DNA of 60,494 bases, counting the filler, from Hausera hauseri (lineage: Eukaryota), in the NCBI GenBank assembly GCA_046269625.1. It is 9 parts of 9 records of this genome, joined end to end, with 100 filler letters (N's around TTAATTAATTAA, not from the genome) between each part and the next. Parts side by side here need not be neighbours in the genome. Positions count along the whole stretch, not along the records: positions 36,939 to 43,995 come from JBJURY010040666.1; 8 more parts are not named here. One strand, 5' to 3'. Position 1 is the first letter of the stretch. Each line of letters begins with the position of its first letter. This document shows positions 1-60,494 of the stretch, in pieces. The position numbers and the translations under genes were made by a program. The notes under the pieces are model-generated. The model ran no database searches, was not told where the DNA came from, and saw only the letters and a list, made by a program, of their open reading frames with translations.

Positions 1-168
1 TCCAAATTTATTCTTCAAATCCCCGGTATTCTTAAACTGCTTTACAATTTTTGATATACCGGCGATAGAAACACCAAGCTGGTTTAAATATCACTATAAC
101 TTCTCCCTTGGTTGACTTTGTCCATTATTAGTTCCCTCATTCGTATATCAAAAACAGTATTTTTGGCA
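1..168 (-). mobile_element. Tc1/mariner-type transposase N-terminal HTH fragment (frameshifted; runs off window start)
   Basis: Manual minus-strand translation gives MRELIMDKVNQGRSYSDI(fs)NQLGVSIAGISKIVKQFKNTGDLKNKFG, matching the paired-like HTH pattern G.S...IA..LGVS...V..IVK.F..TG. Confidence 0.5.
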
Positions 169-1099
169 TTTTGGTAGCAATTTGTGTGAGAACGAAAATT
201 ATTGTTTGAAACTAATTAATTCAAATTACGCGCTCATTTTAAAATTTTTAATTTATATAAACAAATATTTATTTTACTATATTTCATACGAATGTTGCAG
301 GAAATTCATTTATACAGTTTCGTATTTGCAATTATATTAAATTTGTTTGAAATTTGTTAAATCTTCACGACTTTTTATGGGGGTATAATAAGTACTCTGT
401 ATTGTTCTATAATTTTAATTGATCTGTTTACATTAAGTGATAATTCCCAACTCAATTTTAATTTTATANNNNNNNNNNTAAATAAACGTCGTAACATTCT
501 ACACTCGCTGCTAAGAAAGTAAAACAAAAAGTGCATCTATTAACTTGCATTTTGTATGGTAATTAAAATTTTAAAATGACTTAAAATTTCTATTTTTCCT
601 AATTTCTGTTTTGAAATCAAAATATTGTAAGTTTACTAAGCGTCGATTTTAAACTAATTATTAAGTTTCATAGTTGTCGTGATAATTTATTAAACTAAAA
701 TAAAACTTAATCTTTTGCCTGTCCTATCTATTAGTATCTTATAGAATTACTTTTTATTTATTTAAACTTACGGCATGAATTCGGCTCAGGAGGTATACTG
801 GCCTACTTTCCTCTTATTGGAAAGTGATTTTAGACCGACGACATTAGTTATCGTCTACCGGAAGTCAGGCTTCATTTTTAGATACCATCTTATTTAGTTA
901 TTTTGTTAATTAAATACAAACCAAAATGAGATTAATAATTTTTAATAATCGTTATGTTGTTCTTCCGTAAACATTTCTGAGTGACATTCCTTCTCGACAT
1001 GTAGTTTCTATAGGTAAGTCTGGCGGGTGATCCGATGATTTTCACTGATCATCTACACCTGTTTATTCTTCCTGCATCGGATTAGTCCTGTCTTAAGTC

Positions 1100-3100
1100 A
1101 CCTTATGAAATCGCCTTATCCACTTCAGGAGAGGCAAATATCGTATTTGTCCACATTTAATTCTGAAAATAAGCACCTAAACGGAGTGGACAATTTAGTA
1201 GCTGACTTTTTGTCCCGATTGGTCGGTTCGATTGATTTTACACCAATTTTCCCTTAATCCTCCTGACATCCTTAAATCTTTTAAATCGTGCAAAACAATC
1301 GACGATGTGGCTTTTGACATCTCCAAACCTAATAATCCTAAAGCCATCCTTTCTGAATCGCTTCGAAAAGAAGCATTCAACAACATCCATTCGTTGCATC
1401 ATCCCAGTGCCAAGGCCACTTTTCGACTCTTACAACGTCAAGTAGTATGGCCGTCGATGCGCTTTGACGTGCAGGCATGGGTTAGGCAGTGTGTGTCATG
1501 CCAAAACTACAAAGTTACTAAACATTTAAAGCCACCACTATATCATTTTCCCTACACGCCTTGTTTTGCATCTGTCAACATTGACCTTGTAGGCTCACTA
1601 CCTTTAGACAACGGCCATCAGTTCATCCTCACAATGATGTACCGTTTCTCGCGATAACCAGAGGCTGTCCCACTTTGGAGCACCAACACAGAAACAATCG
1701 CAGACGTTTTCATCCGCACTTGCATTAACAGGTTTGGATCACCTCGCCACATTATTTCGGACCACGGCCCACAGTTCGAATCCAACCTGTTTAAAGCTCT
1801 TGTCAATCGATTGGGAATTAACCACATTCACACGTCACCATATCGTCCTCAATCGTATGGCCTTCTCGAATGCTTTCACCGAACAATGAAAAGGTCTCTT
1901 AAAATCCTTCCTAAGTCCAGTCGCAGTTGGACCACACTCCTTCCATACGTTCTGCTTGGCTGGCGGAACACACGCTGCTCTCCTGCAGAAGCATTATTTG
2001 GTACTTCTATAAGACCATTATTCGAGCTGGCTGAGCTGGACAATATTCCTACAGATGAAACCATACAAGCGGCCCGGAGACACGTCATTGAGATCAGCAA
2101 AGACTCATTTTGTAGACTGTTACATGCAAATAAACCCAACATACCCGACGATTTATATACTGCCAAGTTCGTATGGCTAAAAATCAGACGCCGTGTGGTT
2201 TTTAACCTAAGTATGTTGGTCCTTACAAAGTAATTCGTTTACACTCTCACAACATCATCATTTTCAAGGACGACAAAGAAGTAACAGTCCACATCAACAA
2301 CGCTAAGCGGGCTTTCTTCATTGATGATACGTCTCCCATCGAAACCATTTCTCCACCAACATTTTACACGAATCGCAGAAATCCAATAATTCACCTTCCA
2401 TCTCTGCTCAATTCTTTAACCCACTTTCCCCTACATTTTCTCCCAAGACTACTACTTCTATTTTTTGACATTTCATCCCCTTTTTCCCCATCCGATTTTG
2501 CACCATCAAGCCATTTAACAACTCCTTCATCCCCTGTTGACAACCTGCTTTCTCCTTTAAAAGACCTCCTCTGCCAAACACCACTTCGACTTCACCAATC
2601 TCTCCATCTACACCTTTTATCATTCAAACCTCTTGCATACCACCTTCCAACTATTTTCCTTCGCCTTCTCCATCTTCTTGCTATCTTCCGTTTTTTCCTC
2701 TTCACCACTTTCTCACTCTCTTTTTCCTTCCACACCTTCCTCACCTCGGCGCTCTCTTTCTCCCTCTCTCCTCACACATCGCCTTTTACTCCTTTCATTT
2801 CCGCTTCGCAACTTCCTTCTCTCTCCACTTCTATCCCTATCTCTCTTCCTCTCTCTACCACTACCTCTGTTTCATCCTCTACTTCTACCCTTTCACCTAA
2901 TACAATTTCAATTTCTACGCCACTTTTCGTCACTTCTCCTTCATCTGCCACTACACCTTTTATCATACCTTCGTCTTCTAACACTCTCTTGAATACCTTT
3001 AACCATCTGTCTTCAACAATCTCTCTTCCTCCTTCACCTTCTTCTTCTCCTTATTCTGACTTATCTTCGAACGACACAACACTCCCAACAAAAAGATTGG
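1100..3100 (+). mobile_element. Family A Gypsy (CsRN1-like) 3' fragment: end of RNase H, integrase, S/T/P-rich tail; decayed
   Basis: HHPSAKATFRLLQRQVVWPSMRFDVQAWVRQCVSCQ (HHCC), IDLVGSLP, SDHGPQFES, YRPQSYGLLECFHRTMK; followed by a pyrimidine-rich low-complexity tail also present at 23.5-24.1 kb. Confidence 0.9.
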
Positions 3101-3169
3101 GAACATGCTGATGAAAAACAGTTTCTATCACACTACTGTGATGCAGAGTCAGAATCTTCGGATTTAGGT

Positions 3170-4790
3170 CGACAGGCTAGATTTAACAACTATTCCTTAT
3201 CTCGTTTCAAAACGTCTTCATCCGAAAAAGACTTCGGTTCCAAAACAACCAAACGAATCGTCAGACGACGATTCGGATGATTACCAGAAGGATAGAAGAT
3301 CAAATCAATTGAACAATCGAAAATCACATTTGTCCAGAATCTCAGGACCTAATCGCACATCCCGAAAGATAAAAATTCGGAATCGCCTATCTCGAATGAA
3401 ATCCCATATTCAAAATTTCCGATCAGCCAAACTCGGTCTTCAACCTTACAACGGTCAGGAGTTACTTCATCTAACTTCTTCGAAAGAAATCGGACAGATC
3501 CCTGGTAAGAAGACACGAATGATCTGCAAAGATATCGATCTGCAGTCTCCACAATACAACACGATACCACCAATCATGGAGAAACCAGTACAGAACAATG
3601 TGAGATTCACCATTATCATTGTTCGGTCGACGAATATTTTGATATATTTTTTTACCAACGATAAATCTTACACAACATCACCCCCTAAAACCTATATATC
3701 TGCCATTATAAGGTCACCCCCTTCAAATGTGAGTATATCTGAGATTGTCGATTTACTTTCACGTTTGAGTATTTATATCGATGAGGAATTGAGAATCATG
3801 TTTCATTAGGTCCCGATAAGTACCATACCCACTTCGAATAATATTTTAAAGACAATCAGTCCAGCAGGTTCGCTCTCAATAGATAGTATGACTTTTTTGG
3901 AATTAGTAAACGATGTACTTGATTTAAAATGGCTACAAAAATTACTATTGCCAACAATCGCGTCGTTGCCTTTGTTGATGGTATACGAGAATTCAAAGGG
4001 GACCAATTACACTGTTACATCGATGTTCTTTAGAATGTTTTTAGGCAAGTTTGTTGAATTTGGTCGCCTCTATTATAATTATATGGCGATGCTGACTATT
4101 TCCCGTACAAATCCAATCATTATTTACACGGGTATAAAGAAAATTGAGGCTGGCCAAAATTTGGTTAATGCAGTTTTTATTAGCTGCCCCAATTTTATTG
4201 AATTTGCTACCAGCCCTTTTTGGCAGAACCATTTTTTTTCTATATTTGTTATGATTCCATCTATTTTCTGTCGTCTCGAAATTTTGAAACACAGCCATTA
4301 TACAGCGAAGGCGTTTGTTGCTGATATATTTTGTAATTATTCCGACACGACTTTTACCTTCGTTGCAATTCTAGACCATTTCAACAAAACACTTCTTTTC
4401 TTTAGTCCTCAGATGATAAATTTCGTCTATTCTATTCAAACGTTGCTTCACTTTATCCTTTGTCCACGACATTGATTGTCGAGATATTTTGCTACTGTCG
4501 ACAAAGTTACTCATTCTAAATTGAAATTTAAAATAGCTTCATTGGGCAAAATTGGTAAACTACGCTTTCACGTTCTGAAGTATTTGACACTCATAGGCAT
4601 TTATGAACTCGACGATGACTACATAGAATTTAATAAAATAGCCCAAACAGCTTGTGGCATTGTTAAATACTCACCACTCGTACCTTGTCCCACCAAACCG
4701 TTCAAACCCAATACCGAACCATCTATGGAAATTAATGGATCTGTAAGGCGACGAAATGGAATCGAGGTACATTATCGTAAATTAACCCTC
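3170..4790 (+). pseudogene. Unknown host-like ORF fragment, possibly a divergent DH-PH RhoGEF
   Basis: ORFs 3309, 3888 and 4476 share one frame broken by two stops. SPFWQNHFFSIFVMIP and IQTLLHF..SRYF..LRFHVLKYLTLI weakly recall the DH end and PH start of ephexin-type GEFs. Confidence 0.3.
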
Positions 4791-4850
4791 TTAACTTCGT
4801 ACGACCACATTGACATACCACTTTACCCAGCTTGCCGTCTATCATCGCCG

Positions 4851-5066
4851 TTATCATTCTTCCTTTATGTCAATAATAACCTAATACAAACCATATATAT
4901 CACACAACGTATGGAAACGTTACAATTATATGCTTTCGTTTATAACACCACCGCCTATACAGATTTTTACCTAACTCACAACGGTTTCATTTTTACTGAC
5001 CTCACACAAGTCATGGCCTCACACCATCATCTATGTATAAACGTCAATCCTAGGGTTCGCGGCGGT
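4851..5066 (+). other. Ubiquitin-like domain ending in RGG at the Gag N-terminus (family A)
   Basis: 72 codons LSFFLYVNNN...TDFYLTHNGFIFTDL...LCINVNPRVRGG, in frame with gag. Confidence 0.65.
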
Positions 5067-6152
5067 ACGATTGCTCTACTAACTAGTGACACCACCGATA
5101 AAGCGACCACAAAACCCAAACCGATTCTCTACTACCCCAAACCAAATCATCCACCTACTTCAACCGATGCATATTCTTCTCACAAAAATCCTTTCAATAC
5201 TACACCACATTACACTGAATACTTTATAGACAATGAGAAGTCTAGTAAAATCTGGCTCTACTTCCATCAACTCTCGTTACAGTCCAACGGTATCACAGAC
5301 TCGTTATCCAAAGCCCGTAACCTACTTTATCTTCTACCAAACTCTATAAGGGCCTTAATCCATAACTTACTGGACATTTTCCAACACTCTGGCCCTTATA
5401 CACAATTGTTCAATGCCGTGTTAAAACAGACAGACCCTTCAATTGATTCAATAATGCAGTGTTTCTTTAATGAAAACGCAATGGGGACACAAAAACCTAG
5501 CGATTTCCTACGCACCTCGTTGGCTCACTTACGTACTCTAGGCGTCACCAAGGAACATTACCCGGATCTACTTCGACGATATTTCCTTAACGCTTTACCA
5601 GTTCAGATTAGGGCTTTGCTTACGGTTGTGGAAGATTCTACAGCGTTAGATAAACTGGATGAATTGGCAAACAAATCACACGAAGTCTTACAAATCCAAT
5701 CACAACATATTATATCAACCGCAATTACTAACGATGACAATCAATGACATACTTCTGTTGAGCACCAGTTAAATCAACTACGAGCCGAAAATGCGACCCT
5801 ACAAACAACAATAAATAGTATCACTAATAAACCGAACGAGATTTCATTGACTCGACGTGAGGGTTTCATATGTGACCGTAACCGTTCAGTATCTCGTGGT
5901 CGTTCACCTTCACCTGGACGACCACCGATTTGCTATTATCACGATAGATTCGACAACAAAGCACAAAAATGCCACCTAGAGTGCAAATTTTATGATCAAA
6001 AATACCATACTGACAACGTCACTTGCATATCTTATACACAATTCAGACATATTGCACGCAAATGCATTCCAGGTTGCACGTTTAAAAACAAATCACACCA
6101 TGCGAATGTCGAACGCACAACTTTCGTTTCTAACAGTCGCCCAGGTTCTTCG

Positions 6153-6200
6153 TTTACAAAAATTGACTTCGCCGCCAGGGTTTTCGGCAAACACTGGCGA
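6153..6200 (+). promoter_or_regulatory. Putative -1 ribosomal frameshift signal at gag/pol junction (slippery site, TGA, hairpin)
   Basis: CAAAAAT-TGA followed by GCCAG-GGTTT-TCGGC-AAAC-A-CTGGC; same architecture in three other copies. Confidence 0.6.
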
Positions 6201-9200
6201 AGGCCACTCTTCACTTCCTAATAGTCGAAAAATTTCTTTCGCCGTATTCACATTAAAAGCTTCCACCATCGCACCGACACCTCAACACATAGATTTTCTC
6301 ACCGGTTCAGGTGCAGCGATTTCTTTACTACCGCTCACCTTTCCAACTCAACACACTCCAGCAAAAATTAAACCTTTATTCACAGCTTCAGGACAACCGC
6401 TACATGTTTCCGGTACATGTAGGTTTTCTTTTATCCTTCCAAAATTTACTCAAACGTTCCACTGGACATTTACCGTTGCAAATATCCAAACAGTTATTTT
6501 AGGATCAGATTTTCTTTCGCACTATAACGTCCTTATTGATTGTAAACAACGCTGACTGACAAGTGGTCTCAATGAAAAGCGATTCGTTCACGACGACACA
6601 ATTTCGGCTGTCGTACGGATGAATACAGCTCAAAAGCCGATATTAAAAAAATCGTTAAACAATCTTTTTTCTTACAACCATGGCACCTTGTTTTATAAAT
6701 CACTAAAGAACAATGTTATTGACGATTGGGATTTACACAGAGATAAAAGTGATTCTGTTACCACTACCAAATCCTTTGATAAAACTACAAACAACAATAC
6801 CATCTTCAATACTACCATCCTGCATCGAATACCACTTCATTCTCGACCACCAAATAAATTCCGAATTGCTACTGTTACTGATACAGCCAAAGTTACCGGT
6901 AAGACCTCTTTGCTACCACCAAATTTTTCGCAATTATCTGCAAGTCTGCAGCAATTCATCCACGTATCTTGTCACAGAATTATTCAAAAAGATAGGTCTT
7001 TTACACCAGAAAATACCACTTTTCACCACATTGTGACACAACATCAACGACCTATCCGCCAAAAGGTACGTCCTTTATCTCCTCGTCGTAGACAGGCAGT
7101 TGAAACCGAATTTCTAAAACTAGAACGTTCCGGAATTGTACGTCGCTCAAAATCCCCATGGTCGTCACCATTACATGTCGTACAAAAGAAGGATGGAACT
7201 TTTCGACCATGTGGCGATTATCGTCAGTTGAACACTTTGACAAAAATGGATGCATACCCGTTGCCACTCATTTAGGATATCTTAAATCGTCTTCACTCAA
7301 CTGCCATTTACTCTACCATCGATTTATCCAAAGCCTACCATCAAATTCCTGTGGCACCTGAGGATATCGAAAAAACAGCCGTCACTACTCCTTTTGGCTT
7401 ATATGAATATCTGTACATGCCTTTTGGTTTACGGAAAGCTGCGCAAACTTTTCAACGCCACATCGATACTATCCTTTCCTATTTTCCATATGTTCATCCC
7501 TATATCGATGACATATTAATTGCTTATTCCTAAATCAAACAACACGAAGAACATCTCAGATCAATATTTCAACGCTTACACCAGCATAGATTGCAGATAA
7601 ATTTCGCCAGATGACACTTATTCCAGAAGCGTATACATTTTATTGCTCACGTTATTTCTGCCGAAGGTCACTCGCCTCAGTCTGACCGAGTTGAAGCCTT
7701 ACAAAACGTACAGCTACCTCGTACAACATCAGAAATGAGGAGCTTTTTGGGCACCTTACATTTCGTCCGTTTGCTCACCGTTTGCTCACCTTAGTTGTGG
7801 AAAAAACACCAACCAATACTGTGGACTCCTGAACTTGTAAACAAATTCGAAAAGCTAAGAGAAGGTTTAAAAACTATGGAAATATTAGCTTTTCCCAAGC
7901 ACGATGCACAGCTGATCCTCACTACAGACGCCTCCACCACCGCTGTGGGCGCCGTACTTCATCAAATTTATAAGGGTAAGAACCAGCCTTTGGAATTTTT
8001 TTCACGCAAGGTAACACCTCCCGAAACTAGATACTCCACTTTCGACCGAGAACTACTGGCGATAGTTCTTGCTTTAAAACACTTCTCACATTTACTAACC
8101 TCTCGACGTTTCACTATACAGATCGATCACAAACCTTTAATCTATATCATGACGATGAAACATCCATCATCTAGGCAGGAACGTCAGATCTCTTACTTGT
8201 CGACGTTTAATTTTGAGATCAAACACATTAACGGTGTAAACAACTTAGTCGCTCATTTCCTTTCAAGATCCGTTAGCTCCATTAATTTTAAACCTATTTA
8301 CACAAGATCAGCTACAAGAAAACCAACCACCTCCAGACATGCTTAAATCTTTCCGATCTTACAACATTATTGACGGCGTAGCTTTAGACACTTCCAAACC
8401 AGGTCATTCTGTAATAATTCCCGCACCACCTTTACAACAGCAAGCGTTTAACAGTGTACATTTACTGCATCATCCTGGCGCTAAGGCAACTTTTCGCCTA
8501 CTTTACCGGCACGTAATATGGCTGACAATGCATTTCGATGTGCAAGCATGGGTTAAGGAGTGCGTGGCTTGCCAGAAATTTAAAATCACCAAACATCTAA
8601 AGCTATCACTATATCACTTCCCTTGCACATCACGTTTCGAGTCCGTACATATAGATATCGTCGGCCCTCTTTTTCTTGACAACGGTCATCAATTCATTTT
8701 GAACATGATGGATCGCGCCTCACGTTGGCCAGAAGCTGTCCCTCTACGGAGCACTAACACGGACACAATAGCCGATGTTTTCATACACACTTGGATCAGC
8801 AGGTACGGATCTCCTAGGTTTATTATTACGGACCAAGGTACTCAGTTCGAGTCCAATTTATTCAAATCATTAGTCAACCGCTTAGGAATCAACCACATTC
8901 ATACTACACCGTACCATCCCAATCGAATGGTCTTCTAGAGAGGTTCCACAGAACACTAAAATCGTCACTGAGAATCATCGCAGAATCCAATAGTAGTTTG
9001 ACTACTTTCCTCCCGTTAGTTCTTCTTGGCTGATGTAACACCAATTCTACTTCCACAGGTTGTTCACCTAAGGAGGCATTATTCGGAACACCTGTACGTT
9101 CATTATTTGAACTAACTGTATTAGATGACACACCTACAGACTAAGCTATCCGAGCGGCACAGAATCACTTTGTCTCAGTTAGCAAAGATTCATTCTGCGG

Positions 9201-9339
9201 GATAATTAATAATAATAAAACCACTTTTTCTTGCACGTCAATTTCCCCCATGACCTTAGCATATTTTCGCAATTTTTAAATTCAGGACACATGAGAACAC
9301 GGCTGTTGCGTCATTTCCTGTCCGGAAAGTGCACAACTT

Positions 9340-9435
9340 CGGGTCAAAATTGCGTAATTTTCACCGTAAGTGATGCAATTTACACCGGAAGTTGCGCAAT
9401 TTCAGACCGGAAGTTGAGCAACTTGCCCCGGGGCG
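9340..9435. repeat. Degenerate ~21-bp tandem repeats (ACCGGAAGTTGCGCAATTT-like), possibly subterminal repeats of a DNA transposon
   Basis: caccgtaagtgatgcaattt / caccggaagttgcgcaattt / gaccggaagttgagcaactt, ending in GCCCCGGGGC. Confidence 0.45.
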
Positions 9436-9686
9436 GGTGTTCCAGAACCGGCATTTTTATACCAGTATTGTCCTACGATCAATTCAGTTAACATACAGTC
9501 AGAACTCTTTCTTTTTTCTCTCTCTTACCGATACAGTTTCTGGAGAGACTTAATGGAGTTGTCGAAATTTTCAATGCAAGTATCCGTACATCCAGGCACA
9601 AAATTTCCTTTTGCAAATAACAGACCCCACGCTTGACCGGGAAATTTTCTCTTTGGACGTTAAATTAAGTCAATTACGATCTCGAG

Positions 9687-10360
9687 ATGAAACACCAACT
9701 ATTAATAAAAGTGAATTTACTTGTACAAAGCGATACATCTGAAAGTGAAAATCGTAATACCGAATCATCAAATCTCGATCTTTCTTTCAACACAAAAAGT
9801 GACGATGATGATATTCTTAGTTATTTGTACGTTATTATTAAATATCCACAGGAAGATGGATACTTTGTTACAATTACTGATCCATCAGGTGACTATTTTT
9901 GAACAGTTGTGTAACATTGGCGACAACATTCAAATTGAAATGATTGGCAATTCAATGGAATATAAAATTAAGTCTTAATGTCGGTGGAGTTTGTCAACAG
10001 ACTCATATGTACGTTCAAAATTCAGATACGGTTAAATCTAACGAAACGTTCGACAGTCAGGTGGACCAAGATATAATGGCCGCCGATAACATTGGGCCGA
10101 ACGTGGAACAGTCTGATAGTGGCGATAATGAAAAAGAGTGTAGCTTCGTCAAATATACCGTGTTAATCGATTCACCGAATAAACAACTGGCATCACTGAC
10201 TGATAAACATATTCATATATGCTTCAACGAGGCGGTCGATCTATACAAAACATTTGATACCGATTGCGGTTCTGCCTCTGTTCATTCGAATGGTTTCAAG
10301 AAATCCAAATCAGCACATAAATCGAAAAAACAATCAAATAATCATCATAATAACGAACTT
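9687..10360 (+). pseudogene. Unidentified frameshifted ORF fragment
   Basis: Three overlapping + ORFs (9687, 9721, 9944) with coding-like composition; no recognisable motif. Confidence 0.2.
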
Positions 10361-10460
10361 NNNNNNNNNNNNNNNNNNNNNNNNNNNNNNNNNNNNNNNN
10401 NNNNTTAATTAATTAANNNNNNNNNNNNNNNNNNNNNNNNNNNNNNNNNNNNNNNNNNNN
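10361..10460. other. Artificial contig linker (44 N + TTAATTAATTAA + 44 N)
   Basis: Identical 100-bp linkers also at 16906-17005, 22104-22203, 28736-28835, 36839-36938, 43996-44095, 50768-50867 and 55807-55906; the core has stops in all six frames. Confidence 0.98.
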
Positions 10461-11570
10461 TGACAGGGAAACGTTATGTAAATAGCATGGATACTAACTC
10501 GAAAACACGAGAAAACATAGCTAAACAGCCTACACCTGCCATATTAATTTCCGATACTCATGGACTAACATTTGTGAAAAAGGACATACTCACACGATGT
10601 GATGTAGTAATGTATGCCACTAATTATGAAGCATTTTTGTAACTGAAACAGAGATAAATGCCAAAACATTTAAGCTCAAGACTTAAGGTATACAAATTGA
10701 GGATTACCTAAAGTATAGAGATGACCACTTCTATTACAAAAGACAAGTCGGAATAACCGAACTATACCACAAAATGATAACGAACGATTGTAAATTAAAT
10801 TTGGAGATCATAAAAACTAAACTGGCTTTAATATATGCCAACCCCGAGCTAGCGTCACAAATAATTCAAATGAAGGAAGGTGTTCTGGCAGAATAACTGG
10901 AGAAGTTTTATAGACCTATGAATGCGAAAAGAGATGTGCCTATTAATGTTGAAGAACAGGTGCATACAAGAACTTCCGGTATTATATCAAGATATGCCGA
11001 GATTAGTGACGCCGATTACCAGAGTTCTACTGGCAAACTCAACTCAACCAGCAATTTTGAAGGATTGTAAAACGAGTTTAGGAGAACCAATGTTTAGACG
11101 TAGCGAAACGGATTGGGTAAGTTTACCAAATGAAGGTATAATCACTCCACCCATTAAGCTAACCGGAACAAACTTAATAAAAGGAATAACTGATGATAAA
11201 TTTCAAGACATCGCAGCCAAGGGTATTTACAGACGAAAAGAAGTTTAAGCATTCAGACAATTTCTGGCTTTTCCACGTCAGCGTACACAAGAACTAAACC
11301 GAGCTGTGCATACGATACTAGAGGATACGCGTTATCAAGCGAAATGGGAATCACTACTTGGCGTTAACCATTATCAGAATAAGCACAGAAATCTTGTATA
11401 AAATCTGGGAAAAATTTTTAATTTTTGGACAAGCTGCATCGGAATATTTAGCAGTTCATTTCTTAATTCAACAGGTTAAAGCAGTAATTCAAGCAATCAT
11501 AACGGTTATGAGATATTCACCCTAACAGGATTCTCGTGTAAGATTTTAATGGCTATTATCACACAATTAG
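10461..11570 (+). pseudogene. Chuvirus-like class III glycoprotein (env-like), C-terminal half
   Basis: Colinear with 47650-48780; ectodomain C-terminus and IWEKFLIFGQAASEYLAVHFLIQ..AII.GYEIF membrane region. Confidence 0.8.
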
Positions 11571-14500
11571 GAATGAAGAAAGTAGATGGAAAGCAGATGT
11601 TGAACGACATGTTGGTTATCATAATCGAAAATGTATGAGGAGACATTTAATTACAAATGCAAATTTATCAATGTCAAGGCACGAAGAAATAACTCTGACG
11701 ATGACGAGCCTAAGGGAGGAGACGTTATCTCCAAGTCGAACAGGCACAAAAATTACCCTGTTATAAAACTACCATCTACGGGATCTATCGGAAGCCGTTT
11801 AGTATAGAAGACCCTTATGAAGGAAAAAACACTGACGGGATATTGCGTCGGATCCACGAAACGGAAAGAACGTCTGCCCCACATCGTCGATCAGCAGTTG
11901 ACGATTACTGTATAATTTATTCACATAGAATACCTACACCAAACGAAAGGCAGTCAACATTTACCGGAAGCCGCAAAATACAACATCTCAAAAACCAAGA
12001 AGTCCAGCTGCCAGTTAGAAAACTGGAAATAGAAAACGCGAATGGCACGAATAACGATTTATACCACTTTGGAGAGTTAAGACAATTAATCGACCAGCCA
12101 GTTGGAACCACTAAGTTTCCATCAACGGCTACATAGTGTCCACAATACGACGTCCCAAAATAGCACCAAGTTATTACGGTACGGTAACCGAAGGAAGGCC
12201 CTTCGCAAAAATTCAATTGGAAGATAGGGAAGTTTACGAACTGATAGATACAGGATCCAAAATATCGCTGATAAAGTATGATTCAATACCGCAATTTCTA
12301 CAGAAACAATTATATCCAGCTCCCACGACAGGCCTAGGAAGTATCGGAGCTTTCAATCAATCGTCTGAAAGCAAATTCCAATGGAGACCAGAAATTCGTA
12401 TAATGGTACAATCTTTTCACCATGAGTTTTCAATAATGGAGCAACTAACGGATGATGTAGTATTGGGGTGCGATCTATTTAGACAACTACCCAACATAGC
12501 AATAGATTTCAATACAGGGAAATTGATAGAACTTGGCCCAATAAAAGGAGTTAAAACCACTACAAATAGAAAATTCGGAGATGTGTGGATTCCCTTGGAT
12601 GAAAACATACCGCCCAGAACCGAAATATTAATATATGCTCAGATACGTCAAGATGACGATCAACCAGTATATTTTGAGCCGAAGGAATCGCTTAATCCAA
12701 ACATCGTACTCAATAATGTTTTAATGAGAGTACCAACGGGACGCGTACCAATCAGGATAGCGATTAATGCACCTACTCCGATCAAACTATATGCCAATAC
12801 CACTTTGGGACACACGTATAGAGTATCATCGGTCACCATTGAAGAGAAACCTTATAAATGTATCGAATATCCACCCCACGTTGAAACTAAATTTTCCCCC
12901 GAATCATACTGCCGATTTTATGAATTACTTTGTCGTTGAAGAAGAAGAAAATATTGGCCGAACCAAAACCTTAAGACTCACGATCCCACTTAAGAAAAAG
13001 CTTGGGTCCAGCGATGAAATAGATTTAGAGGATCAAAAGATGCCAAAATGGTATCCTCTCCACACTCGTTAAGACCGGAAATAACCAAGGAGGTCAAACG
13101 AATGTTAAAAGCCAACATAATCAGACCAAGCTACCGATCTTGGTACTCACCTATACTCATGGTTAGGAAGGAAGGTACCACTTAGCACCGATTTTGTATC
13201 GACTATCGAGCGTTAAACACACTTATAATAACAGATTCCTTCCCATTACCGTCGGTAAAGGAAGCCTTGGGTAGACTTTCTAGAGCTAAATGGTTCACCA
13301 CGCTCGACATACAATCCGAATATTGGCAGGTAGAGATATAGGAAGGAGACCGTAACAAAACTGCATTTAAGGCACCCGACGGTATATACGAATTTATTGT
13401 TATGCCATTTGGAATAACTACCGGACCAGCCATCTTTATCCGCATGATGAATAAGATGCTAATGGACTAGAACACGCGTTTGGTTATCTAGATCACGTCA
13501 TGATTGCGTTGAAAATGGAAGAAGGTTATTTAAAGGATATTAAGGGTACACATGAGATTGGAGCAAGCTGGATTGAAACTAAACCCTAAAAAATGCAAAT
13601 GGGCTCAAAATGCTGTGTCTTATCTTGGACACATAGTCGGAGAAGGAGGATCAAAGCCGGATAAATCATTGCTAAATAAAATATCAAACTTCATGGAACC
13701 CCAGAATCAAAAGGAATTAAGACACTGATTTGAATTATGTGGGTATTATGATTCCTATGTGCAAGACAGTTCAAAGATAAATGCACCTTTGTACCGCTTG
13801 CTTAAAAAGGGGATGAAATGGAAGTGGACCGAGGCCGAACAGAAAGCTTTCGATGAAATGAAAAAAATTCTAACTAGTGAACGCGTTTTGAGATATCCTG
13901 ACTTCAACCTACCGTTCATAATCAAAACAGACGCTAGTAAGGAAGGCATTAAATATGAACTCGCTCAGAAACGATAAGACGAGGAGTTAGGACATCCGAT
14001 CGTATATGGAGGGCACTCCCTAAAGAAAGCCGAGAAGAACTATTCTGTAACGGAGTTCGAAACATTAGCAGTGAAGGAAGCCTTGCGACATTTTAATGTG
14101 TACGTCTATGGACAAAAGATTGTAATCGTCACCGATCACAAGGCGGTCACGACCTTGAACTGTAGAGCAAATAATCCAACCTGTAGACTCAACAGATAGA
14201 TCCAGCAGATCTCACATTATAATATTAAATTCCAATACAAGCCCGGAAATAAACATATCGACGCCGACGCATTATCGAGACTTAGAACTAAAACAAGCGA
14301 AGTTACGATAACGAAAAAAGCCCACATCGAAGACTTAGTAGAGAGACAACGGACTCTCACACTAGATAAGGCATTGAAGATTTGTGTCTAACAGAAAAAC
14401 AATAAAGTTATACAACAAATTATCGAGTTCGTTGGTATTAACAAACCACCAAAGGGTCATCAGTTACGGAAACACCTACGACGACACGGTCACAAATACA

Positions 14501-15659
14501 GCGTCGCAGGAGATTTAAATCACGAAAATGTGTTGTACTACGAACGAGAGGGATGAAGATTAGTCGTCATACCAAAAGGACTACGCGCGCAAGTGCTAAT
14601 GGCCGAACACGACTGATACCTAGCCGGACACATGTTGTGGAAGAAGACATTGAAAAGAATATTACATAAATATTATTGGCCGACATTTACATCGATGTAA
14701 GAAATTGGGTTAATGCTTGTGAAGTACGCGCAACCAAACAGAGAAAAGTGAAAACCCAACAATGTGCCCGACAGACCAATGCAAACAATGTCCATGGATA
14801 TGGTAGGACCGTTACCTACAACTCACAAAAGCAATACATATATTTTGACCTGTGTAGATCGATTGACTCATTTCGTCGAGCTTACATCGTTATTAGACCA
14901 AAAGGCCGAGACTTTGGCAGAAACAGTAGTCCGGAAAATCATTTGCAGATACGGGCCACCAGAACAATTTTTGACAGACCGAGGGAGAAACTTTACCAGC
15001 GAATTGTTCGAAAAAATTACCAAAATATTCGAACTCGAGCGACTAACGACGACAGCTTATCATCCCCAATGTAACGGACTGGTTGAGCGAATGAACGCGA
15101 CAGTTATACAAATTTTATCGACAGTGATCGCGAAAGAGCAGAAGGATTGGGACGATTTCTTGGAAGGTACACAGTTTGTCATCAATACCACTTTACATCC
15201 AGCAACAATATTTACCCAGTTTTCATGATATACGGTAGAGAAGCTGTACTGCCTACAGATTTAGAACTGATTCAATATACAACCAGAACGAAAGACTTAG
15301 AGAAAAATTTTGTAAAAGTATTATAATTGAGATTACATAAGTGTTGGGAAATAGCCAAGGAATTATCCAGAGAATACCAAGAACAATATAAAAGACAATA
15401 TGACAAGAAGACTAAACCACACGACTTAGAACCACGAAATTGAGTTTACGTACATTACCCAATGGCAAAGAAAGGCACATCTCTTAAACTCACCAGAACA
15501 GGCAGATGACCTTACGAAGTTACAAAAACTACACCAAGCACAGTTTGTATCAACAAAAATGGCAAGGAGTAGGTCATATAAATCCAGACAGTAATTAAAA
15601 CGGAAATAAGACCAAACCAACGCTATAATTTGCGTTTGAGCTAAGCAAAATCGGATTAT

Positions 15660-16905
15660 ACAAATAAAGAAAAGAAAACGTCAGCGATAGTGACTAGACC
15701 AATATCGTATGTACAAATAGTCCTTGCCTTATTGTTAATCGCTTCGTATATACCAAAAACAAGGTCGATAACCCTAACCGAAAAACTATAATATGCGGCA
15801 AGACGAAAGGATATCCAGAACTTACAGTAACTTAGAGTATACGATAAGGATTGGAGCAAACCACGGGCATGATTTGAAGCAAGTAAACCTATTCAGAGTC
15901 ATGTAAAATTTCAAATAATATTCGTAACAAGATCTACGATGAAGATATGTGATTTTCCATACGACGTTCATAGGAAATATTGTAATTTGGATTTCCGACA
16001 AACCTACCGGTACAGATTCTAAATGTTCTATTATAATTAACCCGGATCCCAAGCCTATATAATTACTCAATTCTTAATAAGAATGCCTCAACAAAATGAC
16101 ACTAATCGAGCCAAGACAGATGCGATAATCAAACATATTGACCCATTTAAAAGGCTCTTAGAATATAACATTATGGAGATTTCCAAGGACTTAAAGAACC
16201 AATGTATTCGAATTGAGACCAAAATATAGATGCCAGGAGATAGACAAATTTCTGTCCGATTTATACCACTGAACGCCTCGGTTCCTATTTCGGAGTATTG
16301 TTTCCTCGCACGACGACGGCTTACTGTGTGCTGTAGATTACAGTTAGGACAAAAATATCAGTTACAATTCGATCTGTACAACACTTGCCCTAAAGAACCG
16401 AGTACTTACTTAAGGGGGTACCGCCCAAGAATCGGAATATAAAAACATCCGTTTCCAACCACTGAGAAAACCGTCCACTGTTCCAAGTACAACTCTCACT
16501 ACTGCGATCGTCACTTCGGATAAAATGCTTGAAAAAGAAATAGGGAGCATACCGGTTAAGATTTTGGCAAGAAGTAATAAAATTCTAATTTTCGCTGAAG
16601 AAATGTTAAATCCAGACGTCACAATTAAATGTCGCACCCCGTACACCAATCAAATTATAATCCTAAGAAAGAATAGTCAGGAAACCGAATGTAAGTCATT
16701 ACGACAGCAGCATAACTATATAGTCCAAATCACCGCAAAAGGTAAAAACCCTAAAACTTTTACAGTACGAACCCTTGAAAAAAATTAAAATAATGCGGTA
16801 TAAAGAACTTAGTACTCAAAATGCGTTTACCATGAGAAGTTCTACTGAGCCCAACAATTTACCGATAATAGCTATATTTGGTTTATCAGTTTTCGTTCTT
16901 GTCAC
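15660..16905 (+). pseudogene. Putative type I membrane protein downstream of integrase (signal peptide, FN3-like beta segments, Thr-rich stalk, TM)
   Basis: IVLALLLIAS signal-like; LQLGQKYQLQFD and SLRQQHNYIVQITAKG resemble FN3 strand-F motifs; PSTVPSTTLTT; IIAIFGLSVFVLV at the contig end. Confidence 0.5.
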
Positions 16906-17005
16906 NNNNNNNNNNNNNNNNNNNNNNNNNNNNNNNNNNNNNNNNNNNNTTAATTAATTAANNNNNNNNNNNNNNNNNNNNNNNNNNNNNNNNNNNNNNN
17001 NNNNN

Positions 17006-17845
17006 CAGTAGTTGTTTACGTTCTCCACCAACGAGTACGGATTCGGTTAAGTCCGTTAAAATGTTGATTCTATGAAATGCTCTATAGAGTTGCGGTTTGT
17101 ATTTGGAAACAATGGATTGTACAACAATGGTTTCATAGAATTCACGTTTTGAAAAACCAAGATTCCGAGCCAATAATTCATCAAATGCAAAATATGTTAC
17201 ATTGTCATGTAGTGTAAGCGAAATATTACTATCTGCGTTTATTTTACATGCCTTTACAGGTAATGTAACCGTTTTTTTTGACGTATTTACACAATTCCAG
17301 TTCCGTTTCCATTAGTAAATCGTGTGGTATATCCGCTCAAATTAGCGGAAGACTGATTCTGACTTAGTCCACTTTACTATAATATCAGATTTTCCATTGG
17401 ATGAAAGGTCCAATTTTTCATCAATTATAACATGTCCACCTAGCCGTAGACGCTGTGAATGTACATTGACTGATTGAAAACCCCATGCCTGAGCATCAGC
17501 TATAGATTTAAACTGCATTTCAATGGGATTTCGGTGCATTAGTTTTATACTATAGTTTGAAAAATAAGCAGAAACCGAGAAATGATGTCGCAAATAATTG
17601 CAAAGAGTATAACGGTTATTGTCGGATTGTCTGCAAACGACTTGAAATAGGGTACGTTTCTTGTTCTGACGTATTATCATTGGTGAAGATGTAAATGTGA
17701 ATTTCGTCGAAGCCACTTCCCAGGCTCTCTGGCGTAAATCGACCGGTTGGTTCAAATGCATGGTAAACTGTTTAGCGGTATAGTCATTGTCGTCATGTTG
17801 TAATAATAATCTGTTACTATCACGTACGAAGTAAATGCTGCTTAT
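17006..17845 (-). pseudogene. Polinton minor capsid/penton-like protein, N-terminal part
   Basis: YFVRDSN...DYTAKQFTMHLNQPVDLRQRAWEVASTKF matches the Polinton motif SN...N....F...L...I.L.G.WEVAL.EI. Confidence 0.6.
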
Positions 17846-18880
17846 TGTATCTGTGATGCAAAAATCCAGCTCAGTGCATTGCATCCATGCCACTTGACGA
17901 GATATTGTTTATTCGAACCTTTGCCACGTGAACGTAGAATTTCCTGAATAAGATATACATCGGGTTTCTCGGGCAGTACCTGCAGTTCCTGCTTGTAGAA
18001 TTTACGGCGTATTTCCTCACCGTTTTCATCCTCTAAAACGTACATAACAGGTGTTTGTTTTGTGTTGATTGCCGAAATGCGGAAAACCTCGTCGCTGAAG
18101 TTCTGATTGAAATTCTTAATGAATGCCGTCGCACTTATTTTCAAAATACGTATGTAAGCACAGATTTTATATTTTGGGTGTTTAAATGCATGTCGTCCTC
18201 TCGGTTTTGATGATGCCACACGTTCAAATAATCGATTGTGTCAACCAGCCGTAATTTATTGATACCACCATGTGTCGAATGATTGTATGCATGAATAATA
18301 TCCGGTAGTATATCTATCCAACGTTTGTTGCATTGCTTCGTAAAGAATTTGTTTAGGCGACCGCGCAGTGTTTGATTAAATCGCTCAACGAGTGCAGCTT
18401 TCTATTGGGAAAACACCGAGTAGTGGTTTACGCCGAACCGTTTCAAGACCGCTGCAACGTGGGAGTTGTAGAATTCCTTACCCAAATCCGTTTGTAAATG
18501 CTTCGATTGTTGTTGTTGTTGTATCAGTGTCTGAACAGCGTCGGAAATCTCTTTATCGGATTTAGATTTTACGGCAATTGCACGTGCAAAACGAATAAAC
18601 ACATCAATACATGTCAGCACGTACCGATACCCATCGTTGATGCTAGCGTAGGGAATCATTTCTATCAGATCAATTTGTCATACATTATTTACACCGGCAG
18701 CACGGTATTCGCGAGTTGGAAAACGCCTTCTTATGGGTTTGTTTAAGATGTATGCTAACTGTTTCCCGAGCCAACGTTGGGTCTGTTGCCGAGTCTGTTT
18801 GACAGTCTTTGCCAGTTTCTCGACGCCAGTATACCCGACGGAATGACGTGGGTCGAAGAACACATTGCCCACAGTTGCCG
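17842..18880 (-). pseudogene. Polinton retroviral-like integrase with C-terminal chromodomain
   Basis: FFDPRHSVGYTGVEKL, YRYVLTCIDVF, LQTDLGKEFYN, KAALVERFNQTL, FYKQELQ, YLIQEILRSRGKG..KQYLVKWHG..SWI. Confidence 0.9.
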
Positions 18881-19390
18881 TCGATGGTGTCGGTTTTGCT
18901 TGCATTACAACAATTAGAACTAAACGTAAATGAAAGATTCGGTAAACTAGGACAGAAAGATGAAAACCATGCACCCACGTCACCGATTCATCATATACTT
19001 ACTGTCATTTTTTATACTATGTCAACCTGACCACAACGATATTGTATAAAATTTCCATAAAATTGTCTACTATAAACTGTGGGAATGATCGCAGCATGTT
19101 TCGCTTATGTATCGTAGGTGTCTTGAGCAATGCAATAAAGTACGGCTGACTACGTTTAAATCGCATGCTTTTTTTGTGAGTGTATTGATCATGAGACGTA
19201 TTTGTTTATAACCGTTGCCACTGTAACGGTAATTTGCGTCTAGCTGCTGCTACTGTTGTTCGACGAAACACAGAATTGATTAATAGCTTAACTGTAGCAG
19301 TGGTTCTTTTTGATACACGTTTCTTGCTACCTGACACCGCTTGATAGGTTTACGTTGAACAATTGTTTTTCGGAAATTCTTCATTTTTTA

Positions 19391-20053
19391 TCATAATCGT
19401 GTCGTAGATATTCGAATTTGTTTATAAACACATACACCACCTTTCTGATTGAAAATGTCTGTTCGTACATGCATATCATCGGGACACTTGTGTAAAGTCG
19501 ATGAACAAGTATCCGTGTGGCTCGGTCGTAACATCATGATATGCACCTATCAAGTAGGCTTTTTTGCGAGGAAATGCTTGTCGTGCAACATAATCAATAT
19601 AGTCTGATCACGGGGATTTTTGAACAACACCAAATTATGTACGTTTGGATTTCTTGTTCAATGCTGCCCGCCCTGATGGAATATGTTTTACGTAATGAAA
19701 ATAACCGTTACACCACGGTGCCGTGCAATCTTCGTGAACAGGTTGCTGAAGTCGATTTGTTTCGTGGCCTCTCGAAATAAATCGTCAATGATAATAACAT
19801 CACTATTGCGTAATCTCTCTGAGTAGTTCTTATCAAACCCATCAATTATCGTTATCGATTTCAGTTTACAAAATTCGGGATGTGTCAAACCGGACTCACC
19901 ATCATCACCAACACCCTGATGCCAGTATATGTGATTGTACTGCGGTGAATGGAACATGTTTCGGTAGTTCTGAAATAGTTTGCACACAAAATGTGTTTAG
20001 TCACTTCCACTGGGGCCTACAATCTGGAAAATGGTACCATTCTGCAGCTTCAT
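19391..20053 (-). pseudogene. Polinton A32/FtsK-like packaging ATPase
   Basis: MKLQNGTIFQIVGPSGSD*T (decayed Walker A), VIIIDDL (Walker B), RHRGVTVIFIT, LFKNPRD, AYHDVT.EPHGYLFIDF, VRTDIF. Confidence 0.88.
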
Positions 20054-20148
20054 CTAATAAAAATAATACAACCTTTCCTCACAACATGATTTGTTTATAA
20101 TCGTGTTACACGCATATAAATAGCTGTAGTATAAACACGGTTTCCATA

Positions 20149-20610
20149 ATGTTAGCTAATATCAACTATCGCGGACGTGTTACCGTGTGTGACGTTAACA
20201 CACTACCTTTTAATCAATGGAATCCAAGGCAGTATGTCATCCTGTGTCCATCGGATTTTACGTGCATCGTATTTCAATCGGGAAAGTGTCGTATTATGGG
20301 TTTTCGCAAGTCAATCACAGCTGACAACAGTAAACTACTACCAATCTGAATTGTCATTGACCAAATCCAATCAATAACGGTAACGACTCAGTTAGACTAC
20401 CACCAAACAATCAATTTGTACAAATTAGCAATGGCTGCTACTGAATGTGCGTATGAACCCGAACTGTTTCCTGCACTGAGACTGACATTGTTTCGCCCAC
20501 TCTGTGTCAATCTGTTTAGGAGTGGAAAAATTGTACTAGGCATTTGGACAGTGGACTATGAACCGATTATTAATCAAATTAAAAATCACATAAATATTTT
20601 AGTGAATCAA
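20149..20610 (+). pseudogene. TBP: TATA-binding-protein-like gene (one in-frame TGA at 20347-20349)
   Basis: Two TBP half-repeats: TCIVFQSGKCRIMG, then INLYKLA...AYEPELFPALRL...VNLFRSGKIVLG; ORFs 20149 and 20416 are in the same frame. Confidence 0.8.
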
Positions 20611-20679
20611 AATAATGTACATTCTACAACAACAACAAACTATAAATACCATTCCCATGCACATTCAGACATTACTGCC

Positions 20680-21324
20680 ATGGAAGACGAAGACAACGAC
20701 AAAACAATTCTAATCAATGATGCCAATGATGAAAGTTCAGATTGGTCGTGGTTGTTTGGCTACAAAAAGGACGATTCTAATGTCAAACTGTTGAAACCAC
20801 CACCTGTCCAACAATTAGAAAATCCGGGTGATTGTCTGCAGGTCGATTGTCTGGAAACGAAACAGGAACTTGCTCAGAAAGGAACAGCAGCAAAACCGAC
20901 GTTAAAAAGGCAAAATGCAATGATTGGAATTCGTAAACGAAAATCAAAACCACCGGCGTCGCGCCAAACACAGATATTTTTAACCAAACGAATTTTTCGC
21001 AAGTACGAAATGCATTTTCTGCAAACGCCCGTACTGATTTCATTGAATGATCCCGTGTCTCTATGTGCACCCAAGTACAACTATCGTGTAAAATGGTTTT
21101 CGGGTGAAAATTTGGATAAACTTTCTGATGCTTTACATCAATTAAACGTGGATTTAACGTTGAACGAAACGACCGTGCAACAGCAATCTGTCAATTTACC
21201 AGGGCAGAAATGTCGCGAAATGTCTCATGTACCCGATAGCGATGATAATTTAAAGTGTCGACTGAATATTGAATTACAAGGATACAAAGAAAAGCCGGTA
21301 TCAAAAGCCCGATTTAGCGTGTAG
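20680..21324 (+). CDS. Hypothetical Polinton accessory protein (acidic N-terminus, basic RKRK stretch)
   Basis: Uninterrupted frame from MEDEDNDK to KARFSV*; currently read in frame with the TBP-like region. Confidence 0.45.
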   Translation: MEDEDNDKTILINDANDESSDWSWLFGYKKDDSNVKLLKPPPVQQLENPGDCLQVDCLETKQELAQKGTAAKPTLKRQNAMIGIRKRKSKPPASRQTQIFLTKRIFRKYEMHFLQTPVLISLNDPVSLCAPKYNYRVKWFSGENLDKLSDALHQLNVDLTLNETTVQQQSVNLPGQKCREMSHVPDSDDNLKCRLNIELQGYKEKPVSKARFSV

Positions 21325-21399
21325 CTGAAGTACATTTTAATTATCAATAAATTTTGTTGTTTTACCGTTCTTCTTCTTCTTCTTATTGGCATAACAATA

Positions 21400-21876
21400 A
21401 TGATAATGAATTATGTAAAGATTATATTAAAAGACGAAAATGTCTTTGTAACGAGACGTGTCACAGCAAACAATGCAGGATACGATGTGTTTTCCAATGT
21501 CAATACGACAATTCCGGACAGCACAATCAAATGCACAACGACTGTGATTCGATTGGCGATTCCACCCTGTTACTACGACCAACTTTTATCAAAAAGCGGA
21601 CCGGCAAAGCTCGGACTGACGGTTGTGGGTGGTGTCATTTATTCAGACTTTCGTGGTGAAGTTAAGGTGTTGCTGGAAAACCAATCCGGCGAACCGTATG
21701 CTTTTTCGAAAGACAGTGCAATCGCACAAATCGTTTTTCTTCACTGTGAAGAGGCGGAATTCAGTGTAACGTCACCGGAACAATGGGGACTGCGTTATGT
21801 CAATGAATCGACAACAAAACGAAATGAACCCAAAGAATTTGGCTTTGGTGATATGGACAAAACCATCTATGTTTAA
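21400..21876 (+). CDS. dut: Trimeric dUTPase, probably inactivated
   Basis: Motif 1 AGYDV, motif 2 KSG, motif 3 GVIYSDFRGE (Asp replaced by Tyr), motif 4 IAQIV, motif 5 degenerate R..KEFGFG. Confidence 0.85.
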   Translation: MIMNYVKIILKDENVFVTRRVTANNAGYDVFSNVNTTIPDSTIKCTTTVIRLAIPPCYYDQLLSKSGPAKLGLTVVGGVIYSDFRGEVKVLLENQSGEPYAFSKDSAIAQIVFLHCEEAEFSVTSPEQWGLRYVNESTTKRNEPKEFGFGDMDKTIYV

Positions 21877-21954
21877 TAATTGTGATAATAATAATAATAG
21901 TTAGTTGTTTTCTTTGTGTTATAAACAAAAAAATAATTTTGCACATGATAGGTA

Positions 21955-22103
21955 ATGGTGACAGGATTTATAGATATTAGAGCTTTCCAAGATGACAATG
22001 CCCAATACTTAATAAAGGATTTATGCATTATGGACGTCAGTAACATTTTCAAACTGCTTGTGTACGTATTCAAGCTCGCCGTTGACAGAAAAGGCGAAAA
22101 TAA
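21955..22103 (+). pseudogene. Possible DnaQ/DEDD-like exonuclease N-terminus (Polinton accessory), truncated by linker
   Basis: FIDIRAFQDDNAQYLIKDLCIMD resembles the .D.QGF....FI.KELAI pattern. Confidence 0.4.
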
Positions 22104-22203
22104 NNNNNNNNNNNNNNNNNNNNNNNNNNNNNNNNNNNNNNNNNNNNTTAATTAATTAANNNNNNNNNNNNNNNNNNNNNNNNNNNNNNNNNNNNNNNNN
22201 NNN

Positions 22204-22405
22204 GATGCATCTTGATGTGCTCTATCAATTAGCACTTTGCCCCGATTGATTCGCTCAATAGTGCACTGTGCAGAGATTGATAAGTGAAGTATCCTTAGCA
22301 ACGGTGCCTAGCGGCACCGTTGCTAGGCACTTTATGGATAGATAGTGCCAAGTGTGCACTATCGATCGGAATATGTGCAAAATCGATTTATCAATTAGCC
22401 CCCGG
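22204..22405. repeat. Palindromic MITE-like sequence
   Basis: Perfect 13-bp stem TAGCAACGGTGCC-TAGC-GGCACCGTTGCTA (22296-22325), flanking inverted ATAGTGCAC/GTGCACTAT, repeated TATCAATTAGC. Confidence 0.5.
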
Positions 22406-22599
22406 GGATGGGCCAGAACCACCATTTTCCCCTACTATTACGGGACAGGGAATTAAAAACATTGAAATTGACTTGTACAGGATTGTTTATAAATGACTTG
22501 GAATTCATATATTCGGTTGCGAATTTCGAATTCGAATGACTTTGTTGTCGATTGATGCGTTTTTTGAATTTCTGCAATTCCAAAATTGGAATGTTGTTA

Positions 22600-23350
22600 T
22601 TGTATTCAGAACATCTGTAGGTTGACAAGTGTTTTTTACGTTTTGGCTGGGAAAACGATTTAAAATATCGTACGTTATTATTGATGACTGCCAAAACTGT
22701 CGCTAAATTAAGCAGGCCTAATTGATCCAAAAGATAAATACCAATTACCGGTAAACTCCTCATCGATCTTGGGCATTTGAAAGAACAATAACAACATACA
22801 TAGTCATGCTTAGCACAAGAGATAAAGCGACACTCAAGCGATCTCTAGTGTCTTCGAGCGTAAATATTAAACATGCCAATCCAGAGAGCATTGAGAATGG
22901 AATGAGTACGAGAACGACAAAATAAAGTGGTTGTATACTGAGATGAATACTAACTCTTATGTATTGATAAGACGTGTTCAAATCGCTGGTATATCGTTTT
23001 CTTCTGAAGTGCACAGCCATGATTTCCCATTCACTGACATCGGAATTTGGAAGGAAACTGTTGTCAACAGCAGACCCTAACTGATAAGGATGAATCAACA
23101 TTTGGCTGTCAGTACTCTACCAAGGCGTTATAACCAGGTAACACGTTTGAAAGTCAAATGGGAAAAAGGTAACATTTAATGTGCATGTAGTATCTAAAAC
23201 TGCTCCATAAAGCCACGTTATTCGACCATTAAATTCAACAGATATCCGAGACTGTGCTACCGTGCTGAAGTCAAAGTTTTTGCTATTTTTAACATTCATT
23301 ATTCCGATATCGAGCAACCACATGTCTTGTGCGTAACGCTTCACCAATTT
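22600..23350 (-). pseudogene. Cys-loop ligand-gated ion channel (nAChR-like) fragment, intronless, with stop and frameshift
   Basis: MWLLDIGIMN, Cys-loop CTLNVTFFPFDFQTC, SEWEI, QPLYFVVLVLIP (M1), DRLSVALSLVLSMTMYVVIV (M2), LPVIGIYLL (M3). Confidence 0.92.
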
Positions 23351-23383
23351 GAATAATGTTATGTTGAACAATTGTTTTTGATT

Positions 23384-23480
23384 TATGCGTCCGACGCGTC
23401 TGCAACGGAAAACCCGGCCGTGCCCAACCGAATGCGCCGGAGGGCTAACGATTGACGCGGGCACCAGATCACCCCCCCCC
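23384..23480 (-). repeat. Polypurine tract plus ~82-bp GC-rich LTR 5' end
   Basis: GGGGGGGGG-TGATC-TGGTGCCCGCGTC...; a homologous copy lies at 53267-53348 on +. Confidence 0.6.
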
Positions 23481-26400
23481 GTCGCAAAGTTAGAACTATA
23501 AAGAATAAAAGAAAGAGAAAAAGTGGAAAACGAAAAGTGTGTGTTAACTGAGCTTAGTGTGTATAAGGTGTTGAATAACTTCGACTGATTTTTCCTTACT
23601 ATATTGGCTGAATGTGACTCTGCGTGTTGTGTGTTTGTGCAGTGTGTTTGTTTGCAGAGATTGAGGTCGGGAAAAAAATTGGTAGATTTTGGTGTAGGCG
23701 TTGTGTCGTGCGAAGATGAAGAAGAAGGTGAAGAAGGAAGAGAGATTGTTGAAGATGGAATGATAAAGGTATTGAAAAGAGTGTTAGAAGACAAAGGAGT
23801 GATGAAAGGTGTAGTGGTGGATAAAGGAAGAGAAGAAAAATTGGAATAGAGATTGGAATTTTGTTGAGTAAAAGAGTGGAAGAAAATGATACAGAAGTAG
23901 TGGTAGAGATAGGAAGAGTGGTAGGAATAGAAGGAGGAAGTGTATGAAATGATGGAGCAAGACTAGGCGCGGAAAAGGAAGATGGAAGTGGTATAGTAAT
24001 AGATGTAAGGATAGAAGGGAGTGGAGGAGTAAGAAAAGAAGTTGGCGTGTCAGGTGGTAAGGTGTCGTCTACAAAGAATGCTGGCTTTAGGTTGGTGATG
24101 TGTACTGTGAAGTCTTTACCGTCTTTGGACATGATGGCGTTATGCTAATATAGTTGTAACAGTTTGTAGGGCCCCAGGTACCGTGACTAGAAACCGCAAG
24201 GGGCTTGATTCTTCAGCCATACGAATTTAGCCGTGTTCAAATCCTCAGGTAAGTATGTTTTATCTTTGTGAAGTATCCTGCAAAACGAACCCCTGGTGAC
24301 CTCGACGGTGATTTTGCGCCGCCCGTATCGTCTCATCTGTGGGAGTGGTGTCCAGGGCAGTTAGTTCGAATAATGAGCGGTCAGGAGCTCCGAATAAGGC
24401 TTCAGTAGGTGAGCATCCTGTAGAAGCGGACGGAGTGTTCCGCCAGCCAAGCAGAACGAAAGAAAGAAGATTGGTCCAACTACTGTTGTACTCTGCGCGA
24501 ATTTTTAGTGACGTTTTCAATGTACGGGGGAAACGTTCTAGGAGGCCATTCGATTGGGGATAATAAGGCGTAGTATAAATGCAATGAATCCCCAATCGGT
24601 TAACAAGAAATTTGAACAGATTGGATTCAAATTGTGGACCCTGGTCCGTGATGATGAAGCGAGGTGATCCAAACCTGCTAATCCATGTGCGAATGAAAAT
24701 GTCAGCTATGGTATCGATGTTCTTGCTCCGCAGAGGGACGACTTCTGGCCATCGCGAGGAACGGTCCATCATGGTGAGAATGAATTGATGTCCGTTGTCT
24801 GGAGGAAGAGAGCCAACAATGTCGATATGTACGGACTCGAAACGCGATATGCAGGAGAAGTGGAACAGTGGTGGCTTTAAAAGCTTAGTTGTTTTGTATT
24901 TTTGGCAAGTCACACACTCCGTAACCCATTCCTTAACATCAAAACGCATTGATGGCCATATTGTCGTTGGAGTAAACGAAAAGTGGCTTTAGCACCAGTG
25001 TGGTGTAGCGAATTTACGCTATTTAATGCTTACCTTTGCAATGATGGTGCGAGAATTATTACGGAATGACCTGGCTTGGAAGTGTCTAAAGCCACGCCGT
25101 CAACAATTGTGCAAGACTTGAAAGAATTAAGCATGTCTTGAGGTGGCTGGTTGTGTTGAAGTTGAGCTTGCGTAAAAATCGGTGAAAAATTAATCGAACT
25201 AACCGGCCTAGATAAAAAATCGGCAACTAAATTATTAACCCCATTAATATGTTTTATGTTGAAGTTAAATGTCGATAAGTATGATATCTGTCGTTCTTGG
25301 TGTGTGGAAGGATGTTTCATAGCTATGATGTTAAGTAAGGGTTTGTGATCGGTTTATATAGTAAAATTGCGAGCAACAAGTAGGTGTGAGAAATGCTTTA
25401 AAGCAAGAACGATAGCCAATAACTCTCGATCGAACGTTGAATATCTGGTTTCAGGGGATGTTAGCTTGCGAGAGAAAAATTCTAGCGGTTGATTTTTTCC
25501 TTTGTGGATTTGGTGAAGCACAGCACCTACTGCAGTGGTTAAAGCGTCTGTGGTAAGAATGAGTTCCGCATCAGACTTGGGGAAAGAAAGAATGTCGACG
25601 GTCTTAATTCCTTCGCGTATCTTATCAAATTTTTCAGCCAATTCAGGTGTCCACTGGATTGGCTGATGTTTTTTTCCACCGCTTAAGTGTTCAAATGATG
25701 CTGTCAATTCGGAGCAGTATGGTACATATTCATGTACAAAGTATTGTGTACCAAGAAAGTTGCGCATTTAGGTGGTCGTACGTGGTAACTGGATATTTTT
25801 AAGGGCTTCAACTCGGTCTGGTTGAGGAGAGTGGCCACCTGATGAAATAACGTGGCCTAAAAGTTGATGCATTTTTTGAAGAAATGGAATTTGTTGAAAT
25901 TGGCTTGGAGATTATGGTGGTTAAGGCGTTGGAATATTGCGAGATGTTCCTCGTGTTGTTTGGCTGAAGACGAAGCGATCAGAATATCATCAATGTAAGG
26001 GTGCGCAAATGGGAAATCTGACAGAATCGAATCAATATGTCGCTGAAAGGTCTGTGCGGCGTTTCGCAAACCGAAAGGTATAAACGGGTACGCGTAGAGA
26101 CCAAAAGGACTATTGTCAGCGGTTTTTTCAAAATCTTCGGGTGCCACTGACATTTTGTTGTATACTTTGACCAAATCGATGGTCGAATAAATGGTAGTTG
26201 AATTAAGGCGATGCAAGATATCCTTGATGAGTGGTATGGGGTAGACATCCATGATGACCAAGTTGTTAAACTTTCGGTAGTCACCACATGGTCTAAAAGT
26301 ACAGTCCTTTTTTGTACAACGTGTAAAGGTGACGACAAAGGAGATTTGAAACGGCGTACAGTGCCGGAGCGTTCTAGTTCCAGAATTTCGGCTTCTACGG

Positions 26401-28212
26401 CCTGTCTACGACGAGGTGACATTGGTCGTACCTTTTGACGTATTGGTCGTTGATGCTGTGTAATTATGTGATGTACACTGCTGTTTGTAGAGGTAAAAGC
26501 ACGATTTTTTTTAAGTACGCGTGGACATGATGTGGTAACGAATTGCTGTAAAGTTGTAGGCAACTGTGATAGATTCGGTGGTGATGGTGAAACAGCTTGA
26601 GTAGTACCGGATGCGATTTGTGACTTGTTTAGTGATCTGCAGTCAAGTGATATTTGATGTAAGATGGTCAAATTGAAAATGGTGTTGGATGAAGTGATTT
26701 CGTCGAGTAAATGAACATTGGTGACAGTACCACAATTATCGACATCGAACCTTGATCGAATATCAATATTATTATTTAAAAATTTACGAATTGAATTATT
26801 GTTGTGGAAATTCGAATTATTCATTGATTTTCCCAAAATTGACCTCCGTGTCCCGATCGACTGCACGGTAGTCGAAATGCTATTGACATGCTCAGTAATG
26901 CTGACAGTGATTCCGCTCCTCAGACATTGTTGACTGCCGTCAACCAATAAATTATAATGTGATAGGAAGTTGGACCCTAGTATTGCCGTTTGGACGTCCA
27001 ATGGAAAGGTGAAGGAAATTTTGGTAACATAAAGGATCATTTAGCCGTGCCAGAAATGTGCAGCGGTTGACCTGAAACGGTGTATAAGGGTTTAATTCTG
27101 AGTGGTGAATTTTGTACAGGAAAAGATTATAGTAATAAGGAAATCGCTGCACCTGTATCAATGAGGAAATCAACAGATTGCGTCGTAGGAGCGGTGATTG
27201 CAGCCATTAGAGTAAAGACAGCAAAAGAGGCGTGTCGGCATTCAGAAAGTGAAGTAGTGCCTTTGGCAGAGTTTGCCGTGACTTCTGGCGACAAATTCAG
27301 TTCTTTTGAAAAGGTGAACTAGGACGAGTATTAGAAGAAAAGGTAGTACGTCCGTCGTTTGTATCTGGTTTGAAAGTGCAGCCTGGAATGCATTTATGGG
27401 CTTGATTTTTAAACTTTGCGTAGTAAATGCAACAAAGGTGTCTGAAGAAAAACTTTTGTTGTAAAATTTGCACCCTAGGCAGAATTTCTTGGCATTCTTA
27501 TTGAATCTGCTATGATAATAGCAAATTGACGACCGCGCAGGCGATTATAACCAGTTTCTATATGCAGAATGGGCGCGGTCAGCGACAAAATCCCTTCGGT
27601 GGGACAAAGAAAATTCATTTAATTTGTTGTTTATATTATTAATTGTTGCGTGTAGTGCGGTATTTTCAGCACGTAACTGATTGAATTGTTGTTTTATTGA
27701 TATATTATTGTTTTGGATACCGGTAGTGATAACTGCTGCCGAAACAACTGGTGGGGAATTTAAGTGCAGAACATTGTGTGTTATTAGGCTAATTCGGCCA
27801 ATTTATCGAGGGCCGTGGAGTCCTCCACCACGGTAAGTAGGGTCCGGATTTGGATGGGTAACGCGTTAAAAAAGTAATGACGCAGTAGTTCGGAATTGTG
27901 TTCTTTAGTGACGCCGAGTGTGCAGATGTGCCAAAGACGTACGTAACAGTCTGAAGGTCGTTGTGTGCCTATAGCATTGTCGTGGAAGAAGCGTTGTATG
28001 ATCGTGTCCATTGAGGGTTCTGTGATTTTAAGAACAACGTTGGAGAGCTGTGAGTATGGGTCAGGAAGTTTAAATATTTCAAGAATGTTGTGAATTCGTA
28101 TTTTAATGTTGTTAGGGAGTAAGAAGAGGAAATTGTGCGCCTTGGGTAAGTGTCGGTGATATTGTTTGCCTGTAGCCTCAGTTGATTGAATTGCAACCAA
28201 ATTTTGGGCACC
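23384..28212 (-). mobile_element. Family A Gypsy copy A3: partial gag through IN, S/T/P tail, PPT and start of 3' LTR
   Basis: Same motifs as 4800-9200 with intact FLIDTGAAIS; G9 polypurine tract at 23472-23480 followed by TG-initiated GC-rich sequence. Confidence 0.92.
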
Positions 28213-28735
28213 ACATCCATTCCTTCCCACTGTAGTCTGCCTGTCTCTCTAACTTGCTTACAATTCCGGCGTTCTAGGTTCATTGGAATTGGTAGGGTCG
28301 TTGGCTTGATTATGGATAAATATCCGTGAATTAGTCCACAATGCAAGATACTGAGAAATCGTCACAACATGCATTCTATACCATCTATTAAGACTAACTC
28401 TCGTTGCTGATACAGAACGTAGCTTTTCTCTTTGTTTCTAATTTATGCGGTCTCGCATCCTCGCACATTTCTAAATCCATCAATAAATACTTTTGGCCAA
28501 GTTTGAATTTGTCACAGTCATACATTATAACCGCTCCCATTTGTCTTATTAACATAATAGCAGTTAGGAAATTAATTACCCAGTTTGATTCGTTTCCCTG
28601 ATTATTTCCGGTTAATTTTCGTAAAATATCTTCACCTCTACTATTACTATTGCTAGAAAAGGGCCTATTTTGATGTTCTTCTTCTTTTTCAAATAATTTG
28701 GACCAGTTTACTTCTCGGGGCAATTTCCTGGCAGC
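28213..28735 (-). mobile_element. Family B fragment B2: N-terminus of the chuvirus-like glycoprotein
   Basis: PREVNWSKLF..NWVINFLTAIMLIRQMGAVIMYDCDKFK..LMDLEMC, HCGLIHGY; homologous to 46840-47330. Confidence 0.85.
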
Positions 28736-29079
28736 NNNNNNNNNNNNNNNNNNNNNNNNNNNNNNNNNNNNNNNNNNNNTTAATTAATTAANNNNNNNNN
28801 NNNNNNNNNNNNNNNNNNNNNNNNNNNNNNNNNNNTTACTTCTATTTACACAACCGACAAAAGGCAAAGAAAACCTTTAGTGATTGGGTTAAAAAACAGT
28901 ACGACAGGGTTCTTAGCGACACAATTGATCCCCTCATTAAAGTAATTGATAATTTCAAATATAAATATCAAATTGGAGTATGTAATATATTTTCGGGAAT
29001 TCTCAAAGCATGTAAAAATTGGAAGAAATTGTTTTGTATCTCGATCAAATTCTCCCAATTATTAAATTTCGTTTATGGT

Positions 29080-29910
29080 TCATTTAGTTTAAAGGTTAAA
29101 TGGTCCTATGGAAGAAGAGAATGCTTTAATTGGTCTCCGAACATTAGTCGAATTTAAGAGTCGTTATGTAATTCACTCGTTCATTCTTCGATTGAAGTAT
29201 CCATCTGTGAATGCTAAAGTATCTTTAAGATTGACTGAAGTTTCTGGTTATATACTCTCACGACATATCATAACTGTATTAACTACGTTGATTCAGTTAG
29301 TTTCCAAGGTTGTTCCGAATAAATATACGGAAGTGAAAAATCGCTGTAAAGTTGTTCTAATCATTCAAACGATGTTAAAGGAATTGTTCAATAGTGTTAG
29401 TAGTGTTAAATCTGCAAAATAATCAATTTCGGCTTCCCGAATTGTTTTCGGTTATATTGAAGGTCTTAAATTTCAAAGCTTATTAATGGGAAAGGAAATC
29501 GTTACTAGTTACCTTCCAACTCTAACCAGAACCATTACTAAATCTTTTGTTAGTATAAATCGAACGGTGTTACTATCCAGTTTTGTTTGTTTATCAACGA
29601 ATATAACGTCGCTAGAATCGAATAGTATTGAAGATGTAAAGGAAGTAAGAGATTCTATTTTGGTTCGAATCGGGGCAAAAAGTAACCGAGTAGATTCTAC
29701 AAACGATGACATTCTGATCCCAGTCTTTTGTCTCCAATAACGAGGTATTAATCCATTTATCGAGTTATATCGAGAAGGTCTGGTTAATGGTCGTTCAAAA
29801 TTGAAAATAGTAATGACAAGTGGTTTAAATGACTACATTTCTGTTGGTGATACTGGCGTTCTGTCTAAAACAGCCGTAAAGATAACCGATCCGTTGACTC
29901 GTACAATGGC
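29080..29910 (+). pseudogene. GCN1: GCN1 C-terminal HEAT-repeat fragment, intronless, internally deleted
   Basis: ALIGLRTLVEFKSRYVI..LKYPSVNAKV..EVSGYILSRH and GINPFIELYREGLVNG..K..AVKITDPLTR match GCN1 motifs ALDGLKQV..KSR.VLP..P.VN and REG...G..EQ....ITGPLIR; one frame with two stops. Confidence 0.8.
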
Positions 29911-29942
29911 CCAGCTGGCGGGTTGTCAAATGGTGAACGAAT

Positions 29943-30804
29943 TTGACAATACGATGCGAGAAACAGAGACAAAGGAAATGGGACCGAAGAAACGGATACA
30001 CGCATTATTTGAGAAAAACACAAGTACGACCAGAGAAAGAAATACTAGAAAAACAGTTGGAGGTGAAGCCATTGATGGGAATGTCAGTTGGTCTGTCAAA
30101 TGAACCAAAACAATTTGAGTTCGAAAAACGCGAGTCATCTCTAACTGTTCATATTGAAATTCTAAATAGCCGATTGAACTTGGTTAAAAGGAAAAATGAG
30201 AGTCCGAACTATTGTCATATTGCACCGATAGTCAACTTATTTATTGACAGTGACATATTGGCGAGTAAGAGGGATCCCCTTGAGAAAGATATAAATAATT
30301 TAAATGAGTCCTCTGACGACCTGAACAATTTGTTATCTCCAAAAAATGAAAAAAGAGTTAGACTAAATATCGAAAAGTACGCCTATCGAAAACATGGTTG
30401 GTAATTGTACCACTGTTAAAGAAAGTAATTTAACGCAGAATCTGAAGGATATTCAGAAATATTTGACGAACAGAGATGATTCGCGTGTTAATCATTCGTC
30501 TGTTATTGAATGGGAATTTGATAGCGCTGTCGTTGATGGCTCGTTGAGCAGAGATATAATGGAAGGTAAGGAAGACCCTGATGATGATCAGCCATTTATA
30601 TCGTACCAGAAATACGAACATCGGGATATCGAACTTATGACAGAATTGAAGAATCAGAAAGAGAAATTTGTGCCATTGTGTGAACGAATTGCCGAACTGC
30701 ATCAGTTGATTGTCTGTAGCAATTCAACAGAGAGACCGACCTGTAATGGCGACCGTTCTAAAAGTCAAATGTTACTGTGGTGCCCACATTCACCCAATTG
30801 GTGA
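29943..30804 (+). pseudogene. Unidentified ORF fragments
   Basis: Two consecutive + ORFs (153 and 136 aa) with no recognised motif. Confidence 0.2.
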
Positions 30805-30925
30805 ACTATATGTGAAATTACTAATGTAAAAAATTATGGTTATTTAAAATATTTAAATACAGAATGCGGATTTCGACTTTTTTCATTGATATCGGATTTA
30901 CTATTTTAATTGATGGCCTCTTGTT

Positions 30926-31801
30926 TTGAAGACGTTGCTTTTTTTGAGATACAATGAGGGTTCCAAACTTTTCGATTTAGTTATTGATAATTCTGATCAA
31001 AAAATTGATATTTTACCTACAGAATTTATTCTGTACATAACAATTGAAACCGGCGAAACATTAGACGTTAAATTCAATTTAAATCGGATTAATTCGTATC
31101 GTCTTGGCAAACATCGAGTTTTAATTGAAAGTGAAACGTGGAAAATTGGTAATTTCGATGTGCATCCATTTCTGTTGGAATTTGATGACGATAATGACTC
31201 ACTAACTTTTTTTAAACGAATTGACTATTGCAAAACTGGAAGGTCCAGTCAGTATGAGTCTTATGGTAACATAAATTATTCTAAAGCTAATAATCAAACG
31301 ACAAATAGTGTGTCCTTGACACCTCACGAAAAGACGTTTTTTGGTATCCTAAATCTTCCCACAAGTTACATGTCATTCGTACCAAAATTAATCGGAAAAG
31401 ATCCTCAAACTTATCTAAGATCAATTTCCAACAATGTTCGTGATGAACTCTCAACTCCACCAATTGTGGAAATCACGGATCTCAATTCAGTCCTACCCAA
31501 CAAAAGCACTCACAGTGCATTTGTAGTTAATTCAAATCAAACTAATCTTTCGGAATCTCGGTTATCTACTTCGTATTCTGTCAATTCGCTTAAGTCTCAG
31601 ATCATTTCGACTATACCATATCAAGATACGAGCCATCAGGATAATTCAATCGGACCGATAACGTTTAATAACTCTCAGTCTAATTCGATTGCCGATTTTC
31701 CCGGATTGGACGCATATGTCATTAAGCAGAATACCGATATCAATTTATCACGGGATAAGACAACGCACCATCACAAAGGTCCTTTAATAAAATTGAAGTA
31801 A
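30926..31801 (+). CDS. Hypothetical protein: beta-rich, possibly PH-like N-terminus and S/N-rich disordered tail
   Basis: 291-codon open frame (TTG start in the track); alternating beta strands followed by a helix (FLLEFDDDNDSLTFFKRI). Confidence 0.4.
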   Translation: MKTLLFLRYNEGSKLFDLVIDNSDQKIDILPTEFILYITIETGETLDVKFNLNRINSYRLGKHRVLIESETWKIGNFDVHPFLLEFDDDNDSLTFFKRIDYCKTGRSSQYESYGNINYSKANNQTTNSVSLTPHEKTFFGILNLPTSYMSFVPKLIGKDPQTYLRSISNNVRDELSTPPIVEITDLNSVLPNKSTHSAFVVNSNQTNLSESRLSTSYSVNSLKSQIISTIPYQDTSHQDNSIGPITFNNSQSNSIADFPGLDAYVIKQNTDINLSRDKTTHHHKGPLIKLK

Positions 31802-31809
31802 ATATTAGA

Positions 31810-32455
31810 GATGATTTTGGAAAATTTATTAAATTTTCACATGGATCAACTACCAGTTTGACTTTACATTTCCAGCAAGTGTGATATGATATATGTATGA
31901 ACAAAAAACCGTTAATGTTAATAATGACATGTTGATAAAATATTGTGGCTATGTATAGACATCCACAGTTGGGTGAATCACTACCTTATTTCATTAATGG
32001 TAATCAACAAGCAGGTAATTGATTACAGCGATTTCGTAACTTTGCTTTGCCAACATTAAAAATCTCGGATTTTCCACTGCGAAATCTGTCGGTCAAGCAG
32101 CTTTAAAAACCGCTACTGATGTACTCAGTAATAATAAAATCTTTTAGGAAGCCGTTAAAAGTCATGCTATGGAGTCATTGTCCGATGTCAAGAAAAGTTC
32201 AGCAGATGCTATAAAGGAAGGAATTGTATTAATTAATGAACAGAAAGGCAGTGGAATAAGTAATCGCCGTAAACGAAAACAATATAACACTGCATTGGGT
32301 ATAAACAAAAGGCAAAAGTATGAAGGAACCATCTTTGCTAAATAATGTACGCCGGAAAGAGTGAATTATCAGTGTTTGATCACGATATACACAGGTAGTT
32401 GGAGAAAGTTTTACATTCGAAGAAATATATCCGAAAGGCTCAATCACCGGTTAAT
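31810..32455 (+). mobile_element. Polinton fragment: minor capsid C-terminus, QxGxG core-like ORF, major capsid N-terminus
   Basis: GSTTSLTLHFQQV*; LPYF..QQAGN..NFALP..ALKTATDVL..EQKGSG..IFAK*; MYAGKSELSVFD(fs)TQVVGESFTFEEIYP resembles the Polinton MCP start KSELDLF..PPTQ..E.HP. Confidence 0.65.
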
Positions 32456-33576
32456 CAAGTATACAAATAAGTAGGTAGAAGTGTCAGGTCAATAGCATTC
32501 TTCTGATTGGTCCGAAAACCACTTCCCCCCACTTCTATTGCTATAACGATCATTTTTGGTAAAATTTTCTCATGAACCCCTGGCCGTAGACCTTGTCGTA
32601 TGACGGACTTTAGACCGAATCAAATCGGTAGAGCGTGATGAGACGAACAAACGTTTATAGCGCGACAAAGCTCACAAATGTAAGGGTGAGGAGCCAGAGA
32701 GCAGAAATGCAAAACAGGAAATGCGCCAAGAGTAACGCGGCACAAGTTGCTGGCACTTTAATATGCGCTAGAAAGATGAAATCGATGTCGGCGAATTGAA
32801 TGCACACATTTTTAACCTTGTTCGAACATAGGAACATTGGTAGAAACGTTGGGGAAAATTTGGAACTCAACAAATTTCCCTTTGACCAAGTCGGCCGGTG
32901 ATGGAAGTCGGTTAGACACGTGGCCTGTCATAATGTGTACATTTTGTATTGTAGACGTCTCACGATTAGATCATCGGGGGATGGCGAGAAAGCAGCTCGA
33001 AATGCGTTGATGTTGAAGATCATCATTGTAAACGCCGTGTTGTAAAAATCAAGTTTTTCGTTTTATTCTGTGTTGAACATTTTAAATCCGGCGAAACGCG
33101 TTAATGTTAAAAGTCATCATTGTAAACGCTTTATAAAAATCCATTTTGGTGTCATGTTGGAGAATTACCTATGCCATATGCACTGATAATCAGTCAAAGA
33201 CTATTTTATGCAGAACTTAGAAATTTCCGAATAAGACATCAAATTTAATTCACTTATTTGAAACCATCCAGTATTACCACATATATGTATGTTATACAGA
33301 TTTTCATCAAAATCCGAGTTTAAACGTAAAATAGTGTCAGATCTTAATAGGAAAAAATATTGACTCAAAAATGAAACGAAAGCTTTATGAAATTTTAAAA
33401 TTCTTTGCATGTTTCGGTCCACTACAACAATAATAATAATAAGATGACTCCTGAGACCATCAAACAAGTGATGTGCACTAATGAGTCGCGAAAATGTTTT
33501 ATCGTACAATAAAATCATCTAATATTTGTAACAAAATGTAACAATGACACCGAAGTGAAATATCCCACATAAGCAA

Positions 33577-36500
33577 TTACCAGTAAAGTGCCAAATCGCG
33601 ATACTGCAGCTCATACATCCGCAACATGCTCAGATCCAATACCACTTGTCCTATATAATTTGGCCGGTCCGGTATGACGTATACCTTGTTTAAAATTACG
33701 GCAATTAATCCATCGGAAATGTGCATTGATCGCCTGAACTGAGCCTTACTGGTGTACATAACAAACCGCTTTTCACTCTTGCATAGGCTCACATTAGCTG
33801 CTTTTTGAGATTCTGTACTTTTTTTCCATAGAGAATTGTTCTTCAGCTTGTAGTAAACTTTTTCAAACTTGCTACAGGCTGAAGCCCGTTTTTCTGAATT
33901 TCGATCAATGTACGCCTTGAATATCGGGGCTTGATCGAATTGGATTGCGCGATGCAGTTGTATGACGCGTACACCCAACTACATGTAAAATTGCAACGGT
34001 AAATTGCACCTTCGACCCAGGAGGACATTAGTTAAATGGTGCCACCGGTAATTTGTCCAGAGTCATGCAGCTCATCTGGCATTACAAAGTCGACTTCCAT
34101 CAAATATTCGATTGAGCTGCTTTAAGTCATGTCTGTTCTCGGTAGATTTTCCATTATGTCCAGATCTTGTCTGTCGACTACCAACTGGAATGAACCGCAC
34201 GACAAAGGTTGCGAAAGTGTGTAGCCGTACAGGTTATTAATGTCGATATACAACAGTGGTGTGGTATCATCACTGATAGCAGCAGCATTAGCAGCACTAA
34301 CGTGATGTATGTTGACAAATGCCATACCGTCACGAATACCAATATCAAATAGTCTGTATATTTCTGGGTCTTGCAGCAGCTCGATATCCTGATCCAGTGA
34401 CATCAGAGCTGATGTCCAACTCATTCCCGGTTTGGAATAAAAATTGAGTGGCTCAACGTATCTTCCTCCAATGCTTTAGCCCGAAATACTTGAAAGATCG
34501 GCTAATAAGTACACATCTAGTTTCGGATACTGAAACATGTACTCCAACAGGTTTCTTCATCTGAGCTTTGTCCAAAATCCCTGTACTTTCTGCCATTCAT
34601 CTGTGATACCAGATCATCGCGATAGCAAGTCCTCTGTCGTCTGAAGCCGCTTGTACGATACCGCAAAGTCATATGAAAATATGCCTTTGCTGCGTGCAAT
34701 GTGGGAACTGCGTCAATGTTAGCGGAACATCTGGCAAGGCATTTACTAGCTTTGTCAATGATGAAGCGTACCTAGAACCGGTTTGTACGAGCAGACAAGG
34801 ACAGGCATTTCTCCATCGTAGTCGGAATTATGAATGGTTCCCAGTGCGGAAATCCGTTTATTGCCCATTTCGAAATATGGTGACAATTATAACCCCTTAA
34901 ATCATGAAAGATCTAGGGTAGGAATGGTCGTACACGCCTTGTCAAATTTCATGAATTACATGCAGCTTCTACATATCAACCGGTAAAATGATCGTAATCC
35001 AGTACGAGTTGTTCCTTTGCATCGAACGTTATTGTTTTGTGGCACAGGTAACATTCATTGGTGGCTGCAAACATCAACGGTTCATATTCATATGTCCATA
35101 TCAATGGTTTAGTGCTATTATTTCTGTACCACGGTGCGATTTCCGTTTCTACTATTGTTTCCAACCGATGTCGGAAATCGCATATGCAGTTACAATAGTG
35201 GAAAACGTAGTACTGCGTTGACCAGTGGCTTTGATGGGGACTACCAGCATACCGACGGCGATTGGAACATGTTTCTGGTCGTATACGTTGTGCCGTGGTA
35301 GAATTGCTTCGATATCTGCATGTACCACATATGCCGGACTGTTCGATTTCGACCAGTCACTGAATCCGTTTTCCTTTTTGACTGGCATGACGAACATTGT
35401 TGTTTCTGATGAATTTTGTCTAGACGGTGTCACATGTTTTCCAATATTGTTTCTGACCTGAATCGATGCAGATGTATATAACACAATTTACATTGCATGC
35501 GCTTTCTGACGAACTGGTCATGTGCCATATTAAATAGTTTATCCAAATTTGTCACGGCCGTGTAATGGAATTTTCTGCCTGCTCCTACGGCAAAAAATTT
35601 ACTGAGCGTCCATTTGGGTTCCGACTTCGATAGATTATATCCACATGGGGGTTCTTGTAGATCTCTACATCTACCGGTATTTCTATTATTGTGTTGTACC
35701 CGAAAACGTTGATTGTCAGTGTCGGATTACGCCATTCAAAAGCCGGAATGGTTTTCAGTTTCATCGGCATCCAACATTCATCAAAGTCCAATGAGGAAAA
35801 ATACTTTCGATTAGCATTGTCTGTCCACTTCGTCATATTTTAATACGGCCAGAATACTGTAAATAAAACAGTATTCTTCATCAGTATTTTGTACATTCAC
35901 TACCACAGAAGAGCTGCAAGTGTCGGTATTAATAAACGTCCGCCTAAAAATGTTATGTCACTCGACTTTGTTTTGATAAACCAAGAGTGACAATTTTTAT
36001 AATTCGCCATCCACTACCCTTTTCGGTATAGTTTGCAATTTTTTCGTCGAGCTTTTCGTCTACATTGGCAATAACATCCTCGGAATACGGTACAGCTCGA
36101 TGTGAGAGGTGCTATTGTTTCCTGTCGCCTTGTACGTTTTCAACTTCTACCAGTGCATAATAATGCACTTTGCAGTGGTGGAATTTTCTCACTTCTGATT
36201 CCAACAGATTGCTCACATTGGACGGTAAATGCTTTAGTTGCATTGTTGATTGCGGCTATATGTCGAATTTAATGTCCACGTATGATCTTTTCAGATCGTT
36301 CCTGACAATAATGGAAGGTCCAGATTCCTTCTGTTGCTGATGCTGTGTATTGTTGTTTTGCACGTATTCGTCAAGACTTGATGCTTGGCGTTTCCTACTT
36401 GTTGAGGGAATGCTTCTTGTTGATGGGATGCTTCTTTTTGTTGCGTCCATCACTATTTGCTTTTTGGACCACTGAAATTGGTTCAAGTGGTCCTTGTGTT

Positions 36501-36834
36501 GGTTATAAAATTGTTCATAGTTGATTTGCTCAACTACAGAACAACTGGGACAAACAGACCATTTTACCGTGCACCGTTGTGGTGCCATAGTACTGCTCCA
36601 TTTTACTATGGCATCCATCAAAGCCATGCACTGTCGTACTATTATTACAGTAGCGTGGATATACGGACAATGCAGAATCATCATCTTAGACAGCATTTCA
36701 TAAAAATCGGTGTACGGACATTGGGCTGAAATATTACACGTTGGCCACAAATACGTGTCCTTTCCAACGTTATAATATTTGGCCATTGTCCGATGACATT
36801 GATTTTCCTCATGTATTCGCGAGACGCAGTACAT
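33577..36834 (-). pseudogene. Polinton protein-primed family B DNA polymerase (with endonuclease VII-like insert), 3' truncated
   Basis: EKGSGW, NVQN.DE.CFIYSILA, VHADIEAIL (ExoI), CYLC..DYDHFTG, FHDLRGYN (ExoII), YIDINNLYG (motif A), KLKNNSL (motif B); the YxDTDS motif is missing. Confidence 0.9.
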
Positions 36835-38368
36835 GGGANNNNNNNNNNNNNNNNNNNNNNNNNNNNNNNNNNNNNNNNNNNNTTAATTAATTAANNNNNN
36901 NNNNNNNNNNNNNNNNNNNNNNNNNNNNNNNNNNNNNNTCGGCCCTGCTCCTAGTTGAGCGAAAGGAGCAGTTAACTGGCTACAGTGTGGGACGTATTTA
37001 TGGACAAAATGTAAAGTCCCAAGGAAACTACGCATATCAGTAGTAGTTTTTTGATAGCTCGATGTTTTGTAGCGGATGGATTCTATCAGGCTCTAGATTG
37101 TGGCCGTCAGGTGTGATGACGCAACCAAGGAAATTTACCTTTTTCTGAAAGAAGGAAGATTTTGAAAAATTCACTTGCAAATTGTAGTTGTGCAAGCGTT
37201 GGAAAACTAGTCTGAGATGTTCTTCGTGTTGTTTGGGCGATACCGATGCGACTAGTATGTCATCCATGTATTGATATGCAAATGGCAAGCCTGAAAGAAC
37301 TGAATGTATATGCCGTTGGAAAGTTTGTGCTGCGTTTTTTAAACCGAACGGCATGAATGCGCTCTCGAAAAGACCAAAAGTTTTTAAAATGGCCGTTTTT
37401 GGGATGTCATCTGGTGCTACCGGTATTTGGTGGTAGGCTTTTTCGAGATCTATGATTGAAAAAATCGTAGTCTTGTGTAAAGAATGCAATATATCCTTTA
37501 TCAACAGTAAAGGATAAGCATCCATGGTTTGGTTACTATTAAGTTGTCGATAGTCTCCGCAGGGACGGAATGTGCCATCTTTCTTTGGGACGACATGAAG
37601 TGGTGATGCCGATGGAGATTTAGAGCGGTTTATAATTCCAGCTTGCTCGAGTGCAAAGAATTCTCATTGTACTGCATGTCGACGGCGTGGGGAAAGTGGG
37701 GAGGGGGAATTTCTGTCTAACGGGCCTAAGGTTTTCTGTGACGATATAATGAAATGTCGTGTTAGCCGGTTGAAATGCTGGGCCTTTTTTAATTGTATGG
37801 AAACAAGATTTAGTCAGATATTGATGCATTTCTTGGCTAAGCATAGTAAAAGCTGTTGTTGTCACGGCAGTGGACTTATTGTGGGAAACGCTAAAAATCG
37901 AGTCGTTCTTGTTTGCGTCGGCTGATGGTTCTTTTAATATTGATTTTATAGTTGAGATAAGTTGCATGGTCGGTTGGTTATTTGCAGAGGTCGGTTTTGT
38001 TAAACCACTTTTGATGATCCGACGTTTTTTACAGTCTACAAGGAGGTTGTAGAAAGATAGGAAATCAGATCCAAGTATTGGAGATTGTGTGTTGGCAACG
38101 ATGAATGTCCAATTGAAAATATCGGAGAATGGTGGTAGAATGAATGAGATTTTGGACGTGCCGAGAATGTGTAAAGCTTGGCCGTTGGATGTGTATAGTT
38201 TAGTGTTAGATGGTGAGATAATTGGTGCTTTGATGAATGGTGGTAACAAAGAAACAGCAGCCCGTGAGTCAATGAGGAAGTTGATTGGTTGATTGGGTTT
38301 GGATGTTAGGAAGGCTTTTAATGTAAAAACGGCATAGGTACGGCTATTTGAATGAAAGCGTTTGCCTG

Positions 38369-38411
38369 TGCCAGTATGTGCCGAAACATCTGGCGACGTT
38401 GTCAGTTTTTT
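38369..38411 (-). promoter_or_regulatory. -1 frameshift signal A AAA AAC + TGA + hairpin
   Basis: Gag frame ends CCA AAA AAC TGA (38402-38404); the -1 frame continues into the protease; hairpin GCCAG-ATGT-TTCGGC-ACAT-A-CTGGC. Confidence 0.7.
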
Positions 38412-39478
38412 GGGATATTAAGATATGTAGAGTCGGGAGGATTAAGATGGATTTAATTGAATCGACTGGAAAACGTACAACTGTTAATGCAGTTTCGGGC
38501 TTTATTGCTAAACCTATTATGGTAAATGCAAATGATGTCGGATTTTTGAAAAGCTGGTGTAAAGAATCTGCAACCCAAACAATATTTGTTAGATTGGTTC
38601 TTGAATTTAGTGTGGTCGTAGCATACCATAGGTCGAGTAGGGGACCTGGCGGATCTTGAATTGTTCGATGAAGCACGACTATGATTAGTTGTAGATCGTT
38701 CTAGTCGCGGCATGGATAAATTGTCCAGTTTAGACGTTAAAGTAGAAATGGCTTGGTGTATTGCCGTGTTTTCAGCCCTGAGGGCGTTTATATGGTTATT
38801 CTGCGCTGTGATTTCGGCACTGGCTGGTGTCATAGGCGGTTGTATTGTGGCTGCGACAATAGGAGTATGGTGTGTGTTTATTATTTCATAGCTTTTATCA
38901 GCCAGTTGTTCAAACTTTTCTAATGTAGCGGTGTCTTCAACGACGGTTAGTAAAGCGCGTATTTATTTTGGTAACGATTGGAAAAAATATCTGCGCAATA
39001 AATCAGCGTTGTTGATTGGGTTCACTCCCAACTTCTTTAATTGGGTCAAGGATGTTTGTAAAAATTCGGAGGGTTTTAGTGTGACTATGGTGTTTTCATT
39101 GAAATATTTTTGGATAATATTATCCAAAGGAGGCTCCCTTTGTTTAATTATGGCATTGAATAGTGTTTCATATGGGTCTACCCTCTGAAAAATTTCGGAA
39201 AGATTTGGTAGTAGTGATTTAAGGTTGTTCGGTAGAAGTATTAATAGGCTATTGGCCTTGAAGAAAGGATCAGTTGTCTTATTCAATTTTAGCCACTGTG
39301 TGTGAAATTCCAGCCATGTACGGCTGGAATGTTGTTTGTCTGTGAAATAGTCGACGCAAGAAAAATTGACCAAAGGGGATGCTGCAGGTAGGGCTAAAGG
39401 ATATGGCTTTAGAGGAACATGTATGGTAGGAATATCGATGAGTTCCTGATGGTCGTTTAATGCAGGTTTGGTGTCGGA

Positions 39479-39716
39479 ACCACCAAATAGGCGTGGACAT
39501 AAAGTTATTATTAGGGGTGAAGGTGGGGATAGGAAGGATGATATTAGGTCGGAATAATGAAGTTGGTATCTGTTTATGCTTAGTGTGTAGCCTTTTAAGT
39601 TGATGCGATGAGACAAATCTACGGACAAATCCGCTACTGTTACTTTAGTGTGTAATCGGTGTGTGTGAATGTTTGTATTAGAAGAAAAGGTAGATAGAGA
39701 AAAAGATGTGCGTCAT
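39479..39716 (-). other. Ubiquitin-like domain ending in RLFGG at the Gag N-terminus (one frameshift)
   Basis: MTHIFFSIYLF(fs)SNTNIHTHRLHTKVTVADLSVDLSHRINLKGYTLSINRYQLHYSDLISSF...IITLCPRLFGG. Confidence 0.7.
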
Positions 39717-40959
39717 TTTACGGGTATAGTGCGCCACCGGGGACACGGTCGCAAACGAAATCCCTGCGCTGTAAAGGTTGATCTGTCCAGTTAGGATGGT
39801 ATCTGGGGCATTGGATCTGGATATTACCATGAATATTTGATCAGTTAATTTGGAGAACGATAAGTCATTTCCTATTGTTCGTATATTAGCTGGTTTAGCA
39901 AATGGTCTTTTAGGTTTCAGTACCTTGTTTGTAGACTCAACGAGTAAAAAAGTGAATTTGTAATACTTAATTGCATTAAGTATACTGGGAGATATTGAAT
40001 GTAGTGATTGGGGTACTCTTTTACAACGTATAACAAAATAGAAAGGTAAGAAATTATCCGACCTTTTTTTACATCCTAAGTCCAGTGTTTGTAGAGCCTG
40101 GGATCACTGTAATTATTCGTTCGAAGTCAGTATGCGAATGTCGTTGACGGTTTTGCCGTTCATCTTTTGCTTTAGCGAGATTGGCATCCGTAGAATTGCC
40201 TTGAGCTTTCAAATACAAGTCGGGTCTGTAACGCAATTCGTTCCTAGCATTATTTACTTTATACTGATTGTCTGGGAATTTTGTGTGGCGATATACAGAT
40301 AATCCTTCGGTTCGTTTTTTTTGCCAATAGTGATTCAATGGGTATACTTACAAGGTAAGTTATAAGACCTTTCTTGTGTTTCCAATCTTTGAATATGGAA
40401 GACACTGTTTTGCTCCTGGAATCATTATTAGCCACAATGTCGTAGAGATCTGTCCACGATTCTAGCAGATTGTTATCTTGTATGTTTGGTAAGTTATCGG
40501 ATTTTTTAACCGATGAAAAGTATTTTCGATACATGCAGCTGTGGATCGTGATTTCGAAACCTTCGGCTTAACTGCGACATTCTCGTTCTTTTCTGACTCG
40601 TTGGGCAAAAGACAAGGTCTGCAATAAGTACAATATAAGAATCTCAATTTTTTGTAAAGTGCACGTGCATACGATACCAGCTATCCGCGCGAATTCTTTA
40701 AAATTATTTATGTTATACAGATCCAAATCGAGCAAACGGAAAACTCTCAATGAGATGAAATTGGGATATTCCTAGGGTAAAGGACGTTTGAACGACCTGG
40801 CGAAGGGTTCGTAATCTATTTTGTAGGCATCATAATATAAACGAACAGGATCATAACTGTTCATATTTAGTTTGAGCGTCGGCGGGTGTGTTGTTTAATA
40901 ACTGGGTGCAATATAAACGCTTTTGAAAACTTAACGATGTTTCCAATTCTTCTCGATCA

Positions 40960-42000
40960 AGCCGTGTTGCATCTCCGTGAAATTCATTCAAGTCAAGAGG
41001 CCGCATTTTTGTCGCGTAGGCTCCAACAGCCTGTGGCGGGTAGTCCCATAGCTCCTTCAGTAGTTTCAATAAGTCGGCCTGTTCGATTTCGATTTCTGAA
41101 CCGTAATCGATTAATTTCACACGAATAGGTTCCGCTTTTTTCGCAGTCTTTTGAAGAAGTTTAACACATTCAAAAACGTCTTTGGATTGGCATGCGGCGA
41201 TAAGTACGAGTTGAATAAATTTGGCATTAACACCATGGACTTTATGGCGATGGCTAGAATAGTTGTTTCTCTTTAATTTGATCTGTATATAATCGCATTT
41301 GAATGTCTCAGTAGAAACCTCTACGGAATGATTAAGAACACGGATGTAGAAATGACTGGGATTGTCAAAGTATAAAATCAGAAATTCGATGTACCCCTTA
41401 TTCGGAAGGACAGCTATATCAACTTCCAGTTGGAGAATATAACGTCCATGACACGATGGTAAAATACATTCACCATTCGCTTTTAGTCGTAGACATATTT
41501 CATCCATATCCTTTGAGAGTAGAAAGTCGACTGCTTTGTCGTATAGTCCATCTGGCCTCTCACGGTCACATCGACTTAGAACCGAGCGTAAATAATAAGC
41601 ATTCTTTGGACTGAATTCATTCGGATTTAAAAAGATGTGGGAATGACAATGAGATGTCTCTTTAGTTTTGGGTTTAGATGCTGGTAAGAATGGAAATTCA
41701 GAAAATCTGTCTCTCAGGAAATTTAATTGTCGACCCAATGTTTCTTTTGTAACATCGACGTGAAGCAATGTATGTGCATTATATATCGATTTCGCAGTTT
41801 GTGTAGGAGCCTCGTCCGAAATTAAAAGAACGGGTATTTTAACGCATCCTTGATATTGATTCCACTCGTCAACAACACCGAACTCAGGTGCGCTATGGGC
41901 ACCGAGCATTATCTTCAACGCGTACGATACTTTATGACTGAGATATTTTTGTGTTCATTATTTCTTTGTCATCATTGGCCAATATGATCGGCCTTTTTAT
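40960..42000 (-). pseudogene. TDRD12: TDRD12/Yb-family fragment: end of helicase-like region, Cys/His linker, extended Tudor
   Basis: VLLISDE..NAHTLLHVD..LGRQLNFLRDRF; ICLRLKANGEC..C.GR..LPNKGYIEFLI..PSHFYIRV; VKLIDYG..LLKL..YPPQAV..MRPLD. Confidence 0.72.
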
Positions 42001-42179
42001 ACTAGCCTCCGTTAGATCGGGATATTGAATTAGTTTTTGGTACATATCGACTTTCGTAGTGCAGTCGTCGACAATGATCTGATTCGGTCGATGAATCGCA
42101 ACAGTTTCCTCAGGATTGTTTATAATAATGTCAAACTCTGTAGTATTTAATGGAATATTTTATTTTTGTTTATTAAATA

Positions 42180-42563
42180 TAATCCCATAATCGACCATTT
42201 CTGCCATCCAAGGAATATAAACGATAGCAAGAAACCAATGCTGGTCTTCACAAACGGGAATAATGATGAAGTTTTTTAAAAGTATGTCAACATTTTTGTC
42301 CACTTTGTTACTTGCCGATGACAAATTTCCGGTGTTTCGTTTTTCGGTTCCCGGCCATTGCCGATAAGTTTGGTATTAAAAAGACAATTAAAGATGTAAG
42401 TCATTTCTCGCTGTTCGTCTGTGAGAACTCGGTGAAAAATGTAGGCCAGATATGCATTTATTATGTTGTCATTAAGTACTTTGGAATCTTGAAGACATTT
42501 AAAATCGAATTTACTCGGATCCATGCGACTCACCTCCAATGTGTCACTAGGTTTATAATACAC
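42180..42563 (-). pseudogene. Ulp1/SENP (C48 peptidase) catalytic-domain fragment
   Basis: DFKCL...LNDNIINAYL, YIFNCLF.TKL, VTKWTK(fs), NFIIIPVCEDQHWFLAIV (catalytic His); no catalytic Cys seen. Confidence 0.85.
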
Positions 42564-43179
42564 TGTCGGTTCTCTTTTGGTTCTTTTCTGACTTTTTATG
42601 AATAATTCTCTGGGCGACTTATGAATCCTTTTTAAAAATATCTTTCGAATTATCCGGCAATTTTTTAGTTTCTGAAAGGTACAATGACCATTCGTTAATA
42701 AAACCTGTCTTCTCTAATTTTTGTTCCTTACTGTACATTTGTTCTTTGAATTCATCAAGACTTTTCATATAGTTGAGAAACCTTTAATTTTTCGCCATAA
42801 TTTCATATCATTTCATTATAATGTTCGAAATATTGAAGAAAGTTCGGTATATCCAAACAGAACCAAATAGATCCATAAAAAATTGTTCGATTTTTTGCTA
42901 ATATTGTGACCGTTTATCTCGAATTTTGAAAATATTGATTTGAAATGAAATTCATAATAACAGTCTGCCAATGAGAGTTTTAATAAACTATTATTTCTAC
43001 AAAATTGAAGTTTTAACATCTATAATTTTTATTTCAAAATTCGAAAGTGCAATATCATTTTCTCCAACAGCCATTAATACTTGAAACTTCAATAACTGGT
43101 CATTCAGCGTTAGTTTATTTTTTGTAGTAAATACCAAATTTTTACTAAAACAAATATATTTCATACGAATTTCTATTTC

Positions 43180-43760
43180 TTCACAAAGAAATGACAACTG
43201 TTGGCTCATCAATAAATCTTTCAGGTTTACCCGTTGATTTCTATAGGTTACGTAGATTGCTCCAACAACTTTATCACCCGACACTTCTTTTAGATATGTA
43301 ACATGTACAATTGAATTACCTTCGCAAAGTTTGATAACAAATCTGTGAATTGCTAGAGTCCAGCGATCAGGTTCTCTAACTCGAACATTAATTCGTGCTC
43401 CTTCCGTCATAACACTTATCCCTGATAGTCTCAATCCCGATAATTTGATCAACTTTGCAGTTCGCTTTACTACCTGAACTGTTTTTCCGTAATCTATAAA
43501 TAATCCCTCTTAGCCGACTCCCGATGCTTATTTACTGATTTGGAATCGTTTCAAATTTCCTTTGTTCATGGTCAGACAGACCATGTGCAAAAATATTTCT
43601 CGACATGGAGTTAACTGTAAATTTTGAATTTGATTACAATTCAGAGGGGTTTTGTAAAATAACCCTTGATCGATTCTGAGAAACAATATAGGTTCGGATA
43701 CTGTGATTATTTTCACTTGGACCATGACAAAATAGCTTTCAATTTCTGACACCAGTCATA
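43180..43760 (-). pseudogene. TDRD12: TDRD12-like N-terminal extended Tudor domain
   Basis: VQVKIITVSEP, GLFIDYGKTV, RWTLAIHRFV.KL, IYVTYRNQRVNLKDLL; colinear with the 40960-42000 fragment. Confidence 0.6.
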
Positions 43761-46029
43761 TTTTCGTACTAATAAAATCACGATTGCAAAAAATAACTAT
43801 TATTGGAAGTTACAGAGAAAACCATAAATATATTCATTGAACTATAGACGGAGTTCCGTCATATAGTTCCAAGAAAAATAAAAATTTAAATATATAATTT
43901 TTCACGATACAACTTGACATATAAATACATATCCTTGGTTAGAATCGAAAAATATACCATACATTACTCTGAAATTATTGCATATTTGATTTCTTNNNNN
44001 NNNNNNNNNNNNNNNNNNNNNNNNNNNNNNNNNNNNNNNTTAATTAATTAANNNNNNNNNNNNNNNNNNNNNNNNNNNNNNNNNNNNNNNNNNNNGTGTC
44101 CCCAGAAATATTATTAAGACGGAAACAGGAATTATAATCATGGATTAAAAGCGGAGTAAAATTTGCAGAAGGATGGAAAAAAATGAAGATAGAGTCGACG
44201 TAAAAGTCACTAAGGCTCAGATGCTACTGACTACTTTAGAGGCAAACCCCAAATTGAAGAGAGTAGTCCGTAATTTAGAACGTATGATGGACGAAATTCG
44301 GTACGCAATGATTAAACGGCTTAAGGAAAAACCGTTTAACCATCGAAGTAATATTGATTTAGAAATATTGGATATAGATCCGTTGGATATTCCTCCTTTG
44401 ACGGAGATGATAAAAATCGCATTTGCTACGCCCAAACAATATACAAACCTAGAAGATCGACTTAAAATAGAAAACGAAAAGCGAGCACAGATTTATAGCT
44501 TGAGGAATTGAATTATGTCCCCAAATCACGAGGAGGCTCAGTATGTAGTTAAGGCTTGTATCGTAGAGTTGGACGAGTACAAGGACGAGTTTAGTTATGT
44601 CGGCCGGATTATGAATTTCCTAAGAGGACCAGACGATGAGTTAAGAGGTGCATATAAGATGTTAGATAGTGCTATAATGGCAAAACCAATCATCGCAAAT
44701 CAATTATCGGAATGGTCCGAATAAGTAGTGCGATGAAGCACATTGGCAGAAGACCGCAAAACGGAATTTCCGCAAAGCGAGCCAACGGTAAAGAAACAAT
44801 TAGAAGAAAGTGCACATGACCTAGGCACAATGCGGATAGAAGTAGATATCCGTACTCAATTTGAAGCGCTACAACGACTAAAATTTATGGAAAAGGAACG
44901 TGAAGCGTTGATGATGGAGAAAATCTACAAACTGATCGAAGAGACAAACTTTACGGAAAAACGGAATATGATTTACGATGTAAATTCAAAGTTAAGGATT
45001 GTCCGCCTAGAAGGGATCCAACACTTAACGGGGAAACCGATTGCCGAAATTTTTGTACAAGACATTGAAATCTTAGACATTTGTCCAGGACATCGAGAAA
45101 TGCTAACAGACGTCATAAAATTCTTACATAAACCACAAGAATGGATGGCCGGATCGGATCAGAATTTTCATACCATATTTACGAAAATAAGCAACGACCC
45201 ACATTTTAGTTTTCAGGAATATAAGTTTGCAAAGAAATTGTTGGATGCAATTGACCCTGACTCAAAGGTTATAAATGAGATGCATGAGTTAGCCTATTTA
45301 TTGGTGGATATGGTAGAAATCAGTGATGAGAAGATGATGCAATTGATGCCCAAGATACAGAATGTAGAAGAAACATGTACTAAAACGAAACAAAGAGCGA
45401 CAAGGTTAGATTAAATAATAAAAGAGCTTGAAATCTATCAAAACAAATATGCTTTTACCCAATCAGAGATTAAGAATAAACGAGAATATGTAAAAAGATG
45501 ACAAAGGGATGTGATTCTTCAATTGACAGATTATCACCAGAAGGGGCCGATTAACCCGAACGAATTGGGTGAATTACTGAAAATGATTCAGTATGCTTGT
45601 GAAAACGGAGTAGGTTTCCGAACTACGCAGATGAAGGAAATACAACCAAGATTGAAAGAAGTTAGGGAAAATGTACAGAAAGCAAAAACAATTGGGATAG
45701 ACACTGGACTTCCATAGGTCAGTAACGAGCCGGAATGGGATGCATACTTCGACGAAATGCTGACCGAAAAGCCTATGACTCCAGTACAATTGAATGAGAT
45801 AGAACCATGTCCGCAAAACAGAATATTCAACGTGGAGATGCTACTGGATTCAGCGCTAACTGAAAAGGATTTGATTGAATTAATTAACGTAAATATTACA
45901 AAAAATAAATTACGACAACTTATTCCAACTTTAACTAAATTGTCCTGTAAGAACACGATTTATAGGACGGTGCCGAAACTTTTGATAAGGAAATATGCTA
46001 AAATTTTAAGGACTAAACCTGAGACAGCG

Positions 46030-46248
46030 ATGAAAGTGATGGTATCATCTGAGTAGATAGACGAAAAAGAATGTGAGTTGACCACATATTCCTATGTAAA
46101 AGACGTGCGAGAATGGTTATTGAATAATGGCGGAACAAATGAGCTAAATTATAGATTCTACTTTAGAGGCAAAATACTCGACGACCTAGAGCAACTAATA
46201 GATGTAGGAGTTATCCCTGCCGAAACAAACCGAATAGTAGCAATAATA
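46030..46248 (+). other. Ubiquitin-like domain without C-terminal GG (family B)
   Basis: MKVMVSS..ECEL..YVKDVREWL...YRFYFRGKILDDLEQLIDVGV..RIVAII parallels ubiquitin [21 protein letters not shown]. Confidence 0.7.
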
Positions 46249-46965
46249 GCTAACGAACAGACAAATGAAGAAGCCACACGTAAGGTTAAAGCAGAACAAT
46301 GCGTAGGACAAATTATGGGAGTTCGAGATGCTGCAATGTATTTTGAGTACTTACAAACGGACAAAGATAAGAAACAATACGACATAAATTTAGTTCCACT
46401 GAGTGGAACAGCCACTAAGGGTCCAAGACTGAAATGCCCAGTAGGCAGACCTAGAAAAGTGCGAGAAGAAGTGGATTACAATGGATAGTTAATTAGAGAA
46501 TTAAGACAGATGTCAATTCCGACTCTTAGTCCAGATAACAAAGAATTAAGCGAGTTAATGAAAAAATTAATACGAATTGTAAATTATTCCAGTTTCCGAG
46601 GGGACGTATTAGAAGATAAAGAAAAGATAAATTTCGATGCAGCCAAAATGATACGAAGTTCACGTTTCAAATTATCGAAAGGTAACTTAACTGAAGAATC
46701 GGTAATCGAGAATACCATGGTGGAGAACACCAACGGAGAGTTGAGAAAAGTGTTATTATATTTAACTATGAAGATAAATCCTAATCGACAGAACAAAATT
46801 AATAGGGCTATAAGCTTAGCACTGAAAGCAGAAAGAAGAATGCCTGGAGAAGTAAATTGGGCAAGACTGTTTTATAAGGAAGAGGACAAAAGAAACAACA
46901 ATAAACTCGACGATATGTTACGTAACCTGATAACGTCAGACGTTGCAGGTCGAAAGAATGAATCA

Positions 46966-48780
46966 AACTGGCTAATTAGCTTGCTCACTTTAATGACGCT
47001 AATAAAGCATATAGGCGCTGTAACCGTCTATGATTGCGACAAGTTTAAATATTCCTTGATGGATCTGGAAATATGCGAAGATGCTAGACTGCACAAACTG
47101 GAAACGAGGGAGAAAAGTTACTTCCTGTATCAGCAACAAGAATTGGTATCGTTAGATGAAATGGAGTGCATGCTGAGACGATCGCATAGTATTTTTCACT
47201 GTGGACTAGTACACGGATACTGCTTTATAATCAAACCAACTACTCCTCTAATTCCGATGAATTTAGAGCGTCAACATTGTAAACGAGGTAATGAAACCGG
47301 AAGAATACAATGGGACAGGATGCAATTGGAAATGCAACCCGGAAAATTAATCAGAGAATACAAAGTAGTAGCTGAAAGGCTGGATATGCATAGCGGACAT
47401 TGAAGTGGAGCAGAATACGATACCGGTAGAGGATTAGAATCAAATGTAATAGTTGTGGATTTCTACGAATCAAAAATGCGATCACAGAAGGTAATGTTCC
47501 ATACTGTCACAAAGCTATACACTGAGAATCAGAAATGTCATTTACAAGACGGGACCTGTGCTTTTAGGAGTTCGATTATAATATGGGAACCTCCTTCTGG
47601 AAGAAATTGGTACTTTATTAAAATTAAAAAACTAAAGTTCAATAAAACTACAGGAAGGGGATATGTGGACAAATCGGAAACTAATTCGAAGCACTTGAGG
47701 ATGTGTCAGAACACTCTACACCTACTATTCTAATTTCGGATCAGCATGGATTGAAATTTGTTAAAAAATAGGTGATGTCTCGCTGTGATGTAGTGATGTT
47801 TGCTACGAATTATCAAGCGCTTTCCTAGCGGAAACAGAAATAAACGCCAAAACTTATAAGTTAGAAACACAGGATGTACGTATCAAAGATTACCGGAAAA
47901 ATAGAGATGATTTCTTCTACTATAAAGGACAAATTGGAATAACGAAATTATATCACAAAATGATAATGAATGACTGCAAATTGGATACTGAAATCATAAA
48001 AACTAAAATGGCGCTTATATATGCAAACCCAGAATTGGCCTCTCTAATAATTCATATGAGAGAAGGAATTTTCGGTCGGGTAACAGGCGAAGTATTGCTA
48101 ACCTATGAATGCGAAAAGAGAGAGGTGCCCATCAACATGGAAGAAAAAGGTTGCATTCAGGAGCTTCCTGTCATTTATCAAAATATTCCAATGGTAGCTA
48201 CAACGTTGACAAGGGTGTTACTGGATAACGTTACCCAACCGACTATCCTTAAGAATTGTAAGGCATGCTTAGGAGAACCTATGTTTAGGCGTAGTGAAAC
48301 AGACTGGGTTAGTTTGCCAAATGGAGGCATCACTGTAGCTCCAAATAAATTAACAGGGACGAATCTTGCAAAATGAATTACAGACGATAAATTTCAAGAC
48401 ACCTCGTCAAAATGTATATACAGGCCGAAGAAAATTAAGGCTTTCAGACAATTCCTTGCCTTTCCACGACAACGAACACATGAGTTAAATCGAGCTATGG
48501 CGTCTATAGTAGACGATACACGATATCAGGCTAAATGGGAATCATTACTCAGCGTAAACCACTATCAGAGAGTAACAACAGAAATGCTCTACAAAATTTG
48601 GGGAAAATTTTTGATTTTCGGACAAGCCGCACTCGGATTCTTAGCGATATATTTTCTGATACAAATGATTAAGGCAGTCATCCAAGCAGTAATAAATGGG
48701 TACGAAATATTTACATTAACCGGATTTTTATGTAAAATACTGACTGCGATCATAACGCCTTTTGGAAAATTCTTGAATGC
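46966..48780 (+). pseudogene. Chuvirus-like (class III, gB-type) glycoprotein: signal, ectodomain, membrane region
   Basis: WLISLLTLMTLIKHIGA|VTVYDC..SLMDLEIC, C..RRS..HCGLVH, TGEVLLTYEC, CIQELPV.Y, TRVL, WGKFLIFGQAALGFLAIYFLIQMIKAVIQAVINGY. Confidence 0.85.
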
Positions 48781-50867
48781 ATAAGAAGAAAATGTATGAA
48801 AATCGGACGAAGAACGCCATGTTGGCTACTATAATCGTAAACGAAGAGGAAGGCCTATATTCTTGCGAAAGCGAAAACTTACAAAACCGAATTCAGGAAG
48901 AAATAATTCAGATGATGACGAACCTAAGGGAGGAGAAGTACCTAGGAATAAATAGACATAAGACGTACTCTGTCGTTAAAGCGCCATTGCCAATGCTACC
49001 ACCTACCGCTCCATTTTACGAAGATTTTGATAAACAATCCATGAGCTCATATCAGACGGCAATCTATAAAAGAACAATTGATGTAGAAGATCCTTATGGG
49101 GGGACAAAACGTTACGGAATTCTACGGAAAATATGCTACCGACAATCCACAGATGATCCCAGGATATTGTACTCACTGAGGGAACCTTGGAATATAGAAA
49201 CTAGATCAATGATTTGGGACAATCCAAGGTTAAAAACTTTCAAGAATACTGAATTATATATTAATAATCGAGAACCATTAATCAGTACACATGAAGCGGA
49301 AGAAGTACGCATAAAAAACAACGAATTATACCCAAACGAAGAATTAAGACAATTATTAGAGAATATAATATCCTCTCCCGAAATCCGAATTAATGGACAC
49401 AAGATATCGGCGGCGAAACGCTCAAAGGATACACCGAACTGTTTCGAAACAGTAATAGAAGGGAGACCCTTTGCCAAAATCATTATTGAAGATAGGGAAG
49501 TTTATGCCTTAATCGATACAGGATCGGAAATGTCTTACATTAAAAATGATTCAATACCACAAACTCTAAGAGGACAATTATACCCTCCATCCGCAAAAGA
49601 CCCAGAAAGTACGGGAGTTTTTGGCCAAATGTCGAAACCATTGTTTAAATGGAACCCGGAAGTTCTATTAGTTGGACAAATTTTCCGGCATGAATTTGCG
49701 GTTATGGAGCAATTAACCGGTGACGTAGTTTTAGGATGTGATTTACTAAAGAGACTACCAAATATAGCAGTCGACCTACAAACAGGGAAGTTAATAGAAA
49801 TCAGACCAAATAAAGGCGTGAAAAACGCTAAGGACAGAAAATTTGGAGAAGTGTGGATACCAGTTGACAAAAACATTCCACCGAGAACAGAAATAATAAT
49901 TTATTCCCAGATACAGCAAGATGACGATCAACCGGTGTATTTTGAGCCAAAAGATACGTTAGATCCGAATATATTACTCAGCAACGTATTAAGAAGAGTA
50001 CACTCCGGTCGAGTACCAGTCAGAATAGCTAATAACGCGCAAAGTCCCGTTAAGCTCCATGATTATACTACTTTAGGAGACACGTATAGAGTATCGTCAA
50101 TAAATATTGAAGAAAAGCCTTATATGTATGCCGAATTTCCACCTCATGTCGAAACTAAGTTTTTACCTGAGTCTTATTGTCCATTCTGCGAATTGCTATG
50201 CCGATATAAATCGATTATTGCTAAAGACGAAGGAGATATCGGTAGAGCAAAAGCATTAAAACTGACTATTCCGCTTAAGAAAAAGCCTGGTTCGAATGAC
50301 GAAATAGACTTGGAAGACCAAAAGATGCCAAAATGGTATCCGCTGCCGCATTCATTAAGCCCGAGATAACAAAGGAAGTTGAACGAATGCTTAAAGCCGA
50401 TATAATCAGACCTAGTTATAGATCTTGGTATTCACCGATCCTCATAGTTAAGAAGAAAGGAACTACGAAACATCGATTTTGTATTGATTACAGAGCCTTA
50501 AATAATCTTATGATGAAGGATTCTTTCCCGGTACCGTCGGTCAGAGAGGCGTTAGACCTACTCTCAGGACCGAAATGGTTTACCACTCTAGATTTGCAAT
50601 CCGGACATTGGCAAGTGGAGATAGAGGACGAAGACCGCTATAAAACGGCATTCAAAACTTATGATGGCGTTTATGAATTTAATATTATGACGTTCGGTAT
50701 TACTACCGGACCAGCCATATTTACAAGAATGATGAACAAAATGTTAATGGGATTGGATCATGCTTTTNNNNNNNNNNNNNNNNNNNNNNNNNNNNNNNNN
50801 NNNNNNNNNNNTTAATTAATTAANNNNNNNNNNNNNNNNNNNNNNNNNNNNNNNNNNNNNNNNNNNN

Positions 50868-53266
50868 TGAGAATATCTTGCGATGGCTGATTTTCTTGGA
50901 GCTTTGTCTGAGTGAAGATTGGCGAAAAATTAATTGAACCAAATGATCTGGATAGGAAATCGGCAACTAGATTGTGAACACCCTGGATGTGTTTGATGTC
51001 AAAATTAAATGTGGAAAAATGTAAAATTTGCAGTTCTTGTCGAATTAAAGGGTGTTTCATAGCCATTATATTAATCAACGGCTTATGATCTGTTTGTATA
51101 ACAAAACGGCGGGCTGTAAGTAAATAAGAAAAATGTCTTAAAGCGAGGACTGTTGCTAACAGTTCCCGATCGAAAGTTGAATATCTGGTTTCTGGCGGCG
51201 TTAATTTTCGGGAAAAAAAATTCTAGCGGTTGATTTTCTCCTTTGTATAGCTGGTGTAGTACAGCACCTACTGCCATTTTTGATGCATCTGTAGTTAAAA
51301 TTAACTCAGCGTCAGGTTTAAGAAATGTCAGTATTTCCACAGTCTTTGGTCCTTTACGTAACCTGTCAAAATCATTAACCAGTTGTGGTGTCCACATGAT
51401 TTTCTGATGTTTCTTTCCTCCGCTTAAGTGTGCAAAAGGTTCTGTGAATTCTGAACAATACGGAATATATTTGTGGACAAAATGCAAGGTAATAAGGAAA
51501 CTGCGCATTTCTGTGGTTGTCGTAAGTAGTTGTACATTTTTAAGAGTCTCAAATCTATCAGGCTGAGGTGAATGGCCGTCTGGTGAGATAATATGTCCGA
51601 GGAAATTAAAGCGTTTTTGAAAGAAATTGCATTTCGCAAAATTGATTTGTAGATTGAACTGGTTAAGGCGTTTGAAGATGGATCGTAGATGTTCTTCGGG
51701 TTGATTAAATGATGAATATGAATGTGCAAAGTGAAGCCTGAGAGTATTGAATCGATGTGTCGTTGAAAAGTCTGTGCAGCATTCCGGAGACCGAAAAGCA
51801 TATACAAGTACTTATAAAGCCCAAAAGGTGTGGTAACTGCAGTTTTCTCAATGTCGTCTGGTGCGACAGGAATTTGATGGTAAGCTTTAGCTAAATCAAT
51901 CGTAAAATAAACGGAAGTAATATTAAGCTCATGTAATATGTCTTTGATTAATGGTTGTAGATATACGTCCATTGTGGTTAAAGTATTAAGTTGGCGGTAA
52001 CCGCCGCATGGTCGGAAGGATCCATCTTTTTTGTACGACGTGGAGTGGCGAAGACCATGGTGATTTAGATCTGCGGACGATACCTGATTGTTCGAGTTCC
52101 ATAAATTCAGCTTCTACTGCCTGTCTGCGTCGCGGTGGCAATGGACGGACCTTTTATCTGATTGGCCTTTGATGCCTTGTAATTATATGGTGGTAAATGT
52201 TGTTTACTGGAGTGAAATTCCTATCTTTCTGGAGTATACGATGACAAAAAGTATGGACGAATAATTGTAAACTTGTGGGTAGTTGCTGGAATGTTTTATC
52301 TGACAATGAACCAAGGTTGCTAACAGTACTTGGTATATGGTGATTGGTTGTTGATGAGGAATCAATTGGAGTTTGGAGTAGGATGGTCTGGTCCGGGACC
52401 GTGTTTGAGTAGGTGTTATTGTTCAGTGATTTTACAGGACATACCAGATTGGCATTGTCAACATTGAGCTGTGATTGGCTGTCGACATTGGCCTTTGGAA
52501 CCTTACTATGTAAAACTTGATAGTTATTGGGATTAGAACGAGGTACTGACTATTTTAAGATAAATTGCTTACTTACTGTTGACTGTGGTGTCGTTGGGAT
52601 GCAGTCTATACTTGTGCTACGGTCAACTGGTGTATTTGTTTTCAGGCAGCGTCGGTTACAATCGACTAGAAAGTTGTAGTTCGAAAGGAAATCTGAGCCA
52701 AGTATTGCCGTCTGGACGTTAGCGACTGTAAACGTACAATAAAATGAAGAGGAAAAGTTTGGTAGAGTGAAAGATAATTTTCAAGTTCCGGTAATTCGAA
52801 GAGATTGACCAGATACAGTGTATAAAGGTTTTATTTTAGATGAAAAATGTTGAACCGGAAAAAGTGGGAGTAGTGAGACCGTTGCGCCAGTATCGATGAG
52901 TAAATCTATGGATGGAATGTTAGGATTAGAAATAGCAACTTTTTGTGTGAAGACTGCTAATGAAGTGTGTCGGCAAAAGGAATTAGATAAGTTGCCCTTG
53001 CCAGGATCCGCCGAAAATACTGGCGGCGAAATCATATTTTTTGGATTGGTGAGTTAGAATGGTTACTGCTAGAGATGTTGGAACGTCTATCAATGGTGTA
53101 GTTTTTGTTCGTTTTGTAGTTACAGCCGAAAATACAATTCCGAGCATTAGATCCGAATTTTGCGTGATAGATGCCAACTATATTATCAGAGTGTAGATTC
53201 AATAAGTAATATCTGCACCCTAAACAGTATTTATTTGCTTTGTTGTTAAATCTGTTGTGGTAGTTG
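50868..53266 (-). mobile_element. Family A Gypsy copy A5: gag NC end, PR, RT, RNase H
   Basis: [52 protein letters not shown]. Confidence 0.92.
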
Positions 53267-53348
53267 TGGTGCCCGCGTCGACCGTCGCCCTCCGGCCCAT
53301 TCGGTTGGGCACGGCCGGGTTTTCCGCTGTCGAGGCGTCGGGCACATA
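53267..53348 (+). repeat. GC-rich family A LTR-start fragment, inverted relative to the adjacent element body
   Basis: Homologous to the reverse complement of 23384-23466. Confidence 0.6.
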
Positions 53349-54939
53349 GGCAGGCCTCGATTTTTTACCTTGAAGACTGAAACATCTGAGTGCTGCTAAA
53401 ACTTAATTGATTTGATATGCAGAATCCGTCAAAGATTTGGTTGAGCGACGAAATGCTAGCCCACCTTGTCGGAAAATAATCAAACATAACGTTAATAAAG
53501 ATGGCAACAATCTAAATAGAGCTAACGACGCAGACGCTTGGCAAGTAAACAATTTAATGAAGGAGGATGACAATAGCAAATATAAATCCAAAACAGAGGC
53601 CTTTCACGTCTCAAGGTACAACATTTGCTCAACGGAAAAACAGCAATGCCGTGGACAAAACAAAAGCAAACATTTTCCTTTGATTAATCAGAACCATGAA
53701 AACGACAGTCAAGTCGTTGATGATAATATTGACATGGCAGCTGGCGATGAAAATATTTCCACGTAGATTCCAAAACAACCAACGAACTATTTGAAAATCC
53801 CTCGAAATGCCTCTGACTGTTCGAAAATGTCCAGTGTTTTTAATTTACGAGTATCAGCAAACCAATTAGACCGATCGACATACGGTATTCATATCTCCAG
53901 ACGGAAAGTCGATCTGGATAATTTCAAATTTTTGCCAAAATTCAACTAGTCAAAATACTATGAATTTAAATCAGAATTCATTTCTCAATTCGTGCAGTCA
54001 CACAAACTCCAATGTTGTAATCTCACAATCATTTCCCGGTTTCCGATAACAGGAATCTTTGTTGTTGTTGTTGCAACGCGATATTCGTTTCCTGTCAAAT
54101 TTTTTTGGTATCGCAATTTTGTCAATTTGATGCTTGCTTACACTTGATCAGAGTTAATATCTCTGTCTTTATATTCACCGAACGTTTTACGATTTGAACA
54201 TTTTGCTTTTTAATGTGCTTATTTCATTTTTGTTACAGTGATGCCCAAAAGAAACATATTTTGTTTAAATACTGTAAATAGTTAATTATGATTAAAAAAT
54301 TTGAACAAATAAATTGATTTTCAGTCGACATATTGCTAATTTTGCGATTTTATTTTAATGATTTTATCAACCATCTATTTTGGATTTTTCTATTACATTA
54401 TCTCAATATTGTATGTTGACGAAGTAGCTCATTGAATTATTTCAGATTTCTATCCAATATTATTGTCACCGGTGTTAATATGTACGTAATTAGTGCAATA
54501 CTACTGTCATTAATGTTAATTTTAACAGTTGTATTATTACTTTGTCATTAGCGTTAAATATATGTTCAAATGTTACTTGAGTAATATTATAGTCACTAGT
54601 GTCATTACTGTTAACAATATATATTAAATGTGTGTGTACAGATGTAACATTACTTGTGCAACATTATTGTCACTGTGTAATTTGTAGTGTAATTTTTGTC
54701 ACTGTCTGTTTCTATCTATCCATATATATATATTTGGTACGTCATTTTTATTGGCTGAATTTTGATTGGATGAAAATTAGTATAAATAAAGTGTTGATAT
54801 TCATTCTAAATGATAATCAAACTTCATTTTCAAAATGGTATAATTAATTTTTTCACCTCATTACTTTTCATGGTCATTTAGCCTTGCAATTTCAATTATT
54901 GTACTAGTGACGTACATTCGCCAGAAACATGCGAAGAAA

Positions 54940-55490
54940 CAATGTCAAAATACTACGGTTCAGAAATCGACGGGTGCCAATTTTATATATGCTCAACCTG
55001 TGAGGTGATTTCCGGCCTACAATTTTACGCATTTCTACAACAACATTAATATAATCTCTCATACTTCAGGAAACCGAAAAAAATTATCGTTTGAAAACAC
55101 AAGAAGATGACAAACATGGCCAAATAATTTGTATCAAACCAAAAATTGCCAACAACATCATCCCATCAACAAATGCAACCAGTTAAGCGGACAATCAAAG
55201 AGCATACAGTTAGGAAGACTACCAAGAAACAAAAACTTGGTGAACATTCAATGATTAAAAAGATAAGACTAGATGTACAATCTGTTGTTGACATTAATTA
55301 TGTTAATTTTTTTTATGTGACGCCCGACCAACTCATTTCTACTAGACCGCCTGAAGAGATTTTGTTTATATTACATATGTATAATTCTCGATTTCCATCT
55401 GGCAAGATTCAGTACGGTCTGGAAATCCTTTTTTCAAACGCAGAAGGCGACTATAAAGAGGCTTATTGTGGTGCCGCGGTCGTGGACACG
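54940..55490 (+). pseudogene. Possible N-terminal fragment of a second Polinton pPolB locus
   Basis: MSKYY..YICSTC and IRLDVQSVVDINY..KIQYGLEILFSNAEGDYK resemble the 36.1-36.8 kb region (MAKYY..PTC; VRNDLKRSYVDIKF..KVHYYALVEVENVQGDRK). Confidence 0.35.
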
Positions 55491-55906
55491 GCTTGTATCC
55501 GATCAAAACCCATTGATGGTCACACCAACTAGAAATAGATCAAATACTCATTGTGCTCCTTCACCAGACATGTGTCGATTTCAATTCCAATACTGAATTT
55601 CATCTATCTAAACCTTCACCAGTGTCCGCAAAAAGTCCGATCAAAGCCGATATTTCCAAAACTATATCAGCCAAACCAGACGATGGTGTTTTGACATTTA
55701 TTTCAAATTTTCCCTCGGAGAATCTGTTTAATCCTCACTAATTCAACTGGGAGAGACTTATATTCTTCTTACTTTTAAATGAATTAATGGGGAGAACAGG
55801 TTTTACNNNNNNNNNNNNNNNNNNNNNNNNNNNNNNNNNNNNNNNNNNNNTTAATTAATTAANNNNNNNNNNNNNNNNNNNNNNNNNNNNNNNNNNNNNN
55901 NNNNNN

Positions 55907-56815
55907 TCAGTTCGACAGCTTCAAGATTAAAAGATATCGAATTACCATCTGACACTTTCATCGCTTGAAATATGATGACAATATTTTTCAAACAGTCTTT
56001 AAAATCATCTTGTAGCTCTGGGTCCAAATCTTTACTACTCAATAAACCAAATAGTTGAGAAAGGTAACTTGTGTCTTTCAATAAACATTTGTGATCTCTT
56101 CAAAACTTGAGCAATAAATTAAGAGCTTTGACTTTCAGATTAACTTCGTGTTGTTCAGTCGGCCTTTGAATAAATAATATCAGAATTTTCAATACTTGAT
56201 CAGAAACATCCTCCGTGAGTTCAATGGAATTTGAATACAACTGAGCAACCAAATTAAATCCCGTTTCAATTTGTTTCGGATGAACAAATTTCCACTGTTC
56301 GAGCAACGTAATCAATGTCGACTCTGCCATAGCTAATGTCAGTTTATTGGGCGACGTTATTTTTGAGCGCGTTAAAAGTCCGCCTATTTTAATTTTGTCG
56401 AAAAAGAATATTAGAATTCGTTTGATTCTGAGGATCGATAGTTCTCACTTGAGGAGTAAAACAATTGAGAACCAAATTGAAAACATCAGATTTTTTCCAA
56501 TCGATTTGCATGTACATGGATTTGGCTTCTTTGTCGACGAGAGAAATAATCGAATGACGGCCATAAAATCAGCATAGTTCGCTCAATATATCATGAATAG
56601 CTGGTAAACAAACCGTCACGTATATTGTAAAAGATATCCAAAACTAGGTGTTCATAATGTAGCACAGTGTTGATGAAAATTAAGTAAAAAGGCAGCAGAC
56701 AGCGCGTTTTTAAGTCAAAAGCAATTAAAATCCTCACCAACGTCGGTAACTTAAAAGATCCAGCAGGAATGTCAATGAATTGTCTAAGATCTGATGGCAA
56801 AACTGATTGTCTCAT
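55907..56815 (-). pseudogene. Helical-repeat (HEAT/ARM-like) host protein fragment
   Basis: Amphipathic Leu-rich helices across several minus-strand ORFs, interrupted by stops; family not recognised. Confidence 0.3.
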
Positions 56816-57319
56816 TGCAGGAAAACGGTCGGATTGGAATAAGTATGGAAATTTAGAGCAAAAATTAGACTGAAACTGGATTTGATGATGTCGAATAAAA
56901 GTTCAGGAGAATTCTAGCAGCAAATCAATACTAAAACTTGGCCAATAGTATTACGAAGGATTTTCAATTATTAGGATATTCAACTTTCACGGAAACATCA
57001 TATTGGAACCACCCTGCTCTCAAATCTCCTCGACCGGCCCAATTTGGGACCTACATTACTATTTTACATAGAATATCCATTTGTCAATCCATTGCACAAC
57101 ACTTTCAACACTACACGTGATCCCATCAAATACGACATTTCCGACCTATGTTTTGATAAAATCAAACACTCGCTTCTGGTTGTTGTACAAATCGATTGCT
57201 GAAATTCCAATATGCAATTTGATTGTGGTGGCGCTTGCGTCCGCGGCACTACACTACTCGTCCGTAATAAAAATAACACTATGGAGGCGAAATGAGAAGA
57301 AAGAAAACTGCTAAAAGGA

Positions 57320-60300
57320 ACAGTGTCTGTGAAATATTGGGTCTTTGTGTGAACAAGACGTTGAATCTTATAGATGTTTTGGTCTCTGCTGTATTTGCTG
57401 AAAATGACTGTCTTGCTTTGTTTGGAGTGTTGTTCGATAGTCTGCTGAGGTGATTGGGATTAAGTTAAACTTTGATTTGACATGTCAGCAAGTTTAGAAC
57501 TATTCGTATGTCGATTAGCGTAGTTTTTTGAATCGATGCAGATTTTGGAGTAGTAGATTGTCTTGTAGGTAGAATAGGAGAAGAATTGAAGAAGTCGAGA
57601 AAGGTTTGTGTGGACTCAGCTGAGGCATCCGGTGCATCATTAACGAAGAATGCGGGTTTCACGTTAGTTTCGTCAGTTGGCGTGTTATCCAAATCGGTAA
57701 GTTCAAAGAGTGCACGAAATGTTTTACCAAAACGTGCTTTAGCAGATGCGCAACCAGTACTAGTAGACGGTGTGTTGCGCCACCCGAGTAAGACGAAAGA
57801 AAGGATGGTTGTCCAGTTCGTATGAGTTTCGGCCAGAAATTTTAGGGAGATTTTAAAAGTGCGGTGAAAGCGTTTCAATAAGCCATTCGACTGGAGGTGA
57901 TATGGAGTTGTGTTTTTGATTTATGCCCAGTCGATTAACGAAAGATTTGAATAGGTTCGATTCAAATTGAGGACCTTGGTCTGTAATAATATATCGTGGT
58001 GAAGAGAACCGGCTAATCCAAATTCTTATGAATGCATCGTCTATGGAGTCTATATTGATGGAGCGCAAAGGGCGGCTTCAAGCCAACAAGACGCACGGTC
58101 CATCATTGTTAAAATGAATTGGTGGCCGTTATCGGAAGGTAATGGGCCGACGATATCTAGATGTAAAGATTCAAAACGGGACATGCAGGGAAAATGAAAT
58201 AAATGTGGCTTGAGATGCTTAACTACCTTGAACTTTTGGCAAACCACACATTGTCTAACCCAATCCTGTACGTCAGATTTCATCGATGGCCATGTTACAT
58301 GACGTTTGAGGAGGCGGAATGTAGCCTTGGAATCTGGGTGATGCAAATAATGAACATGTTGAAATGCAGTTTGTTGGAGAGAAGGTGCCAAAACTGGTAA
58401 ACGTTGCCCAGGTGTCGAAGTGTCCATGGCTATTTCATCGATAATTTGCACGGATTTGTATCGTTTCAGAATTTCAGGGAAAGCTGAATTATGGATTAAC
58501 TGTTCCTTTGAGAATATTAATGTGACGCTAATTGCACCAACTGACCGTGATAAGAAATCGGATATTAAATCGTCAGTGTCAGAAATATGGCAAATTTTAA
58601 AGTTTAATGTTGACAGGTATGAGGTATGGCGTTCTTATCGAAGTGATGGTTGTTTCATGTTCATTACGTGAACGAGAGGTTTGTGGTTCACTTGAATGGT
58701 GAAGGAATGAGCGATAAGAAAATGTGAAAAATGTTTAAGAGCTAAATCAATGGCCAGGAGTTCTTTATCGAAGGTGGGATAACGGCGTTCTTGTGGTTGG
58801 AGCTTACGTGAAAAGAATTCTAACGGCTCATTCATCCCTTGAGATATTTGACGAAGAGCCGCTCCTACTGCTGTAGTTGATGCGTCGGTTGTTAAAACGA
58901 GGTCAGCAACAGGTTTTGTGTAAGCTGAAATCTCGACTGTTTTAAGCTTGTTGCGGAGTTAATCGAACTAGTTAACAAGTTTTTGTGTCAAATGTATGAG
59001 TTTTTCTTCCGCCCTGCTTCTAGTTGAGCTAAAGGGAGCAGTTACCTGGCTACAGTGTGGGACGTATTTATGGCCAAAATGTAAAGTCCCAAGGAAATTA
59101 CTGATGTCAGTAATAGTTTTTGGTAGATCGATGTTTCATAACTGATGAATTCTATCAGACTGTGGACTTTGACCGTCAGGTGTGATGACGTGGCCAAGGA
59201 AATTGATTCTTTTCTGGAAGAAGGAACACTTAGAAAAGTTCACTTGCAAATTTTATTTGTGTAAGCGTTGGAAAACCAGTCTGAGATGTTCTTCGTTTTG
59301 TTTCGGCGATGTCGATGTGACTAGTATGTCATTAATATACGGATGTGCAAATGGCAAGCGTGAAAGAACTGAATTAATGTGCCGTTGAAAAGTTTGTGCT
59401 GCGTTCATTAAACCGAACGACATGAATGCGTATTTGAAGAGACCACAAGGTGTTATAATGGCCGTTTTTTGAATGTCTTCGGATGTTACCGGTATTTGGT
59501 CGTAGGCTTTTTCAAGGTCTATGGTTGAATAAATTGTAGTTTTGGGCAAAGAATGTAATATATCCTTAATCAAAGGTAGCGGAGAAGCGTCCATGTGGTG
59601 ACGTTATTAAGTTGTCGATAGTCACCGCATGGACGGAATGTGCCATGTTTCTTTGGGACGACATGGAGTAGTTATGTCCACGGTGATTTCGAGCGTTTTA
59701 TAATGCTAGCTTGCTCGAGTGCAGAGAATTCCGCTTGGACTGCCTGTCGACAGCGTGGTAAAAGTGGGCGAAGTTTTTGCCTAACGGGCCTAGGATTTTC
59801 TGTGATGATATGATGAAACGTTGTGTTAACCGGTCGAAATGCTGGGTCTTTTTTAATTGTATGGAAACAAGACTTGACTAAATATTATTGCATTTCCTGG
59901 CTAAGTGTAGTAAAGGCTGTTGTTGTTATGGCAGTGGGCAGATTGGATTTAGTGTGAGAAACGCTAGAAATCGAGTCGCCTAAATCGTCCTTGTCTGTGC
60001 CTTTTGTTTCTCTATTACCTGACTGCAACAAAAACGTTAGATTATTTACATTGGTATTAATGATGTTCTTATTTGCGTTGGTTGATGGTTCTTTTAATAT
60101 CGATTTTATAGGCAAGATAGGTTGCATGATCGGTTGGTTATTTGTAGAGGTCGATTTTGTTTAACTACTTTTGATGATCCTACGTTTTCTACAATCTGCA
60201 CGGAGGTTGTAGAAAGATAAGAAATCAGACCCAAGTATTGGAGATTGTATCGGCAACGATGAAAGTCCAATTGGAAGTGTCGGAGAATGGTGGTAAAGTG

Positions 60301-60494
60301 AATGAAACCTTGGACATACCGAAAATGCGTAAAGCTTGGCCGTTAGCTGTGTATAATTTAGTGTTGGGTGGTGAGATGGATTATGTTTTGATGAATGGTG
60401 GTAACAAAGAAACAGCAGCCCCAGAGTCAATGAGGAAATTGATTGATTGATTGGATTCGGAAGTTAAAGAAGCTTTTAATGTGAAAACGGCATA
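57320..60494 (-). mobile_element. Family A Gypsy copy A6: PR, RT, RNase H, IN (same subfamily as A4)
   Basis: Visibly colinear and similar to 36939-38340; YPTFDKELLA, HLDIVGPLP, TDQGPQFES. Confidence 0.92.

Follow-up and report, generated by a model that had tools for sequence, protein, structure and literature searches.

Two Gag leaders in the window

The window (the whole stretch of 60,494 nucleotides that was analysed) is animal DNA in which short contigs are joined by N-linkers of the form N44-TTAATTAATTAA-N44 (10361-10460, 16906-17005, 22104-22203, 28736-28835, 36839-36938, 43996-44095, 50768-50867 and 55807-55906). Because the linkers join separate contigs, the parts flanking a linker are not true neighbours. 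One Ty3/gypsy family is present as six pieces, with matches to RT, RNase H and integrase. Of these, two alone retain the 5' end of gag, copies A2 (approximately 4850-9220, plus strand) and A4 (minus strand, 39716 to 36939, where the contig ends). Stops and frame breaks mark both copies as decayed. The order Gag, RT, RNase H, integrase is found in the window pieces together with the intact pol frames of two relatives, L004 and L010.

In A4 a putative ubiquitin-like domain (39479..39716, minus) lies directly before Gag, with a frame break near its first strand. It ends in the tail LCPRLFGG (39479..39502, minus), a predicted cleavage signal with the cut after GG and before Ser. The motifs TVADL (39640-39626), YTLSINRYQL (39589-39560) and CPRLFGG (39499-39479), the last followed by SDTK, are read in a single frame that is stop-free from 39712 to 38966 (249 aa) and continues into Gag, in agreement with the initial annotation, which had placed LCPRLFGG directly before Gag SDTK. 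The A4 Gag (38456..39478, minus) comprises a Pro-rich linker, capsid helices and two CHCC-type knuckles (38623-38570, with one ligand changed, and 38530-38477), and is interrupted by a stop at 38965-38963. A broken pol (36939..38417, minus; RVT_1 E 1e-32, protease region assigned by eye) follows and ends at the contig end.

The same annotation gave the leader as about 78 aa from an ATG at 39716, which has to be revised. This ATG lies in a different frame from GG and its frame closes after 12 codons; since the GG frame of A4 contains no Met, such a product needs a frame break, and the off-frame position of the ATG is explained by the broken state of the copy. In the ATG frame a stop-free stretch, a possible leader, extends over 39681..40103 (minus), with 129 codons upstream of the ATG; there are no stops upstream, as against 6 and 12 in the other two frames, a result equalled in 2 of 3000 shuffles. 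A homolog search with this stretch gave no match. When an X was placed at the break, two scorings (26.9 vs 24.0 bits and 23.6 vs 21.5 bits) mildly favoured 39690-39678. The break probably lies there, to judge from the open upstream frame and the slightly better first strand (2-3 bits). A contig from run X1 spans 39286-39772 at approximately 86% identity, with 70 other letters and no gap, which argues against the frame break being private to A4.

The A2 domain (4851..5066, plus) ends in VNPRVRGG (PRVRGG, 5049-5066, plus) and is followed by Gag (5067..6218, plus; knuckles at 5931-5984 and 6024-6077, the second degenerate), which is broken by a stop at 5745-5747, and by a broken pol (RNase H and integrase; 6556..9221, plus). 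The leaders of A4 and A2 share 11 of 67 positions (16%) and their Gags 65 of 130 (50%), so the leaders have as little identity as had been claimed. BLASTP aligns only the last 12 residues of the two leaders, and the linker adjoining GG is unconserved between the copies. TVADL and YTLSIN, which the annotation regarded as retained, are present in A4; the A2 residues differ and the hydrophobic pattern alone is common. LCPRLFGG and VNPRVRGG share GG, the P5 Arg and a hydrophobic P8, and a six-frame scan of the window (120,984 residue positions) finds the motif PRxxGG twice, both times at these Gag junctions. The window has no other ubiquitin-like leader; the next profile matches are short pieces without GG.

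No paired LTRs are found on the window's short contigs. An 83-base GC-rich repeat occurs at 23466-23384 (minus) and 53267-53348 (plus), 87% alike; the copy at 23.4 kb is preceded by a G-run and TG where piece A3 ends (3'), like the start of an LTR, and an ion-channel piece comes after it. A matching LTR directly upstream of A4 or A2 was sought and rejected, the alignments being no better than those of shuffles. Long pyrimidine-rich, low-complexity tails follow integrase in A1 (2200-3110, plus) and A3 (23500-24000, minus). The 5' end of A3 is replaced by a fragment of a second LTR-type family, which is found at 44096-50767 (plus), with a related piece at 10524-13465 and a fragment at 28221-28594. 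In this family, which is broken by stops, a retropepsin frame is preceded by a chuvirus-like fusion glycoprotein (PF24664, E 3e-18, 2e-15 and 9e-6).

A Gag lineage with the tail and predicted fold of ubiquitin

Two homolog searches gave five relatives. A profile that included the leader, run against 1.84 billion representatives, found 4308 hits, and the best 150 of them were examined. Metagenome contigs yielded 14 loci; single-protein locus searches with P0001 in metagenome or viral contigs returned nothing, as did alignment searches of viral contigs. In a Gag-core tree (FastTree, 146 rows, midpoint root, rows without the core left out) the window copies fall in a clade (support 0.80) with two CHCC knuckles. 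The lineage as used here is 40 proteins among the best 150 of 4308 hits, 38 taken from the tree and two (P0042 and P0049) assigned by Gag sequence. A2 and A4 are decayed members of it.

A hydrophobic-x-GG motif lies 15-75 residues before the first Gag Trp in all 35 lineage proteins that have at least 70 residues upstream, and in one of the five shorter ones. Outside the lineage it occurs in three of 10 long proteins, two of them with true ubiquitin-like domains, a further 83 being too short to judge and 17 lacking the anchor position. In 41 aligned tails P5 is R/K in 34 (and neither in 7), P4 is hydrophobic in all 41 and P8 is L/V/I/A/F in 37. GG itself is present in 41 of 41, a circular count because the alignment was chosen for GG; the 35 of 35 is not circular. 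The rows are related rather than independent and include near-copies (L001/P0042, L007/P0005, L013/P0010 and L006/L013). The proposal that relatives be checked for R and GG is thereby answered in favour of both positions. The conserved pattern reads as ubiquitin's own tail, [RK]-L-x-G-G with a hydrophobic residue at P8. Pro is found at P6 in only nine of 41 tails and was rejected as part of the motif; of the suggested selection on PRxxGG, then, what stands is a tail conserved across the lineage, with the Pro incidental.

The low identity of the two leaders and the fact that A2 and A4 are both dead might be taken to mean that GG acts as a flexible linker, or is where the aspartic protease of the element cuts, and that the ubiquitin likeness is a functionless relic of one capture. 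We find this scarcely credible: the motif is retained in every informative member though Gag identity among them falls to about 20-30%, the adjacent linker is unconserved, and retroviral proteases of the aspartic type favour hydrophobic residues at their cleavage sites.

The position after GG is also restricted. Pro is never found there (0/41, against 44/410 in the next ten positions), nor is Arg or a bulky hydrophobic residue, and S, T, M, A, G or V is found in 34 of 41. First residues of this type belong to the stabilising classes, and the cut could chiefly serve to pick the first residue of Gag, setting half-life or N-terminal chemistry as an N-degron switch, with the leader incidental. There is a precedent in SDE2, which exposes an N-degron when cleaved (PMC6486553). 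A plain Met start would, however, yield the same small residues without ubiquitin, Met stands directly after GG in five of 41 rows, and the frame held open through the primer site (below) would be left unexplained, so that we regard the choice of first residue as very unlikely to be the main purpose of the cut.

Four short lineage proteins (P0027, P0032, P0033 and P0041) have no ubiquitin-like domain. In P0041 a primer-site-like peptide seems to lead straight into a two-knuckle Gag, reflecting either loss or the ancestral state. P0090 and P0138 are single-knuckle Gags with a ubiquitin-like domain of their own, ending in RLRGG followed by Met; they lie far from the main lineage in the Gag tree, nested among single-knuckle Gags, and possibly represent an independent capture and second origin.

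The AlphaFold2 model of the A4 domain (41 rows; the first approximately 11 residues come from a frame that is possibly not coding) has strands at 4-10, 14-20, 42-46 and 69-73 and helices at 26-37 and 57-60, with pLDDT 74-93. Foldseek places ISG15 and ubiquitin in the top rows for this model (best E 2.4e-3); VIA-align of the predicted domain gives Z 9.3 and r.m.s.d. 2.3 over 72 residues, and the next domain is PEG10 capsid-like (Z 8.2, r.m.s.d. 2.9 over 78). A single-sequence protein-language (Atlas) search with the 78 residues of A4 gave 0.93 to a PF00240 ubiquitin cluster, the best three matches being unnamed clusters. Because the A4 alignment held ubiquitin-like rows, A2 was folded from 27 rows without a Pfam ubiquitin match (E up to 0.05). 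Its predicted fold is that of A4, with ubiquitin and ISG15 again the top Foldseek matches (TM 0.73-0.74 by target); the Foldseek E-values of both window copies are above 0.001. Both leaders are therefore predicted to have the beta-beta-alpha-beta-beta-alpha-beta ubiquitin (beta-grasp) fold. The models and the homology described next bear out the ubiquitin-like character first ascribed to the two leaders, and the structural alignability of the N-termini is supported by the match of both models to the same ubiquitin/ISG15 folds.

Pfam, PF00240 included, gave no ubiquitin match for the window leaders, and a PDB sequence search with them detected nothing. PF00240 matches 13 of 36 relatives scanned at E up to 0.05, four of them above the curated cut-off; P0008 and P0042 reach 80 bits, and four of 11 Gag frames from the metagenome loci score 68-86 bits. 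The relatives form a graded series, from near-authentic ubiquitin to domains unrecognisable by Pfam, which shows that the domain descends from ubiquitin. For the window copies the case for homology to ubiquitin is indirect. A profile built from the leaders of 33 relatives, with no window rows, finds A2 at E 1.7e-7 and A4 at E 6.7e-4, first and second among 1074 stop-free window stretches. The A4 match weakens to E 0.04 without the tail and to 0.23 without the six nearest relatives, and A4 falls outside the top four when tail and near clade are both removed from the profile.

At the positions that we take to correspond to Arg42, Ile44, Arg72 and Arg74 of ubiquitin, which serve its activation and its recognition by receptors, A4 retains the Arg72 equivalent only, and more of the four are retained in a minority of relatives. 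The Arg42 equivalent is R in five of 41 rows and the Arg74 equivalent in 14 of 41; the Ile44 column is mostly Thr or Ser. As the Arg42 and Ile44 columns are mostly lost and the tail is conserved, selection acts on fold and tail, not on the receptor surface. The same columns bear on whether the domain stays attached or is cut slowly, as a folding aid, a degradation tag or a binding module by which Gag levels are set. Numerous ubiquitin-like domains are integral parts of their proteins, an internal Ubi2/SUMO-like domain occurs in the planarian Burro elements (PMC6431247), and the dN/dS of the domain body (0.31-0.44) indicates constraint beyond the tail. A protease that requires the fold would, however, also constrain the body, an uncut domain needs neither GG, R/K at P5 nor avoidance of Pro after GG, and the Thr or Ser of the Ile44 column, which ubiquitin receptors read, does not suit a binding module. 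A permanently or largely attached domain is in our view unlikely.

Near-authentic domains (L001, L002, L003, L005 and P0008) are scattered on the Gag tree (19-row subset). L005 groups with L008/L009 (100) and L002 with L007 (81), and the domains of L007, L008 and L009 are strongly diverged; in the domain tree those of L008/L009 group with the P0009 domain (80). The dN between L003 and L007 is 1.18 for the domain, against 0.22 for Gag. These patterns suggest that the unit has been replaced by fresh ubiquitin or swapped between elements.

The leader, the primer site and pieces of host genes

The domain is found before Gag in 12 of the 14 metagenome loci; L004 begins downstream of it and L014 is interrupted at that point. 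The Leu-type word TGGTGTCAGAAG is likewise found in 12 of 14, and no Trp-type word in any of the 14. Upstream of A2 and A4 a Trp-type word does not occur beyond chance, and an 11/12 match to the Leu-type primer site at 43743..43754 (minus), 4 kb upstream of the A4 domain, may itself be due to chance. In Steamer TGGTGTCAGAAG is described as a tRNA-Leu primer site (PMC8905726).

Word and domain are both present in nine loci. From primer site to domain the Gag frame is stop-free in eight of these (45-166 codons, 19-32% GC), some of which are not independent of each other, and each open leader frame was matched by 0-81 of 2000 dinucleotide shuffles; the exception, L005, has four stops in the interval. 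An in-frame Met lies at the primer site or on its LTR side in all eight open-leader loci, and L001, L007 and L013 have no Met between primer site and domain. Tandem repeats inside the leader frames have spacings of 36, 39, 48, 75 and 78 bases; AT-rich repeats outside them have spacings of 10, 17, 34, 51, 71 and 77 bases. The close pair L006/L013 has dN/dS values of 0.29 (leader), 0.44 (domain) and 0.11 (Gag), based on few changes. A purine tract, a TG start and the primer site are present in L001, L002, L007 and L008. The contigs of L002, L007, L008 and L010 have identical ends of 99-120 bases, and are therefore taken as circular assemblies, roughly 4.9-5.5 kb long and with a single LTR; in L010 the gag and pol frames are open. 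To judge from these frames the domain usually lies inside the protein, with a longer leader ahead of it, and is not the start of the protein that the initial annotation took it to be.

The leaders have no sequence in common between subfamilies and are rich in hydrophobic residues. If cleavage is real, its point could be the released leader-ubiquitin piece, acting as a decoy or becoming a host conjugate. The hydrophobic leaders would agree with this, as would the near-authentic ubiquitin of some members, apparently refreshed repeatedly, but most members, A2 and A4 included, lack the Arg42 and Ile44 equivalents, the Arg74 equivalent is R in a minority of rows, and a leader without common sequence is hard to reconcile with a function of its own. 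We consider a role for the released piece quite unlikely.

Host sequence is found upstream of both window copies. A DPAGT1-like piece (human residues 103-358; 3870..4637, plus; E 2e-54, one stop inside) is in frame with the A2 domain and Gag and ends about 70 codons before the domain; the A2 frame has two stops in 555 codons, compared with 39 and 32 in the other frames. Upstream of A4, a broken Tudor domain and a broken SENP7-like piece (40854..42713, minus; E 2e-5) lie on the same strand and are candidate parts of the element. The SENP7-like piece is not treated as the cutter, since it is broken and is seen in no relative. Several predicted relatives also begin with pieces of host genes (PRMT, CNOT1, H2A, SCC3 and RING). 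The idea that all such stretches before the relatives' Gags are gene-model artefacts was rejected, because A2 shows one in raw DNA; P0021, 1323 aa on a 4274-base contig, also speaks against an artefact, the DNA check covering few of these stretches. Capture of mRNA by LTR elements is known (PMC5131818). For the window, cargo capture is only a lead, since an in-frame DPAGT1 piece has a one-in-three chance and insertion into a host retrocopy could account for it. Elsewhere in the window an uninterrupted host-like piece (20350-21873, plus) reads TBP and then an in-frame dUTPase, and further uninterrupted pieces resemble a ligand-gated ion channel binding domain (23120-23962, minus) and, weakly, a chromodomain (17845-18240, minus); all of these are possibly captured cDNA.

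A broader proposal is that the unit works as a universal uncoupler, with anything captured between LTR and gag, pieces of host mRNA such as DPAGT1 included, translated as disposable or released cargo at no cost to capsid assembly, and with worn units refreshed from the mRNA of host ubiquitin or swapped between elements. We put this forward tentatively, at somewhat less than even odds; if true, the retrotransposon would be a vehicle for gene capture and expression that depends on host deubiquitinases.

Proposed processing of Gag and comparison with known systems

We propose that the ubiquitin-derived GG domain is a host-cut processing signal that would free Gag from a long and variable leader, a reading to which we assign a probability of roughly 0.7. 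Translation of the first frame would begin in the LTR and pass across the primer site and the variable leader. A host deubiquitinase would then cut after GG; the two intact pol frames (L004 and L010) contain no deubiquitinase domain, which would make the cutter a host enzyme. Gag, freed with a small first residue, would go on to assemble. The purpose of the domain may be a clean Gag N-terminus whatever lies upstream, captured host cDNA included.

If this is right, the lineage entrusts the first cut of capsid maturation to host deubiquitinases, a dependence undescribed for LTR elements in searchable papers. It would also explain the 5' region as RNA signal (LTR and primer site) and coding sequence at once, able to take in host cDNA. 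The domains of the lineage grade from true ubiquitin down to a fold that can hardly be recognised and has kept only the tail, a natural series in which the minimal rules of deubiquitinase recognition are directly testable. There is a practical warning, too: gene callers misplace the starts of such Gags and label them host-gene chimeras.

The CHCC knuckle occurs twice in each window copy, with one degenerate in each, and two intact knuckles are present in most relatives; the Gag tree places the lineage beside single-knuckle DUF7041 Gags. In the relatives the pol frame differs from that of gag and overlaps its end. These features recall the CsRn1 clade of Ty3/gypsy elements, which includes CsRn1, PwRn1 and AgCR and has a CX2HX9CX3C knuckle, overlapping gag/pol frames and the order RT-RNase H-integrase (PMC2582038); a DUF7041-type N-terminal domain of Gag in the relatives is a further likeness. 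As described in that source, the CsRn1 clade has one knuckle and a Trp primer site, whereas here there are two knuckles, a Leu-type primer site where one is seen, and a ubiquitin-like domain before Gag. The kinship proposed in the initial annotation is thus supported by the knuckle and not by the primer site, and for want of the Trp site we file the lineage as CsRn1-related rather than as a member.

Ty1 gag begins within the LTR and, like the present frames, runs through the primer site; to our knowledge, neither Ty1 nor LTR-mediated retrocopies have a ubiquitin unit that separates the upstream piece from Gag. LTR-mediated retrocopies are alike in that pieces of host mRNA are captured inside LTR elements, often in frame (PMC5131818). 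The giant gypsy elements Burro/GYPSM1 of planarians have a ubiquitin/SUMO-like domain in the first frame (PMC6431247), deep in a 4,900-residue polyprotein after Gag, and the available text mentions no GG cut site; here the domain precedes Gag in elements of about 5 kb. Proteases of the OTU and Ulp1 type are described in DNA transposons (PMC2836005). The literature covered, to which Repbase reports, subscription papers and supplements did not belong, holds no description of ubiquitin before a retrotransposon Gag.

Parallels in mechanism are found among host fusions. USP5 cuts the SDE2 domain, less than 20% identical to ubiquitin, and mutation of GG, of the P5 Arg or of the P8 Leu blocked cleavage (PMC13572447); FUBI-eS30 is cut by USP36 (PMC8354635). 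Both have a diverged domain ending in GG, and a host USP removes it to free the functional protein, as we infer for Gag, and the P8 and P5 positions that matter in SDE2 are those conserved here. As far as these sources describe them, however, SDE2 and FUBI-eS30 are each one host gene whose protein begins with the domain, and in SDE2 a motif after the cut is conserved; here a variable leader precedes the domain and what follows GG is free to vary.

Ubiquitin insertions are also found in cytopathogenic pestiviruses (BVDV Osloss, CP1 and CP Rit; PMC8310069), where captured ubiquitin stands behind foreign sequence and before a viral protein, and host C-terminal hydrolases give that protein its authentic N-terminus. 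The pestivirus insertions, as reported there, arise sporadically by recombination and place a near-exact host ubiquitin before NS3, whereas the unit described here is fixed in an old lineage, has mostly diverged beyond the reach of Pfam and stands before a capsid protein. The principle of ubiquitin processing is thus known; its proposed use by a retrotransposon Gag seems to be new to the searchable literature.

What the first reader, a model, noticed from the sequence alone, without database searches (positions are those of the whole stretch)
46966..50767. Gypsy-like retroelement with a chuvirus-type fusogen upstream of, and fused to, Pol (Env-Pol polyprotein)
Seen: the order is signal peptide, class III glycoprotein, TM, ~230-aa tail, protease, RT in two independent copies (B3 and B1); a third copy confirms the glycoprotein N-terminus. 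In B3 the tail is continuous with PR (48777-50369) and is offset from the TM by one base (TTG-A-ATG). In B1 the TM reads in frame into the tail (IITQLGMKKVDGKQMLNDMLVIII versus IITPFGKFL/MHKKKMYENRTKNAMLATII), so the ancestral state looks like one ORF. Established: env genes of retroviruses and errantiviruses lie 3' of pol as separate ORFs, and chuvirus-like glycoproteins are known to be captured by LTR elements. Inference: Pol is tethered to the cytoplasmic tail of the fusogen and packaged through it. This would be a distinct enveloped-retroelement architecture and is the best candidate for an undescribed system here.
Basis: partly seen in the sequence, partly recalled or inferred. Interest (0 to 1): 0.92.

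Follow-up and report, generated by a model that had tools for sequence, protein, structure and literature searches.

The report
Decayed Burro-like enveloped retroelement copies
These are broken copies of a retrovirus-like jumping gene with a viral membrane-fusion gene in front of its replication enzymes, likely once read as one long protein; the layout is real but has already been published for the planarian Burro elements.

Summary
The domain order is real: signal-like stretch, Monjiviricetes-type (gB-like) glycoprotein, membrane anchor, tail, protease, RT in copy B3; copy B1 adds RNase H and integrase. Codon-position substitutions show the tail begins in the glycoprotein's own frame; B3's frame change lies about 55 codons later. 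One ancestral ORF is still well supported. The copies break at different places, related contigs lack the first post-anchor stop, and 8 of 156 database relatives carry glycoprotein, protease and RT in one protein. The architecture is not undescribed: a 2019 review reports env in frame between gag and pol in planarian Burro elements (PMC6431247), and a 2026 paper lists GAG-ENV-POL elements in three phyla (PMC13524379). Pol staying cytosolic and tethered to the fusogen tail is inferred, not shown. The extra found here is a second predicted membrane protein after integrase with a fibronectin-III fold. I did not find it in print, but two key papers were unreadable. This scan already noted both the layout and the second membrane protein on other DNA. 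New member of a known kind.

The parts
44096..46968 (+). B3: long decayed coding region in frame with the glycoprotein signal stretch (gag-side accessory region; the record starts inside it; no capsid or zinc knuckle found)
   Evidence: 9 stops in 953 codons against 77 and 116 in the other frames; no Pfam family above cut-off; its last part reads into the signal stretch without a stop in B3 and in copy 3
46021..46290 (+). B3: ubiquitin/SUMO-like domain (weak)
   Evidence: Pfam ubiquitin E 0.11; a profile from five stretches of four relatives has its best hit in the window here, iE 0.014; hhalign E 5e-4; phmmer to P0152 iE 3e-5
46969..47019 (+). B3: predicted internal signal sequence before the glycoprotein
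   Evidence: Hydrophobic 15-mer, followed by the A-[YF]-D-C-type start seen in relatives
46975..48769 (+). B3: Monjiviricetes-type (gB-like, class III) fusion glycoprotein, broken by 2 stops and 2 frame changes
   Evidence: PF24664 E 2e-8 and 2.4e-37; a profile of 32 relatives hits only herpesvirus gB in the PDB, 30 of 30 rows, best E 0.004
48626..48757 (+). B3: membrane anchor (48626-48682) and a second hydrophobic stretch (48707-48757)
   Evidence: Hydropathy scan; the same two-part pattern in 13 relatives
48758..49460 (+). B3: tail/linker. First about 60 codons in the glycoprotein frame (2 stops), frame change at 48939-48949, then the protease frame
   Evidence: Codon-position test against B1; related contigs differ at the first stop and in length at 48941-48943
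49461..49757 (+). B3: retroviral-type aspartyl protease (DTG)
   Evidence: PF00077 E 5.2e-7
49830..50105 (+). B3: conserved domain between protease and RT, at the place where Burro has a dUTPase-like domain
   Evidence: Aligns with five relatives and B1; homology to dUTPase not shown here (hhalign E 0.13)
50354..50767 (+). B3: N-terminal part of RT, cut by the record end
   Evidence: PF00078 E 3.4e-19; 44-53% identical to RTs of seven glycoprotein-Pol relatives, 31-34% to two other Gypsy RTs of the window
10496..11572 (+). B1: C-terminal half of the glycoprotein, decayed
   Evidence: 60-63% identical to B3; PF24664
11573..15665 (+). B1: tail, protease, RT, RNase H, integrase (H2C2 + core), decayed; no frame change at the place where B3 changes frame in the tail
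   Evidence: Pfam; translation and alignment; tblastn with P0001
15708..15752 (+). B1: second predicted signal sequence, in the frame of the integrase C-terminal region
   Evidence: Hydrophobic 15-mer; this frame has 12 stops in 398 codons against 27 and 29
15756..16785 (+). B1: ectodomain-like region with up to three repeats; the last (16531-16785) has a fibronectin type III fold
   Evidence: AlphaFold2 mean pLDDT 85.3; VIA-align best Z 10.6, rmsd 1.9, 82 aligned, to fibronectin type III domains; the first two repeats are assigned by motif alignment only
28200..28735 (-). Third copy: end of the upstream region, signal stretch and glycoprotein N-terminus, then a junction with an unrelated Gypsy element
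   Evidence: tblastn 60-63%; translation; codon-position pattern

Best explanation
These are decayed copies of a high-copy Ty3/gypsy-type retroelement with a gB-like fusogen upstream of Pol, which likely encoded one Burro-like polyprotein (gag-side region, fusogen, protease-RT-RNase H-integrase, second membrane protein) predicted to cross the ER membrane so that Pol stays cytosolic on the fusogen's tail. Shown: domain order, frame continuity around the anchor, whole-protein relatives with the same order, and the fibronectin-III fold of one post-integrase repeat (as a confident model). Inferred steps: (1) the internal signal sequence sends the glycoprotein into the ER lumen and signal peptidase frees its N-terminus; (2) the first hydrophobic stretch is the only membrane-spanning anchor, and the second lies on the cytosolic face; (3) tail, protease, RT, RNase H and integrase are cytosolic and held at the membrane until the element's protease cuts them free; (4) a second signal sequence after integrase exports the fibronectin-III ectodomain, which relatives anchor by a C-terminal membrane span; (5) capsid, enzymes and both surface proteins therefore gather on one membrane and would bud as an enveloped particle. 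My odds: single ancestral ORF 0.9; Pol cytosolic 0.85; Pol packaged mainly through the fusogen tail 0.4. The copies in the window cannot do any of this: they are dead.
For: Domain order. Third-position excess in the glycoprotein frame after the anchor, then in the protease frame. B3 and B1 break at different places in the tail. In run X1, 41 contigs carrying 98% of the summed depth read a sense codon at B3's first post-anchor stop, as do 5 contigs in X2; length differences are listed at 48941-48943, where the frame change was inferred independently. 9 of the 10 best database hits carry an aspartyl protease after the glycoprotein in the same protein. Of 156 proteins held, 18 have protease after the glycoprotein and 8 of these also RT. 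P0001 (2,627 aa, on a 9,084-base contig) runs zinc knuckle, glycoprotein, protease, RT, RNase H, integrase, second signal, second anchor. B3/B1 RTs group with five of these relatives at 99/99 support. In 13 of 13 relatives the first hydrophobic stretch scores better as a membrane span than the second, and in 6 of 6 relatives scanned the best 19-mer between anchor and the end of integrase (or of the protein) scores 5.0 or worse (scale values recalled). 5 of 5 relatives that extend past integrase have a second signal-like stretch there, which fits an in-out alternation with Pol inside. Published precedent: PMC6431247 section 7, PMC13524379.
Against: No intact copy, LTR, primer site or Gag lies in the window, and no genome is held. 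In B3 itself the second hydrophobic stretch scores as well as the first (0.8 against 1.8), so two spans are not excluded by sequence. The second post-anchor stop (48797-48799) was not among the 40 of 1,355 difference rows shown; only B1 shows that it is not shared. Most relatives are gene predictions whose DNA I could not see, so some could be joined across introns. A BCL2-like domain, which precedes env in Burro, was not detected in B3. X1 may be the sample that the window came from. Nothing here shows particles, fusion or processing.
Confidence: 0.8

Rival explanations
1. One polyprotein as above, but the protease cuts Pol off the fusogen tail early, and Pol enters particles by binding Gag or RNA; the fusion is only an economy of gene expression.
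For: Relatives carry one to seven protease-like domains right after the anchor, and the tail is poorly conserved in length and sequence, as expected of a cleavable linker. Early autoprocessing is common in polyproteins (established knowledge).
Against: Retroviral-type proteases work as dimers and are usually activated by crowding at assembly (established knowledge), which favours late cleavage. No data here on timing.
Confidence: 0.35
2. Glycoprotein and Pol are separate reading units, linked by read-through, frameshift or splicing, as the stops and frame change in B3's tail might suggest.
For: B3 has two stops 5 codons apart just after the anchor and a frame change 50 codons later. PMC13524379 speaks of 'ORFs arranged as GAG-ENV-POL' and allowed gaps between ENV and POL.
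Against: The breaks are not shared by B1 or by most related contigs. Relatives have no stop at the matching place. B3 has 13 stops along its path, so two here are ordinary decay.
Confidence: 0.07
3. The glycoprotein belongs to a separate viral insertion or element that happens to lie upstream of an env-less Gypsy pol.
For: Chuvirus-like glycoproteins occur as free endogenous pieces: 134 of 156 hits have no protease or RT match. Copy 3 does abut an unrelated element.
Against: The same order and spacing in two copies that are about 75% alike, continuous selection across the junction, even coverage of the whole record by related contigs (30 of 30 bins), and whole-protein relatives.
Confidence: 0.02

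Closest known systems
Burro / GYPSM1 giant gypsy-like LTR retrotransposons of planarians (Arkhipova and Yushenova 2019, PMC6431247, section 7 read in full)
   Same: One long polyprotein; env in frame between the gag side and pol; env matching fusion glycoproteins of mononegaviruses; a ubiquitin/SUMO-like domain upstream of env (weak here); a conserved domain between protease and RT; decayed copies with stops and frameshifts are mentioned there too.
   Different: BCL2-like, BIR, MATH and ankyrin domains were not detected in the window's copies (weak BCL2-like and ankyrin matches occur in relatives P0006, P0002, P0154). Size, LTRs and Gag cannot be seen. The review does not mention a second membrane protein after integrase. 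No Burro sequence was available for a direct comparison.
GAG-ENV-POL HSV/gB-type 'ancient errantiviruses' of Platyhelminthes, Bryozoa and Nematoda (Chary and Hayashi 2026, PMC13524379; abstract, passages, parts of sections 5 and 6, supplement rows seen)
   Same: Ty3/gypsy pol with a gB-type env placed before it. By eye, the six planarian ENV rows in its supplement share the cysteine and motif pattern of B3/B1 and of my best database hits.
   Different: That study kept intact copies only and treats GAG, ENV and POL as ORFs without discussing a fused polyprotein or topology in the passages I saw ('polyprotein', 'fused', 'fibronectin': 0 occurrences).
NERV nematode endogenous retroviruses (Sacco et al. 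2022, doi 10.1099/jgv.0.001739; not held; title and one sentence seen in PMC13524379)
   Same: Metavirus-type RT with a captured RNA-virus glycoprotein and flipped ENV/POL order. I recall a continuous gag-env-pro-pol ORF; that is from memory.
   Different: Nematode hosts; relationship to this family not tested.
Anakin, mosquito BEL/Pao elements with a chuvirus glycoprotein (Dezordi et al. 2020; search listing and one sentence in PMC12440569 seen)
   Same: Same glycoprotein family (PF24664).
   Different: BEL/Pao backbone with the glycoprotein after pol (recalled; P0053 with DUF5641 before the glycoprotein looks like this type). Here the pol domains are Gypsy-type and follow the glycoprotein.

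Membership tests
Ty3/gypsy (Metaviridae) | Pol order protease-RT-RNase H-integrase with Gypsy-type domains | tested here: met
   B1: RVP, RVT_1, RT_RNaseH, Integrase_H2C2, rve in this order; no BEL-type Pfam family
Ty3/gypsy (Metaviridae) | LTRs, primer-binding site, target-site duplication | not testable with these tools
   All three copies are cut by record ends or junctions; no genome is held
Ty3/gypsy (Metaviridae) | Gag with capsid and CCHC knuckle at the N-terminus | tested here: inconclusive
   None in the 953 codons held upstream in B3, but the record starts inside the frame; present in relatives P0001, P0008, P0009, P0010, P0029
Burro-like elements | Env in frame upstream of pol in one polyprotein | tested here: met
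   Codon-position test, unshared breaks and whole-protein relatives; shown for the family, not by an intact copy in the window
Burro-like elements | Env related to fusion glycoproteins of mononegavirus-like viruses | tested here: met
   PF24664 above cut-off in both halves
Burro-like elements | Ubi2/SUMO-like domain upstream of env | tested here: inconclusive
   Weak but position-consistent matches at 46021-46290
Burro-like elements | BCL2-like domain directly before env | tested here: inconclusive
   No match in B3 by Pfam, Atlas, a three-sequence profile or hhalign; these searches are shallow; weak Bcl-2 match in relatives P0006 (E 0.00096) and P0002 (E 0.2)
Burro-like elements | dUTPase-like domain between protease and RT | tested here: inconclusive
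   A conserved domain is there; hhalign to the window's own dUTPase gives only E 0.13
Burro-like elements | RT groups with Burro1/GYPSM1; element of about 30 kb; planarian host | not testable with these tools
   No Burro sequence was returned by any tool; the tree has no named reference; host not determined
GAG-ENV-POL HSV/gB-type errantiviruses | gB-type ectodomain between a signal/membrane stretch and an anchor, upstream of Ty3/gypsy pol | tested here: met
   the gB link rests on weak PDB profile hits (best E 0.004) and on Pfam, not on a fold of this glycoprotein
Anakin (BEL/Pao) | BEL/Pao pol with the glycoprotein downstream (definition recalled) | tested here: not met
   Glycoprotein precedes protease; Gypsy-type domains

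The most novel reading that the evidence does not exclude
These elements build a two-protein entry machine from one polyprotein: a class III fusogen before Pol and a fibronectin-III attachment or receptor-mimic protein after integrase, with the enzymes strung between the two membrane anchors so that Pol is packaged by membrane tethering rather than as Gag-Pol. The post-integrase fibronectin-III protein was not found in print (paper searches; text searches), but Grohme 2018 and Sacco 2022 could not be read.
Probability: 0.3. Interest if true: 0.65.

Novelty: new member of a known kind. Interest (0 to 1): 0.3.

Why it matters
The layout itself is published, so this finding adds a family member, not a new system. 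What would matter is the mechanism. If Pol really is packaged as the cytosolic tail of a fusogen, and a second fibronectin-III surface protein does the attachment, then these invertebrate retroelements assemble more like membrane-threaded polyprotein viruses than like retroviruses. That is untested for Burro-like elements as far as my searches reach, and it cannot be tested on these dead copies.

Tried and rejected
No whole genome is held, so LTRs and full-length copies could not be sought. The word-index protein search with the glycoprotein half found nothing among proteins of 581-2,000 aa (weak by the tool's own note). A second such search, with the tail-protease region, could not be made because the database was switched off. 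A single-sequence PDB search with the glycoprotein half gave no hit. The Atlas gave no usable hit for the region before the signal stretch and only weak hits under 0.9 for the post-integrase repeat. A single-sequence fold of B1 15756-16410 was unusable (mean pLDDT 40.6). Pfam did not recognise the repeats. Foldseek searches of the PDB and viral libraries never ran because the machine was busy. No RNA holder was listed. Grohme 2018 and Sacco 2022 are not held; their figures and supplements may already show membrane spans or the second protein, and the figures of the two papers I did read are not held either. I did not fold the glycoprotein and did not run complex prediction, as no binding claim is made.

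Full report
What the window is. The window is nine records joined by spacers of N around an all-frame stop. The finding lies in record B3 (44096-50767). Record B1 (10461-16905) holds a second copy, and 28735-28200 (minus strand) a fragment of a third. No whole genome is held. B3 and B1 are about 70-77% alike in DNA over the shared parts and 76% in RT, so they are diverged relatives, not alleles.

Domain order. With stops read as X in single frames, Pfam finds in B3 the Monjiviricetes fusion glycoprotein PF24664 (E 2e-8 and 2.4e-37), a retroviral protease (E 5e-7) and RT (E 3e-19). B1 has the glycoprotein's C-terminal half, protease, RT, RNase H, integrase zinc finger and integrase core. A profile of 32 glycoprotein relatives hits only herpesvirus gB in the PDB (30 of 30 rows, best E 0.004). 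That agrees with class III but is weak alone; I did not fold the glycoprotein.

The junction. The substitution pattern says otherwise. So B3 runs from the anchor into the tail in one frame, through two stops, and changes frame at 48939-48949. B1 has a deletion just after the anchor, which throws its anchor into the non-selected frame, but it does not change frame where B3 does. Each copy is broken where the other is not. Related contigs agree. 17,859 contigs of run X1 and 1,209 of X2 were laid at 85% likeness or more and covered 30 of 30 bins. At B3's first post-anchor stop, 41 X1 contigs with 98% of the summed depth and 5 X2 contigs read a sense codon, and length differences are listed at 48941-48943. 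Only 40 of 1,355 difference rows were shown, the second stop was not among them, and X1 may be the source sample. B3 has 13 stops and four frame changes on its whole path, so these breaks are ordinary decay.

Whole relatives. An HMMER search of 1.84 billion representatives with the glycoprotein's C-terminal half gave 362 hits at E 0.001 or better, 150 listed. I scanned 20 of them, chosen for rank or length: 9 of the best 10 carry a protease after the glycoprotein in the same protein. Over all 156 proteins held (150 hits and 6 cluster members), 153 matched the glycoprotein, 18 have a protease after it, 8 of these also RT, 1 has RT before it, and 134 have neither. P0001 runs zinc knuckle, signal stretch, glycoprotein, anchor, protease, RT, RNase H, integrase, second signal stretch and second anchor in 2,627 residues on a 9,084-base contig. 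The others are predictions whose DNA I could not inspect. In an RT tree of 14 rows, B3 and B1 fall with five such relatives at 99/99 and apart from the window's five env-less Gypsy RTs; the tree has no named reference and a midpoint root.

Upstream and downstream. The frame continues at least 953 codons upstream of the signal stretch (9 stops against 77 and 116), and copy 3 also reads from this region into the signal stretch without a stop. It holds a weak ubiquitin-like domain shared with relatives. A BCL2-like domain was not detected in B3, though weak matches lie at this place in P0006 and P0002. After integrase, B1 has a second signal-like stretch and up to three repeats. An alignment of these with four relatives gave weak PDB hits, 4 of 7 to proteins that I recall as fibronectin-III proteins. 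The last repeat folds with mean pLDDT 85.3 and matches fibronectin type III domains at Z up to 10.6, rmsd 1.9, 82 residues aligned; nearly all of the 50 rows shown are of this fold. A shared fold shows no function.

Topology and mechanism. Two hydrophobic stretches follow the ectodomain. In 13 of 13 relatives (two pairs are near-copies) the first scores as the better span, and the second usually holds a basic residue and a proline; in B3 the two score alike (simple sums with recalled scale values, no topology predictor). No comparable stretch lies between anchor and integrase in six relatives, and a second signal sequence after integrase only makes sense if integrase is cytosolic. I therefore infer one span and cytosolic Pol (0.85). 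Pol would then be made as the tail of the fusogen and freed by its protease. Whether it stays attached until budding (0.4) or is cut off early is open.

What is known. [quoted passage not shown] PMC13524379 (abstract, passages, section 5 part 1, section 6 part 2, rows of two supplement tables; preprint passages) reports GAG-ENV-POL gB-type elements in Nematoda, Bryozoa and Platyhelminthes, nine of them from flatworms. By eye its planarian ENV rows resemble B3/B1. Sacco 2022 and Grohme 2018 were not held; what I say of a continuous ORF in Sacco 2022 is recalled. PMC12440569 (passages) and PMC9289625 (one passage) add only context. Searches and text searches found no report of a fibronectin-III protein after integrase. 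Earlier notes of this scan on other genomes reached the Burro reading and a second membrane protein; I had both readings before those calls, and they are not independent support.

Verdict. Observation partly confirmed, interpretation partly supported. It works like a Burro-type enveloped retroelement; strict membership in Burro could not be tested. New member of a known kind, interest 0.3. The two-glycoprotein, membrane-tethered Pol model is the bold reading: probability 0.3, interest 0.65 if true.

Noticed in passing
window 15708-16785 (+), copy B1: Second predicted membrane protein after integrase; the last repeat folds as fibronectin type III. B1 shows no anchor or such ending.
   Followed up: yes
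P0002, P0004, P0008, P0154: Relatives carry several aspartyl-protease-like domains in one polyprotein: 3, 3, 4 and 7 by the profile, some after integrase. P0154 also has ankyrin and C2H2 matches.
   Followed up: no
P0001: This 2,627-aa retroelement polyprotein is filed in NCBI as a hypothetical protein of a Flavobacteriaceae metagenome-assembled genome; likely eukaryotic contamination of the bin.
   Followed up: no
window 46440-46470 (+): An AT-hook-like G-R-P-R-K motif upstream of the glycoprotein; similar motifs lie upstream of the glycoprotein in P0004, P0005, P0008 and P0154 (motif name recalled).
   Followed up: no
window 3810-4472 (+) and 23120-23962 (-): Cellular domains downstream of integrase regions of env-less Gypsy elements: Glycos_transf_4 (E 8e-6, just under cut-off) and a neurotransmitter-gated channel ligand-binding piece (E 2e-12) (5 of 29 ORFs hit).
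   Followed up: no
window 20350-21873 (+) and 40854-41954 (-): A TBP-like domain followed in frame, after one stop, by a dUTPase; and a Tudor domain upstream of a Gypsy pol.
   Followed up: no
window 1-60494: The window is not contiguous DNA but nine records joined by N-TTAATTAATTAA-N spacers; neighbours across spacers are unrelated.
   Followed up: yes
window about 28200 (-): Copy 3 stops about 125 codons into the glycoprotein and abuts the gag region of an unrelated Gypsy element.
   Followed up: partly
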